Shown here: positions 1 through 64,000 of the stretch, piece by piece
How the letters are laid out: the number at the start of each line of letters is the position of its first letter
How positions within the stretch are numbered: position 1 is the stretch's first letter
NCBI RefSeq assembly: GCF_037042905.1
Contig: NC_087245.1
Location: 12,154,001-12,218,000, forward strand
DNA: 64,000 nucleotides
Source: Lytechinus pictus
Lineage: Eukaryota
Direction of reading: 5' to 3'
Notes under the pieces: generated by a model
Told to the model about the DNA's origin: nothing
Seen by the model: only the letters and a program-made list of their open reading frames with translations
The model's database searches: none
Made by a program: the position numbers and the translations under genes

Positions 1-325
1 ACTAAAACAATTGGATTGACAACTGATTAAGTGCATTAGTTATATATTGCTGCAACTTATTTCATCATAATGGAGACACATCATTTACACATGTATGAAA
101 TAATGAAACATTTATGAGTTTATGTAATAACATAAGAAAAATGAAAGTGGGGATGTGACATCATGAGCCCACCTAATGAATATTCATGACGATGTGCATA
201 TAACTGTTTTCACAAAATATTGAAAGTTTAAAGTTCGATAACTTGTGAACCCAGTGAACCCTTTGAATTTTACTCTATTTATTTAGATATAAATATTTTC
301 AGCCCAGACCATTTTCAGCCCGGAC
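1..325. mobile_element. Right half of a Kolobok/T2-like MITE (same family as 27882-28430), truncated by the window edge
   Basis: Shares 'gtggggatgtgacatcat..gcccacctaatgaatattcatgacga' and the terminal 'tttcagcccggac' with the complete copy at 27882-28430. Confidence 0.75.
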
Positions 326-1314
326 TCGCACTTCGCGCTCGCATTGTTTCTTCTGTGAGACGGGTACGTATCATGATGACAAAGATTTGCTTACAATGTC
401 CTTTTTTTAGGTCTGATACCGTCTGAATATCAAACATTTTTCAGCTCGCGCTTCGCGCTCGCGTTATGTGATCAGTGAGATACATATCCGTTTAATGGCA
501 CAATCCTGAAAATTTCTCTATTAGGTCATTAGCCCTATACCTGGCTATTTTTTTTGCTGGTGCTCCCACCCCCATGCCGTGACTCACGGTACGCCACTGC
601 ATGATGATAAATAGAATACAACAGCTTGCACTGAGCTTACATTACTAAGGAAATATAGTGCGTCAGTACAAAAGACACTCACCATGGATGAACGTACAAA
701 CTAAAAAGTCAAACTATGATAAACATTGGCAAACCTTTAGAAGTATGCCAAATTTGGTAAACCAGTTCCAATATCAATTCAATCCATAAACTACACAACA
801 TTTACAAAGAGTCAAATTCAGTAAAAACACTTGACTAAGTATGAAAGGAAAAAAAGCCCCTCTGATAAGGAAGGAAAAGGGACACAACTAGCTCGTATTT
901 GTTGATAATGAATACTAAGAAAAATGAAATGACGTTCAACAGGGTGGTGAAATAAGCGGGGCACATCCTATGCGCTTGGTTGCAGGGTAGATTTTAAAAA
1001 GAATATGTCATGTATGAAAACATATACATGAACATGTATTATTTTATCATATCCTAGTATTTTTTTCTTTCTCCATCCATCTGTTTCTTACAATTTCTGT
1101 AAGGAATGATTTCATTCAATAGCAACAAATCAAGAAAATTCTGGTGAGAAAAGTGATGGTCATCAATCAAGCGTGTATACGACATGCAATACTACCACGG
1201 TTCACGATCATGATCATACTTGTCATTTGATCAGGGGCTGCGATCCTGGGGGGAGGCACAGTGCCCCCCACACTTTTTGAAGCACTGAAAACACTACGCA
1301 AGAAAAATTCCCCC

Positions 1315-1810
1315 TCACGAACGTGTACTGTGCCCCTTTTATCGGAAGAGGACCCGTTTTAGGTGTTACCAAGTGCCCTTTCTCGTATAAGTGCCGATTA
1401 ACACCCCCCCCCCAAAAAAATGCTCCCTCACGAACGTGTTCTGTGCCCCTTTCACCTGAGAAGGACCCATTTTATGTCTGAGCAAGTGCTCCCTTGCCTT
1501 CTTGTAAGTGCCCTTTCTCGAATCAGTGCCCCTTTTTACCCAAGAAAAGTGCCCCTTACGAACGCCCTTTCTCGTATCAGTGCCCCTTTTTACCCAAGAG
1601 AAGTGACACTCAGGAACATGTCCTGTGCCCCTTTCACCTGAGAAGGACCCGTCTTATGCCGTTAGCAAGAGCCCCTCTTCATTCTTATAGGTGCCCTTTC
1701 TCGTATCAGTGCCCCTTTTCACCTAAGAAAAGTACGTGCCCCCCGAACGTGTTCTGTGCCCCTTTCACATAAGAAGGACCTGTTTTTATGTGTTAACAAG
1801 TGCCCTTTGC
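1315..1810. repeat. Degenerate internal tandem array (gtgcccctttt, cacctgagaaggacc and ctcgtatcagtgcc subunits)
   Basis: Repeated blocks such as 'gaacgtgttctgtgcccctttcacctgagaaggacc' near 1431, 1613 and 1745; these explain the repetitive ORFs 1420-1641 and 1494-1772. Confidence 0.85.
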
Positions 1811-2001
1811 CTTACTCGTAGGTGCCTGGCCTTCATATCAGATAAGTTGCTATGAAAAACAACTTTATTTAGTGATGTTCTGCTTCCTTCTGCAAGTGCA
1901 TAATGAATGAAAAAAATTGTAAAAATAATCCTACGTGCCTTTAGTTTATGAGTCATGTGAGTCGGGTAGATAAGTCTTTTTTTTATACTTTGTTTCAAGA
2001 T

Positions 2002-2234
2002 CATGGCTGTACGCATGGGGGAGACAGGGGCAGTTGCCCCCCCCCCCCCGAAATTTTGAAAAATTACATTTTTACTGCAAACTTTTCACAAAATTTATCA
2101 AAAGTATGCACAAAACCTATCAATTTCACTGCAAAAGCGCCTCAATGGTAAGCTCGGTCGCTTTGCTCCCTTGCTTTTAAGTTTTTTTCTCCAAAAAGTA
2201 TACGCGTACTACCCCCAGCGGACACACGGCCATG
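2002..2234. mobile_element. Small hAT-like MITE nested in the 1232-2302 element
   Basis: Ends catggctgt / (rc) catggccgt; flanks ttcaagat / tttaagat (7/8 TSD match). Confidence 0.65.
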
Positions 2235-2906
2235 TTTAAGATAGTGCCCTTATTTCCCTGTGCCCCCCCCCCCCCACTTTCAACTATGCTCCGCCGCCCA
2301 TGCATTTGATTCGTCATGGATATTACTATGTTCGATCGTAAATTAGTGGGGCATGATATAGGTCATACATATTTGATATATTGTGGGATGTAGTCCCCCA
2401 TCTTCACCTCAGGATCGACATCGTTGTTTTAATGTCGACTTTAAGTCATAATCAAGAAAACTTTAAAATTCACAATGCAACTCTTTTTAATCTATGATCC
2501 CTACCGGTTCTTAGATGTATATTTCACTCGTAAATTGTTTTATCTCAAGCACCTTGTGAAAATGTCAAAACTTATGATTACAAAACTCCAAGTCAACTGG
2601 TCTCGCCAACCTCCCTTGATGTGTTAAAACTTTCATTGAACCATCGACACGTATTATCTTTGATTAAAATTCATATCCTATACATGTCCCACATGAATGG
2701 TGTAGTTCAGTTCTCGTCACCGATTTCTCTAAAAATTTTGTTCGGGTGGATGACACCGTAGCAATCGTCAACCACTTAGCGTGGGCACCCAAGTCAATCA
2801 TATTGCATGGATTGAGAATTGCTTCCGCCATCAATGTCATATTAGGGTAGAATATCGCCTGGATTTATTTATAATTTCCATTTTTCCTCTTTTTGTTCTT
2901 AAACAG

Positions 2907-3230
2907 GAGAGATGGATCGCAAAATGGCGGGAATCATCAATGGCCATTTCAAGTCTGTTCGGAATGTAGTGGTGGAGCCAGCGGAAAAACAGCTTGCTAT
3001 CTATCGCTCTGTTCTAGAGAGCGACAAGTCCAAATTCAAAGGCATTGATTTTGACCTCCGTCAGATGGTCTTTGACGAGTATCGTGAGCACGAGGGCGAG
3101 CATCCACCCAAATACCACTTCATCAACGCTATGCAATCCATTTACTACATCGATGACGTTAACGATACCTTAAGATATCTCTATGCCTCCTTGGAGGAGG
3201 GCGGGGTTATGTTGATAACCACTCTCTCGG
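2907..3230 (+). CDS. Histamine N-methyltransferase-like (class I SAM methyltransferase), internal coding exon
   Basis: Polypyrimidine tract + cag acceptor ending at 2906, donor gtaagc at 3231. Translation (G)EMDRKM...NVVVEPA...KYHFINAMQSIYYIDDVNDTLRYLYASLEEGGVMLITTLS matches HNMT-family motifs (VVEP, hFI..Q.lYY, L..GG). Phase 1 at both ends. Confidence 0.85.
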
Positions 3231-3811
3231 GTAAGCAGTTTTTCAATAACCGATAAAGGTAAGCTCTATCATGATATCTAGTCATATGGAGGAGAAAACG
3301 TGAGGAGAGTTGGTAAATTTTATCGCATTAATGAAGAAACAACAACTTTTCTTTTGAAAATGGCATGTGTGTGAAAATGGCATGTGTGGTGTAGTTGGAT
3401 CATTCAAAAGATGCTTTTACTTTACTTTACTTTACTCCAAAGATGTTGTAGGATTAAGCCTGTTCATCGATCAAGGTAGAGATGTTTATTGCTATTATCA
3501 GACAAAATTATACAGGTGCTCTACTTGTGTTGGCAGGGAGGGGTGGCAGTGGTATCGTGGACAGCCAAAAAATCCATGAACACACAAAACACTTGAAAAT
3601 CTTTCTAAATCTTAGAAGACTTGAAACTACGGAGATTTAAAGGAAATAAGAGATTGAATTAAATGACAGGAAATGTGGTACACGATCGGATGGTACATCA
3701 CATGACTTCATATTACCAAATGATACATGAGATAACATTCCATTGAATTTCATTAAATGAAATATTGATATTAAATAAAACTGGATATTTTTTCCGTATT
3801 TCACGTTGCAG

Positions 3812-4173
3812 ATGCATGTGGTTTCCAGCTGGTGTGGAACCGCTTCCCCCAAGTACAGGACGTGGCCGGACCATACCCAGGCACCAACGATATCCGACAG
3901 AGCCTGTTGGATCTCAATATCAAGTTTGAAGAAAATCACCAGAGATTATACGGGGACATAACAAGCTGTTTCCAGGAAGGGTCAAAGGAAGGGGAACTCA
4001 TCGTCGATTTCTTTAGTCAAATCATCGATCTCCGTGGTACGTCGCCCGAGCTCTATCAGGAGGTTGTCGATTATATGGGTTCGGAGCAGTGCTCGGAGAA
4101 AAAGAAAGACGGGACAATTCTCATTAACAGCGACTGGGACGCGTTCGTGGTGTACAAACCACTCTCCATCTAA
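3812..4173 (+). CDS. Histamine N-methyltransferase-like, terminal coding exon
   Basis: Acceptor ttgcag ending at 3811, phase compatible with the previous exon (G|AT = Asp). DACGFQLVWNRFP...DITSCFQEGSKEGELIVDFFSQI...SEKKKDGTILINSDWDAFVVYKPLSI* resembles the HNMT C-terminus. AATAAA near 4173 and at 4201. Confidence 0.85.
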
Positions 4174-4808
4174 ATAAATACTCTAAACATTCTGTAGAAG
4201 AATAAACGGCATCCAGACAGTATTGATACAAGCACAAAATGAGGGACGAACAGTTAGACCAAAATCATCAAAGAATAATAGAGCTATAATTCTAAAAATT
4301 TTCACTTTGTAAACTCGTATGCAAGCAGCTACTCCATGTAACATTTTCTTTTCTTTTTATATTTTATACATATTGTAACGAACTCCATTTCTGCTTTTAT
4401 GTCATAGAGAGCTTACAGAGTCTGTATACATAGACTATGCGGAAAAAGTGCTGGGGGTTCTGTGAATTAACGAAAATTAGCAAAAATCGCATATTTTATG
4501 AACATGTTGGAGTTGTCATGGTCTCTTCTGATTAATTGTAAAAAAAGAAGTTGTCTAAGCATAACCCAGTCGTTTTATTTGAGAAAGCAGGCCGATTAGC
4601 AAAGTTAATGAAGTTATTGTAGCTATTGTAGTCATTTTAGTAACTATTTTATCGAAGTTTTAGTAAATGCATAAATATGAGGAATCATTGGAAAATGGGA
4701 GAATAGTCTTTTAAAGCTTAGCCCATTGCACAGGGCCCGCCTTACCTTTCATGGGTCTCATATTTGTTCTGTGCACTGATTAATATTTAATCTTTGATAA
4801 ATTAAAGG

Positions 4809-5236
4809 CAGTGTTTCCATAGATCCAACACAAATTTCCCGAAACTAAATACCAAATTTCCCGAAATTCATACATTTCCTAGAATTTTCAAGTTTTGAAT
4901 TTTAACAAACATGGGGCAACAATACAGCGAGCCTAAATTTGGTCCAAATGACGAAAAACAAAGAATTTAACATTTTTTTTTGTTCATGCCCTCTTTAGAA
5001 ATAGGAACAAAATTACAAAATGCGAGCGCAGGGCGCGAGCGGAAAATTTTGAGCTACTTATCGAGGTAAACACTTCTTTAAGGTATAACATGAATATTAA
5101 AAGTTGCCATGTTTTAATTGTAATTTTGGGATTTCACGGAATTACCTAAAAAAAAAACCCGGATTTGTTCATTACCTTAAAATGATCAAAATTACCCGGA
5201 ATTTGGGTAATTATTTCCTTCAAAGTGGAAACACTG
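4809..5236. mobile_element. hAT-like MITE
   Basis: TIR cagtgtttcca / tggaaacactg; flanks attaaagg / gtcaaagg (degenerate 8-bp TSD). Confidence 0.65.
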
Positions 5237-6559
5237 GTCAAAGGTAAAGATCAAACTTAATCCTACACTAGCTCTCTGGACTACGTTAATTGGAGTGTTA
5301 TAAAAGGACAAATGATAATTGGTGTGTGAAACGAATGCTGGTGACTGAATGGTCGACGGATGTGAGATTGACTGAAGTGAGACGTGAAAGGTGATCGATT
5401 GCAGTCGACGGATGATCTAACTGGAGAAACAGTCTTTTCCATAAACCATCAGCAACGGACGGTCAGGCACGGTGGCATCCTGCAAGAAAACCGTGTCAGC
5501 TGAAAGTTGGATTCGAGGCCGTCACAATATTACAGACCTATATCATGATCCCCATAAAGAGAAGGGACTCTAAGCATGGTAAGGAATTGAAGCATATAAG
5601 AGATGGAATCTAAACTAAATCAAAATAAAACATCGACCGATCCGGTATGCAAACAAAATATTTTTAAAGGTTTGTAAAAGATGGGTAGAAATTGATAGCA
5701 GATCCTTGAAAGGATCAGTATTGTCAAACATCACATTTTCTTTTTTAAGTTGATAATACAAGCATTCAATCTTTGAGAAACGTATAATGTGTATTACATG
5801 TTATACATATAATATTTGATTTTGATACTATCTTATTACAATGCAGCAATGTATATCAGTGATTATTATTACGAACAAAATCAATAATATATTGATTACA
5901 GAATATTACTGAGACTAACCCTTAATTTTTTTTTTTTTTCTCTAGGTCCACAAGCAGTTCAGTGCTGGCGGATCCAGATTTCGCCAATCGTAAAAGTAGC
6001 GTAAAAAGTAGCGCTGATCTGTTACAGTTACTAAACGCTTGTGGACGCTTCTTCTTACATGTCTAATTTTGAACATCCCCCCCCCCCCTTTTCATAATTA
6101 TTTTTGCACTGCCAATAGGGGGAGCGGCCGCTTCACCCCCACTCGATCTGCCTATTCATACTCGGTTCATCTATAGCCGTAAGTTGTAAAATGGTAAACA
6201 AACCAAACGTGTATACGATGTAGATCTATTTGGAGAAGATGGTGTAGGAGAATCCTCATGTCAACCTGCTGTTAGAAATATAACTATAACGGTTTGTGGA
6301 AAGGTCAAAAGTTGCGGTCTATTAAAATTGTTAAGTAGCTTTGTCTTTTGTCGAAACAAGTTACCGGCCATGCATTCAATTATCAGTCCTCGGCACGTGC
6401 CTGATTGGTCTGTTCTCTCTTCAGTCCAGTTTTATCTTCGTATGTTTTTCTTGATATACCTTTTTGTTTGTTGATGCGGACCTCTGTATCTGTAATAAAG
6501 TTTTGACTTAGATAGAACATGGAGCTATAAAACACAGATAGCTTCATGGGTAGAATATA

Positions 6560-6847
6560 GGGGAGATCGGGGTTTTTTGGAACGCGGGGTAAGTTGAAAC
6601 ATTGTAATTTTCTTTAACGCCTGTAAAATAAATTTATGCAATACTGCCCTCAACATTTATTGCTATTAATAATACAGCATTTATGCAATACTGCCCTCAA
6701 CATTTATTGCTATTAATAATACAGCACTGTTGTATTATTAATAGCAATAAATATTGAGGGCAGTATTGCATAAATTTATTTTACAGGCGTTAAAGAAAAG
6801 TACAATGTTTCAACTTACCCCGCGTTCCAAAAAACCCCGATCTCCCC
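6560..6847. mobile_element. Near-perfect palindromic MITE with TA TSD (Tc1/mariner-superfamily-like)
   Basis: ta|ggggagatcggggttttttggaacgcgggg ... ccccgcgttccaaaaaaccccgatctcccc|ta; ~120-bp arms with an internal ~47-bp tandem duplication. Confidence 0.85.
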
Positions 6848-7106
6848 TAGAATTACTCACCTGCACAGGAATAAATTCCTATAAGTAAATAGTTGCTCCC
6901 ATTTATAAAATGCAATACCATAGATAAATGAAAGTTGGTATCTTTTGGTTTAAATCAAGCCGACTCTGGCGCGGCGGAAGGTATTTTCGTTTGGGAGGGG
7001 GGGGGGGGGGAGCAAAGCCAAAAAGGGCACTTATATGTCAAAATAGACATTTTGGCGCAAACGGATATTTTCACCATGACATTATCATCTGCGTGAAGTA
7101 GTTGTG

Positions 7107-7338
7107 CACTGCAAAAACTCGTGTGTTGATTTACCATCAGCCCGGAATCTAAATACCTATGTCCACACCTGCAGAGAAGTATTAAAACAACACCAGTTTA
7201 GAATTAAACCGATGCTTTTTTAATACTAACTGGTGTGGTGTTAGACCAAAACCAAACTGGTGTTGTCTAACACTTCTCTGGTGTAGACTTATACAGATTC
7301 CGGGCTGGTGGTAAATCAACACCGGAATTTTTGCAGTG
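7107..7338. mobile_element. CACTG-terminal (CMC/EnSpm-like) MITE
   Basis: ~45-bp TIRs cactgcaaaaa..gtgttgatttaccatcagcccggaatct / agattccgggctggtggtaaatcaacac..tttttgcagtg. Confidence 0.75.
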
Positions 7339-7822
7339 GGTGTTTTGTAATAATTAAGACTTTTTGAAGTGATTTCTGATAAATAAAATTTACATTATTT
7401 AGGCTTCATTTTTTCGTGAGCAAGCGTCCCTACATAGCGAATGATAAAAAATCAATGAAATGTCATTTTCTCTGAAAATTTAAAATGAATATCAATATAT
7501 AAATTATTTTACACCCAATCATGAAAAGAAAAGAAAAATAAGTCATCAGGAACCATTAAAAAATGAAATTCATGCATTTTATATTACATAACACATGGAG
7601 CACCTACTCGTTTATTTCGTCACAAATCCAAAACTTATTATAATAACTTTCTTAATCTTCTAAACCTTCACCAATATCTTATATTATTTTTTCTGTTATT
7701 CTTACAACAAACTTTTTTTCAGGGTGAACTTCCCCTTTAATTCCGTATGTGAATACGCTTACTTATATGAACAATATATATGATTTCTCACAGCTATTAT
7801 TTTATGAATTGGCAATACTCAC

Positions 7823-8048
7823 GTTCAAATCAGCTGACTTTGATGAACTATACATTCCTTTCACTTCTGCGCGAGAGCATGTCTGCGTCGATGCGTTAAT
7901 GTCATGTGACTGCAAATGTGCACTGTGATTGGTCTTTGCTATCGTTACCATGACGACACTGAGGTTGAGTCGCAGGACGTGCACAGTAGAGATACCAACA
8001 AAGGCGAGAACAGCAAATAGCCATCTTGCGGAGCAGGTACAGTGCATA
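7823..8048 (-). CDS. SLC17 family (sialin/VGLUT-like) MFS anion transporter exon encoding TM1 and the first luminal loop
   Basis: Branch-like ctgac, pyrimidine tract and tag acceptor (8049-8050); donor gtgagt at 7822. CSARWLFAVLAFVGISTVHVLRLNLSVVMVTI matches the SLC17 'R..l...G....Y.lR.NlSva.v.M' signature and is followed by N-glycosylation sequons (NHS, NAS). Confidence 0.75.
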
Positions 8049-8279
8049 CTATAATCAAAAAAGGGAAAAGGCGGACGGATTTCACAGTCAGCTTTCGAAA
8101 TCTGTTAACGATGACATAATGGGATATCCAACGCCACCGGAGACTCTGCCTCAGGTCCGGGCCCCAGGTCCCATGCAGTAAGGGCTAGCTCTGTAAACTT
8201 CAAAGAGCTCTAATTTATGCCCCCTGAATGGAACCTTCCTGCTTTAGGTCTAAGCACCGGCGTGGAGGGGGGTGGCTAT

Positions 8280-9386
8280 CATGGGTGTCGATCACGGGGG
8301 GATGGGGGGGATATATCCCCCCCCCCCCAATATTTCAAGTGGGGGGGATGGCCTGTATTATCATCCCCCAATAATTTAGGGTAGAAAAATTATAATAATG
8401 ATGATGAAAAATTGAAAAGTTTGATCATGATGATTATAGTGATGATTATAGTATGACATCAATCAGTTTGTTTCCCTTGCAATTTGTGTATATTGGTATT
8501 AAATGAAAACATTCTTTTTCAGGACTATTGGAAGTTCAAGATAAAAAAGAATGAAATGTTTATGTATATGATATTTTTTAACACATGACATAAAAGGACC
8601 CCAACGAAAAACAACTTTTGTTGATAGGGTGTTCCATCCCACCAGTGGTGAATGAATTAATTTTAATAAATCAATTAATTCAAAAGGGTGGAAAAACAAA
8701 CGGGAGTAAAAGGGTGGCAAGATAAATCGTCTAAGGAATGACCATATAGCTATTAGAGTAATAGCCCCACCAATGAAAATATTTGGGGGGAACATATCGT
8801 TTTGCCCCCCTCCCAATAATTCCGCATGTGCAACTAAAAATAAAATAAGATTGTAATGCTACACTGAAACCAGCAAGCGAGATTAAGATACCAACTCGAT
8901 TTTGATCTAAAATCGTGCTCAAAATGTCTGCTTTTCAGATCGGAATATAAAAAATTTCAGCTCGCGCTTCGCGCTCGCATCATTTCTGTACCAAAACCCC
9001 ATACTTTTCATGATTAAATAGGTGAATAGAATGTCCCGTTTTCAGTTCTATACCTCAAAAGCGTCCATTAAATTGTCTTTTTGTCCAGATCGAAATTTTA
9101 AAATTTTCAGCTGACGCTTTGCGCTCGCATCTATTGTTCTTCTAGATACCCATCTTAATCATTGGTACCAAAAGTGCTTAGAATATCAAGCTTTCACGTC
9201 AGAATATAAAGAAATTTTAGCTCGCTCTCTAGTGAGATACATGTATCTATGCTCCTCATGAGTTACTACAAGCAAACCTAAACAGGTACATTTTTCCTGT
9301 TTTCATGTCATACTAAAAATTTTCAGCTCGCGCTTCGCGCTCGCATTGTTGGTGAGGTTGAGATATGTGTCTCTTTCTCATGATTC

Positions 9387-9420
<34 letters not shown>

Positions 9421-9835
9421 GGCCTATGTGTAGGGGTGTGTGGGTGAGTTTGTTCGTTTTATATGATCGAGCGTCTTTTGGAACGTTGATTCATGATTTT
9501 GCCCCCCCCCCCAATCTGAAAAATGGATCGATGCCCCTGTGTATACATCATGCTCAATCAACAGATTACTATGTACATGTTCCAGATAATTTTTGTCATT
9601 TTTTCTTTCGTATGAGTTTAGAATAGGCTTACTTGTAACACAAATTGAATTAAAAAAAATTATATAAGTACAGTACACTACAACAATGAAGGAATTTCCA
9701 AGAACACCATGCATATCAATCACTCCCAAATGTCCTAACTTGTGATTTTAGTGGGGGTAATGTTGAAAGATCCCCATCCACAAGAACTTTTGTGTCATCA
9801 TCCCCCCCAACCAAGAATACTGATCGACACCCATG
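8280..9835. mobile_element. Non-autonomous hAT-like transposon (1.56 kb) with nested fragments
   Basis: Perfect 15-bp TIR catgggtgtcgatca / tgatcgacacccatg; perfect 8-bp TSD gtggctat (8272-8279, 9836-9843). Confidence 0.9.
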
Positions 9836-9987
9836 GTGGCTATGTTCGACAACAACAAAAAAGGAAGGAGGCAACGAAAGAAAATAAAAGGAAAAAGTAA
9901 ATTACGATATGTTATTTGCTGAATATAATGTCAAAACCTATAACATTAGAATTTAATTGTATGAGAAGTTATTCCATTATTGCCATG

Positions 9988-11950
9988 TTTACTTACTTAC
10001 TTGGATTTACTTGGATGTAGAGACATAAAGCTATAAAGCTTATTTGTCCCTCGTCACGTAGGGTTGTCTCTGGTTTGGTGAATATTTTAATGGATGGGAT
10101 TTCCAGTGCCTCTCGATTGCAGATTTAAATGCATTTACACTAGTAGCAGATACTGCTACTTCAGGCAAAGCATTCCAGTTATTAATGCTTCTAACTGTAA
10201 AAGCATATTGCCGTGTCTGTAATCTACATCTGTATTTCCTGAATTTCATACTATGACCTCTGGTCCTTTTATTATCATCAAGATGGAACAGGCTACTCAG
10301 ATCTATCCGATCAATACCTCTTGTGATTTTGAAGATTTGAATGAATTCTGCTCTTTGCCTTCTGTATGAAAGAGTAGGGAGTCCCAAAATTCTCAACCTT
10401 TCAGGGTAATCTAAATGACGGGAATGTTGGGAAGTAGTCTCGTCGCTCGTTGCTGTATCTTTTCTAGTTGATCTTCATCTTTTTTTAAGACTGGAGCCCA
10501 AGCAGGATTACAATATTCTAGGGTAGGACGTACAATAGCTTTGTAGAGTTTGAGCCAGCCCTTCTCATTTAGAGCCGTGAAGGATCTCTTAATTATGCCA
10601 AGCTTGGTATCGGCTCTTTTTGTAATATCAGCAACATGTTCACTGAAGGAGAGGGATTTGTCGAACACGACTCCTAAATCTCTCTCTCTATCTTCTGGTT
10701 TGACTTCACATATTCCCTCTTCGGTTGGCATCTGATATTGAAAGTTTTTATTCCTACAACCATAATGTACAACCTTGCATTTTGAGTTGTTGAACTTAAG
10801 TTGCCATGCTTTCGCCCATTCCCTCACGGCATTTACGTCATCTTGAAGATCATTTGCATCACTCTGTGAGTCCACTATTCTATACATCTTTGTGTCATCA
10901 GCAAATAACATATTGGACTTGACAGATTCAGGTAGATCATTTATGAAACATATGAATAAAGTGGGTCCGAGGACACTACCTTGCGGAATTCCGCTAGTAA
11001 CCGGAAGCGAAGTGGAAAGTTTTCCATTTACAGATACTTTCTGAGATCTACCAGATAGATAGGCTTCAATCCAGTTTAACAGTTGGCCACCAATACCGTA
11101 TGCTTTCAATTTGGAGATCAGACGCTGGTGGGGGACACTATCGAAAGCCTTTTGATAGTCTAAGTATATACAATCAATTGAGTGACCGTCATCGATGTCC
11201 CTGGTCCAATCCTCGAGTACTTCCAGCAACTGTGTCGTACAGGATCTGCCACTGCAGAATCCATGTTGGTTGTCACAGAGAAGATCCTCTCCCTCTAAAT
11301 GTTGCAAGAGAACTTTCCCGTACAATCTTTTCCATGACTTTACAAGTTATTGATGTTAGACTAACGGGTCTATAATTGGATGGATCACTCTTTTTTTGCT
11401 TTCTTGTACAGAGGAATTACAATAACTTGACTCCATGACTCAGGAACAGTACCCTCCTCCATCAGCTTCGTAAAGATTATCTTGAGTGGTGTACTTATCT
11501 CATTATATATTTCTCTTAATACTCTAGAGTTGATTCCATCTGGACCAGGAGACTTATTAATGTCCAGTTTGGACAGTATCTCTTCTATGTCTTGTTCCCT
11601 GAATTCAATCTTTGTCAGCTCTGTCCGAGTCTTCTTCTGAATATTTGGTATAGAAGTCAGATCTTCTTCAGTAAAAACACTACCGAAGAAGGAATTGAAG
11701 GTAGTTGTCTTCTCTTCGTCGGACCTGGCTAGGGAACCATCTTGATTTACTAGGTCAGGAAAAGTAGCTTTACACTTGGACTTGCTCTTGACATATTTCC
11801 AGAAACATTTAGCATTATCTTTCACCTCCTCTGCAATTTGGTTTTCGAAAGATGATTTTGCATTCCAATCTGCCTCAGACCTACTCTTCTGATATTTATT
11901 CTATGATTTACGTTTGAGTTTGATTATTTCCAAGTACCCCTCAAAATACT
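9988..11950 (-). mobile_element. 5'-truncated CR1-clade LINE (ORF2 reverse transcriptase, frameshifted)
   Basis: ORFs 11385-11825, 10411-11325 and 10040-10396 carry KSPGPDGI, NQHGF, YLDYQKAFDSVPH, GIPQGSVLGP, FADD, VRPTLEYC..AW.P and RTRGHS; short (AAGT)-type tail near 9990. Confidence 0.95.
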
Positions 11951-12169
11951 TGTGCATTACTGATTGAGGTAATGTGTTGCGTAAGGCATAGACTCGTGAT
12001 TTGAATAAAAATAGCGGCCATCTTTAAGGCTTAAAATGGCCGAATCTCGAGAAGTTCCAGGGCTCTGTCCCGAACCCTATAGTACTGGCGTACAGATGGA
12101 GGAGTTTGAGCCCATGGCCCCCGAAAGTTCTACAACCAAGAACAAAAAAGGAGAAAAGAAAGGAAAGGA

Positions 12170-12935
12170 TGATTTTGCCTCATTTAATGTATTGTTACAC
12201 TGTCTGGGCGAACACATATCCCACCAGGCTCCTTGGATTACAAAAGAAGATCGTTAAAATATGTTGCATGTCTGATTTTAATACTCCCTCAAAACCACAA
12301 AATTAATTTCCTAAATATAATATATATCAATTGAATCAATATTGTATCACATTAATGGTTTCAAACATGAACAAAATAAAGTGCTGTATAATCTTGCCTC
12401 TATGATCAAATGTAAAATATTAATGCACAGTTATAACACTAGAAATCCTGTAAATTATTACGTTGAAGAATGTAAAAATACAGCATCTTCCTTTTCTTTT
12501 AAATTTAAAGGACCTTGCATTTGGAATTCTCTTCCCCGTAACATAAAAAAGGTTTCATATTTGAATTCCTTTAAAACCTAAAAACTTTCTTTTAATTCAA
12601 CCTTTCAAAATCTTAATTTAATTCACCCCATCATATTCCCTTACTATTATAGGTTTACAAGTCTTGAATTTAGGATTTTATATTTTACTGTAGATAGGGA
12701 CTGCCTCGACAGAACCTTTGGTTTGTTCTTTTGCAGCTTCCCATTTTGTGTTCTTTTGCAGCTTCCCATTTGTGTTCATTTTATGCATGTATTCTGTAGC
12801 CTTTGTACAATCTTAGCTTTCTTATCTTATTTGCATCTTACTATGTATATTTCTTTCTGTTTTTTTTTTCTTTACTTCTTGTGTTTTTGTTCATATGCTC
12901 GATATAGTTTAATGGATTTAAATAAATCAATAAAT
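12170..12935 (+). mobile_element. Degraded 3' fragment of an L2/Crack-like LINE
   Basis: ILPHLMYCYTVWAN..LQKKIVKI, HSYNTRN, GPCIWNSLP; 3' UTR ends aataaatcaataaat. Confidence 0.75.
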
Positions 12936-14700
12936 GAAAAAGGGAAAAAAGGTGTAACATATGATGTCATTTTCTAAATATCATGTCGTTATCCATCATA
13001 AAGTTAGATTCCCACTCGCTTCTAAGAAACCTTTACACACGTGCCATGCTGCACTAACCCTCGCGCACAATCATTCAAAAAACCCTGTTCACATTATAAT
13101 ATGACCGGGAAGTTTTGGGCTCTTGCCACTCTTGGCCACCACCCACTGTTATACGCCCCTGAGCTTAATAATAGGGAGTTTTTCGTTTCCACGACGCATG
13201 GCTGATTTAAGAACACAGTAAATGTATTGAAAATGCCCATCAAATAACAATGAACAGCTGGGAGGGCTTTGTCGAAAATCGGTGAGCCGGTGTCGGAGGC
13301 GAAAACGTCCGGCCAGTTTAATCCGTCTGCGCGGACGAAAAATCCTAGAGTATTTCAGCGGTTTTTGTCCGCGGGCAAAAAGACCGTGTTGAGTGGACAA
13401 ATTCTCCGCCGAGGGGCGGACGTTTTCTCCATGCGTAGTCTTTGTTTTTCAGTCGTCATATACACATAAGGATTCATGTTTTGCACAGCCTGTCAGCCTC
13501 TCCGTATATTGGACCGCGTATTAGCGTACCATGCAGGAAAACTATACCCCCAATAGGGTTAGGTGTTTACTTAAGGGGAGTTAGGGGTAAATTTATTATC
13601 AGGCAAGAAGGCGATCCTCATGTATATTCTATAAATGCGGTGCTAGTGTTAGGATGATTCAGCCGTTTGGGGGATTCTAGAGTATTAAATGCTTTACATA
13701 CACAACAAACTTTGCATTAAAGGTCATAATGAGATCACTCATTATCAGGCAAACATTTTACTATTTGCCCCCAAAATCACGTTTTCAGAACTCCGAACTG
13801 TCTGAAAAAAACAGTAATGTACTGTAACTCAGCTGGATGTTATACATAGGCGGATCCAGGGGGGCCGGGGGGCGAAATTATTTTTCCCACCGAGTTCTGG
13901 ACCAACATATGAATATTCATGACTTGCGTCTTCGCACTGAGAGTACGCATGCGCGTGGACTTTGCCTCGACCAGTGCCGATCGTAAGCATTCACGTTGCT
14001 CAGAATGAATTAGCATCGTCAAATTACCGGTAGGGGGCCTACCCTTACATAGTTACATAGGCCTTATAGGCTTAGATCTATATATACATCAAATTCTTAA
14101 ACACTTATCAAACTAGCTGCCATTAATGGCAAGACATGTGCTAGGGTAGGGCTAGCTCAGGCTAGCGCATTAACTTTACCTCAAATCTGGACCTGTCTAA
14201 TGCCTAATACTAATAGGAATAGCCGACTAATGCCATGGTTAACTTCGAACTTGTTAATTCCGAACTTTACGTTTGATTAGGTTTGGACCAATTTTAGCTT
14301 ATTTACCATGGTTTAATATGTCTGGTCCGTATACAGAACCAGTCCTAGATCTAAAAAAAATATCTTAGTTCTAGTCTAGTCTCTAGATCTAGACTCTGAT
14401 CTACGCGCTATCAGCATGGAACCACTAGTGTACCAAAGGGGGGGGGGGGGGCAGACTGCCCCCCTGACGAGTCACAACTGATCCAGGGGACGTGCCCCCC
14501 CTTGAGAAGCCAAATTAATAATTTGTAATGTCAAAATGCAACGAAAAAAGACGTTTGTCCCCTCTTTTGAACGTGAAGATCTTTTCTTTTTTTTCTTGTC
14601 AAATTTTTTTCAGCTACGAAATCCTTAATTTTGGGTGAAGACGGGGATCAAGATCACTGACGTTAATTTGTGCCTGACGTTAGAATACGTTCCATGCACG

Positions 14701-15020
14701 CACTGGTGTACCTAGGATTTTCCAAAAGGGGGGCAAATTTTTTAGAGGATATTTCGTCCGCGAAAAAATGTGACAAGCCCCCCCCCCCAAAAAAAAAAGG
14801 GTGTTCACCCCAAATTATGGATTTCTTAGCTGAAAAAAAATTGACAAGCAAAAAAAAAGAAAAAAGATCTTCACGTTCAAAAAAGGGGACATACGTCTTT
14901 TTCATTGCATTTTTACATTACAAATTATCAATTTGGCTTCTCAAAGGGGGCACGTCCCCTGAATCAGTTGTGACTCGTCAGAGGGACAGTCTCCCCCCCC
15001 CCCCCCTTGGTACACTAGTG
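14701..15020. mobile_element. hAT-like MITE (same family as 32266-32610) inside the foldback element
   Basis: Ends cactggtgtacc / ggtacactagtg; gttccatg at 14689-14696 and 15021-15028 (4 extra nt on the left); shares 'ctgacgagtcacaac' with the 32266 element. Confidence 0.75.
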
Positions 15021-15228
15021 GTTCCATGCTGATACAGCGTAGATCAGAGTCTAGATATAGAGACTAGACTAGAACTAAGATAAAAAAAATTTAGATCTAG
15101 GACTGGTTTTGTATACGGACTACACATTTTTAAACCATGGCAAATAAGCTAATATTTGTCTAAACCTAATTAAACGTGAAGTTCGGAATCAACCAGTTCG
15201 AAGTTAACCATGGCATTAGTCGGCTATT

Positions 15229-18200
15229 CAGTTTTGTAATCAAGGCTCAAACCTCCAAGGCCAAGGCCAAGGCTTTAATACCCAAGGCCAATGCTTCAAT
15301 ACCAAAGGCCAAGGCATGGAAACCCAAGGCCAAGGCCTGAAAACCTCAAGGCCAAGGCATTTCAAACTTACGATATACAGAACAATGAACTAACAATACT
15401 TAGGCGGCAGACATCACACATGGTAAAATGTATGTGAGCGAGGGGACTGAGCGAGAAAAAAAAATTAACCTTTGTACATTTAAAACAAAAATAATTTCAT
15501 GATAGTGACATATTAAAATAATGATATAGTTACCTGTGTACACATAATCCATAATTTTTCTATAGGCGATTTACATTGCAATAATTATTATTATCACGGT
15601 CATCTGATCCTGGCATTCTCAACGTATGTTTTCTCCACTCTCTGGGACAGGGGCAGCAGAAAATTATTATGGGGGGGGGGGGGTCAACGCCAAAAAGGCA
15701 CCCACTTTTCAAAATGAGTTTTTTTGTGCAAACAGATACATGCATTTTCAAAATGAGATTATGAACTGCGTGAAGTAATTGTGTGTTTTATAGAAATTAA
15801 GTTGAGCAAAGGCTTTCTAAAGTGATTTTTAATTATAAGATAGATATTTTGCTTTAGGTTTTACTTCTCGGCGAGAAAGCATAGCGAGCAAGCGGTTTTG
15901 AAAAAAAAAAAATTCTGAAGTTGTAAAACTTGATTTATGGTCAATTATGGGGCTAATCATTGTTGAAATTTCCTTGCGCGATGTTGCCAGCGCGAATCAC
16001 CAGCTCAAACTTCTTGACATGTCGTGTAATAAGACATGGAAATTATTTTATTCTGAGCTGGTTTTGTAATCATGAAAAAGATGTGTATCTAACTAAAAAA
16101 TAACTTTGCGCTCGCTAATTCTTTTTATATACTGACCAGTAAAGGAAGCAGTTGATTAAGCAGTTAATTACTGCATTTTAAATAAGATACATAACTCACC
16201 AATAAAAAATAATGCGAGCGCAAAGCGCGATCGAGCTCAAAAATTTGTGATATTCCAACCTGAAAACTGGACATTCTAAGCATTTTTTTGTGAACGGGAA
16301 GAGAACGAGTACAATAATTGATGCGAGTGCAGGAAGCGAGCCAAATATTTGTGATATTTCAACCATAAAGCAACATTCTATACATTTTTGTAACCATTAT
16401 AGCAGTACTGTACTAAACAATAATTGATTCAAGCACGATTCAAAATCTGTGATTTTCGAACCTAAAATGTATTATGTTTTATTATTAAAGAAGGTATTTC
16501 TTTTTTAAAAAGGGCATATTTCATTGGGAAAAAAAAAATCCTACAGGGATTTTTTTTTTTGGGGGGGGGGGGGGCAAGAGAGCACAAAGCGCAAGCTAAA
16601 ATTTTCAAATGCTTAAACTGAAAATTAGTCATTTTTAGGACTCTTGTCAGTTTTCATATTTTTTTCTGCTAACAACCACTTTTATTTAACAGTTAATTAA
16701 TCATTAATTATTAATACTTAATGATAATATTAATAATTATTAATTATTAAATTATTGTTTTTAATTATCATTTCTTGAAACCATATTGACACAAAACAAA
16801 TACGTTGTTAATTTCCTTGAAACTGTAGAAAAATGAGATTCAATGTTGAACGATATATGATTAAAAAGAAGTGAACATTTTTTCCCCTTTGTTTTGTCAA
16901 TCTGACCCAAAACAAATATAACATTTAGAAGAGAGATGGAGAGAGAAGAAGAAGTCCCACCACCAAGAATAAACTTAGACAATGGGGAAAGGGAAAGGAA
17001 AAGATGGAGTAAATGTGATATTATTTTTTAAACAATCTATTGCAAAATTAGCTTCTCTTATAGAAAGAGGGGGACAGGTTTTGTTCACTCGCTCGCTTCA
17101 ATCGCTTTCTTCTTTTTTTTTTTACAGAAATTTTGCTCTATATATGCCATGATTGGCCTCTCAAAGTTTCTGGCTCATCATGCCATTGAAATAACCCATT
17201 TGGATATGACAAAATTGGAGACTGTGTTTAAGTTTACCAAATCTTTTCAGAATATCATTAACACTTAAAACATTCTTGTTGGCCAAAGAAAATAATACAA
17301 GGAAAATCCTAATGGAATAGAAATCAACCTTGTTATCGTTCTTTAGAGTTAGCTATGTTTAAAGTATGAAAATTGTTGTCAAAATTGCAGTCAGATGTAA
17401 AAATTATTCTTGTCATCAAAGCACTATTATCTTGATCATGACCATTATTATTTGCTGTCATTATCATCATATGATTACAACACATTACCAATACATAATG
17501 CTATTTTTCATAACTGATTTATTCTTTGTTTGAATTTCTTGATAATGGTGACAATTACAATTGATGACACTGCTAGTACACTTACTACTGCTGCTGCTAC
17601 TGTTACTGGTGATTGGTAGTATTGACCATTAGTGTTATTAAATATATATATAAAAAACAATTGAAACATTTATAATTACTTATTTAAAACAAATGAAAGT
17701 ACAAAATACAAAATGCCTTGAAAAAGCCTTAAAATTTCAAGGCTCAAAATCCTCAAGGCCAAGGCCCTCTCAAGGCCAAGGCTTTGAAAAAGTAGCTAGG
17801 CATTAAGGCGCCTTATTAAAGGTCAAGTCCACCCCAGCAAAATGTTGATTTGAATAAATAGAGAAAAATCAAACTAGCATAACACTGAAAATTTAATCAA
17901 AATCGGATGTAAAATAAGAAAGTTATGGCATTTTAAAGTTTCACTTATTTTTCACAAAATAGTGATATGCACAACTCAGTGACATGCAAATGAGTCAGTC
18001 GATGATGTCCATCACTCACTATTTCTTTTGTTTTTTATTGTTTAAATTATACAATATTTCATTTTTTACAGATTTGACAATAGGGACCGACTTGACTGAA
18101 TCATATAGTATTAAACAATGCTAATTCCACATGTTTAGGGAGGAATTAATCACTGTTTCACTTGACAATGAGGAGAAAATTAGAATAATTAATATTTCAT

Positions 18201-18450
18201 ATAATAAAATATAAAAGAAATAGTGAGTGGATGACGTCATCAGTCTCCTCCTTTGCATACCAACCAGGATGTGCATATAACTGTTTTGTGAAACTTTAAA
18301 ATGTCATAACTTTCTTATTTTACATCCGATTTTGATGAAATTTTCAGTGTTATGCTTGTTGGATTTTTCTCATTTTATTCAAATCAACTTTTTGTTGGGG
18401 TGGACTTGTCCTTTAAGGCCAAGGCCGAGCATCAAGGCACTACGACGCTG
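15229..18450. mobile_element. 3.2-kb non-autonomous TIR element with (CAAGGC)n subterminal repeats, inserted in the right foldback arm
   Basis: Interrupts the arm homology at these points; degenerate ends cagttttgtaat / actacgacgctg; aaggcc arrays at 15241-15360, 17715-17810 and 18415-18440. Confidence 0.7.
17820..18412. mobile_element. Kolobok/T2-like MITE, TTAA TSD
   Basis: ttaa|aggtcaagtccacccc ... ggggtggacttgtcct|ttaa; long internal inverted symmetry; same family as 50773-51377. Confidence 0.9.
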
Positions 18451-21148
18451 ATTAGTACTAGGCATTAATTAGACAGGTCCAGATTTGAGGTAAAGTTAAT
18501 GCAGCTAGTTTATTAAGTGTTTAAGAATTGGATACATATATATATATATATATAGATCTAAGCCTATAAGACCTATGTAACTATGTAAGGGTACCGGTAA
18601 TTTGACGATGCTAATTCATTCTGAGCAACGTGAATGCTTACGATCGGCACTGGTCGAGGCCAAGTCCACGCGCATGCGTACTCTCAATCCGAAGACGCAA
18701 GTCATGAATATTCATATGTTGGTCCAGAACTCGGTGGGAAAAATAATTTCGCGGCCGGGGGCCCCTATTGGCGTTGCAAAAAAAAAGGGAGAAAAAAGAA
18801 AAAGAAGGGGAATGAAAGGAGGAAAAAAGAAGAGGAGGGAGACGAGTTAATAAGATAAGGTCAGACTTGGAAAATGATTTAAAATATATATTTCATGTCA
18901 ATTTATTAAATTTTCGTTCGCGCTTCGCGCTCGCATAGCCTGTTCGATGAGTTACATATCTTGCTCAATAGGCTGATATGTATTTCGCTCAAAATATCAA
19001 GTTTTGAAGTCAATATACAAAACATATTTCAGCTCGGACATCGAGCTTTTATTATTTTGTTTGATTTACAAATTGATTTTTCTTTAAGTGCTCTGTAAAA
19101 TGTCCGTATTATGGTGTGAATATCATTTGCAGCTTTTTGCGCTGTGCGCTCGCATTATTTGATTTGCCAAGTAGGCCTATAAATATTGTCTTTGTTTATT
19201 CCATAAGATTCTTTATATATTAATTCTGTAACAAACTATCCCCCTTTTATGACAGTTTATAAAAAACTTCGTCTCGCGATTTGCGCTCGCATTAATAGTT
19301 TAAAAACATATCAACTCAAATCCTATTCATGATTTTTTTTTCTAAGTGCTTAAATATCTAGTTTTCCGGCCTCTAATTTCAACAAATTTCACTAACTCAT
19401 TAGGCTTATTACATGTACATTAATAAATATGATAATAAAATTGTCATGAATTCCTAATAACTTAATTGTCCCTTTTTCAGAAAGGAATATCGCGCTTAGG
19501 AAGAGGAATAGGAAGATATTCATCATTTTCATATGATGACAAAATATCCTTAGGCCTAGAATATCCAGATCCTAGGTCAAAAATAATAATAAAATTATCA
19601 GCTCGCGGTTCGCACTCGCATCATTTATTAATTGCTATCCACATACACTTCACAATTTCTCTACACAGTGCTTTAGATAGTGCTTAAATTCACCATTTTC
19701 ATACCGGAATGTCAAATATTTTCCGCTCGCGCTTCGCGCTCGCATTATTGATTTTCATGATAAAAAATGAAATGTATTCAGAATGTCCAGATTCTGTCTA
19801 AATCTAAAACACGCGCACACATGTTTATTAAGATACGTAGCTTGATCTTTATTCAAAACGTGCTGAAATTATCAAGTTGCGCTCGCATTATTAATGTCTA
19901 GGAAGATACCAAATTACTCATCCTTTTTCATGATTTACAAAACATGAACAGATTGTCCCATTTTTAGGTCTGAAATCTCATTTCTTTTCCGCCCGCTTCA
20001 ATTGTTTAATTATATACCTTTACCGTTTATTTTTTACCGTTTAAAAAGTGCTTAGAATGTCAATTTTTTAGGTCGGAATGTCAAAAAAATTTCAGCTCAC
20101 GCTTCGCGCTCACATTATCTAAAAGTTGAAATATGTATCGTCTTAATGGCTAACTGCAAATCGTCCTTTACAGGTCTCTTTTCGATCAAGCCAGAACCCA
20201 TAGTAAAATTGTCTGCTCGCGCTTCGCGCTCGCAGTAATTATCTAGCTACATACGCATCTTGTTCAGGTTCACAAACATTGCCCAGAATATTCAATTTTC
20301 AGGACAAAATACATTAAATTCCCAAAAAAATTCAGCTCGCGCTTCGCGCTCGCACTATTTAGATAGGGCTTATGAGATGATAACATTGATAATGTTTTAT
20401 AAGAAAAAAGCTAAATGACTGTTAGGACATCGGCGTTTTGCCCCCCCCCCCCCCCACCCCCAATTTTTCACGATCAAGAAAATGGGGTGAAATATAGGCC
20501 TATAATTGTTCAAATGTTATGACAAAATCTATCACAAACTTTGATTTTTGTAATTAAAATGTCAAAAATTTTGCTCGCTTGCTTCGCTCGCTCGCAAGCG
20601 ATATGCTGTATCGAGCCCCCTTAAAATATTTGGCTCATTATGCCACTGAGACAACTCCTTCAAATAAAAACAAAACTCAACTTTGAGCGGCCGATCGGGG
20701 AAAATATGGGTGGGAAAAAAAAATCGGCCCCCCCCCCCCTATTGGCGGAAGCTGGATCCGCCCCTGGTTATAGACTATAACGCTGAAGCAACGTAACGCA
20801 CGGGCACGAGTGCACCGAATCTTTTGAGGCATTAGACATCTCCCTGGTCGATTGAAATCATTGCAAATAATACCCTAGACTACGAAATTACCCGACGCTG
20901 TCAAAATATAGTTCAGTTCAATTGAATGTGAAATCATCCCATTATTTCAATGATAGGGAAGGGGCACTCGGGGCAGCCATAGCAGTAGGCATCCGCCAAT
21001 ATCACTCTTCTAATTTTAAAATAGGCACTGGCCTCAGAATTGGCCTTCTAACATGTCTAATTATTGGGATATCTTTATAATGATATAAGTAATAATAAGT
21101 AGATGTGTGCTACTGTTATTGTATTATATCTCCATATATATTGTGTTT

Positions 21149-21161
21149 ATTATTATTATCA

Positions 21162-21253
<92 letters not shown>

Positions 21254-21275
21254 TGTTGTAGTAGTAGTAGTAGTA
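21149..21275. repeat. Compound microsatellite (ATT)n-(AGT)n
   Basis: Directly visible; accounts for the poly-I/L/S/V ORFs at 21105-21648. Confidence 0.95.
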
Positions 21276-21829
21276 TCATTAGACCCATTTTCATAGAAAG
21301 GCTATTTATCAAGCAATATTTTGAATTTGTCCCTTTGGAAGTATATTGGCGAATGCAGGACAAGTGGGATATTATTAGCATACTGCCAATTAAGGTTTCA
21401 AAAGGGGCAAATAATGAGTGGGGGTGAGGGATCGAGGGCGCTCGTCCTATGCGTCGGCATTTGACTCCCCTTATACTTTTATAAGTACATTTTATGAATA
21501 AAAAATAATATAGAATAAAGAAATAATAATAATAATAGGCATTTATATAGCGCCATCTATCTAGAAATATTCTATTCCAAGACGCGTTGTTATTATTATT
21601 ATTATTATTATAAACAATATATACATATACATATATATATATGCACATATAATATACATATATATAATGAATAAGAAATAAACAAATAAAAATAAATAAA
21701 TAATAATAAAAATAAATGATTCAGTATACATTAATTGTATACAGAAATTATAAAACGATTAAACATATATACAAAGAGAAATTAATAAAACACATTTACA
21801 TATTAAGTTCTGAATTACATTACTTTGGG

Positions 21830-22330
21830 AAAAAACGATAATCTAATATGAATTCAGAAGATATTTTTTTTCCTTTGAAATTTTGTATTGAATCACATTG
21901 TATAATATTCTTTGAAAAGGAATTCCATAATTTTGGACCAGTAAAAACAAATGCTTCTGTGCAAACGATGTTCTATTCAGAGGTAAATGAAAGGAACTCG
22001 TGCTTATGAATTGTATTATTGTTTACAAACATATCATTAAAAGGCAACGGTAATTGTTTATTGATAATCTTGTACATTAACTGTCCGAGTTGAAAAGAAT
22101 ATAAATCTTTAACCTTCAGGACTTTATTTCTCAAAAACAGAATATTTGTATATGTGCCCTGAATTCTGCATGACTTATAATACGAATCACTCTTTTTTGT
22201 AATATAAAAAGTCTATTAATTTGAGAATTCGCTGCGTTAACCCATGCAACAACTCCGTAATTCAAGTATGGTAAAATTAACATTGAATATAATGATAACA
22301 AAATATTTTCCTCAAACCTTAACTAATATT
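21830..22330 (-). mobile_element. Degraded 3' fragment of an L2/Crack-like LINE
   Basis: Minus-strand translation gives LPYLNYGVVAWVNA..INRLFILQKRVIRII and GPKLWNS. Confidence 0.7.
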
Positions 22331-22702
22331 TTGTATTATTCTTTCAGCTATTTTTACAACAATTCTTTTTTAAGGGATCCCCTTTAAAATGAATAAAAGT
22401 GGTTATCTATCTTTTGTCCTTAATACCTATATGCACTATTTGCCCCCCCCCCCCCCCCCGATTCAACGATTCTATAGCCACATAAAAATGTATGAGTGGG
22501 ACCAAAGGCCTGCTAATTTTGTTGATTCACACGCAACAAGTAACAGTAACACAAACTACTTGCAAATTAAATAGGCTAGTATAAAAACAAACTCATGTAA
22601 AATTTCACGATTGAGAGAACACCTACGAGAAACAGTGGATTGTAATTTACAAATATAGTACCGAATATCTGAAAAAAATATGATTGACTTGCTTTTTCGC
22701 AA

Positions 22703-24628
22703 GGTCTCACGCGCGTAAAACATTCCCCATAGACTTGTGTGTTAAAATGGCACTTAACAAAAATTCATAAAAAATAAATGTGAAATTAGAGGGTCGAATG
22801 TTTACTACCTTTGGATAGGATATATATCTGACATTCCATATCTGCCCAGAGAAGGGTATCGTAGCCAGCTCATTTTAAAAATAAATCGCCATTCATGAAG
22901 ATAACTATGATGGGATCAAATTCATCAACTGAAACAGTAAAATAGCCCCAATTCTTCCGCCAGTCAAAAAATAGTGCCAAATCATTGATATATTTTCCCA
23001 ATTTGGGCAAAGGAAGTTCAGTAGTTACCATTTCTAGAATCAGTGTAAGATTTTGAATCATATTCATACATTTTTGTCAATCAGCAATATCAAATTGAAA
23101 AATTTCGAATGGGTTGGGTCGAACGAATATCTTTAGCCCTCCTGATGTAAGTAGGCTCATGGCACCTATATTATATGACCTATGAATTTTATTTTTTTTA
23201 ATAGCTTCTTTGCTATTCTTTTATATCTGTACACTTACACTAGCACAAAGAAATGCATTGAAAATGCTTATTTTCTATGCAATGACCCATTTTAATGTGC
23301 TACTCATACATGTTATATTCACTATATGGATGTATACATATCCTTCCTGCATATAGCCCAACAGTGAATGCAATGACAATATATAGGCCCCTATTCTCCT
23401 TGTAATATAAAGGTGTATGTAAATTTGGTGTAGATATCAGGATACCAGAACTGCCCCAAACATAATTACCAGATATACATGAGATTGAATGAGGAAACAA
23501 TAAATGAATGATAACATATTATATTACTTTAGTACATTTGCATTTGAACTATTATATCAAAATCTTCCTAGGGCTATTGCCTATCAGATGTAAGAAGAAA
23601 GAGATAAACAAATAGATAGAAAGAGGAGAGAGAAAGAAAGATAATTTTATAGATGTCATGGCTTATAAAGAAGGGGGGGGGGGGGCTAGACTAAGATTGG
23701 ATCACACAGCCACCCCCCTCCCTCCTTAGTTGAGCACTATTAGATACCTTACCTTACTCTGTGCCTTTTTCTAAATACCTTCTTGAAGGTACCACTCTAG
23801 TTCTCTTCAGTAAAGTTCAGAAAGTTCTATCTCTAGCTCTCTACCCCATTCCAAAGAACAATTTTAACATGAGCAATTTGTATAGGTCTTTCTAACATTA
23901 AGTAGGTGATCATACACTAGCACAAACTAATGATGAATCAGAACATAAAGAGGCCTAGACTCTCATTGACCAGTCTACATGCATTCCTAGGCTTACATAC
24001 ACATACCTACTAACTTTACCTGATATAGCCTTGCTAAGCCATTAAATCCATTTTTTGCACCACTTGATGACTAAACATATTGATATCAGTTAGAAATTGT
24101 TTGCTTCTGAGGGTTTTTTGCAGGTATTCCATCCACTATAGGGAATTCGCCTGTATTACTTGTAGGTCTCACGCGCGTAAAACATTCCCCATAGACTTGT
24201 GTGTTAAAATGGCACTTAACAAAAATTCATAAAAAATAAATGTGAAATTAGGGGGTCGAATGTTTACTACCTTTGGATAGGATATATATCTGACATTCCA
24301 TATCTGCCCATAGAAGGGTATCGTAGCCAGCTCATTTTAAAAATAAATTGCCATTTATGAAGATAACTATGATGGGATCAAATTCATCAACTGAAACAGT
24401 AAAATAGCCCCAATTCTTCCGCCAGTCAAAAAATAGTGCCAAATCATTGATATATCTTCCCAATTTGGGCAAAGGAAGTTCAGTAGTTACCATTTCTAGA
24501 ATCAGTGTTAGATTTTGAATCATATTCATACATTTTTGTCAATCAGCAATATCAAATTGAAAAATTTCGAATGGGTTGGGTCGAACGAATATCTTTAGCC
24601 CTCCTGATGTAATTAGGCTCATGGCACC
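22703..24628. mobile_element. Non-autonomous DNA element with 464-bp long terminal direct repeats, short imperfect TIRs and 4-bp TSD (KolobokP-like)
   Basis: Direct repeats 22703-23166 and 24165-24628 (about 7 substitutions by eye). Each starts ggtctcacgcgc and ends gctcatggcacc. gcaa flanks both outer ends. No TG..CA ends, and no PBS or PPT seen. Confidence 0.75.
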
Positions 24629-25948
24629 GCAAGCACTACACGGACACCATTGTCAGATAGCCTGTGATTCAGACACCCTAAAAAAACGTAGCTTGCGATA
24701 CAGTCGCCGAAAAAAATCGTAGCCTGTACTCCAGTCGCTGAAAAAAAAATATGCGGGCGTAATCTCCGGAAAATACGGACATTTTCAGCGGGCAAAACGT
24801 TTTTTCCGTCCGGGCGGACAGAAACGCCTGAACGATATCAGGTTTTTTGGTCCGTCTTCGCATTTTCGGGCGTTTTCACTGCCCGGGCATAACAACCTGC
24901 TACACCGGCCACCCAAATTAATGTATTTTTTTGTTTTTGAATATCATGCCGATCCGATATCCGAACCGATTTCGATTTTAGGAGCAAAACTTCCGAACCG
25001 AACTCCGATCCCGTTATTGCTCTTACTTACAACCTATACTTTATGCCCAAGATCAAGGTAAGTCAAGGTAAATAAATAATGTTTCTGAAATGATATTGCA
25101 TGCCACCTGTGCATTCTAAAATTTGAGTCAATAAAAGCGTTATACAAAATTTAATCGATCAGGTCTATGTGAAAATCTGTACACATTTCGAAGCGGTCAA
25201 TCACTCGCTCTGCACATATACTACATAATGTTCATAAGTAATGATTATAGTCGTTACATTCAGCTTACACAAAGTCCATAGGCGGCCAGGGGCGAAACGG
25301 AAAATGGAAACGATAATCACCACAGGAGAAGGGGAAAAGAAGAAGAAATATGAGAGGGAAAGAACTGTGACTGAAACAAGAAAAAGGGTATGATTGGAAA
25401 ATTGATATATGAAAAAACTTTCAGGACATTAAAATTTTCGCTCGCGCATCGTGCTCGCCTTGCTTGTTGACTGAAATAATAATCTGCTCATGCCTCATGA
25501 GGATTACATGGGACTTGAAATATCCCGTTTTCACGTCTATATGCACAAACTTTTTTGCTCTATTGCTTGTGATGTTTAGTTAGATACGCATTTCATTCAT
25601 GAATATGATGATTGCTCTGAATGTTCAATTTTCAGGGCTATAAACACATGCAATATAAAAAAATAAGCTAGCGCTTCGCGCTCGAATTATGAATTTCGGC
25701 CTTATAATTATAGATCTAAGATGGCTAACTTACAACTCCTGTCTTAAGTTAGGACTATTATACCCCCTCGAAAAACCAACAACAAACATAAGCTTATAGC
25801 GGAAATTGTGGATGAAAATGTTTTCCATACCCGGCCCTATTGACGAAAGCTGGATCGGCCCCCTGAAATTCTGAAACCTAGATATATGTCGCTATTCAAG
25901 CTTAAAGGTTGTATTATACACCCCACTTCCCACATACAAAGGACTTAA

Positions 25949-26531
25949 AGGAGAATGAAACCCTTGAAACCAGCTGGATCCATATCAAAGAGAAAATCAA
26001 AGAAACATATTGTTGAAAGTTTGAGGAAGATTGAATGAATAATAAGAAAGTTATGAGCATTTGAATATTGAGATCACTAATGCCATGTAGATCCTCCCAT
26101 TGGCAATGCGACCAAGATATGTGATGTCACACACGTACAACTCCCTCATTACTTTAGTACTTATTTCACTTATATTCTCACTTTTATAGAGTCTATCACA
26201 AGGTGAGGTGTTCTCTTTATGAGAGGACAAGTACAAAGGTTTCACAACATTATATCATTGATGAATCGTTTGTCATATGATTAGAATGAGCAAAAAGAGA
26301 TGTTTTGGGGTATATTTTCAGCGTCCTAAAGGGGAGAGTTGTTCATCGGTGACATCATAGTTCTTGGTCGCATTGCCAATGTGCGGATCTCCATAGCATT
26401 AGTGATCTCGACATTCAAATGCTCATAACTATTCTATTGCTAGTCCTATTTTACTCAAACTTTTGTTGATCTTATTCTTTGATTTCTCTGCTTTCCCAAA
26501 AGCTAACTTGCTCCAAGAGTTTCATTCTCCT
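25949..26531. mobile_element. Kolobok/T2-like MITE, TTAA TSD
   Basis: ttaa|aggagaatgaaac ... gtttcattctcct|ttaa; extended inverted symmetry. Confidence 0.9.
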
Positions 26532-26795
26532 TTAAGAAAGAGGAAACTAGTTGACCATCAAGCGCGTCGAAAAGGAGAATCGATAGATTAAAAGACAGTG
26601 GACGTGGATTCAAGGGTTGGGGAACAACCGAATTCGCCCTCCCCCGACCTCAATCCACTTTCATTTGCCCCCCCCCCCACCGGCTCTGATAAAAAAATCC
26701 TGGATAATATCTACACATACTGCATCTCTCATATCATTAGTGGGCTGACATGATATATATATATATATGTATATATAATGTATGATATATATGTA

Positions 26796-26893
26796 TAATA
26801 ATAATAATAGTATTCCGCATTTATATAGCGCTTAATACATCGGAACGACGTCTCTAAACGCTTTACAGACATATCATTACCCCGGTCATCGGA
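26796..26893 (-). mobile_element. 3' end of a SINE/L2-tail retroelement
   Basis: (ATA)n tail + 'atttatatagcgcttaatacatcggaacgac..ttaccccggtcatcg'; a longer copy lies at 38082-38320. Confidence 0.6.
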
Positions 26894-27881
26894 GTGGGGG
26901 GGGGGGGATATGGTACTGTACATGCCACCCCCCCCCCCCCCCCCATCTCCGAAAAGTGTGGGGGATATCATTACACCCGTGTTTGTGATGCTGTGTCAGA
27001 ACTGCTGACAAAATGCAGCCAGTCAAGGAATTTTCAAATCATATTTAAAGAAAAATTGGAACATTTCTTTTTGCTGTCCCCTGTAAAAGTGAGCAAAATG
27101 TCTGCTAATATTATACGACCATCAGAGGCAGCGTAAAGTAAAAGAATATTTCCTTTTGTAATGCGCCTGTCTGCAATTAGGCAATTAGTCGGGAATCTTT
27201 TTCTACAATCTGCAAGAAAATATGAAACAACATATTTTATCATTGCGGGATCAATGTCCATGGTCCATGGTCAGAGGGTCAGAGGGTCAGAGTGTTGGTA
27301 TTGGGGATCAGGGACGGATGTATCTAATCAGAATGGCTCCTGCTTGGACTCTTTCGAAAAGAAGAAAGAAACTAAAAAACACACACTTGCAGGATACTGT
27401 TATTGTAAAAATTACCACTTGTCGGGCCACTTGTTCACTGCAACCACCTTGCCTGTAGGTAATCTACATGGAGATCGATATGCAGCAGTATACAATACAC
27501 ATTTTTAAAAAGAAATCATTAAAATACCATCTTTGTTACCAAAAACATTAATTTTCATACAGTTGCAATTTATGTTTTATTAGTATTAAAATACCACCTT
27601 AGTTACCAAAAACATTAATTTCCATACAGTTGCAATTTATGTTTTATTAGTAACCCGGGGATCATTTTTGTATTCACCAGAGCGCTCAAAAACTGTTTTT
27701 GTGTAGGCCCTCTAGTGGTGCAAAGTAAAATTTCTAGAAAATTGTCATTTTTCAATCTATATTTTTTATTTAGAAAAAATAATTAAAAGAATTCAATTTT
27801 CTTATGAGCCAAGCTATATGAAGCATAGTTGTAATGGAAACTGACAGTGTCTAAAAAGCAAGCATTTGTCCCAAAGATTAA

Positions 27882-28430
27882 AGGGATGGTCCAGGCTGAA
27901 AATATTTATATCTTGATACATAGAGTAGAATTCACTGAGCAAAATGCAGAAAATGTCATCAAAATCGGATAACAAATAATAAAGTTATTGAAGTTTAAAG
28001 TTTAGCAATATTTTGTGAAAACAGTTGTCATGAATATTCATTAGGTGGGCTGATGATGTCACATCCCCACTTTCCGTTTTCTTATTTTTTTCACTATTTC
28101 ATACTTGTGTGAATAATATGTCTCTCTTATAAGTAAAGTAATAAGTTGCAGCAATAAATATCTAATGCACTAAATCAGTTGTCAATCCAATTTTTCTAGT
28201 TCTTGGAGGAAAAAATTTGAATAAATAATTTCATATAATAAAATACAAAAGAACAAGTGGGGATGTGACGTCATCAGCCCACCTAATGAATATTCATGAC
28301 GACTGTTTTCACAAAATCTTGCTTAACTTTAAAATTCAATCATCCGATTTTGATGAAATTTTCGGCATTTTTCTCAGTGAATTCTACTCTATTTATTGAG
28401 CCATAAATACTTTCAGCCCGGACCATCCCT
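27882..28430. mobile_element. Kolobok/T2-like MITE, TTAA TSD
   Basis: ttaa|agggatggtccaggctgaaa ... tttcagcccggaccatccct|ttaa. Confidence 0.9.
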
Positions 28431-28695
28431 TTAAGAACAGGAGAAAATGAGCCAAACATGGTCAACCTTATTTCCCCACACAGGGAGTAGTAATGTCAGA
28501 GAACAAGGTTATATCATATAATGACATCGTTCATTGAAAGAGTGGAAAGTACTTACATCTTTCAAATCCTTTCTTTCAAACAGGACAACAAATTGAGTCT
28601 AGCTGGGATTCGTCTCGCACAGGCCTGTACGGTGAACATAAGGCAAAGGGTATAAAGGCACTTCTGTAACCTGTGAAATACTGTCAAGTACTCAC

Positions 28696-28786
28696 ACGTA
28701 GTCATGCACATCGTCATCAAACTTTTCCAACTGTTCGTCTGATCAAGGAGATATTTATCTCCTTGGTCTGATGCGGTCGTCATCAT
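28696..28786 (-). pseudogene. Candidate first coding exon of the SLC17-like gene, apparently frameshifted
   Basis: MMTTASDQGDKYLL in one frame, SDEQLEKFDDDVHDY(V) in another. The second frame ends in phase 2 at a gtgagt donor (28695), which joins the 8048 exon in frame. Confidence 0.35.
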
Positions 28787-30693
28787 GATAGGTTTTTGTG
28801 TGTGTGTGGGGGGGGGGGGTGTATTGATTCCGTTAACTGTATTGGATTCCGTTAACTGTTGTGATATTTTGACATCAATTACACCAGATCACGCAGGTGT
28901 ACTGCTTCAATTACGTAACTTTGTAAATGCTCCAGACTTTGGAAATTCTTATTGGAAATTCAATAACAGTTTGTGCGTAGATCAAGAATTTGTTAGGATG
29001 TTTAAAGATAAAGTAGTTGAATTAAAAGCAGAATGGATTCCAAAAATAAAGGACAAATTACTGTTATTGGGATTTTTTGAAAATGAAAATGAGACAGTTT
29101 ATTAATACCTATACAAAAGAAAAGGCAAAGGTCAGAAAAAATGAAATTAAAAAAAATAGAGAAAGAAATAGAAGAATTAGAAAATAAACTTTTGTCTCAG
29201 CCATTGAGAAATATAATTGATGACATTGATGAGAAAAAATCTAATTTGAACAAGTTATATGATTATAGTCGACAAGGTTTAAAAATTCGGTCAAGGGCAG
29301 TTTGGTTTGAGGAAGGGGAACAAAAAACACAATATTTTGAACAGTTATTAAAGTCTAATAAACGGAAAAGTGTGATAAAAGAATTATATGATGACGATGA
29401 TCACATCATTAAGGATAGAAAGGAAATATTGAAGAAGATTGGAACGTATTATGAAAACTTATACTCATTGAGTGAAGCTATTGTTAATGAAAATTCTTTG
29501 TTCCTTAAGGATATTCCTCAATTAAGTAACGAAAGTTGTAATATATGTGAAGGTAGAATAAGTATTCATGAATAGAATGTTTAAATGTTTTAAAAGAAAT
29601 GAAATATAATAAATCCCCTGGTAACGATGGTTTTACGGTAGAGTTTTATTATACTTTTTGGAATTTATTAGGGGGACTTTTGGTAGATGTTTTAAATGAA
29701 ACATATGAAAGGGGAAAACTGACAACCTCACAAAAGCAAGGTGTGATAACGTTATTGGAAAAAAAAGATAAAGATCCATTATATGTCCAAAATTTTAGAC
29801 CAATTACACTTTTAAATGTGGATTACAAAATATTGTCAATAGGTTTTAGCAAAAAGATTAAAAGGTATACTAAATGAGATAATTCACAATGATCAAGTTG
29901 GCTATGTAAAATATAGAAACATTGGGGATGGTGTAAGATTAATAGATGATATGTTATATCAATCTAATTTCAAAAATATTGGATATTTAATCACTGTTGA
30001 TTTTTAAAAGGCCTTTGATTTTGTTTCACATGATTTTCTTTTTAAGATCCTTAAACTATTTGGATTTGGGCACTCATTCTGTTCGTGGGTCCGTGTTTTA
30101 TACTCGGATATTACTAGTAGTGTTATGAATGGGGGGTTTTCTTCCGGTTATTTTAATATAAAGCGAGGGGTAAGACAGGGGGATCCCCTCTCCCCATATT
30201 TGTTTCTGCTCTGTATTGAAATACTTGCTCTGGCAATAAGGAAAGACAGACAGGTTGAAGGAATTCAATTTCAGAACCGTGAAATAAAGCAAATTTTGTA
30301 TGCTGATGATATATCATTGTTTGTTAAAAATACACACTCTTTAGATCGTCTTCAATACCTTTTGGAAGAATTCGAGAAAATTAGTGGTCTAAAAATAAAC
30401 AAAGGAAAAACTAATATTTTGTGGATGGGTCGGGATAATGACAGACCTCAGACACAGTTGTTTGGGAATTTTGTTCAGCATATTAAAATTTTAGGTGTTT
30501 ACTTTTCTCTTAATGTTATAATAAAAGAAGACATGAATTACAAAGAAATACTTAGTAAAATAAAAAGACTGTTGGGATGGTGGAAACAAAGGGATCTCAC
30601 ACTTATGGGGAAAATTCACTTGTTAAAAACATATGCATTGTCAAGGCTAAACTTTGTTTCGTCACTAATAGTGGTTCCTCAGTGGTTGTATGC

Positions 30694-30985
30694 CAGGGGC
30701 GGATCCAGCTTTTTATAAAGGGGGGGGGGGTTGGGGTGGTATGCGAGGGAGCGTAGCGACCGAGTCCAAGCGAGCGAGGGGGGAGGGTGTGGGAGGGGGG
30801 TGTCCCCCCTCCCACAGTAGGGAAAATTTTTGAAAATCTGTGTGTGAAAATTGCGTTTTCTTGCATAAAATAGAATAAAATAAAATTACAAGTTTTAAAA
30901 AAAAGATAAGATTTAAAAAAATGGTCCCCGGATTTTTTTTGGGGGGGTTGCAACCCCCCCAACCCCCCCTCTAGATCCGCTTCTG
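30694..30985. mobile_element. 292-bp CAG-terminal MITE inserted in Tx1 ORF2
   Basis: TIR caggggcggatccag / ctagatccgcttctg; tatgc duplicated (30689-30693, 30986-30990); removing it restores WLYAEVEKITFEFLWSGKDRIKR. Confidence 0.9.
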
Positions 30986-32265
30986 TATGCTGAGGTTGAA
31001 AAGATCACATTTGAATTTTTATGGTCCGGAAAAGATCGGATAAAGAGAATTATAATGTACCAGGATTACTCACAAGGGGGTTTAAAAATGATGAATTTTA
31101 AGTTGTTTGTAAAGTCTTAACGTTTAATGTGGCTTAAACGATTACTTTACGGAGAACGAGATGCAGGATGGAAGTTGTATTTTGATTTTTGTTTTCGATC
31201 AGTTGGGGGGAGATTTCTGTTTCTATGTGACTTTGACACTTCAAAATTAAATATAAAAATGCCCCCATTTTATTCAGAAATGATGAAGGCTTGGCAAGAC
31301 TTAAGGAGATTTCGTTATTCTGAAGAGGAGGTTAACCCTATTATATTCAATAATCAACATATTTGTATAAAAGGTAAAACGATTTTTGACAATGATCTTT
31401 TTAATAAAGGAATATTTAGCGTTGATCAAATCTTTGATAATGGCCACTTGAAGCCTGTGACTTTTTTTCAAAATCTCGGTATGACCGCAAATCAACTTCT
31501 CAAAATAATAGATATTGTGCACGTTATACCAGCAAGCTGGAAAAATTTTAATAGTTTAATAAAGTTTAAAAAAATTGATTTGGTAGACTTTGGGATAAGT
31601 ATGAATATTGGAAAATAGGAAACAGCTTTTGAAGTAATTAAATAAAAAAAAAATTATAACTTGTTTATTACTAAGCTACAAGAGCTATACAAGTTAACAC
31701 TTAAGGATGGTCACAGTGATTTTGATTTTACTGATGTAGAAATATGTAAATTATTTGAATATATCAGGAGCACAACTCTTATAAGAAAACAAAGGGAATT
31801 TCAGTTTATGCTTTTACATGGAGCAATATATACAAAAGAACATTTGATGAGATTTGGTTTTGTGGGAGATAATTATTGTTCGTTTGGTTGTACAAAAACT
31901 GAATCGTACTTTCATATACTCATGGATTGCATAAAAGTTCAACCTCTTTGGCAATTTTGTATTGATAATTTTTGTTTAGCTGAATTAAGAACTTTGAATT
32001 GGAGGGAAATATTCTTAGGATTACCTGGAAATTCTTGTAGAATTAAATGTGTCAATTCTGTTATTCTTTTTATTAAATATGCAATTTTTATTTCCAGAGC
32101 TGAAGGCCGGGTACCGTCATTTATTAAAATACACAAATATATAATGGGTTGTATAGAAGAAGAAAGACGCCTGGCAACGAAGTCAGGCAAGTTAAGTTTA
32201 CATTTACAGAAATGGGATGTACTGAAGGTGAAAAGGGATTTGAATGTGAACAGATGGGATGTGTC

Positions 32266-32511
32266 CACTAGCGTACCTACGGGGGGGGGGGGCAGGGGGG
32301 CACTCTGCCCCCCCTGACGAGTCACAACCCATGCAAAAACGTATCTTTGCCCCCCCCTGACTGGCTTGAAAAACCTTTTTTTGCCCCCCCTGACGAGCTT
32401 TAAGACCTTTAATGCCCCCCTGACGAGCTTGAAGACCTTTTTTTTTTTTTTTTTTTTTTTTGGCTTGTCAATTTTTTTTCTGGAACGAAATCCTTTATTT
32501 GTGATCGAAGA

Positions 32512-32548
<37 letters not shown>

Positions 32549-32610
32549 TGTCAAATTTTTTGGCGGACGGTTTTGCCCCCCCCCTGTGGAAAATCCTAGG
32601 TATGCCACTG
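32266..32610. mobile_element. hAT-like MITE, 8-bp TSD, inserted near the end of Tx1 ORF2
   Basis: TSD gatgtgtc (32258-32265, 32611-32618); ends cactagcgtaccta / taggtatgccactg. Confidence 0.9.
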
Positions 32611-33661
32611 GATGTGTCTAGTGTGGTGCGAGTGTGAATGTTGATGTTTTTTCTTTGTACTAGTTCTTTTCAATTTCCCCTTCTCTTGTATCAATATGAT
32701 TTGCAGGGTTTTTTTTTTCTTTCTGTATCCTATTGCGCCAAAATGTTAAACGTTCATTATGCAGATTTGTATATATGTTTGTTTACGTATGCGTGGTATG
32801 TGCATGTGTGTATGGGTGTTAAGGTGGGTGTGTGTATGTGTGTATAATCGTGTAAAGTTATGTTGAAGCTTGATTTAAAATGGGATGCAATGATAATACA
32901 TTTAGGTTGTTTTCCTGCAAATCATTTATATAGCCATTTAATATTAATTATTATTGAAATACATAGAGGGTTGGGGACTCAGTTAAGTTATTTTTTTCAG
33001 ATATAAAAGTATAATTTTAAGGAGTTTCATTCCGTCCTTATTTGCTTCAGTTCTTGGTAAATATATATGTACTTTTTTGCATATCCTTGTTGATATGAAA
33101 TGAAGATTTGTATTTTTTTTTTGGTATTTATCTGCAGTTTATGTAATTCATTTGAAAGAAATCCTTAATAAAAACATATTGAAAAAAAAAATGTGAGAGG
33201 GCACTGCATGTGTGTGTGTGTGTGTGTGAATGCGAGACACTGATCCACCTGCTTCACAGTTGCGGGCTTCTCTATCCAAATCCGATTACGTAACCACTCT
33301 GCTCAATAGGTCCTATATGGGCGATTTTATACGTACGGGAAATTTGTGTACCAGCTAAATTTGCGAACTAAATTTGGCGCGATAGACCCGGGGATGGACC
33401 TCTGTGCGCAGGGGGGGGGGGGGCATAGACAAATACCCCGGGGGGGGCCACTTCCATTGACGAGTGGATACCATGCGCGACCATGGGGTCTCGAAAAGCA
33501 CCCTAAACACGTATTTTCCATATTCTGAAAATGCACCCCTTAACAAGTATTGGCGTCTGAAACCCTACCCTTAACAAGTATTGGAAACAAAACGATACTC
33601 TTAGCAAGTATATTCCCTGAAATGAACCCCTAAACAAGTACAGCGATTTTTTTATTGTTAT

Positions 33662-35944
33662 AAGATAACTATTTCCAATGAATTCAATTCCTATTTTACA
33701 AATGTCGCAGCTACGTTGGTAGATAAACTTCCATCTTGCAAAGACATTTTCAGTGCAGACAGTGAAAACATTCGTAAATTTTATGAAAAAAAGGGTAATA
33801 AGCCAAGATAAATTTGAATTATTACCTGTTAGTGATCAATTCATTTTTAATGAGTTGCGTAAATTAAATGTATCAAAAAGCACTGGGTTAGATTTGATAC
33901 CTGCTAAATTTCTAAAAGAAGGAGCAAAGAGTTTGTACAAACCATTAAATTTCTTAATAAATCTATATATCTTTACTAGCACTTTCCCAGAGGATATGAA
34001 AATTGCAAAAGTAACTCCTATTCATAAGAAGAAAGATAAAACTGCTATTGAAAACTATAGACCTATCAGTGTTTTAAGCATAGTATCCAAAATTCTAGAA
34101 AAGGCGGTATGTGTTCAGATCGAAAAATATTTTAAAGAAAATGATATGATTTACGAATATCAGTCAGGTTTTCGACATGACTATTCGACTGAGACATGCC
34201 TTATTCACTTGACTGATTATCTGAGAACTAATATGTCTAAGGGACAATTCGTTGGGATGGTACTCCTAGATCTTCAAAAAGCATTTGATACAGTTAATCA
34301 CGGCATCTTATTGAAAAAATTACAAATAATGGGTTTTAACCAGGCTACTGTAGCATGGTTCAAATCCTACTTGTCGAATCGACATCAAGTAGTGGCTATT
34401 CGCGATATTTGTTCCAAAATTATGCCTATAACGTGTGGAGTTCCACAGGGAAGTATTTTAGGCCCAATCCTATTTTCAACTTATATCAATGACATGTCTA
34501 TTTGTTTAAAAGCTGACTGTAAATTATTATTGTATGCAGATGATAGCGTACTACTTTGTTCAAATGCCAACCCAAAATTTGTTGAGGAAAAACTTAGCGA
34601 ACAGCTGTCTACATGTGTCGATTGGATGACTGATAATAGATTATCGTTACACTTAGGCAAAACCGAAAGCATTCTGTTTTGTTCTAAAAGTAATCATAAA
34701 ACTTCATTTGAATTTGAAGTATCATACAATAATAAGATAATTCATAGGAAAGAATCTGTAAAGTATTTAGGCATTGAGTTGACTAGCTCCCTTTCATTTT
34801 CATCTTTAGTAGAATCAATCGTAAAAAGGGCGAATGCCCGTTTGAAATTTTTGTACAGGTATCAAAGTTGTATGGATCAAAAAGCAAGGCGTATTCTCTG
34901 TTTTGCTCTTATTCAGAGTTTATTTGACTATGCCAACCCTGCTTGGTTTAGTGGCATAAGCGAACTCGATAAAAAGAAGTTGAAAATTATACAGAATAAA
35001 ATGGTTAGATTCATTAGCTGTTCTGGTCCCAGAACCCATGTTGGCTACACCGAACTCTCTGGAGCAGGTTTTCTTGAAGTCAACAAAAGATCAAAACAGC
35101 TTATTTTGCACCACGTGCATAAAATCTATCACAATAGATCGAATCATTACATTGGATCAAACTTTAATCTAGTTACCGAAATACATAACTATAATACAAG
35201 AAACAGCCATTTCAATTTTTGCTTACCAGAAAGGGTAGGTAGTATTGGTAACTCATTTTATTACAATGCTATAAAACATTGGAATTCCCTTCCCAATGAT
35301 ATAAAGGAAATAGGAAACTTTTTGCATTTTAAGAGGAAATTGAAAGAATATCTTTCACTTGAGAGTCAAAAAGAAGATGCAAATGATATGTTGTACGGTT
35401 GATTTAGCCTGAATACTGACCTAGTTCTTTTCTCTTCTCTACTAGGTATTATTATGTATTTTACATAGTTTGATTGAAGCTTCGATATGTCCTTTCTTCT
35501 ATTCTTTCTATTTCTTTTATTTCTTCCTATTCTCCTCTTCTTGTTGTTATTGTCGTCACGTTTATGCTGTTGTTGTTCTCCTTATTTATTTCCCTTCGTT
35601 ATCAGTTTCTTCCGTCTCCTTCTACTCCTCGTCCCCTCTCTTCTTCTGTTCCTCCTCTTCCTTCTCCTTCTTTTCTTCTTCTTCTTCGTTATATTCTTGT
35701 ATATATCTTATTTATTGTCTATATATCTTATTTATTGGTAATAGTAAATTCTGATTTTTTTCTTCATTTTTAATATGTAAATAGTATAATTTTAACATTT
35801 TATTATCTTATTTCTGTATATTGAGGACCCCACTGGAAATAAGCTTTCGAGCTTTCGTGGGTCATCCTGTGCAAGCCTGTTGTTTTAATGCTACTGTATA
35901 TATGTTATGGTGACTTGCCAAATAAAATCAATCAATCAATCAAT
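33662..35944 (+). mobile_element. 5'-truncated L2/Crack/Daphne-like LINE with (TCAA)n tail
   Basis: Interrupts host sequence ttgttat|gtcacggg; pyrimidine-rich 3' UTR with a stem-loop-like segment; ends aataaaa(tcaa)4. Confidence 0.9.
33753..35402 (+). CDS. LINE ORF2 reverse transcriptase domain, uninterrupted 549 aa
   Basis: KSTGLDLIP, NYRPISVLS, YQSGFR, LDLQKAFDTVNH, GVPQGSILGP, YADD, KYLG, HNYNTR, WNSLP; one frameshift near 33797 joins upstream NEFNSYFTNV. Confidence 0.9.
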   Translation: MQTVKTFVNFMKKRVISQDKFELLPVSDQFIFNELRKLNVSKSTGLDLIPAKFLKEGAKSLYKPLNFLINLYIFTSTFPEDMKIAKVTPIHKKKDKTAIENYRPISVLSIVSKILEKAVCVQIEKYFKENDMIYEYQSGFRHDYSTETCLIHLTDYLRTNMSKGQFVGMVLLDLQKAFDTVNHGILLKKLQIMGFNQATVAWFKSYLSNRHQVVAIRDICSKIMPITCGVPQGSILGPILFSTYINDMSICLKADCKLLLYADDSVLLCSNANPKFVEEKLSEQLSTCVDWMTDNRLSLHLGKTESILFCSKSNHKTSFEFEVSYNNKIIHRKESVKYLGIELTSSLSFSSLVESIVKRANARLKFLYRYQSCMDQKARRILCFALIQSLFDYANPAWFSGISELDKKKLKIIQNKMVRFISCSGPRTHVGYTELSGAGFLEVNKRSKQLILHHVHKIYHNRSNHYIGSNFNLVTEIHNYNTRNSHFNFCLPERVGSIGNSFYYNAIKHWNSLPNDIKEIGNFLHFKRKLKEYLSLESQKEDANDMLYG

Positions 35945-36775
35945 ATGTCACGGGTCCGTCGGTCGTCGGTTTTACCTTTACACACCATTTGGTTGAGTAC
36001 GGCCCCACCTTCCACACCTCGCGCAAATCGAACCCTAAACACGTAGTGTTGGGGCAAAAAGGACATCCTTTTTAAAACATTTTAATTTTGTTTTATCATC
36101 TCCGCAAATTTGACCCTAAACACGTAGCTTTCCTAGCGAAATAGATACCCTTTTTTCATTATTTTTGTGTTTTAGACACCCTTATCACGTTACGTACGTA
36201 ACGTGCCCTATCTTGAAAAAGACATCCTTTTTACGTGTTTTTTTGGTCGCGCATGGTATCCACTCGTCAACGTAAGTGGCCCCCCCGGGACAAATACCAA
36301 CGTGGCGTATCGTGGGTCATGGCATGGGGCACCAGCTAAAATTTTGTGTCACTTGGGCGCGCCAAGCGTGCTTAATAGTCAGGAATTTTGATGTAATAAA
36401 GACATTTCAAGGAGTGTGCCATTAAAATGATATGTACTGTTTGTCACCGATCGAAGAGCGCGAAGCGTGAGCTGAAAATTTTGTATATATTTTTTACCCC
36501 CATAACTGAGACATTTTAAGGACTACTTTTTTAGGAATTCATGAAAAACATACATATCTCACATCTAATGCAAGCGCCAAGCGGGTGCTTTTTTTTAATT
36601 ACACCTAAAAACATGAGGTCATGGTAATCATATGAATATGGTACGTATCTCTGTAATTTAATATTGCGAGCGCGAAGCGCGAGCTGAATTTTTTTACATT
36701 ACAGACCGGAAGATGGGCATTCTAAGGCTTTTTTTATAGGAATTCATTAAGACCATACACAGTTTCAAAAAAATA

Positions 36776-36939
36776 TACAACGCTGTTTACTATATGAACC
36801 TTACATTAGTTGTTTAAACAAGTGTTTAAATCTTAAGCAACAAAGTTTAATTTTCAATATCTAATCTTCAATAAATTAAACATGATTGTTTAAACTGTTA
36901 AACAAATACTGTAAGGTTCTTGTAGTAAACAGCGTTGTA
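36776..36939. mobile_element. Small TA-flanked palindromic MITE
   Basis: ta|tacaacgctgtttacta..gaaccttaca ... tgtaaggttc..tagtaaacagcgttgta|ta. Confidence 0.75.
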
Positions 36940-38081
36940 TAAAATCTTAAACATGAAAAAGATGTTACTACATAAAATACTAAGAGCTCGAAGTGCGAGA
37001 AAATATATTTGGTGTATATTGACTTGAAAACGGGAGGTTTTAGTGCCATTTAATCCCTTTGAACAGGATTATTTATCTCATTAATCAGACAATATGCGAG
37101 CACCAGGGGTAATGAACACATAGACCCTGAGCAAAATAAGTTTCATTAAGTTATGAAAAAAAAAATTATGAAATATGATATAGACATTTTTGTGTGTTTT
37201 GCCAACTGCGCAAACTTGTTGACTTGGCATCATGAATTTGCCAACTGCAGATGGCTGAACATCATGAACATGAGTTGCCAGTCTTGTGTTCTATTCTTTT
37301 CAGATCTGAATTTAGCCTACTGGGCAGTAATTGTACAGCACTTACCGACTGGTAGAGCCTATAGTGTTTTGCCATAATTTGCCAACCATACTATATCAAA
37401 CTTTGGAAATTCACCCCACCCCATCTTTACCTAGTCCTGCCTCTCCTTATTTTGCAAAACTAGTGTGTAGGTCAAATCGTCAATAACTATGGTATAATTT
37501 GAAGTTTTTTTTTTCTTACTTTGGATTTTATTACTCCATCTTTTTCTTTCTTTCTTTTTGTCTTTTTTCTCTTTCTTTCTCTCTTTTTCCTTTTCTCCTC
37601 TATCCTCCATTTTGCTAAATGTTACATGAATTAGCCGAATGCCATGAATGTTGGGGGGGGGGGGGTCATACCAACAGGCTGAAAAGTGTTGTGAAAATTG
37701 CTGATTTTTTAGCATGGAATCGCCCTTTAGACTTCTGGGCCAAATAACTTCAAGCACCAGAATATTTCCACATTACGTATACATACAAGCCCGAGACAAG
37801 CAAATGCTCAAAAGATACTGCCTGAAGATTTGTTATTAAAGATAAATTAAGATTCTTGGTTTTTGCTAACATTGTTTACGAGTTTTCAAATTGAGCTCAG
37901 GCTGCTCAGTGGAAGCCATATAGGGAGGGGGGGGGGAGAGGAGACCCAGACGGTAATGACCCTCGTACACTTTCCCCCAATATAATCACAGGAAGAAGAA
38001 TAACATGGGAAAGAAACCAGTTGTTGAAAGAATATGAAAGCTAAGACTTTGTCATGTAAGTAAGTATATACATGTATCAAA

Positions 38082-38320
38082 TAATAACCCGCTTTTATAT
38101 AGTGCTTAATACATCGGAACGACGGCGCTTTACAGATATATTATTACCCCGGTCATCGTATTCAATCAGTCATTCCCGCACACAATGTTTGCACATCCTC
38201 TACTCCCTGGGAAGTATTCCAGTCAGTCGCCGGTGAAGCGCACAAAGTACTGGACAAGCTACAATGACTTTCACATCCTACCGGGTACCCATGCATTTAG
38301 CACCTGGGTCGAGAGTAGCC
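38082..38320 (-). mobile_element. SINE-like retroelement, 3' portion
   Basis: Homologous to 26796-26893 and extends into 'ccgggtaccca..cacctgggtcgagag'. Confidence 0.55.
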
Positions 38321-39839
38321 TCCGAGTAGCCTCTAGTCCAGATTGGACCTTGTTGTTTGGAAGTGCTTTTTCCCAAAGCTAACATAGAGGGCACATGTCT
38401 CCCAATCTCTAATCAGCGCCAATCCACTCATCTTCCCTCCCCAACTTTGGAAAGGGACAAATGTCATTTGAGTAGTATACATGCATATAGACATGAATCA
38501 TTCAGTTTTCCTCTATACTGGTTGATGGAGAGCGAAATAAGCACCTCCTCCATAATATTATGCCAATCTTAGATTATATGAACCCGTTTATTTTGTTAGG
38601 GGGGTCACATCATCATTAATTTGGTTTTCGTTGATATTTCTCCCCGAAAATCTTTATAGGCCCTATTTTGACCAATAAAAGAAATAACGAGTTGGGGTTA
38701 GAAAACCCATGACTACGCATGGGTGGAGCAGTATAGTTGAGCGCCACCACCCCCCCTGCCCCCTGGTTAATACCGAGCCGTATGAAGAACCATGGACCCA
38801 TGGAAGAACAAAATACACCTTTACCATGGGAACGCAGCACCAAGCACTCTCGAAAATGTGTGCACAGTATCACAGGGCCCCAGTGATTCTTTAATAGGGG
38901 GTGGTGACCAAAATTTGACAAGCAACAAAAAAGGGCAAAGGTTTTCAATACAAAACAAAGGTAAAAGATTCAGGAAAATTTGACAAGCAAAAAAAGGAGG
39001 GTTTTCATTTCAAAATAGATAGATAGATAGATAGATAAATGGTTTATTAATAAAATCAATACATCATCGCGGCTAAGGCCGAATTGCGATGTATTCACAA
39101 GGTAATAAATACACAAAAAATATTCAAACAATAATACAGATAATTACCAAATAAATAATACGGATAAAGAGTATGGTATTGAAAACTACTTGTGTTGTGA
39201 GAGAGAGATGGGAAGGAGGAGAGGCAGATAGAGAGAGAGGGGGGGGGGGGGGCTGGATAGGGATAGAGAGAGGGAGGGGGTGAAGGGTAGGAGTGGAGCA
39301 GAGGGTCAGAAGGAAAGAAGGTACAAACATTATGAAGGAGGTGAAAACATGAAGTTGTAAGGCTGCAAAATTTTACGTAAGAATAAACAAAGAAGAATTT
39401 GAAAGTAAAATATTATCCTTAACACATATTGGTATAGTGTCCAGATTATCATTTACCGGTTTATAGTTCTTGTACATTAAGAGAAAGCAGTAGTATTTAC
39501 AATTCAAGATTTCAAAGAAAGAGAGGAAGAGAGATGGATAAAAAAGAGAGGGAGAAATATGGATAGAGAAAGACAAACAACAGGAAGAAATGAGTTGCAA
39601 GGAAGGGAAAGGAATACAACATAGAGATCATACGAGTCCATCAATTAGTAAGTACATTGTCAAATTTAAGAGATTATGGATTTATATAAAATTGGGTGCT
39701 TTTGATTAACTTAAGTATTCCTGCACGATAATTTGAAGGGGGTTGCTGCCTATTAGTGAATAACACCCACAGCACACGCAGGCAAATCTTGGGGTGCTTC
39801 AGCACCATTTTTAAAAATTATTATTGATGGTTATTATTT

Positions 39840-41570
39840 TTATTATTTTATTTATTGATATATTCATATTCCACAAATCCTCAAAGTAAATTCAAAATAA
39901 ATAATTTTTGCAATGAAAAGATGCATCAACTGCACAACATATGCAGGGTTGAAACGTACCAATGAAATGAAAAAAGTGGAGGGGCCTACTGAAAAGCAAA
40001 GCTTGTAAGATATAGACCCCCTATCAAAATTTTATAAAAGGGTATCAAAAGGGTAATATGATATCAGTAGAGTAAAATAATCAGCAAAATTATATAAATT
40101 TATATAGATATAATTACTGTAACACGAATGTATATACACTATATACAAAATTATTTATTGACTTTAAAATAATCAACACTACCGTGGATAAGTATGAAGT
40201 TCAAAAAATATTTTATCGAATCAGTAAAAATTCAGAAGAAAATTTTTGATGAGTAATTTAAATCGGTTCAGATTAGCTGCCTCTTTTATTACTCTGTCCA
40301 GAGAATTCCAAAGTTTTGGTCCTGGGATAAATACAGTTTTGCTAGCAAATACTGTTCTACTTTTAGGTAAGTGATAGTTATTTAAATGTTAAATGAATGC
40401 AACGTATAGTTTCTCATAATTTTTTTTGTAGAACATTAGGTACACTATTTCTATCTACCTGATACATAAATTGGAATAGTTGTAAGCGGTAAACGTCACT
40501 GACGTTAAGGATACCTTTCTGACGAAACAATTCATCCATACGAACTCTAATAGACATATTGCATATTATTCTCAGTACTTTTTTTCTGAAGTAGCAAGAC
40601 TTTGTTGAGTCTCGATTGAGAGGCTTTTCTCCATGCCAGAATCCCATAATTAAGATATGGTAGAATTATTGCACAATACAACATGGATAGTGCCTGTGCT
40701 GGAAGAACGTTTTTAAGCTTACTCCAATATTTCTTGCCACAGTTTTGCAAATATGGTTGATATGAGCATTCCACGAATTTTGTTGTCAATAGTAAGAACT
40801 AAAATTTTGTTGTTTGCACTTCTTTGATTTCAGTATTATCTAAAAGTATTTAATGCGGCAGATGTTTCAATGGGACTAAAAATCATATAATTAGTTTTTA
40901 GCAGATTCAATGACAGTTTGTTGGCTTTAATCCAGTTTGTTATTTTTTTAAATTCTGCATTCACAGTGCTCACAAGTGAATGTGGATCACGATATGTGTA
41001 TAAATATTGGCATCATCAGCAAAGATAATAAATGATAGAACATTAGATGATTTTTTCATATTATTAACATAAAGTACAAATAGCAAAGGGCCAAAAATAC
41101 TACCTTGTAGAATTCCACAGGCAACTGGCCTTGTTGGAGATTCTGATTCATTTACGGTAACAAACTGAATTCTATCAGTAAGATAACTCCTAAACCATTG
41201 TAAAGCTGTACCTCTGATACCGTAATTTGATAACTCACATAATAGTAATCCATGATATATTGTATCAAACGATTTTGAGAAGTCGAGGAACAACCCTACG
41301 GTATGATCAGAATTGTCAAAAGAAGTAGATATTTTATTTATTAATGTCAATATTGCATGAGTTGTATTATGCTTTTCTCTAAATCCGAACTGATTATCAC
41401 ATATAATACTATATTTCTTAAGTAAAGCAACTGCCCTTTTATAAATTATCCTTTCAAGTATTTTTGAGAACGAAGTTAACAAAGATATTGGGCGGTAATT
41501 ACTAGTAATTAATTGATCTCCCTTTTTGAAAATGGGTATAAATTTAGCTATTTTCATCTTCTTTGGGACC
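39840..41570 (-). mobile_element. 5'-truncated, degraded L2/Crack-like LINE
   Basis: ORFs 40970-41557, 40547-40789 and 40414-40647: NYRPISLL, NQFGFR, FLDFSKSFDT, GILQGSIFGP, FADD, LPYLNYGILAW. Confidence 0.9.
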
Positions 41571-44500
41571 TGGCGAAAGAAGATGAAAATAGCTAAAGTT
41601 ATGGTGGATCATGTTGGTTACAGGTACATGTTGAAAATTTAAGAAAAAAATGCCTCAGAATATTGTGTGATCTCAGGATTGTTTATTATCAGTTTTTACC
41701 AAAGATAAGTTCTACCTCCGCAAAGTGACAACTAATCTACCCACCTTATTAATACCATCTATCACCGTGTGACCCTCTCTTTACCCAGTTTATTTCACCC
41801 ATGTTCAGTCGCTTTTTTCTCTATTTACTTTGAATATTTATCCCCTTTTTCCCTGTTACATATCCCGCGCCACTCATCTTTAGGTCGCCAAAATTGTGTC
41901 AGTTCCCTTTCATTGCTGCTGGAATAGGGATTTGGACTTCTACTGTGCCTTTCTTCGGCTTATCATCAATAAGATTTTGACTAAATACATAAGAAAAGAG
42001 CTATGTACAAAAGACATTTATTTGATTGTTTGTCAATGATGTCTAAATTATTATTGCCATGATATTGACTGTACATCCGTCTTTAGACTGTATGACAGAG
42101 AAAAGGAGGGGTACTCTGTATCGGAAAAGGTACCAGTGATTTACTTGTCAACAATTTGAAGAAAATTGTAAAGCAACCATGATGATCACAAGGTAAGAAA
42201 ATACTTCTTGAATATGAGAGATTTGATTGATTATTTCCTAATTTCATGTATTGGATTTTTACTTTTGCAGTGGGGGTTAACAGGTACACAATGTTATACC
42301 CGATCGTTAAATGAAAGTCCACTCAATGTCAAGTTGGTTTTATTAGTAAATATGAGATGAAAATCAAGAATTAGAGAAAATCGTCAAAAGAATAATAGAG
42401 CTATAATTTGTTATGTTTTCTAATTTTGTGATTTCGCATGTATCTCCTCCGTACCCCCTTTTATTGATGATGGTTTAATGGGGTTTACAGTCTGCAGTGT
42501 TGTGAACTCAGAAAGTATATAAATGCCTCAAAAAAGTTTTGAGGACTAAACCATATAACGATTCAAATACTTAAGAACGATATATGACTAAATCGATACT
42601 ATATTTAAGAAAAAACATTGTAAACTAAAGGATAAACTTAGAACAAATTAATGAAGAAAGCTAACCATTAAAGTACATTATTTTTCATTAAGTTTTTTTT
42701 TTATAAAACAGGTTCATGCAATAAATATGTATAATATCAAAGGAAAATTCCCAATAATTTCTTCAAAGGCTGCTATAGTCCTATGGTGAATTTTCTTCAA
42801 TTTTTAATTACCCTTTTCCCCTTGTATTGATTAGTGATATAAAATCGATAAATACGGTGGCACAATAAGCCAAAAATGTTGAGGGGGCAAACATGGCGCA
42901 CTAAAAATTTTTTTATCTGAATTAGTAGTTAACACTTAATGTATACAAGTATAATTTATTATTTGTAATTATTTTTCGATTTTTTTTTTCAGTAGATTTA
43001 ACTTGTCTTTTAGTCTACTTGATTTATTTGGGTTCAATATGCATGTACGAAAATTCACGTATTGCTAGCTTGCTTTGATTAAGTAAATCTAATTCCAATT
43101 AGGCAAAGATAATAATTACCTATAAAATCATGTTAAATGTGCTAATATTTGTTCAATTAACACCTTATTTAGATAATGCCTGAACAATTCATTAAGAGCA
43201 AGTAAATGTTAAAATTGTTAAATAACTGTCATATCTATTTGTATTTGAAATTGTTTTGGATTAGGGTGTGCAAAATATCTATTCTTTTGTTGAATCAAAG
43301 AAAGAGCAACATTAAATAGTCACTCATCAGACAATTTCAGATTTTTCTTTTAGGTTTTCGGAAAATGTTAACATTATTCCACTGTTTTATTTGTTAGGAT
43401 GAACCGGTCGCGTATAAATATAAATGTCATATCATGTACAGGTAAGTGACAGTGCACAAAGTCTAAGACTTACATGGATAAAAGATGTCTAAGGTGAAAA
43501 TGATGCCACTGAAAGTGGGACGATGGGGGAGCGGAATTTCGAACCACGGAAGTTCAGTGCCCCCCCAAAAAAAAAAAAAAAATTTTCACTTAATTGAATT
43601 AAGTTTTTGTAACTTAATTTACTCGAGTAAAATGGATGCAAAGAAAATAAGTAAATCTTACTTAAAAGTGCCAAACTTATAAATACTTTTAAAATTAAGG
43701 CAATTTTTTGCCTCAATTTTGTTAAGTAATTTCAAACAATCTTTTTTTTTACAGTGCGTATCGAGCAAAAATTTCGACCTTTTTTCATTACAAAATCAAA
43801 TTTTGTGATAGATTATGACATAACATTCAGAAAACAATATATTTCACCCTTCTCTCTTTTTTGAGGGGGGGGGGGCAAGCGCCATCAAGTCCCCCCCCCC
43901 CCATCTGTTCGCCAATGGATAAATAAAGATCTTAGCTAAAGATAACATTTCTATCTCAAAAATACTTATTTTATGTCTGTCATAATTATCACTGTATAAT
44001 TATTTGATAGATTAAAACTAAGTATTGGATTCCTCAATGAATAAGACACTGTATTATAAATTAATATTTCAGTTGTAACCTTCCATGCAAAGTCTGGAAA
44101 AATAATAAGTAGAGTTAACAAAATAGAACACTTTTAGCAGTATGCTTACTGCTGATTAAATGAGTGAACATTCAAGTATAGTTTATTTGATATAAGTCCT
44201 CCAAAACTACAAGACAGTTCATGCCCGTGAGGAATGAGGCAGAGAGCAAACCACCGAATTTACACAAAAGGCTACGGAGGATTGAGTTTACATGGACAAT
44301 TTTTATGCACTTTACGTTCATTTTGTAATTTACAAAATGCAAAATAGGGTTTTCAAATCTAGAGGGATCTGCCTCCCTACCCCCTTGCTGAAATAACAAC
44401 ACGTACCTAAATGACGAAGAAAGAGTCTCCCCTTGTGGCTTCTTCCTTTTCCAATAATTTGATATAAAATGTGGTTTCTTTATGTAACGAAATATCCTAA

Positions 44501-44735
44501 CTTATATAATTGTATCCTATATCTTTACAATGAAAGACCTTAAATCTAAGACGGAGGTGTATATCTTTCGCGGTCCAGGGTCTCATAAACCCACGCACAC
44601 GCCGTTCACCTTTCCCTGCAATTTGGGGGTAGTTTGGAAAAGAACCCTGTCACAGTTTCAGGCGCGGGTAACTGGCGTCGGACTTGCGGAAAACGCTTTC
44701 ATTTGCATTGTCTGCAGTTTCTTATGTTGTGACTG

Positions 44736-44782
<47 letters not shown>

Positions 44783-47700
44783 TAACAACCCCCCTCCCCA
44801 TTGGAAATGGAGGCTAAATTTCAGAATAGATCGGGTTGCCACTTTCTTCATTTTCCTCACGTTTTTATTAATAGTGGTACGATATATGATTTACACATCC
44901 AAAGTAAAGCGTCAATTACCTGATTTCGACATAATTAAATTTTCGCTTCAGAACTATTCCAGGAATGAAAAATATATGGCATATGATAGCCAAATTGTAA
45001 AGTGACCAAGTTAACAAGGAAATTGTATCAATTGCGATCTTTGTTTACATGAAGTGATATGTTTTGTTATTTTTCCCTGTGCGATTGTACTGGTTATTAA
45101 TTACTATGTGAACGGACAGTTCGGTATATTCGTTTTATTATTGTTGTATTATATTTCACTGCCATAAATTTGATTTGTCATGGAATAGGTGTGTTGTTGT
45201 GTTGAACAATTAATAAAATCCCTACGAAGGGGAAAGATTTTTTTTTAATCCTTACGTTTATTGGTCAGTTCTCAAAGTAACCTTGATAATTTGCGATAAA
45301 AAAAAACATTGTTTCAACTCTAGGTAATATCGTTTGTACTCATCGGGATTCCATTTGATATTTTTTTTTAAATAATATAATTTACATGAATCAGGGTCTT
45401 AATCCTATATCTTATTAACAATTCCAGTGGAATGGAAATGTGGCACATTAAGAAAAATGTACAAACACTTTACTGATGCAAACCTGAAATAAAGCTAACT
45501 TTATCTTATCCAGGTTTCTTTTTGTTGATTGTTGTATTTTGTACGTCAATTTGGGTTCTCTTGGGAGGCAATTCAAGAAATAGGTCTTAGCAAGGGATCC
45601 ATAAACAGGATATGTATCTCACACAAAATATTGATACGAGCGCGAAGCTCGCCATCTTTTTTAAATAGTCAAGTTAATATTCAAGTTATTTAGAATTCAT
45701 AGCATACGTACATTATATATCTGATATTAAATCTTACTAAAACCTGAGCCTGAACCTAATGAAATTTTCAGGGAATGTAATTACAACGAACATCAGATTA
45801 ATTCATGCAGCTTAACATTCCTACATAGGCAAACATGTATGTTGCAAATAATTAATGGGGAAACAGGAATCGTACCTTCAAATTTCGTAAAATAAACGTA
45901 CGATAACAATTTCAATAAGAAAAAAAAATGCAATACGATAACTTTTGAAACATTATGACAAACTTCCGCAAACTTCCAGCAAACAAATATGAATAAAAAA
46001 AAACGTGTACAACATTTACTGATTTGTTACAGGGCCAAAGGTAACGACAAATATTATCATTACAGAAGCAAATTTCCCTTGTAAAGAACAAGATCATGAA
46101 GATGGAAGTATGTGCCCATGCAGGAATCTTTTTGCATTCAACCTGCAAGAAATATCTAGTGAAGCATACATGCCTTTATCTTTCTGAATAAAAGATTATT
46201 TAAAAGGGAATGGATTTTGTGTTACTTCATCCGTTAAATTGAGAGTTTGAACGGTGACGTCAAGATCTAAACCGAAATAGATAGAGCTATTCCCAAATAA
46301 AGATGTGGTTGAAATTTAGGTGCCCAATTAATGAGATAATTTAGAGTAAATATTGGCAAACATATAGAGCTAAAACTAGTTTGCTATATTAATTGGCGAA
46401 AAAAACTCTTTGGAGTTGGCAACCTAGGTACATTAGCGCCAAATCTCTGATGTATGTGTGTGCTAGTATCTGAAGTAAAATGAACGACACAACGCCAACA
46501 TTCTTGGTCAAATTTGCTCAAACAAAATCAATAATAAAGATAGTACTGTGTACTCAATTACTTTTCAGTTGACAAAGCAGTTAATGTCCAAAGCGCCATT
46601 ACTGATCAAATCCGTTAAGAAATTATCAGTACAGTATGTAGGCCTATTATACTTACTTGAACGTTTTTGCGACAATGATACCTATATCTGGTTAGTGCGC
46701 AATCAAATCGAAAATGAGACTCATCGTTGGCATTGTTCACTCGCAGCAAATCAAGGAAGGTACTTAGAAAGCAGACAGAATTGGGGATCTATGCCAAGTC
46801 TTCAAACTGATGATGAATGTCGACAAATTTTTATCACCAGGGAACAGGTTGGTTGAGGTCACCGATAAAGGACCCTCTGATACCATATCGCGTTTCCATT
46901 CTCTCTCTCTCTCTCTCTCTGTTTCTGACCTCGTTTCGTGGTTGTCCGATAATATTTGACAATATTACATAATAACAATATAAGAAAGTGCACCTCTTAT
47001 CTTAACTTTTAACACTGTTTAATGTATTTGCTAAGGTATCGTACTTTTTGTAATACAATCCGGTTTAGAAAATATCATGAATTATAGATATGTACTTTTG
47101 CAGATTTTTTTTCAATATGCAGCTGAAGAATGGGTGATTTAGAGACAAATACATCCTAAACCACTTATTGTGTTTTAGGCTATTTTCTATAAATGCAACA
47201 TTATTATTTTATATTGCTTCCTAGAATCTATTAATCATGTTTAAATGTAATATATCATTTGCAAAAGTGATTCTTAATTTTAATGGAAAAAACATGAATA
47301 CAGAAAGTCGAAATAATAAAGATATCTTGAAAAATTTTTAAAACATAAACAAGGAAAATGATTTAATGTAGCCTATTTTGGGTAATGATCTAGACCAATA
47401 ATTAGCATATCTAAAATCTAAAGCTTCATTGTTTTGCTCCCTCAAAAATTAATATCTTGTATATGTTTTAGGAAAATAATAAAATTTGTAGAAAACATCT
47501 CCGCCAAAATTCATACCGATTTTCGTCGGGACCTGGTTCATAGCTGAAATCTCAGGGGGGCTGATGAGTTTGGGTCAAACTTTTCTCAAATGACCAAGAA
47601 GTAATCGCGTGTTTTCCACACTAAGTGCATGTTTCAAGCGCGGTTCCATGCAGGTGCACGGACATGATTACCCCCTTGTCCCCTCCCTGTTTTTTATTTG

Positions 47701-48444
47701 TTTGTTTCTTTTGCTTCCAAATTCCCAAATACCGACCCCCACCCTAGCTCCATCGTTGTATCCTGAATTCACATACTTAGCCAGATTGGGGCTATACCAT
47801 ATAAACCATATTTTAGTTCATACAGTAATTCCTGTAATTCGAATATCCGGAATGTTAATCGGATACTGATAAGAAAAACATTAGGCCTGTTAAGATGTTT
47901 ATCTTTAACTTGTTATGAGCTAAACAGAGCAATAAAACCAAACATTAATCACAGTCAAAGTGATTTGGCAAGATTGTAACACATGAATATAATGAACGCG
48001 CTATAAAAAAATCCTATTGTGCAAAGATGAAGCATTGGAAACTGTCAAGCGTTGGAGTTTACGGAGACTTGATTAGTGACCAATAAACCCTTATAATCAT
48101 GAACTAGCGCAGGTTTGGGGGTAATCTTGATTAATTGTCGCACCCATACCGAGGATAATACCCCTTTATTCTGTTTTCATTCTCGATAAAAATGAAAAGG
48201 ACATAGAAACAGAGCATTGTCACATCCTACAAAACATTCTCATTAAAATGGGAGGGGTAAAAAAGAGCATATAGCAATTTATTATGTTTTTGTCTAGCAA
48301 TTTAGAACAGAGCAACATGAATTAAATAATGTAATATTGAAAGTTCTTTTATCAAGCACATTTACTAGAACAAACATTTGTTTAATTCCATTTGCACAAA
48401 ATATAATCAAACACATTAATTACACATAATCATTTGTGAACAAA

Positions 48445-48486
<42 letters not shown>

Positions 48487-49729
48487 TTGTGTGTGTTACA
48501 CAGTTTATGACATGTAATGAAGAAAGTTTTGACTGTATGGTACATAATTTGAGATAGTCGGCAGTATCCCTTTATATCGAAATTACAGCCAAATTTGGTT
48601 GATTCAGAACAAAACCGCGTCTCCAAAAATGTCCTTGTGAGATAGGGCTCCTTTAATTCCAAAATGTGGTAGTATTCTTAATCAAATATACAGGAGTAGA
48701 AAGCTTATTTCATAATCTAACTTCTATGAAAATTTCATTGGTCTCACTTCAGCGGTTTTGAATAACACCCTGTTACGTAAGAGTGGTGCATTTCAGGCCA
48801 TTCCAAGTTTGCAACACTACATACTGTATTTCTGCATTGTCTTTAGCATGTTAACCCCCATCTTACCATCCATGGTCTGAGCAGGGACATTTTCCTGATC
48901 ATATCCAGGCTCATCAAATCATAAACATAAGCATGTGCACTTGTGCAGTAGGTTAAAGAACCAATACAAATGAATTTTTTTGGCGATCGATAGGTAAGTG
49001 CACCGACTTGAAAGAAAATGTGAATGATGGAAAAGTGTATCACACTTTGCGAAAGCGAACGTTACTTGTGAAAAAACAATATTTCCTTTCATTCAAATAG
49101 ATACAGTGAATTAATTTGAGCTCATTAACTTATTAAGAGGAATGAAAAAAAGAATGCAATATTGTTAGAATTAGTCATGAAACAGACATGACCTGTTGTA
49201 TCTGTCATTGTGCACCTCCTATTATCAAATTTGAAATGAATTGTCAGGTACTGTTGTTGTCATCCTGCTCAAGGCTGTGATTTAATGAGCCTGGTTAGAT
49301 CATGGAGATTTCCTGTCAGCTCAGGGAATTCCCTGATCATATTCTGAATGATCAAAGGGAGTCGAAATAGTGCAGAACATACAGCAGTGGCAGCAGTGCT
49401 GCATGTATGTAATCTTGAAATGGGCTGAAAAGCCGGGAAAACATTGCTATGTATAAATATTCAAAATTCAATTTTTGAATTTTATTCAGCCGGATATCAG
49501 AGCGATATTTTTTGGAGGTTAGGTTTTATATGATTTGCTTAACGTGCATATTTTCAATCGGAGTAATTGTCGCTGGAGCAAATGTCATGGAACCTTTCTA
49601 TTACCATTAAGTGATAAATATATTAGTTGAATCTGCCCTCTATAGCTCAATGTGTTAGAAACCAAGAGGGCATCCCGTGTTCCATTAGACCCGTAAGAGT
49701 TGTTATAAAAATATTATCAGAAGAAATAA

Positions 49730-50714
49730 GGTCGCATTTCATAAGGTGGGTATGCAAAAAGGGTTGCGGATGAACAATTTTGCACACGGTGCCAAGCATG
49801 GGTAAACTGTTGCTACATCACTGCATCTTGACCAAATTTATTGAGTAAGATCTCATTTGGAAGCTAGAGCTATAGGCTAAATATATTACTATAAATTATA
49901 TCAATACAATATCAGGAACAAACACTATAGCACATTAAGTTTGAAGTAACAGGGGTGGCGGGGCTGGTGGATGCGGAGCCGGTGGATGCGGTGACTGATA
50001 GAATGTTAATGAAACTTAATTAACAACTTAATATAATATGTAATATGACTATAAGCTTCATATTTCTAGGCAGTTTTAAAGCAGGGAACAACTTAATGTT
50101 ATAAAATTTGACAATTTTGAAAATATGCAGGAATGATAAACATGCGTATGTCAGCTCGGATCTGCAACCTAATCAATTAGTAAACTGGAGAAATTTGGTT
50201 AATTATCTAATTTGTAATCTTAATTTTTAGTACAAAAGTTGTGTCATCATAACAATCATTTCTACCCATGATGTAGTCATTTTGCCAAGCATACAAACAC
50301 TGACAGGCATTTTGGGGGGAAAATGTGAAATTAAATATTGTTAATTAATTAGTGTTATAATTAATATGCATATAATAACAGATAATTATTTGATTTTTGT
50401 TACAGATTTAATTATTGATGTTACAAGATTAAAAGTGCAACATACTGGGGTGATCCAATGTTGCATTAACTTTTGACACCATTTTATGCGCTGCAGGTCC
50501 ACTTTGAGAAAAACACATTTCAAAATTCACATTTATATTGACGTATAGGTAATAATTAGCTGTTGATTACCCATTTTAAGGAAAATAAATGTTTTTGAGA
50601 CTTCAAACTTTTTCATTATTCACAGAATGGTAATACCTATAACATATCAAAAAATATTTTTTCAATACATTTTTACCCTGTTCGCGAAATTGGACCACCT
50701 TATGACATGCGACC
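49730..50714. mobile_element. 985-bp non-autonomous TIR element, GGT..ACC ends, 4-bp TSD (Kolobok-like)
   Basis: ataa|ggtcgcatttcataaggtgg ... ccaccttatgacatgcgacc|ataa (19/20 TIR match). Confidence 0.85.
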
Positions 50715-50772
50715 ATAAGCGTCACGTTGTTCAGCATGCATGTTCACGTTGAGAACTGTAGCACCCATTTAA

Positions 50773-51377
50773 AGGTCAAGTCCACCCCAGAAAAATGTTG
50801 ATTTGAATAAATAAAGAAAAATAAAACTAGCGTAATGCTGAAAATTTCATCTAAATCGGATGTAAAATATGAAAGTTATGACAATTTAAAGTTTCAATTA
50901 TTTTTCACAAAACAGTTATATGCACAACTCAGTGACATGCAAATGAGACACTCGATTATGTCCCTCACTCACTATTTCTATTGTTTTTTATTGATTGAAT
51001 TATACAATATTTCATTTTTTTACAAATTTGACAAAAAGGACCAACTTGACTGAACCATTTATTATCAAACATTGCTGATTCCACATGTTTAAGGAGGAAT
51101 TAATTTTTTTACTTGACAATGAGGACAAAATTAGAATATTTCATATTTTATATTTCATAAAATAAAATATGAAAGAAATAGTGAGTGGATGGCATCATCA
51201 GACTCCTCATTTGCATACCGACCAGAATGTGCATATAACTGTTTTGTGAAATTAAGCGAAACTTTAAAATGTCATAACTTTGTTATTTTTTATCCGATTT
51301 TTATGAAATTTTCAGTGTTATGCTTGGACGTTTCTATATTTGTTCAAATCAACTCTTTGTTGGGGTGGACTTGTCCT
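50773..51377. mobile_element. Kolobok/T2-like MITE (family of 17820-18412)
   Basis: ttaa|aggtcaagtccacccc ... ggggtggacttgtcct. Confidence 0.9.
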
Positions 51378-51421
51378 TAAAGAACGATATCTGAATGAGC
51401 GACTATTTGTGCCAAAGTTAA

Positions 51422-52016
51422 AGATCGAGTACACCCTAGAAAACCGTTTATTTGAATAAATAGAGAGAATCAGACAAGCATGACGATGAAAATTTCATGA
51501 AAATCGGATGTGAAATAAGAAATTTATGACATTTGGAAGTTTTGTGCTTATTTTTACAAAATAATAATATGCTCAACTCAGTAACGTGCAAATGAGAGAG
51601 TCGATGATGTCCCTCACTTACCCTTTCTTTTGTTTTTTTATTGTTTGAATTATCCAAAGTTTCAATTTTTACAGATTTTTCAATAAAGACCAACTTGACT
51701 GAACCATAACATTTCAAAATGGTAAAGTCACATGTTCAGAGAGCAAAAAGACTTCGTTTCACATGACAATGAGAAAATTTAGATATTTCATATTTCAATT
51801 AATAAAATACAAAAGAAACAGTGAGTGGGTGACGTCATCAGTTCCCTCATTTGCATACCGCTCAGGATGTGCATATAACTATTTGGTGAAATTAAGCGAA
51901 ACTTAAAGCTGTCATAACTTTCTTATTTCACACCCGATTTTGATGAAATTTTCAGTGTTATGCTTGCTTGGTAGATTTTCCTTCTTTTATTCAAATAAAC
52001 TATATGTTGGAGTGGC
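51422..52016. mobile_element. Older, diverged copy of the same MITE family, adjacent to the previous copy
   Basis: Colinear similarity to 50773-51377 (gcaaatgaga..cgatgatgtccctcact, gaccaacttgactgaacc, ctcatttgcataccg) with eroded ends. Confidence 0.8.
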
Positions 52017-52099
52017 TTTAAGGACAATCGACTAAAAAACAATCGCACAAAGACAAAGTGTCTATATAAGACTAATCAATCAACTTTGATATAGGTGTC

Positions 52100-52131
<32 letters not shown>

Positions 52132-52134
<3 letters not shown>

Positions 52135-52413
52135 TGTTAAAAAACCCTGATTTTACAGAAAAAAACAGAAGATTTTGCAGAAAGCAATAACAGAATCATT
52201 CTGTAAATTCATAAAACAGGATCTTTTCTGCAATTTAACAGAACAGGTCTGTTTAAAAAGGGGAAAAGGCTGTTTTATTTAAGGAAATTTGGAAGATTCC
52301 ATACACCAAATACCAATTTCCTGTAAGATTACGCAATCTGGTAAGATTACAGGTGTTCTCGAGACTCTGCTGCAGGAACTTCTTTTATTTTAAGGATACA
52401 TTTTTAAACAGTG
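52132..52413. mobile_element. CACTG-terminal (EnSpm-like) MITE inserted in a (TA)n microsatellite
   Basis: (ta)n|cactgttaaaaa ... tttttaaacagtg|(ta)n. Confidence 0.8.
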
Positions 52414-54167
52414 TATATATATATATATATCATTGAATCATAATCATTGAATTATGTACAATCTTGCAATTGATGCCTTTTGTTTTTGTGAATACTCCTG
52501 ATTATTCTATATTTTCTCTCAATTGTAAAATCCCGTGGTTTTTAATATATTCAAGTAACATGTCGCGAACAAGGCTAGCGAGCAAGCAGTTTGGGAAAAT
52601 TTGGAAACTTGTAAAAGTCGTAAAACTTGCTTTGTGGTCTATCCTGGCGATTTCAGCTCTGATTTTTTGTTGTTGTTGTATTGTATCAAACAGGTATATT
52701 ACCATCTAACAATTGACATTGGGGAGTTCTCTGTGTGATTTGATCATACTGATTAGTTACGCAATGAGGACTACGTTTTTAGAGGGATTGAGTTTAGCAA
52801 AATAAATCGGACCTCCATTTGTTTACAGATTTTGCTAGTAAACAATCGAATTATTCAAGGGAGTTCGATGAAAATTAAAAGGTTGAGAAATAAGATACAA
52901 CGATTCAACGAAACAAAAAAATATTGTCATGATTTTTTTTTCTAGTGGGGGAGGCTTACCCCTGCTAATGTACTTCGTTAGCTTTGATTATATTTAAATA
53001 TTCATTAGTAAGATTGCATTACGCTAAATTCAAAGCAAAGAAAGCAGTGACTCTAAAGTATTTTTACAAATTTGAAAATACATTTTTAATATTTATTTAA
53101 ATTTGTCATTTATCGAATACCATTTTTTTTTAATTAAATTATCTTTAAAGAAAGAAATACTAATAATAGAACTACAAACCTACCACTCTTAGAAATTGTG
53201 AATAATCTAATATTGGTGGTCGTATTCAATGAATCGGGCAAGTATCAAACGAAAATTGCTTTCACATATACAGTAGATTATCTGCGATTTACACAGTCCC
53301 GGACACGTCTAACAAATCTTACACCCTAAATTCATCCATGGATAACATTGGATTTTCTTTCTCTTATTACATTTTTTTCTCGCAGTCCATATTGGTATTT
53401 GTATATTACAGAGCAGTTCCAGGTCCGTTGATTTCAATTCCATTAAGTTTTCCCGATGAGCTTAAGACGAGATCTACAGGGATTATTGGACCCCACATAT
53501 TTTCGTACGTGCCCCTCCAGTGCTTAATTTTCAATTCTTCTTCATGCATAGGAATAGTTACTTGCTTATCCCAAACTTTTAGATTAAGACCAACCACGAG
53601 ATCACCTTTAATTTTCTTTAGTTTACGAGACACGTGACGTCTTCATCACGTTCTTCTTAGCTCTTATGAATTATTCATGAGTTAAAATATGTTTCTGCTA
53701 CAAGGATGTCTAGTCTTGTTAAAATATGTTAGTATACATGCAATAACTGTTGATCTAGTAAAATTATTTGTGATTACATTTTTGTCTTGTTTGGCACTGT
53801 CTATGTTTTAATTATCCTAACAGGATGTCGATATTTTCCATTGAACGGGTTTCAAGTTTGTAATGTGTGTTCCCAATAGACAAGGGGAATGTGTTGACAG
53901 TCGGACCGTCTCAGTCGGCTCAAGCACTCCGTGCCCTCATTCAGCACAGTATTTCGATGCCTGATTCTGATTGGCGGATTTTCTTGATCACGTGATGTCA
54001 CTGTCCACGATGAGATCGTCAGAAATTGCGTTGGGATACCGTGTTTTCACATTTTCAATAATCTCGAAGAAAACAATTCCTGATTCTGTCCGTATCGGAA
54101 AACGGGCTAGTATGGGTCTTTTATTATTATTATAATTTTTTTTTAAAGATTTGTTCTTGTTCTACTG

Positions 54168-54230
54168 GTGTGTTAGCTGAATTAGTAGAGCGTCCGTCTC
54201 TTAACCAGGAGGTCGGTAGTTCAAGCTCAA
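54168..54230 (+). mobile_element. Degenerate tRNA-derived SINE head
   Basis: A-box-like tagctgaattagtagagcg and B-box-like agttcaagc with tRNA-like spacing; no intact cloverleaf. Confidence 0.5.
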
Positions 54231-55224
54231 GTTCCTGCTACACTGTTGGCGTTCAAATATTTAAGGGATAGAGCAACGTCGATCTGGCGCTGAATTGTGG
54301 CTGCCGGGCCCACAGTCTATTCGGCAAAATTAATTTTCGGAGTAATTCAGATTTCTATTTCGAACAATAAAATATGGATTTTCATTTGTTGTTGTCAACA
54401 TCATCGTTACAGTCATCATCATCATTTACAACAACATCATCAACAACATTACGACAATTGTTATTGCTCTCCTTATTTGGTCAATAAACAATAAGTATAG
54501 AAAATAGAAATTCAGCAAGGTATCAGAGAAGAATAATTGGAATTTCAGTATTGGAATGGATAAAGGCGAGTAATCCCATAGAAAAAATCATGAAAGGTTA
54601 GACAGTTTAACAATGGAAGGGTGTTTCATAAATAAATTCTTAAAGATTATCCATGAATTTATATTTGAGTGAACTAGGTTGCTCAATTATATTCAATCAA
54701 AGCAGTCGAAGTTACACAATGATGACGATTAACGTTGACAATATGAACATTAAATTACAGTGTATTACCATAATTTAAACATATCAAGTGACATAATAAC
54801 AAAAATCAAACTGTTTTAAAAGCAAGAAAAGAAGATTTGACTCCCATTTCGTACCTACATATTCCAACCTATTAGTGATACAGAGGATGTATTGGCCTAC
54901 AATGTTATATGTGTAGAGAAACTAAATTGTTTTTTTTTTAGGAAAGGTACCTGCCTTGCTACTTTGTAACATAATTTTGGGGAAATCAGGTATTATTGAG
55001 TAGTGAATTGGTGTGTTATCATTAAAATGGGCTTATATCACATGGCTACTACACAAAATGTTGCATTATAATAATACATAAGACTTGTATAGCGCACTTT
55101 CCATCTTGATTAGATGCCCAAGGTGCTTCAGAGCATGAGATAAAGAGAAAGAGGGAGAGAGAGAAAAAATATATAATACATGTTTGAACAATAAACCGGG
55201 ACAATAAGTCGATACCTGTCAAGC

Positions 55225-55840
55225 AGACACCGTTCTCATTATACTATCCAATACTAGTTTACTGAAAATCGGTTCAGGAAACTAGTTTGGAAGATGCTAG
55301 CATTCCCATTTGATCACCCGAAAGTGTTTTCAAAACCACTTCACATAAAGCGGTCTTGTTGCTATGGGAACACTCTCAGTGGGGCAACATGTTTCGCGCG
55401 AAATTTGAAACGGCAGCGTAGGCATTCCACATACACAGTGTGTGGATTAGCGCGCTCGAAATGTGCGAAGATCGCTTCCCGTAGAACGGTTGTGTCCTCA
55501 CTTACGCAAAGAACAAAGAACGAAGTTATTGAATTTTAAAGTTTAGCAATATTTTGTGAAAACAGTTATATGCACGTCGCCATGAATATTCATTAGGTGG
55601 GCTGATGATGTCACATCCCCACTTTCCTCTTTTATGTTATTACATGAAATCATAATTGTTTTATTTTTCAAACATGACTTTGTGTAAATGATGTGTCTCT
55701 ATTATGATGAAATAATAAAAAAATAGTTGATTTCTGAACCGGTTTGGAAGATCGCTTCCAAGACCGCTTCGACCGTTCTCATTACACGTTAAACTAATTT
55801 CCAGTAAACTAGTTTTCCGACAGTAGCGAGAACGGTGTCT
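55225..55840. mobile_element. TIR element containing an internal fragment of the Kolobok-like MITE
   Basis: agacaccgttctc / gagaacggtgtct plus inverted actagtttactg; 55520-55720 matches 27980-28145. Confidence 0.65.
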
Positions 55841-55899
55841 TATTTATACAGGTATGTTTTCAGGTTTACCCTAAAGGTGGTCACTGAAGTTTGGGTTTT

Positions 55900-57830
55900 C
55901 AAACACTGTGGAAGAGAATTACACAGCTTAGGCCCTGCATGAGCGAAGGCCCGTTCCCCCATGATTTCTTAGAAACTGGAATTCATAAGAGATGAGATGA
56001 TGAGGATCGAAAGGAGGGTTGGTAGGGTTGGATCGAAAGGAGGGTTGGTAGTTATGTATGAAAGACTTATTGTAACTGGAAGAAAGAACATTGAATATGT
56101 GAAAGATAACAAGAAGGATTTTAAATAATGTGCGTTTCTTCAGGAGCAACCAGTAAAGACTTTTCAAGTATACGGCTGATGTGAGTTGGTCTAATGCCAA
56201 TTCGTCCAAAACCCAACTCGTCTGCTATCATTTGGTCTACCGTCAATTTGTCCACTATCCACATAGTCGAATTGCCATTTCGTCCACTCATCATTTCGTC
56301 TAATAACCACTTGGTCCAATAGCCAATTAGTCCATATACCACTTCGTCAATTGGACTAAGTGTTAATTTGGCGAAATGAATGAAAATAAAATGGATATTA
56401 GACCAACTGGTTAAGAGACGAATGGTCATAAAGACGAACTGGTGATCAGACGAAGTGATGATTGGACCAAATGGTTGTTAGACGAAATGTTGATTAAATG
56501 AAGGCAGACCATGTGATTAGTGGACGAGTTGGCAATAGACGAAGTTACAATAGTTACAATACGCGTAGCTGCATTTTGCAACTTCTGCAATTTCCCAAGT
56601 TGAGATCTTGTCAGTTGTAAAGAAGGCTATTACCAAAATCGAGTCGTGAAAAAATGAGTGAATGTTCCAGTTTGTCTGTTGCTGAGCGAGTGAGATATTT
56701 TCTTATAAAGCCATTTGTTGCGCAATTGATAACGAACTGATCTGCAAATGCTTGTAATCTGATTGTACATGAACATGTGGGAATCAAAAAACAACTCCAA
56801 GATTGCGACATGATTTTGACAAGAGGCTGAGATAGAAATGGAATCAATGTCGGGTTTGTTGAGACTTTCAGCCCAAAACTAAAGAATAACATTTGCTATG
56901 GTTCCAAAGTAACGTGTTTGACTTCAACCAAGTGTCAATGTCCATTATGTAACTTTCAAGATTAATCAGGGCTTGTGTGGCACTAGTTTGATTTGGTAAA
57001 AATGAAACAAAAATCTAAATACCATCTGCATATAAATGAGAGTGAACAGAGTGACGTTGAAAAATATCTTGAAGCGCTGTTTAAATGGGAAAAAAGTGGG
57101 CCTCCAACGGAGCCCTGGGGACACCGCAGACAAATGACCTAGATGAAGAGGTAACACCATTTAGGAGGACTGTACTGTGAATGGAATGAAAGATAAGATT
57201 TCAGCCATTGTAAGGCCTTGCCCTGAACACCTAAACTAGTTAGAATGTTGATAAGGTGTGGTCTACGGTGTCAAACGCAGCCAGATCTAGGACTGGAGTA
57301 CCATTGCTGTGACTGATCCACTGTCCATTTTCTGTTAAATCTAGAAACATTAGTGAGGAGTGTCTCGACACTGTGATGAGGTCGGTAGGCAGACTAAAAC
57401 GGGTCAAATAAATCATGTTCTAACAAATAATATGTGAGTCTTAAAAAGACAACCCTTTCAAGAACCATAAACAGAAAAGGAAGATTACTAACTGGTCGGT
57501 GAATTGTCAGTGATGCACAATCTAAAGATGTTTTTTTCTCAATAAAGGACGAATAAGTGCCGTTTTCAAAGCTAATGGGACAGTGGCCTCATCTATGCTT
57601 CTGTTTTCTATATCTTAAATAATTGGAGCGAAAATAGAAGTAAAAGAATTGTAGGGATTGGATCTTGTGGATTTTGTGTCCGTCGGCCAGTGCGACAAGG
57701 CCTTGAGAAGTTAGCCATGGTCTCGGTAACTGCAACGATATCAAACCCGTTGTCAGAAACAAAATCTTGAAAATAGTCGACTTATTCCAAAGTGAGCGCG
57801 CATTCATTGAACAACATTTAAGATAATTAT
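55900..57830 (-). mobile_element. Heavily degraded L2-clade LINE interrupted by a short-subunit repeat (about 56170-56565)
   Basis: Minus-strand remnants LYWLLLKKRTLFKILL, SRLDFGNSLL, DLAAFDTVDH, MNARSLWNKS. Confidence 0.7.
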
Positions 57831-57899
57831 TAGGTAATTTCTCACAGCTTCTGGTACCCCTATTATACCTAAGGACACAATCCTCATCCAAGCATTTGT

Positions 57900-58545
57900 G
57901 TTTTCTCCACGCCATTTCTCATATTCAGATTGTACAGGCACTCTGTTCCCATTATTGTTTATAGACTTACAACTGAGCAATTGCCTCACTCAGTGTATGA
58001 GTATTATAACTTCTTTGAGAATCAATATAGTACAAAACAAAAACAATCAGCTCTACTCTTACCAAGGGTGAGGACAGAACATGGCAAAACTTCAATCTCA
58101 TTTATGGGTTCACAAATCTGGAATAGCATTCCTGATGAAGTAAAACGGCTTAAATCTGTAAATTCCTTCCGCAGAGCACTTAAAACATTTTTATACAAGA
58201 ATATTCATGAGTTCCTCAATCATTTGTTAATATTGTTTATATGTTTTAATTCATTAGTATGCAATACTTGCTTTTACCCTATTGTGCTAGACCTATTCAT
58301 TTGTTTTATACACTAGATATGTTAATTGCCGAAGAGCATGATTTGTTAACTTACTATTTAAACGTTATTTCATGCTATTAATTATGAGTATGTATATTGT
58401 AGGATAGGGGCTCCACGTCCCACTAGCAGTACTTGCTATTTCTGTGGAGTCCTTTTACAAATGAAGTTTATATGACAATTTACCCTGTATCAATGTATTT
58501 TGACATTATTTGGTAATAAATTCAGTACAATTCAGTTCACTTCAT
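57900..58545 (+). mobile_element. 3' fragment of an L2/Crack-like LINE
   Basis: LPRVRTEHGKTSISFMGSQIWNSIP; 3' UTR ends aataaa followed by short ttcag repeats. Confidence 0.75.
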
Positions 58546-59204
58546 AGAATTACATGAGTGAAAAAATCAATTTGTATATCGAAATCTTACAACATCTCAA
58601 GTGATAGAGGTAAACTCACCAGAAGGGCATGGATTCGAATTGAAGTCCCCACAAATAAGCAAGTTAACACGATGAGTTGATTTAGAATTGGAGTAGTAGA
58701 GTATGGGACTACCAAAGTACTTTCCCTTTAAACATAGCTGCTTTGCTGCTGAGCCAAGTAGCTGACTCCCATACAACAATGAGAGTATAATAGATATAGT
58801 GCTATAAATGACTTTTGTATAAAAAAAAAAAAGTAAAAAAAAAAAAAAAGTAAAAAAAAATTGAAGGGAAGAGGTGATCTACCTGTCCAATGAAGTTCAA
58901 GAGTCTCAATAATTGTGATAAATACCAAGCATTGAAATTCTTGAAGCGTGTTGAATGATTTTGCTTAGAGGAACGTTTTTATGTAAAAATATTTCTGAAA
59001 TGTAACAATCTCTGAATGGTGAATTGAAGTATTGTGGGTTCACTATAGTCATTGGGCAAGCGGCACCGTCGCACTGCCGGGGTTTAGAAGTGGATCATAA
59101 CGGCTAGATTGGTGAGTGGATGAAGGATCAACTTCAAGTCGGTAGGCTTCAAATAAGGGCAGATTAGGCAGCTTTATATTGTATTTGTCTTTATTGACTC
59201 TGTG

Positions 59205-59765
59205 TGTCAAGTGTGTGGGTGAGCGTGTTAAATGTGCGGGGTAGTCTGGGTGGGTTGTAAGGTGAGTGTGTGTTAGTGTGCGGGTTAGTCTGGATGAGTT
59301 GTAAGATGTGTGATAATTGTGCGATTTAGTGTTGGTGGGTTGTGTGGTGAGTGTGTTTTAAGTGTGTGGGTTAGTCTAGGTGGGTTGTAAGGTGAGTGTG
59401 TTTTATGTGCGTGGGTTAGTCTAGGTGGGTTGTAAGGTGACTGTGTGTTAGTCTAGGTGAGTTGTAAGGTGAGTGTGTGTTACGTGTGCAGGTTGGTCTA
59501 TGTGGGTTTTGTGGTGAGTGTGTGTAAGGTTTGTGGGTTGGTCTAGGTGGGTTGTAAGGTGAGTGTGTGTTAAGTGTGCAAGTTGGTCTAGGTGGGTTTT
59601 GTGGTGAGGTGGGTTGTAAGGTGAGTGTGTGTTAAATTTGCGGGTTGGTCTAGGTGGGTTGTAAGGTGAGTGAGCGTTAAGTGTGTGGGTTAGTCTAGGT
59701 GTGTTGTAAGGTGAGTGTGTGTTAAGTGTGCGAGTTGGTCTGGGTGAGTTGTAAGGTGAATGTGC
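59205..59765. repeat. G/T-rich minisatellite, ~45-bp unit, about 12 copies
   Basis: Consensus about gtgagtgtgtgttaagtgtgcgggttggtctaggtgggttgtaag (unit starts at 59666, 59711, 59756). Confidence 0.9.
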
Positions 59766-60339
59766 GACATGTTGGAGTGTTTGATTATATGTAAAAAAAA
59801 TATTTTATTTAAAAAATAACAAATATTAAAGGCCTAATCATTTCATATTCATCCAAAATAAGCTTAAATCTTCACACCCTCCCCCCCCCCCTCGATCGCT
59901 CTGTCTCTCTATCTCTCTGTCACTTTCGCACGTACATGTTGTTTTTCATACAACACACACACACACAGCTCCCCTCTATCTTCACCCTTTTTTCACTTTC
60001 TCCCCGCTCACACACATACACACCCTCACACCCACTTACACCCAGACGCACATTCGCACTCTCTCCCTATCTCTATTTCGTTTTGTCTTCCTAATTTATT
60101 TGGTCATTATTGTTTATTAATTGATTTATTAATATTTTTTTATCTTCCTAATTCATTTAGCCATTCAATTGTTTGTTCATTGATTTACTAATATTTATTT
60201 TATTTCTTCATTTATTCAAATACATTTATACAGGATAAAAACTATCAGTACTCAGGCTGTAAGACGACCATATATTGTTGAATAAACTTTGTAATGGAGT
60301 AAGGAGTCTTCACTTCGACTGGTTTAGGAGTTATTTATT

Positions 60340-60930
60340 TAACATGAAACAATATGTGGTGGTCAATGGTGTCAAATCCCGCCTAATCTAAACCCCTTAA
60401 AATTTGGGAATTAAAGAGAGTTGAAAATATCAAAATTCTTGGAGTTTCACTTAACGAGTTCCTTTCTTGGAAACTTTATATTAGTAAAGTCTGTTTAAAC
60501 AATATCTAGAGGTAATGGTATTTTGTGTAGATTAAAACATTTCCTACCACAGAATATTCTTCTCACTGCATATAACAGTATAATATTACCTCATCTGACT
60601 TATTGTTATACTGCATGTGGACATAATTTTTAAAGTCATTTAAAACAATTAGAAACCCTCCAAGAATGAATAAATAGAACATTAACGTGTTTTTTCCTTT
60701 TATGGACACACCAAACCTCTATTTCACAAACTCAGGATGTTGCCATTGAAATCACTCATTTCATTTTGTACATCAATTTTATAAATTATCATGGTCTATT
60801 ACCTAAAAAAAAATAAAATTCTGATTTACATTCTTATCACACCTGTCAGAGTTTTAAATTTCACAATTCAAAGCTGCACACCGCCATCGTTTAACACTCT
60901 ATTCACTTCAATGCTATTGGAATGCGATTT
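60340..60930 (+). mobile_element. Very degraded LINE RT 3' remnant
   Basis: RVENIKILGV, LCRLKHFLPQNILLTAYNSIILPHLTYC, HTKPLFHKL. Confidence 0.65.
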
Positions 60931-62709
60931 CAATGTCATAAATGAAATGAATGAAAAAAATTAGATGTTTTACTTTGCAGACCTTGACATACTACAATGA
61001 AGTAAAAAAAATCTCAATTACAAACATGTGCAGAAATAATTTTCAATCGGCAAGTTAGAAAGAATGAAAAAATGTTAGATGAAGAATGCAAAACAATAAA
61101 TAAATTAATTAAGAAAGGTATGAATTGGACGCCCTATCGTAATAAGAAACTGTCACCAACGAAGATTTATCTGATGCACTGAAGTCTAATTTAAAGTGCA
61201 CTTTTAGAGCTTTCCCTCAAGAAGAATGGACCGGTTTATTGGCATCTAACCTGTTAATATAAAAGGTATTCTAACTGTAACAATTTCAATGAACCCATGC
61301 GAACATTGACAATTCCTTTTAGTGAGGGATGATCATGACGAGACCGTAAACATCGTACTCGCTTTTCTTTTTTTTCCTTTCCAATCCCTTCTCTCCCCCT
61401 CCCTCCCTCTTCTCTCCTATCACTCTCTCTATCTCTCTCTCTCTCTATCTTCTGCCTACCTCCATGCTCTCAAAGCATATTGGTTCAATTATAGATGTAT
61501 TTTCTTACACTCAGTATAACGTCAAAATAACGATAGGAAGGCGTGACATACATGAACAAATCACGAGGCATAATAGACCACGTGATTGATTACGTAGGCG
61601 ATCAGCTCAACTAGTGTGTCGCCAAAGACGACATAAACGCATTGATGTTTGCCTGAAGATAAGAGGATACCAATGCAAAGTTTGTGTGTGTGCGCCATAG
61701 TTTAACATGGTCCAATGTTTTGCTCTCTGGATGTGCGTACGCTCGCGCGAGGGTGCGTGCGTAATGTGTGGGTGATATCCTATGGCGTACTGTAGGACCT
61801 ATATGAGTAACGAACGGAGACGAGGGAAAAAAGGTGCAACGTGCTCTTCACTTATAATTAATCGTCGGAGAGCAACTAGAACTTTTTTTTATCCACACAG
61901 GGTTTTTGTTATTCCCTACCTTTTTTTCCTTCTCGAGGCGTCACTTTAGAGGTACACGTGCATAAGCTAACACGTGGCCACCAAAAATTCAAATTGGCTC
62001 CTCCATTTCACTTGGGGATTCAAGCTTATTGGATACCACTGTCGATATGAAAAAGCCATACAATGCTGCCCTTCTATTTCTAACACTATCAAAAATGGAC
62101 TATTGCATCCTTAAAACAGTCGGTGGGTTAAACCTTCGGAGATATCGAGCAAGCTTGATATCTTTTGCTGGGACCCTATTTCTCTATAGTTGAAGAAAGA
62201 TGTTATTAAATCTGGGGGTAGGTGACGGGTAGGTAAGGACAGTTTTCTTCTACCGAATTCACAATTGTTTAGGGGCAGACGCGTGTGACGTTGTGCCTCA
62301 TACGTAGTTCCCGTAAACTTTTTTCTCGGTCTTCAACCAACTTTTAAAACTTCTCTAAATCATTGGGTTTCTATCGGAAACATGAAAAAGTAAGTTGTTT
62401 TTCTATCCATAATTGGTATTGATTCTACGCATTTTTATAACATTTAATGATATATATTAATCTCTAACACAATTATATTTTATTTATACTCAGCTATTCA
62501 ATGTTCTTTATTTGAAAAAAAAAGATATGATTTCGTAAATTTTTTTCATGAAAAGTGCTTCAAAATGTCGATGTAACTCTTAAATTGACTATATAATATT
62601 GATTTACTTCATTAAACACAAAATGCATTATTCAATTATTTTCTTCTATTGATTGTCATATAGGCCTACCTATTTCGAAGTGTCATATTTTCTTTCGTTT
62701 ATTTCAAAG

Positions 62710-62789
62710 GTGTGTAATGATGTTATGATTGACATGTTTTAACCATTTCCTCCTACAAAAACCCATTCAAAGAAACAATAAGGAAAATG
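62710..62789 (+). other. Candidate 5' exon ending in ATG of an unidentified gene
   Basis: Pyrimidine tract + aag acceptor, consensus ATG|gtaagt donor; CpG- and E-box-rich unique DNA upstream at 61540-62230. Confidence 0.25.
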
Positions 62790-64000
62790 GTAAGTGTATG
62801 GATACTGCTTGATTGGATTTTCAACCAGGCAGAAAGATTTATAAATGAATATCGTTAATTAAGAAGTATTTAAATACAGAATGAACGTCTGTTAAATCAA
62901 TATTGCCTTCATCTTATCTTAACTAAAGTCAAACAGCTTTGGTTTGGCCAATTTGTTAGTTAAAAGTTGTTTATTTCAAACTAATTTGGTAAGTCTAGAA
63001 GAATGTTAATATATTTTAACAAAATAACTTCATTCATCGTTCAAAAGGATTCATTATTTTAATTACGTCTTCCAGAATGGCTATTACATCTCAATGAACA
63101 ATGCCTGAAGTGCAAAGGATTCATTAAACAGTTTTTGACGATTTATCAATGTTGTTAATTCCTCGGGGTGATAGGAGAGCTTTAACAAATATTTTTTTAT
63201 AGCTCAATTCAATTCCGTTACCCAATTCCAAGAGGTGATAAAATCCGAGTAGAAATATCTAATACAGATAACGACACATATGACAATGATATATATAAAT
63301 GTTCCCCCTTTTAATACTTTCGGCTACAAAGGAAAATGATGTTTAATTCTATACATTATCTTGTTTCGGTAACTGAAATGAGATTTACCAGATAAGCGTT
63401 AAAAGAACATAAATTCTGATACAGACTAAAGTTATTAAAGTAATTAAATTAATCAAATTAAATTACTAAAGTAATTAAGCTATTAAAGTTATTGAACACT
63501 ACCTGTTATCGTTTTAGCACTAAATGAAATTGCTTACCACAAAAATAGAACTGTCTTGGCATCGAATTGTGCTGTTTTTAAGTCAACCTGTTAAAACTAA
63601 ATGTCAAGCAATTAACTTATTTATCACAATTCTAAAACATACCTTTTTTATGCATCGCAGCAAATTATTACAGAAATCTGTCCCATTGTTATTATCCTTC
63701 TAAAATGGCACAGAAAAGCAGTTGTTTATGAGGAGGTTTCATCTTTGCTTTAAACAATAATCAAATTCTCCTTTTTCATATTCTTCTGATTAGGCTCCAT
63801 ACAATCTCTGAAATGATTTAGAAAAAATTATCACGCACGATTTCTCTATTGTTTTTTGTTAGAATCAGCGATTCAAAGAATTCCGAGACATATTGGATGT
63901 CGATAATTCCATGGGGACTCCATAAATCTTAATTTTGTGACACATAATGTGAGGAAGTTGATGCATAGATCCATAGCGACTGGGCAGTGTTCTCTTGACC

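Follow-up and report, generated by a model that had tools for sequence, protein, structure and literature searches.

Positions 13872-18752 of the window, the 64-kb stretch of Lytechinus pictus DNA that was analysed, are occupied by a foldback element that has long inverted arms, carries no genes and is bounded by a 9-bp TSD. The TSD named in the original prediction (GGCCGGGGG) was recovered at 13863-13871 and 18753-18761, and this 9-mer occurs at just these two sites when both strands of the window are considered. The inverted arms, which had been put at about 770 bp, measure 771 bp on the left and 730 bp on the right when the part made of MITE sequence is counted, and the native arm is at least 551 bp long. 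The left arm (13872-14642) pairs with 14801-15228 and 18451-18752 (inner part, BLAST E = 1e-158; outer part, 2e-99), the right arm being interrupted by a 3.2-kb insertion, and the unpaired centre, earlier estimated as a spacer of about 160 bp, extends over 14643-14800 (158 bp). Segments of 48 bp (left arm, 14119-14166) and 9 bp (left arm, 14031-14039) are absent from the right arm. The features of the element are as follows.

13863-13871, forward strand: left 9-bp TSD (GGCCGGGGG), contained in the initial 25 bp of a GGCGGATCCAG-type repeat
13872-14422, forward strand: native part of the left arm (551 bp) by BLAST and alignment, unbroken at about 14214-14218, the equivalent of the site of the 3.2-kb insert in the right arm
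14415-14422, reverse strand: mirror copy of the 8-bp TSD of the MITE, from the arm alignment
14423-14642, reverse strand: mirror copy of the MITE, truncated to the final 220 bp and ending beside the position of the A/C homopolymer run of the full copy
14643-14688, forward strand: 46 bp of single-copy native element sequence, running into the right arm in MITE-free copies
14689-14696, forward strand: left 8-bp TSD of the MITE (GTTCCATG), from the sequence and the MITE-free site in run X10
14697-14700, forward strand: four extra bases between the TSD and the MITE end, from the sequence
14701-15020, forward strand: complete hAT-like MITE (320 bp), of which 14801-15020 is the segment mirrored in the left arm
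15021-15028, forward strand: right 8-bp TSD of the MITE (GTTCCATG), from the sequence and the MITE-free site in run X10
15021-15228, forward strand: inner native part of the right arm, by pairing with the left arm
15229-18450, no strand assigned: 3.2-kb non-coding hAT-like insert with CAG...CTG ends and CAAGGC subterminal repeats, without an intact TSD
17816-18416, no strand assigned: nested palindromic MITE (600 bp), TTAA-flanked, with copies at 50769-51382 and 51418-52015
18451-18752, forward strand: outer native part of the right arm, by pairing with the left arm
18753-18761, forward strand: right 9-bp TSD, matching the left TSD in sequence

Within the 64-kb window there is no second copy of the foldback element or of 14643-14688, and no Rfam match reached the gathering score in 13000-19500. 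A single open reading frame of more than 100 amino acids is present in the element. Pfam searches at the curated cut-off gave no match in 12 of the 36 frames of at least 50 amino acids; no MULE-type DDE transposase was found among these frames, as expected for a non-autonomous copy, and neither was a P-type transposase or any other coding part. A subthreshold match to DUF3593 (E = 0.044) was taken as chance. The element lacks a coding function and is most likely inert. The perfect 9-bp TSD lies inside the 8-to-11-bp range given for MULEs in the available text of PMC6446971, and the TIRs are hundreds of base pairs long; TSD and TIR length, the only two characters used, make MULE membership plausible, and because there is no transposase in the element, the superfamily is a guess. 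A literature search for sea urchin MULEs with a 9-bp TSD found nothing.

The complete hAT-like MITE that had been proposed at 14701-15020 is indeed found there, spanning the right arm and the centre, and the truncated mirror copy proposed in the left arm was located at 14423-14642, with an arm/MITE junction that is identical in both arms. The MITE has a 12-bp imperfect TIR and no Pfam match, and it begins with CA, which we take to be a mark of hAT elements. Its family is abundant, as seen in the high summed contig depth in runs X1, X10, and X24, and a relative at 32266-32610 of the same window has a perfect 8-bp TSD. Judged from its TSD, TIR, and copy number, the inner 320-bp element qualifies as a hAT-derived MITE. 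The four extra bases at 14697-14700 could represent a 4-bp tandem duplication or the excision footprint of a second hAT-like MITE, and X2 contigs have a loose end behind 14699.

The MITE and its mirror copy are 89.7% identical (BLAST, gaps counted), with 15 substitutions in 216 aligned columns. They are closer to each other than to the relative at 32266-32610 (21 differences in 224 positions, compared with 75 and 78), but this relative belongs to a distant subfamily, which makes the comparison a weak one. The window was also compared with a family majority, derived mostly from the related organism and from summed contig depth. At the 13 sites listed, both copies depart from the majority together at 6, the left copy alone departs at 2 and the right copy alone at 4, and all differ at 1. 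The departures common to both copies point to an origin in a single insertion, although a subfamily could itself carry the six shared states. In X10, a run from the related organism, two contigs contain a MITE-free joint between 14688 and 15021, at which 9 letters fit both sides, and three further variant joints occur at the same place. The earlier view that one insertion was copied to the other arm is thus upheld by the same junction, the mirror orientation, the common departures, and the MITE-free arm in the relative, and on these sequence comparisons arm-to-arm copying of the MITE is well supported. Two independent insertions at mirror-identical sites, already regarded as very unlikely, would gain from the great abundance of the family and from a second MITE that seems to have inserted almost at this position in X2. 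However, both insertions would have had to hit the equivalent site in mirror orientation, and six departures from the family majority would have to be common to the two copies; this nearly refutes such a pair of events, which we consider highly improbable. The earlier description of the locus as a snapshot overstates its freshness, since both copies have private changes and are about 7% apart.

The arms as a whole differ at 40 of 707 columns, plus many indels. A comparison of arm-arm divergence inside and outside the MITE, which had been proposed as a check, gave 15 differences in 216 columns for the MITE part and 16 in 205 for the inner native arm (Fisher p = 0.85), an equality that is expected if one tract spanned both. 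The outer arms are closer (9/286, about 3%) than the inner arms (31/421, about 7%; p = 0.02), for which a single copying event fails to account. The best change point in divergence, at 14251, has weak support (permutation p = 0.048) and is spread over 13917-14274. The junctions of the left arm, including the truncation junction, are bridged by contigs of two independent public runs (records 6, 7, 20, and 21), with 0 substitutions at the truncation junction (records 6 and 21), so that the truncation junction is not an artefact of assembly. Among the contigs listed, no piece covers the whole stretch and no single one spans the whole element, which is compatible with a palindrome created by a chimeric or fold-back read; against the independent bridging and the number of differences between the arms, the probability of such an artefact is close to negligible.

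The locus is very probably a non-autonomous long-TIR foldback transposon into which a MITE inserted once and was then copied from arm to arm by repair. The element would probably have been mobilised by a MULE-type transposase encoded elsewhere. Its history would begin with the step documented above, in which a single hAT-like MITE, generating an 8-bp TSD, landed in native sequence close to the inner end of one arm. The common origin of the two copies is likewise documented, and as its mechanism we infer that the inverted right arm, on the same molecule or the sister chromatid, served as the template for repairing a break in the left arm or at the centre, with repair synthesis passing through the TSD into the MITE. 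The copy would have stopped 220 bp into the MITE, and its end would have become linked to 14643 during that repair or through a later deletion at the palindrome centre, with loss of the old interior. The ancestral sequence upstream of 14643, in which any microhomology at this join would have lain, has been lost. The 3.2-kb hAT-like element would subsequently have entered the right arm without being copied; it has no counterpart in the left arm, its ends fall exactly at the earlier bounds of 15229-18450, and its terminus is backed by loose contig ends before 15228 and by very high depth in X10. Afterwards the arms would have drifted independently.

This explanation has two sub-cases. Under strict inward growth, the ancestral TIR would have ended at or outside 14422, and one template switch would have made the unique interior and the MITE into TIR. 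The inner native arm and the MITE part are equally diverged, the higher identity of the outer arms could mark an original TIR of about 340-380 bp, and Galileo TIRs recruit interior sequence according to the available text of PMC3573991. However, the change point is weak and broad, the contigs of the left and right arms look alike, and no loose ends occur at 14642 among the matches listed; inward growth is a serious possibility that we lean slightly against. In the other sub-case, the whole MITE would have been copied, with either arm as donor, and a later deletion across the palindrome centre would have taken out the initial 100 bp of the left copy along with the old interior; the TIR would have been kept symmetrical and later cut back, with no growth at the expense of the interior. 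Central deletions are well known in long palindromes, and the break adjoins a homopolymer run. Moreover, the 46 bp at 14643-14688 are native and continuous with the right arm in MITE-free copies, from which it follows that the left arm may once have carried them and lost them by central deletion. Such a course requires two events, however, and a longer left copy appears in no contig among the 24 matches listed, out of a set with 6313 more; we regard it as quite possible without presuming it. The inward growth of the TIRs that was stated earlier is not demonstrated, because full conversion followed by central deletion yields the same product.

It has also to be considered that the left arm in its entirety was rebuilt by inverted copying of the MITE-bearing right end, either turning a one-ended element into a foldback or by repair from another genomic copy, and that the product then transposed here. 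The intact 9-bp TSD shows transposition with both ends, X1 contains the centre junction in another version that has diverged further (record 7, with 8 substitutions and 9 gap letters), and the one X2 outer flank listed matches the window for 10 letters only, two short pieces of it being absent from the 64-kb window. For both record 7 and the X2 flank, the source could be an allele or a different copy. Rebuilding is nevertheless unlikely, as the divergence of the arms is non-uniform, record 7 may be an allele, and X2 depth (about 35-42 on the outer arms and 15-25 on the inner parts) fits about one copy, depth not being copy number. Diverged arm-like contigs are present among the matches listed, in X1 (records 1-4) and in large number in X10. 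The absence of the left flank from X1 and X2 was set aside, since a gap of this kind proves nothing. The native part of X2 record 20 fits the left arm and its MITE part fits the right copy; as a candidate mosaic allele it is no more than a lead, since the worst-case test is not significant (p = 0.67 for substitutions and 0.13 with indels) and changes private to the window account for it just as well. A bolder and rather doubtful proposal is that the locus belongs to an allelic series of a palindrome still rewriting itself in an animal germ line, with conversion proceeding from the outside inward, tracts halting at the 3.2-kb insert, one mosaic allele, and a MITE-bearing composite that has itself transposed, the foreign DNA travelling as TIR.

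If the centre is transcribed, folding would allow a 430-bp hairpin that takes in two repeat families. No locus-specific hairpin RNA or transcript was seen in about 6 in 100 of one RNA run, the library of which is unable to show small RNA. Of 784 reads there, 18 were at least 99% alike and 737 matched the stretch over just part of their length; the inner native right arm (15016-15192) was covered no more than once per strand, and the left flank had a depth of 0.

The TU elements of the sea urchin Strongylocentrotus purpuratus are foldbacks with long arms and variable middles, in which tandem short repeats make up an outer domain of the arms and the TSD is 8 bp. In contrast, the arms of the L. 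pictus element contain two-unit repeats and an AT run at most, with no array of more than two units, and its TSD is 9 bp. A literature search for TU elements found no paper.

The element resembles Galileo of Drosophila willistoni in that one and the same foreign TE occupies mirrored places in the two TIRs. In the available text of PMC4168063, Galileo copies 112, 145, and 147 are non-autonomous, with long TIRs and fragments of other transposons in both TIRs, and the authors describe a pattern in which TIRs are extended when an insertion into one of them is transferred to the other. According to the same text, Galileo belongs to the P superfamily, has a 7-8-bp TSD, and contains inserts that are fragments, whereas the L. 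pictus element has a 9-bp TSD, no transposase that was found, and one MITE copy that is complete with both TSDs, the MITE-free state being present in a relative. In Galileo of Drosophila mojavensis, as far as the available text of PMC3573991 goes, the TIR is extended when repair uses the other TIR as template and the tract continues beyond it (TIR1-F1-F1-TIR2); that element recruits its own interior, while the DNA recruited here includes a foreign MITE. Long-TIR MULEs, in the accessible parts of PMC6446971 and PMC3310237, have TSDs of 8-11 bp, TIRs of hundreds of base pairs that when extended can take acquired sequence, and an association with siRNA; their TIRs range from 14 to 500 bp, whereas the native arm here is at least 551 bp and the host is an animal. 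The inverted arms of chromosomal palindromes exchange sequence by gene conversion and are near-identical over kilobases in the available text of PMC8600007, PMC8981503, and PMC1803023, whereas the arms here are below 1 kb and 3-8% apart.

The copying process has already been described for Galileo in the available text of PMC4168063, and no new mechanism or function is revealed here. Long TIRs arose in several unrelated groups of DNA transposons, and arm-to-arm copying is the proposed cause. The locus is a tidy example, with a donor-like copy that has both TSDs, a relative showing the MITE-free state, and, in the arm of the donor-like copy, a second insertion that was not copied, and it extends the Drosophila Galileo pattern to a sea urchin element with a 9-bp TSD. 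If the allelic series of a self-rewriting palindrome were true, the lengths of the conversion tracts, and the order in which insertion, copying, and excision took place, would be readable at one locus.

The foldback element lies between two copies of GGCCGGGGG, a 9-bp TSD that occurs at no other position in the 64-kb window, and 158 bp remain unpaired between its arms. The features of the element and its surroundings are as follows.

13872-18752, foldback element
13872-14642, left arm, pairing with 14801-15228 plus 18451-18752
14423-14642, mirror copy of the last 220 bp of the MITE, with one TSD and the flanking arm mirrored alongside
14701-15020, full MITE, 320 bp, with an 8-bp TSD at 14689-14696 and 15021-15028
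15229-18450, 3.2-kb insert with hAT-like ends, without an intact TSD
32266-32610, full-length relative of the MITE, bounded by its own perfect 8-bp TSD and inserted where a broken retrotransposon frame ends
17816-18416, 27878-28434, 50769-51382, and 51418-52015, palindromic MITE family of 560 to 620 bp
22702-23166 and 24164-24628, two units of a 465-bp direct repeat, 98.5% identical and separated by about 1 kb

Contigs from 4 of the 24 listed public sequencing runs were compared with 13600-15350 at 85% likeness, using the best-supported rows (the best 24 of about 6,300 pieces, among which no piece spanned the whole stretch). Record 6 of run X1 (14562-14737; 0 substitutions, 3 gap letters) extends from the shortened MITE copy across the spacer at 14643-14688 and the TSD into the beginning of the full MITE. 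With mirror positions taken into account, records 19, 20, and 21 of run X2, which have 30-letter overlaps each, form a path that starts in the native arm, crosses the mirror MITE, and reaches the spacer. An assembly artefact was rejected, as these independent contigs cross the left-arm/centre junctions. X1 record 7 shows an alternative form of the centre, with 8 substitutions and 9 gap letters, that is either an allele or another copy. The X2 haplotype differs from the window, its whole depth showing another letter at 14324. X2 record 17 (window 18753-18780) leaves the element end through the 9-bp TSD and one base into different sequence; this outer flank, the one listed for X2, matches the window over 10 letters only, and the new sequence, which may be either a neighbouring insertion or another locus, begins like the element's own terminus. 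A 48-bp segment (14119-14166) is missing from the right arm and from an X1 contig and is retained in an X2 contig, and the spacer holds the 9-bp direct repeat CTGACGTTA twice, at 14657-14683.

In X10, a run from a related organism, two contigs join 14688 directly to 15021, where 9 letters agree with either side, and there are three variant joints at this point. These joints are the MITE-free form of the arm, which makes the MITE an insertion and shows that 14643-14688 belongs to the native element and runs on into the right arm. Two X10 contigs match the left flank as far as 13870 and 13861 and then diverge from the element, the pattern expected of an empty site, judging from their extents without letters. 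The two MITE copies in the element differ at 21 of 224 columns, versus 75 and 78 from the distant third copy at 32266-32610. Among the rows listed (282 further rows overall), the mirrored part contained 14 sites, of which one was dropped because the other letter there was a minority. Both copies depart from the family majority at 6 of the remaining 13; only the left copy departs at 2 and only the right copy at 4, while at 1 the three letters are all different. X1 carries the same majority letters at the six jointly departing sites. Taken with the copies' similarity, same junction, and mirror orientation, these joint departures make independent insertion into the two arms very unlikely, and the original prediction of a single insertion copied to the other arm is supported. 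It is possible that a MITE subfamily with the six states explains the joint departures. The full MITE has four additional bases on its left side (14697-14700). In X2, the spacer and TSD continue beyond 14699 into the end of another hAT-like MITE, suggesting that these bases may be the footprint of an excision; a simple duplication of 4 bp would read identically.

Of 707 aligned columns, 40 differ between the arms, with a five-base A/T run scored once. The MITE part (15/216) has diverged as much as the inner native arm (16/205; p = 0.85), which is what a single repair tract would leave if it started in the arm and crossed the TSD into the MITE. In such a mechanism, a break would have been followed by invasion of the arm in inverted orientation, by synthesis past the TSD and on into the MITE, and by rejoining at 14643. 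Arm-to-arm copying is supported by the sequence comparison. The inward growth of the TIRs that had been proposed with it is one possible course, since full conversion with a later deletion across the centre yields an identical end product. The outer arms are closer to each other than the inner arms are (9/286 versus 31/421 differences; Fisher p = 0.02), which speaks against a simple one-event story; later conversion halted by the 3.2-kb insert, which left no trace in the left arm, or older inner divergence would both fit. The best change point, 14251, lies close to where the insert entered (about 14216), yet it has weak support (permutation p = 0.048) and a wide range, 13917-14274. X2 record 20 resembles a left/right mosaic, but the worst-case test was not significant. 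Both MITE copies have private changes, and the "snapshot" once envisaged is therefore not a fresh one.

The window is repeat-rich (30 to 41% GC), with numerous MITEs and apparent broken reverse-transcriptase-like frames, judged from translations. A GGCGGATCCAG-type repeat holds the element about 20 bp inside its end (13847-13871 and 18762-18775), and related repeat ends lie at 5967, 20762, and 30698. An outer-arm piece of 50 bp (13913-13962) is common to another, far more abundant repeat; it has loose ends on both sides, with about 45 to 50 RNA reads each, and very high X10 depth, and 15 bp of it also match the palindromic repeats at 176, 28041, and 28286. Two palindromic MITEs stand in tandem within 50769-52015. 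The 465-bp direct repeat may be either a young LTR-like pair or a tandem duplication, and two exon-like frames at 2903-4173 give the impression, on reading, of a putative small-molecule methyltransferase.

The element had also been proposed as a potential source of hairpin RNA. Positions 14230-15216 are predicted to fold into one hairpin (-662.6 kcal/mol; z = -43 versus 20 shuffles) that contains stretches of 34, 28, and 25 bp paired without interruption. Rfam gave no match in the element region. Reads in the RNA run were mostly partial, at the family level, and from both strands, and the native inner right arm was almost empty; the run therefore gives no indication that this locus is transcribed.

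The sea urchin TU foldback elements offer a system for comparison. In the literature searched, which makes for limited evidence, we found nothing on copying of this kind between arms in sea urchin or in an animal element with a 9-bp TSD. TSD and TIR length fit a Mutator-like element (MULE), according to features in PMC6446971 and PMC3310237, but this copy fails the transposase test, and no coding part was found in it (12 of 36 frames scanned). The element probably, though not demonstrably, derives from a MULE. The observation itself is confirmed and its earlier interpretation partly supported. In Drosophila, PMC4168063 describes D. willistoni copies of Galileo whose two TIRs both carry fragments of P, Mar, and 1360, and gives as a pattern of TIR extension an insertion into one TIR that is then transferred to its partner; PMC3573991 proposes that the opposite TIR served as repair template, with a tract extending beyond it. 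The element is not Galileo, yet it works like the extension of Galileo TIRs by a second transposon.

Follow-up and report, generated by a model that had tools for sequence, protein, structure and literature searches.

The window analysed here, 64,000 nucleotides of Lytechinus pictus DNA (NC_087245.1, positions 12,154,001 to 12,218,000), contains at 22703..24628 a 1,926-bp unit built like an LTR element, and this raises the question of what kind of element it is and how its two terminal repeats came to be so alike. The original prediction, made from the letters alone, described a probable young, non-autonomous DNA transposon of the KolobokP type. Repeat comparison within the window resolves the unit into two terminal direct repeats (LTDRs) around an interior (INT), i.e., LTDR-INT-LTDR of 464, 998, and 464 bp, with the following features.

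21901..22702, no strand assigned: left part of the host repeat, 85% identical to paralog L185 over the whole 802-bp query and extending at least to 21901
22699..22702, forward strand: left target-site duplication (TSD), GCAA; present once only in each of the 2 paralogs fetched
22703..23166, forward strand: left LTDR, 464 bp, GG...CC; 9 differences by eye from the published N1_LyPi LTDR, 90% identical to the LTDRs of the autonomous copy L111
22703..22718, forward strand: left-end inverted repeat of the left LTDR, imperfect, matching the right end at 8 of 12 and 11 of 16 positions
23151..23166, reverse strand: right-end inverted repeat of the left LTDR, from the comparison of ends
23167..24164, forward strand: INT, 998 bp, non-coding, starting TATA and ending TGTA; each half of the published N1_LyPi interior matches it by eye
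23167..23545, forward strand: 5' part of INT, homologous to the 5' non-coding interior of autonomous KolobokP-1 (local score 69; maximum of 200 shuffles, 22)
24038..24136, forward strand: 3' part of INT, homologous to the 3' end of the autonomous interior (local score 31; maximum of 200 shuffles, 13)
24165..24628, forward strand: right LTDR, 464 bp, which the tree pairs with the left LTDR (support 97/75, short of the starred threshold)
24629..24632, forward strand: right TSD, GCAA, single in the paralogs
24629..24912, no strand assigned: right part of the host repeat, 93% identical to paralogs L185 and L186, where it is contiguous with the left part

The two LTDRs, expected to carry about seven substitutions, differ at exactly seven positions (22790, 22849, 22887, 22894, 22994, 23047, and 23151). 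Their imperfect inverted ends, GGTCTCACGCGC against the reverse complement of GGTGCCATGAGC, match at 8 of 12 positions as first described, and at 11 of 16 when extended. Copies with other flanks set the ends as GG...CC; the one-nucleotide ambiguity originally claimed for both boundaries holds on the left, where an A precedes both repeats, and falls away on the right. Both inner tetramers that had been likened to target sites are present, TATA on the left and TGTA on the right. The latter is a private change of TATA in the window copy (1 of 24 monomer interiors), since other interiors end TATA or, in the sister family N2, TAAA or TACA. The interior is non-coding, as predicted: the longest stop-free frame in the copy has 72 codons, tblastn with the transposase or the nuclease gave no match, and no structured RNA was found in Rfam up to E 0.1.

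The unit lies in an older dispersed repeat, of which the last 233 bp before the site have 22 other matches in the genome. GCAA flanks it at 22699-22702 and 24629-24632, and the predicted empty site was found in both paralogs of the host repeat that were fetched (2 of the 22 other matches), which are without all 1,926 bp plus one GCAA. Because these paralogs cross the site with a single GCAA, the 4-bp duplication and the exact ends of the element are proven. The TSD and the empty site together show that the window copy was transposed as a whole, through a staggered cut of 4 bp. They also decide against two independent MITE insertions, or a local duplication, flanking 1 kb of host DNA. Target-like inner tetramers and the existence of solo LTDRs with their own TSDs had given that reading some appeal; one TSD brackets the whole unit, however, the empty site lacks all of it, and the same interior recurs with the same junctions at dozens of loci. 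We rejected this candidate on these grounds and regard it as vanishingly improbable.

KolobokP was defined by Kojima and Bao (2022; PMC9587614, cited throughout from the parts consulted) by an LTDR-INT-LTDR layout with LTDRs near 450 or 660 bp, short inverted ends of the LTDR's own that are perfect or imperfect and read 5'-RR...YY-3', and TSDs of 3-5 bp without strong target preference. Solo LTDRs, (LTDR-INT)n-LTDR multimers, and INT-INT junctions short of 3-4 bp complete the description, and INT-INT junctions with one TATA are reported there alongside the solos and multimers. The window copy and its relatives show the same layout, RR...YY ends (GG...CC), a 4-bp TSD, solos, multimers, and INT-INT junctions. 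Since KolobokP is defined by just these features and KolobokP-N1_LyPi is listed (Table S1 row 227; Data S1/S2), the family was already in print and the window copy itself is ordinary. By eye, its left and right LTDRs differ from the published N1_LyPi LTDR at 9 and 8 positions, respectively, in 464 bp; the INT sequence, the TATA start, the 4-bp TSD, and the 12-bp end repeat are the same. It is nearly certain that the window copy is a young monomer of the non-autonomous KolobokP-N1_LyPi, inserted into an older dispersed repeat and derived by deletion from an autonomous KolobokP; the original prediction of a KolobokP-type element is borne out. The whole explanation, i.e., this identity plus the copying mechanism proposed below, is in our judgment very probably the best one.

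One difference from the published family is length: the N1_LyPi consensus has 3,486 bp, with 3 interior copies listed, against 1,926 bp for the window copy (PMC9587614). The published interior reads as an INT with an inserted element of ~580 bp, one TATA, and a second INT. At L065 (C3:68.971-68.978 Mb), an INT with a 583-bp TTAA-flanked insertion is likewise followed by a second INT, twice in succession. The published 3.5-kb consensus is thus an INT-INT dimer plus an insertion, in the layout seen at L065, and the basic N1 unit is the 1.93-kb monomer; no earlier statement of this was found in the open literature, i.e., outside subscription journals and Repbase Reports. Two further published families have the same architecture (PMC9587614). 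KolobokP-N2_LyPi (1,904 bp) is 92% identical to the window copy in its LTDR and 87% in its interior, and its interiors end TAAA or TACA, unlike the TATA of N1. KolobokP-1_LyPi (4,984 bp, autonomous) has LTDRs 90% identical to those of the window copy but encodes proteins, and its interior is only ~65% like that of the window copy, at the ends.

A longer copy with the same repeats and a Kolobok DDE transposase had been anticipated, and one exists. L111 (C7:10,448,293-10,453,249; 4,957 bp; TSD AGAA) has LTDRs 90% identical to those of the window copy and encodes a PF20700 transposase (E 2e-44, frameshifted) and, downstream on the opposite strand, a PF05551 nuclease (E 5e-11); the start and end of its interior match the published KolobokP-1 interior by eye. 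Both ends of the window INT are homologous to the L111 interior ends (67% over 163 bp at the 5' end), while ~290 bp of the 3' middle of INT (interior positions 560-850) have no detectable homology in the autonomous interior (score 16 against a shuffle mean of 13). Because both INT ends are homologous to autonomous interior ends, the window copy is a deletion derivative and INT is not captured cargo; the suggestion that the pair of repeats forms a composite transposon carrying cargo is therefore abandoned. No second KolobokP-1 copy was seen among the 40 scored of 115 candidates, the next best being members of an autonomous family on contig C8, at 88-89%.

L111 also bears on whether the unit could be a TRIM or other non-coding LTR retroelement. 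In TRIMs and LTR retrotransposons, as in KolobokP-N1, each insertion has sister repeats, and solos and tandem arrays occur (PMC9587614 in part); sister terminal repeats, solos, arrays with shared repeats, and a 4-bp TSD would all suit an LTR identity. The ends of the window copy, however, are GG...CC rather than TG...CA, and by eye its interior starts TATATTAT, without a TGG primer site, and ends TATTACTTGTA, without a purine tract before the right repeat, which bears out the absences first noted. KolobokP-N1 further differs from TRIMs and LTR elements in having no reverse transcriptase (RT) and in repeats that carry their own inverted ends and are excisable. The proteins of the coding relative that shares these repeats are a DDE transposase and a His-Me nuclease, with no RT among them. 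The RT genes in or beside copies (L113, L116) are APE-RT LINE insertions, and an LTR element would not be expected to lose exactly one repeat from between two interiors. The autonomous relative L111 refutes this identity, which we consider extremely improbable.

A genome search for the His-Me nuclease family gave 106 matches, most of them in arrays of the C8 type. Intact autonomous KolobokP occurs as tandem arrays at C8:21.257-21.300 Mb (L117, L172), and arrays of the same family lie on unplaced contigs C109, C157, C174, C200, C214, C219, C273, and C361. The C8 family has a 4.46-kb unit with a 696-codon transposase frame and the His-Me nuclease, and its outer TSD on C8 is CGCA. Its transposase is 79-86% identical to that of L111 over the L111 pieces, and its LTDRs are 80% identical to those of the window copy with different ends; it is not among the four LyPi rows of Table S1 (PMC9587614). 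The intact relative L117 shows by eye the D, D, CxxH, and E motifs and both zinc fingers described in the consulted parts of PMC9587614. A second autonomous array, at C5:35.92-35.97 Mb (L118, L173-L175), has a 4.35-kb unit with a 723-codon transposase frame and a His-Me nuclease; this transposase is 49% identical to the C8 one, and the C5 repeats have no detectable match to the window LTDR and different end repeats. Further His-Me nuclease loci without a match to the window repeat (L081-L088, L097, L098, L112, L119, and L120) probably represent other KolobokP families. The intact autonomous arrays provide, in the same genome, an enzyme source for a test of mechanism.

Exact 24-base LTDR left ends number 1,143 in the genome (G000, 812 Mb; reversed control, 0) and right ends followed by TATA number 541, both patterns also catching sister families. 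Copies occur as monomers, solos, and arrays. As anticipated, the pairing of repeats recurs with the window interior, which returns at 92-98% identity in the best-scoring places (40 of 1,275 candidates scored), and other copies have a 4-bp TSD. An exact one was found in 33 of 41 closed units (24 of 31 in a first set and 9 of 10 further ones; absent in 8) and in 9 of 14 solos. The 40 hand-listed TSDs comprise 30 different words, none of them TTAA; a pattern that ends in TATA was used to select 7 of the 14 solos, which biases the TSD composition of solos. Arrays with shared repeats have one outer TSD each on C7 (ATCG), C2 (TCAT), and C17 (ATAA), and the outer ends of the old C9 array do not match. 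Young copies and contigs C1-C9 are over-represented in the sample of units. L148 (an array end, not a solo) was left out of the counts and L111 (autonomous) out of the allele counts; L073 and L074, with a truncated right LTDR, were left out of the allele counts and kept in the TSD count.

Several features of the family lie outside this tally. Repeats have diverged more slowly than interiors (mean 4.3% vs 6.3%). L056, L144, L151, L155, and L163 are mixed copies, which points to exchange between the N1 and N2 families: in an N1 copy both repeats have the right end of the N2 type, and elsewhere interior ends of the N2 type occur with repeat ends of the N1 type. An N2 array at C2:67.626-67.653 Mb (L113-L115, L170) has a 6.7-kb unit and the TSD TCGA; a LINE lies in its interior, with one open frame for APE-RT (1,266 codons) and another for a zinc knuckle (392 codons), and was amplified along with the array.

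How the two LTDRs of one copy are related was read from shared alleles. In 30 units, 46 of 55 doubleton alleles fell within one insertion, where 1.7% would be expected (binomial p 2e-72); of the remainder, one was left-left, two were right-right, and six were left-right in different copies. With 38 units, 61 of 71 two-copy alleles lay within one insertion (~1% expected), and so did 17 of the 20 doubletons that touch the eight added units. Left and right LTDRs do not separate into clades in the tree, where many insertions form a pair of their own; its bootstrap values had yet to stabilise. The two LTDRs of one insertion thus descend from one recent LTDR. Had the composite simply been cut and pasted, separate left and right lineages would be expected; these were not seen, and a plain cut-and-paste model in which left and right LTDRs keep lineages of their own is excluded by the sister repeats. 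No earlier statement of sister LTDRs within KolobokP insertions was found in the open literature, subscription journals and Repbase Reports aside.

The same pattern makes insertions datable as for LTR elements. The LTDRs of the window copy share one private allele (LTDR position 143), and their seven left-right differences date the copy to ~0.75% divergence per repeat. Left-right differences are far fewer than the distance to the nearest other sampled LTDR in L182 (1 vs 10-11), L181 (2 vs 8), L071 (1 vs 7-8), L157 (0 vs 6), and L151 (0 vs 5); the older copies L057, L150, and L159 show no such excess of left-right likeness.

The repeats could have become sisters at birth or afterwards. We think it probable that new copies are born from one LTDR template: the source of new monomers and arrays would contain LTDRs of one lineage only. 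It could be a circle of LTDR and INT that is duplicated or amplified before an end-end junction is cut, or it could be a segment released from a homogenised array. In favour of birth, the 14 extracted LTDRs of the C7 array, both outer ones included, have no substitution among them and lie 3-4 from the nearest other copy; the five interiors tested from it match in every aligned column and sit on a branch of length 0.010. Both trees make sisters of the insertions L003 and L009, which lie on different contigs, have INT and LTDR variants in common, and inherited no left-right difference.

Alternatively, the whole composite moves by ordinary cut-and-paste and its LTDRs become alike only later, where they stand, through gene conversion or unequal crossing-over. 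The His-Me nuclease might initiate such exchange, as Kojima and Bao propose for multimers (PMC9587614). Arrays are indeed common, and for most units with private shared alleles the sample contains no sister insertion, a fact that conversion explains as easily. The first 58 bp contain 1 of 40 shared alleles but 16 of 89 single-LTDR alleles (a post hoc comparison); such scarcity is what conversion would predict, but selection on donor ends predicts the same. All left-right differences pooled crowd near the ends (KS p 0.0004), but this crowding is gone when only private alleles are used (KS p 0.57; shared vs single, p 0.31). A bias of left-right differences to the left 5' and right 3' sides was not seen (p 0.28). 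Against conversion, shared alleles are found along most of the LTDR, and unshared alleles fall between them about as often as expected. The outer LTDRs of the old C9 array, moreover, are unconverted, whereas in young arrays outer and inner LTDRs are identical. First, inner, and last LTDRs of the C9 array kept 9, 6, and 6 private changes, one of them common to first and last, and the outer and inner LTDRs of the C2b dimer kept separate private changes; in-place conversion therefore looks rare there. We accordingly consider later conversion unlikely, though it is the strongest competitor to birth from a single template.

How a single template could be copied is suggested by the junctions within arrays. 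INT-INT junctions number 107, with a pattern for the 4-nt form only, and are spread over at least 11 placed loci plus unplaced contigs; many of these counts are amplified copies of one event. Among those listed, most keep TATA and at least five keep TAAA (four on C17, one on C19). N1 junctions are uninformative on which flank was lost because both flanks are TATA; the N2 LTDR lies between TAAA and TATA, so that the lost flank is visible. The reciprocal form, LTDR-TAAA-LTDR, was found five times, four on C17 and one on unplaced contig C136, and since the arrays that carry these junctions on C17 and C136 have different LTDR variants, there were at least two events. On C17, the joined LTDRs are two different variants, as if the interior between neighbours had been deleted. 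No LTDR-LTDR junction with a TATA spacer was found, and two others have spacers of 7 and 8 nt. The INT-INT junction of an autonomous array lost 4 bases, and an LTDR-LTDR junction there has an 8-base spacer between identical repeats; the 7-nt junction is old. Arrays thus lose LTDRs together with 4 flanking bases, from either side, and head-to-tail LTDR-4nt-LTDR junctions exist. LTDR-LTDR junctions are mentioned neither in the main text of PMC9587614 (figures aside) nor in its supplementary file 2, and no later study of KolobokP LTDR junctions or sister repeats was found in the parts of the open literature consulted, which exclude subscription journals and Repbase Reports.

Two sets of loci depart from these simple forms. 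Extra bases at L123/L145, L148, L153, L130, and L176, which separate either the end of an interior from a repeat (4-8 nt) or two repeats from each other (7-8 nt), look like repair footprints. The C17 array (C17:19.231-19.286 Mb; L136-L142) is an N2 array of higher-order structure with two LTDR variants and both kinds of INT-INT junction, one of which has received, at a TA inside it, a 770-bp element with inverted ends.

Some of these junctions look like products of bacterial copy-out transposition. In IS30, an end that attacks beside another end gives minicircles and dimers in which the two ends face each other across a spacer as long as the TSD (PMC9333248, in the parts consulted). The flank-derived spacer of (IS30)2 dimers and other IS30/IS3-type junctions may have its counterpart in the TAAA of LTDR-TAAA-LTDR, and IS30 dimers can arise either from both copies within a compound transposon or from one side of a replication fork to the other. 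By analogy, a KolobokP DDE transposase would act in trans on LTDR ends, and one end would attack 4 nt outside another, a copy-out step of the IS30/IS3 type that we consider fairly probable. LTDR-TAAA-LTDR junctions in arrays would then be trapped copies of a right end-4 nt-left end intermediate. The likeness has limits: IS30 is bacterial, its repeat itself encodes the transposase, and its route was shown by experiment, whereas that of KolobokP is inferred solely from genomic junctions; copy-out leaves the IS30 donor unaltered, whereas KolobokP INT-INT junctions imply loss at the donor.

The fuller model, in which KolobokP rebuilds both LTDRs from one template per round through a transposase-made end-to-end junction, with a circular or sister-chromatid intermediate and no reverse transcription, is a tentative one that we rate a little below even likelihood. 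If true, KolobokP would be a eukaryotic DDE DNA transposon whose repeats are identical at birth like LTRs. PMC9587614 infers such an intermediate from excision footprints and leaves the matter open, its Discussion leaving open both the use of a circular intermediate and how the composite structure is kept; according to the consulted part of a 2026 review, the nuclease model awaits confirmation (PMC13565253). Sister repeats and junctions make this question directly testable, the exact junctions to search for in circular DNA being named here.

Both kinds of junction might instead be passive, made by slippage or microhomology repair between TA-rich tetramers or, on the unplaced contig, by assembly error. 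TAAA and TATA offer 2-3 bases of microhomology (TA in common), arrays recombine often, two junctions have odd spacers of 7-8 nt, and one of the two 4-nt events lies on unplaced C136. Such an origin fits poorly with INT-INT junctions at so many placed loci, with a second, autonomous family having them although its tetramers TATA and TGTA differ, with the INT end-to-start joint also being read in a separate sequencing run (X2), and with the C17 junction being present four times. We consider a passive origin improbable, somewhat more so than later conversion, and prefer the transposase-made junction as the source of these forms.

Relatives of the repeat and interior, mostly 90-95% alike, occur in runs X1, X2, X5, and X6; three of these runs, from organism A, contain them in abundance, and the fourth, from organism B, also has them. 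Public sequencing runs, compared with the locus for an empty site in other individuals, share at best no more than 13% of the words of the flank; when 4 of 18 runs were aligned to the left LTDR, the flank before it, and the interior, no junction at 22702 could be read, most loose ends not being displayed. The surroundings of the element look intergenic, with many LINE fragments and small inverted-repeat elements. RT fragments of LINEs were recognised by eye at 10040-11900, 29093-32317, 33723-35402, and 40970-41608 of the window, and small elements with long inverted arms lie at 17816-18416, 25994-26485, 27878-28434, and 50769-52029. Two open frames on the forward strand, at 2903-3256 and 3775-4173, give from their translations the impression of exons of a methyltransferase-like gene, and a 45-bp minisatellite occupies 59225-59764.
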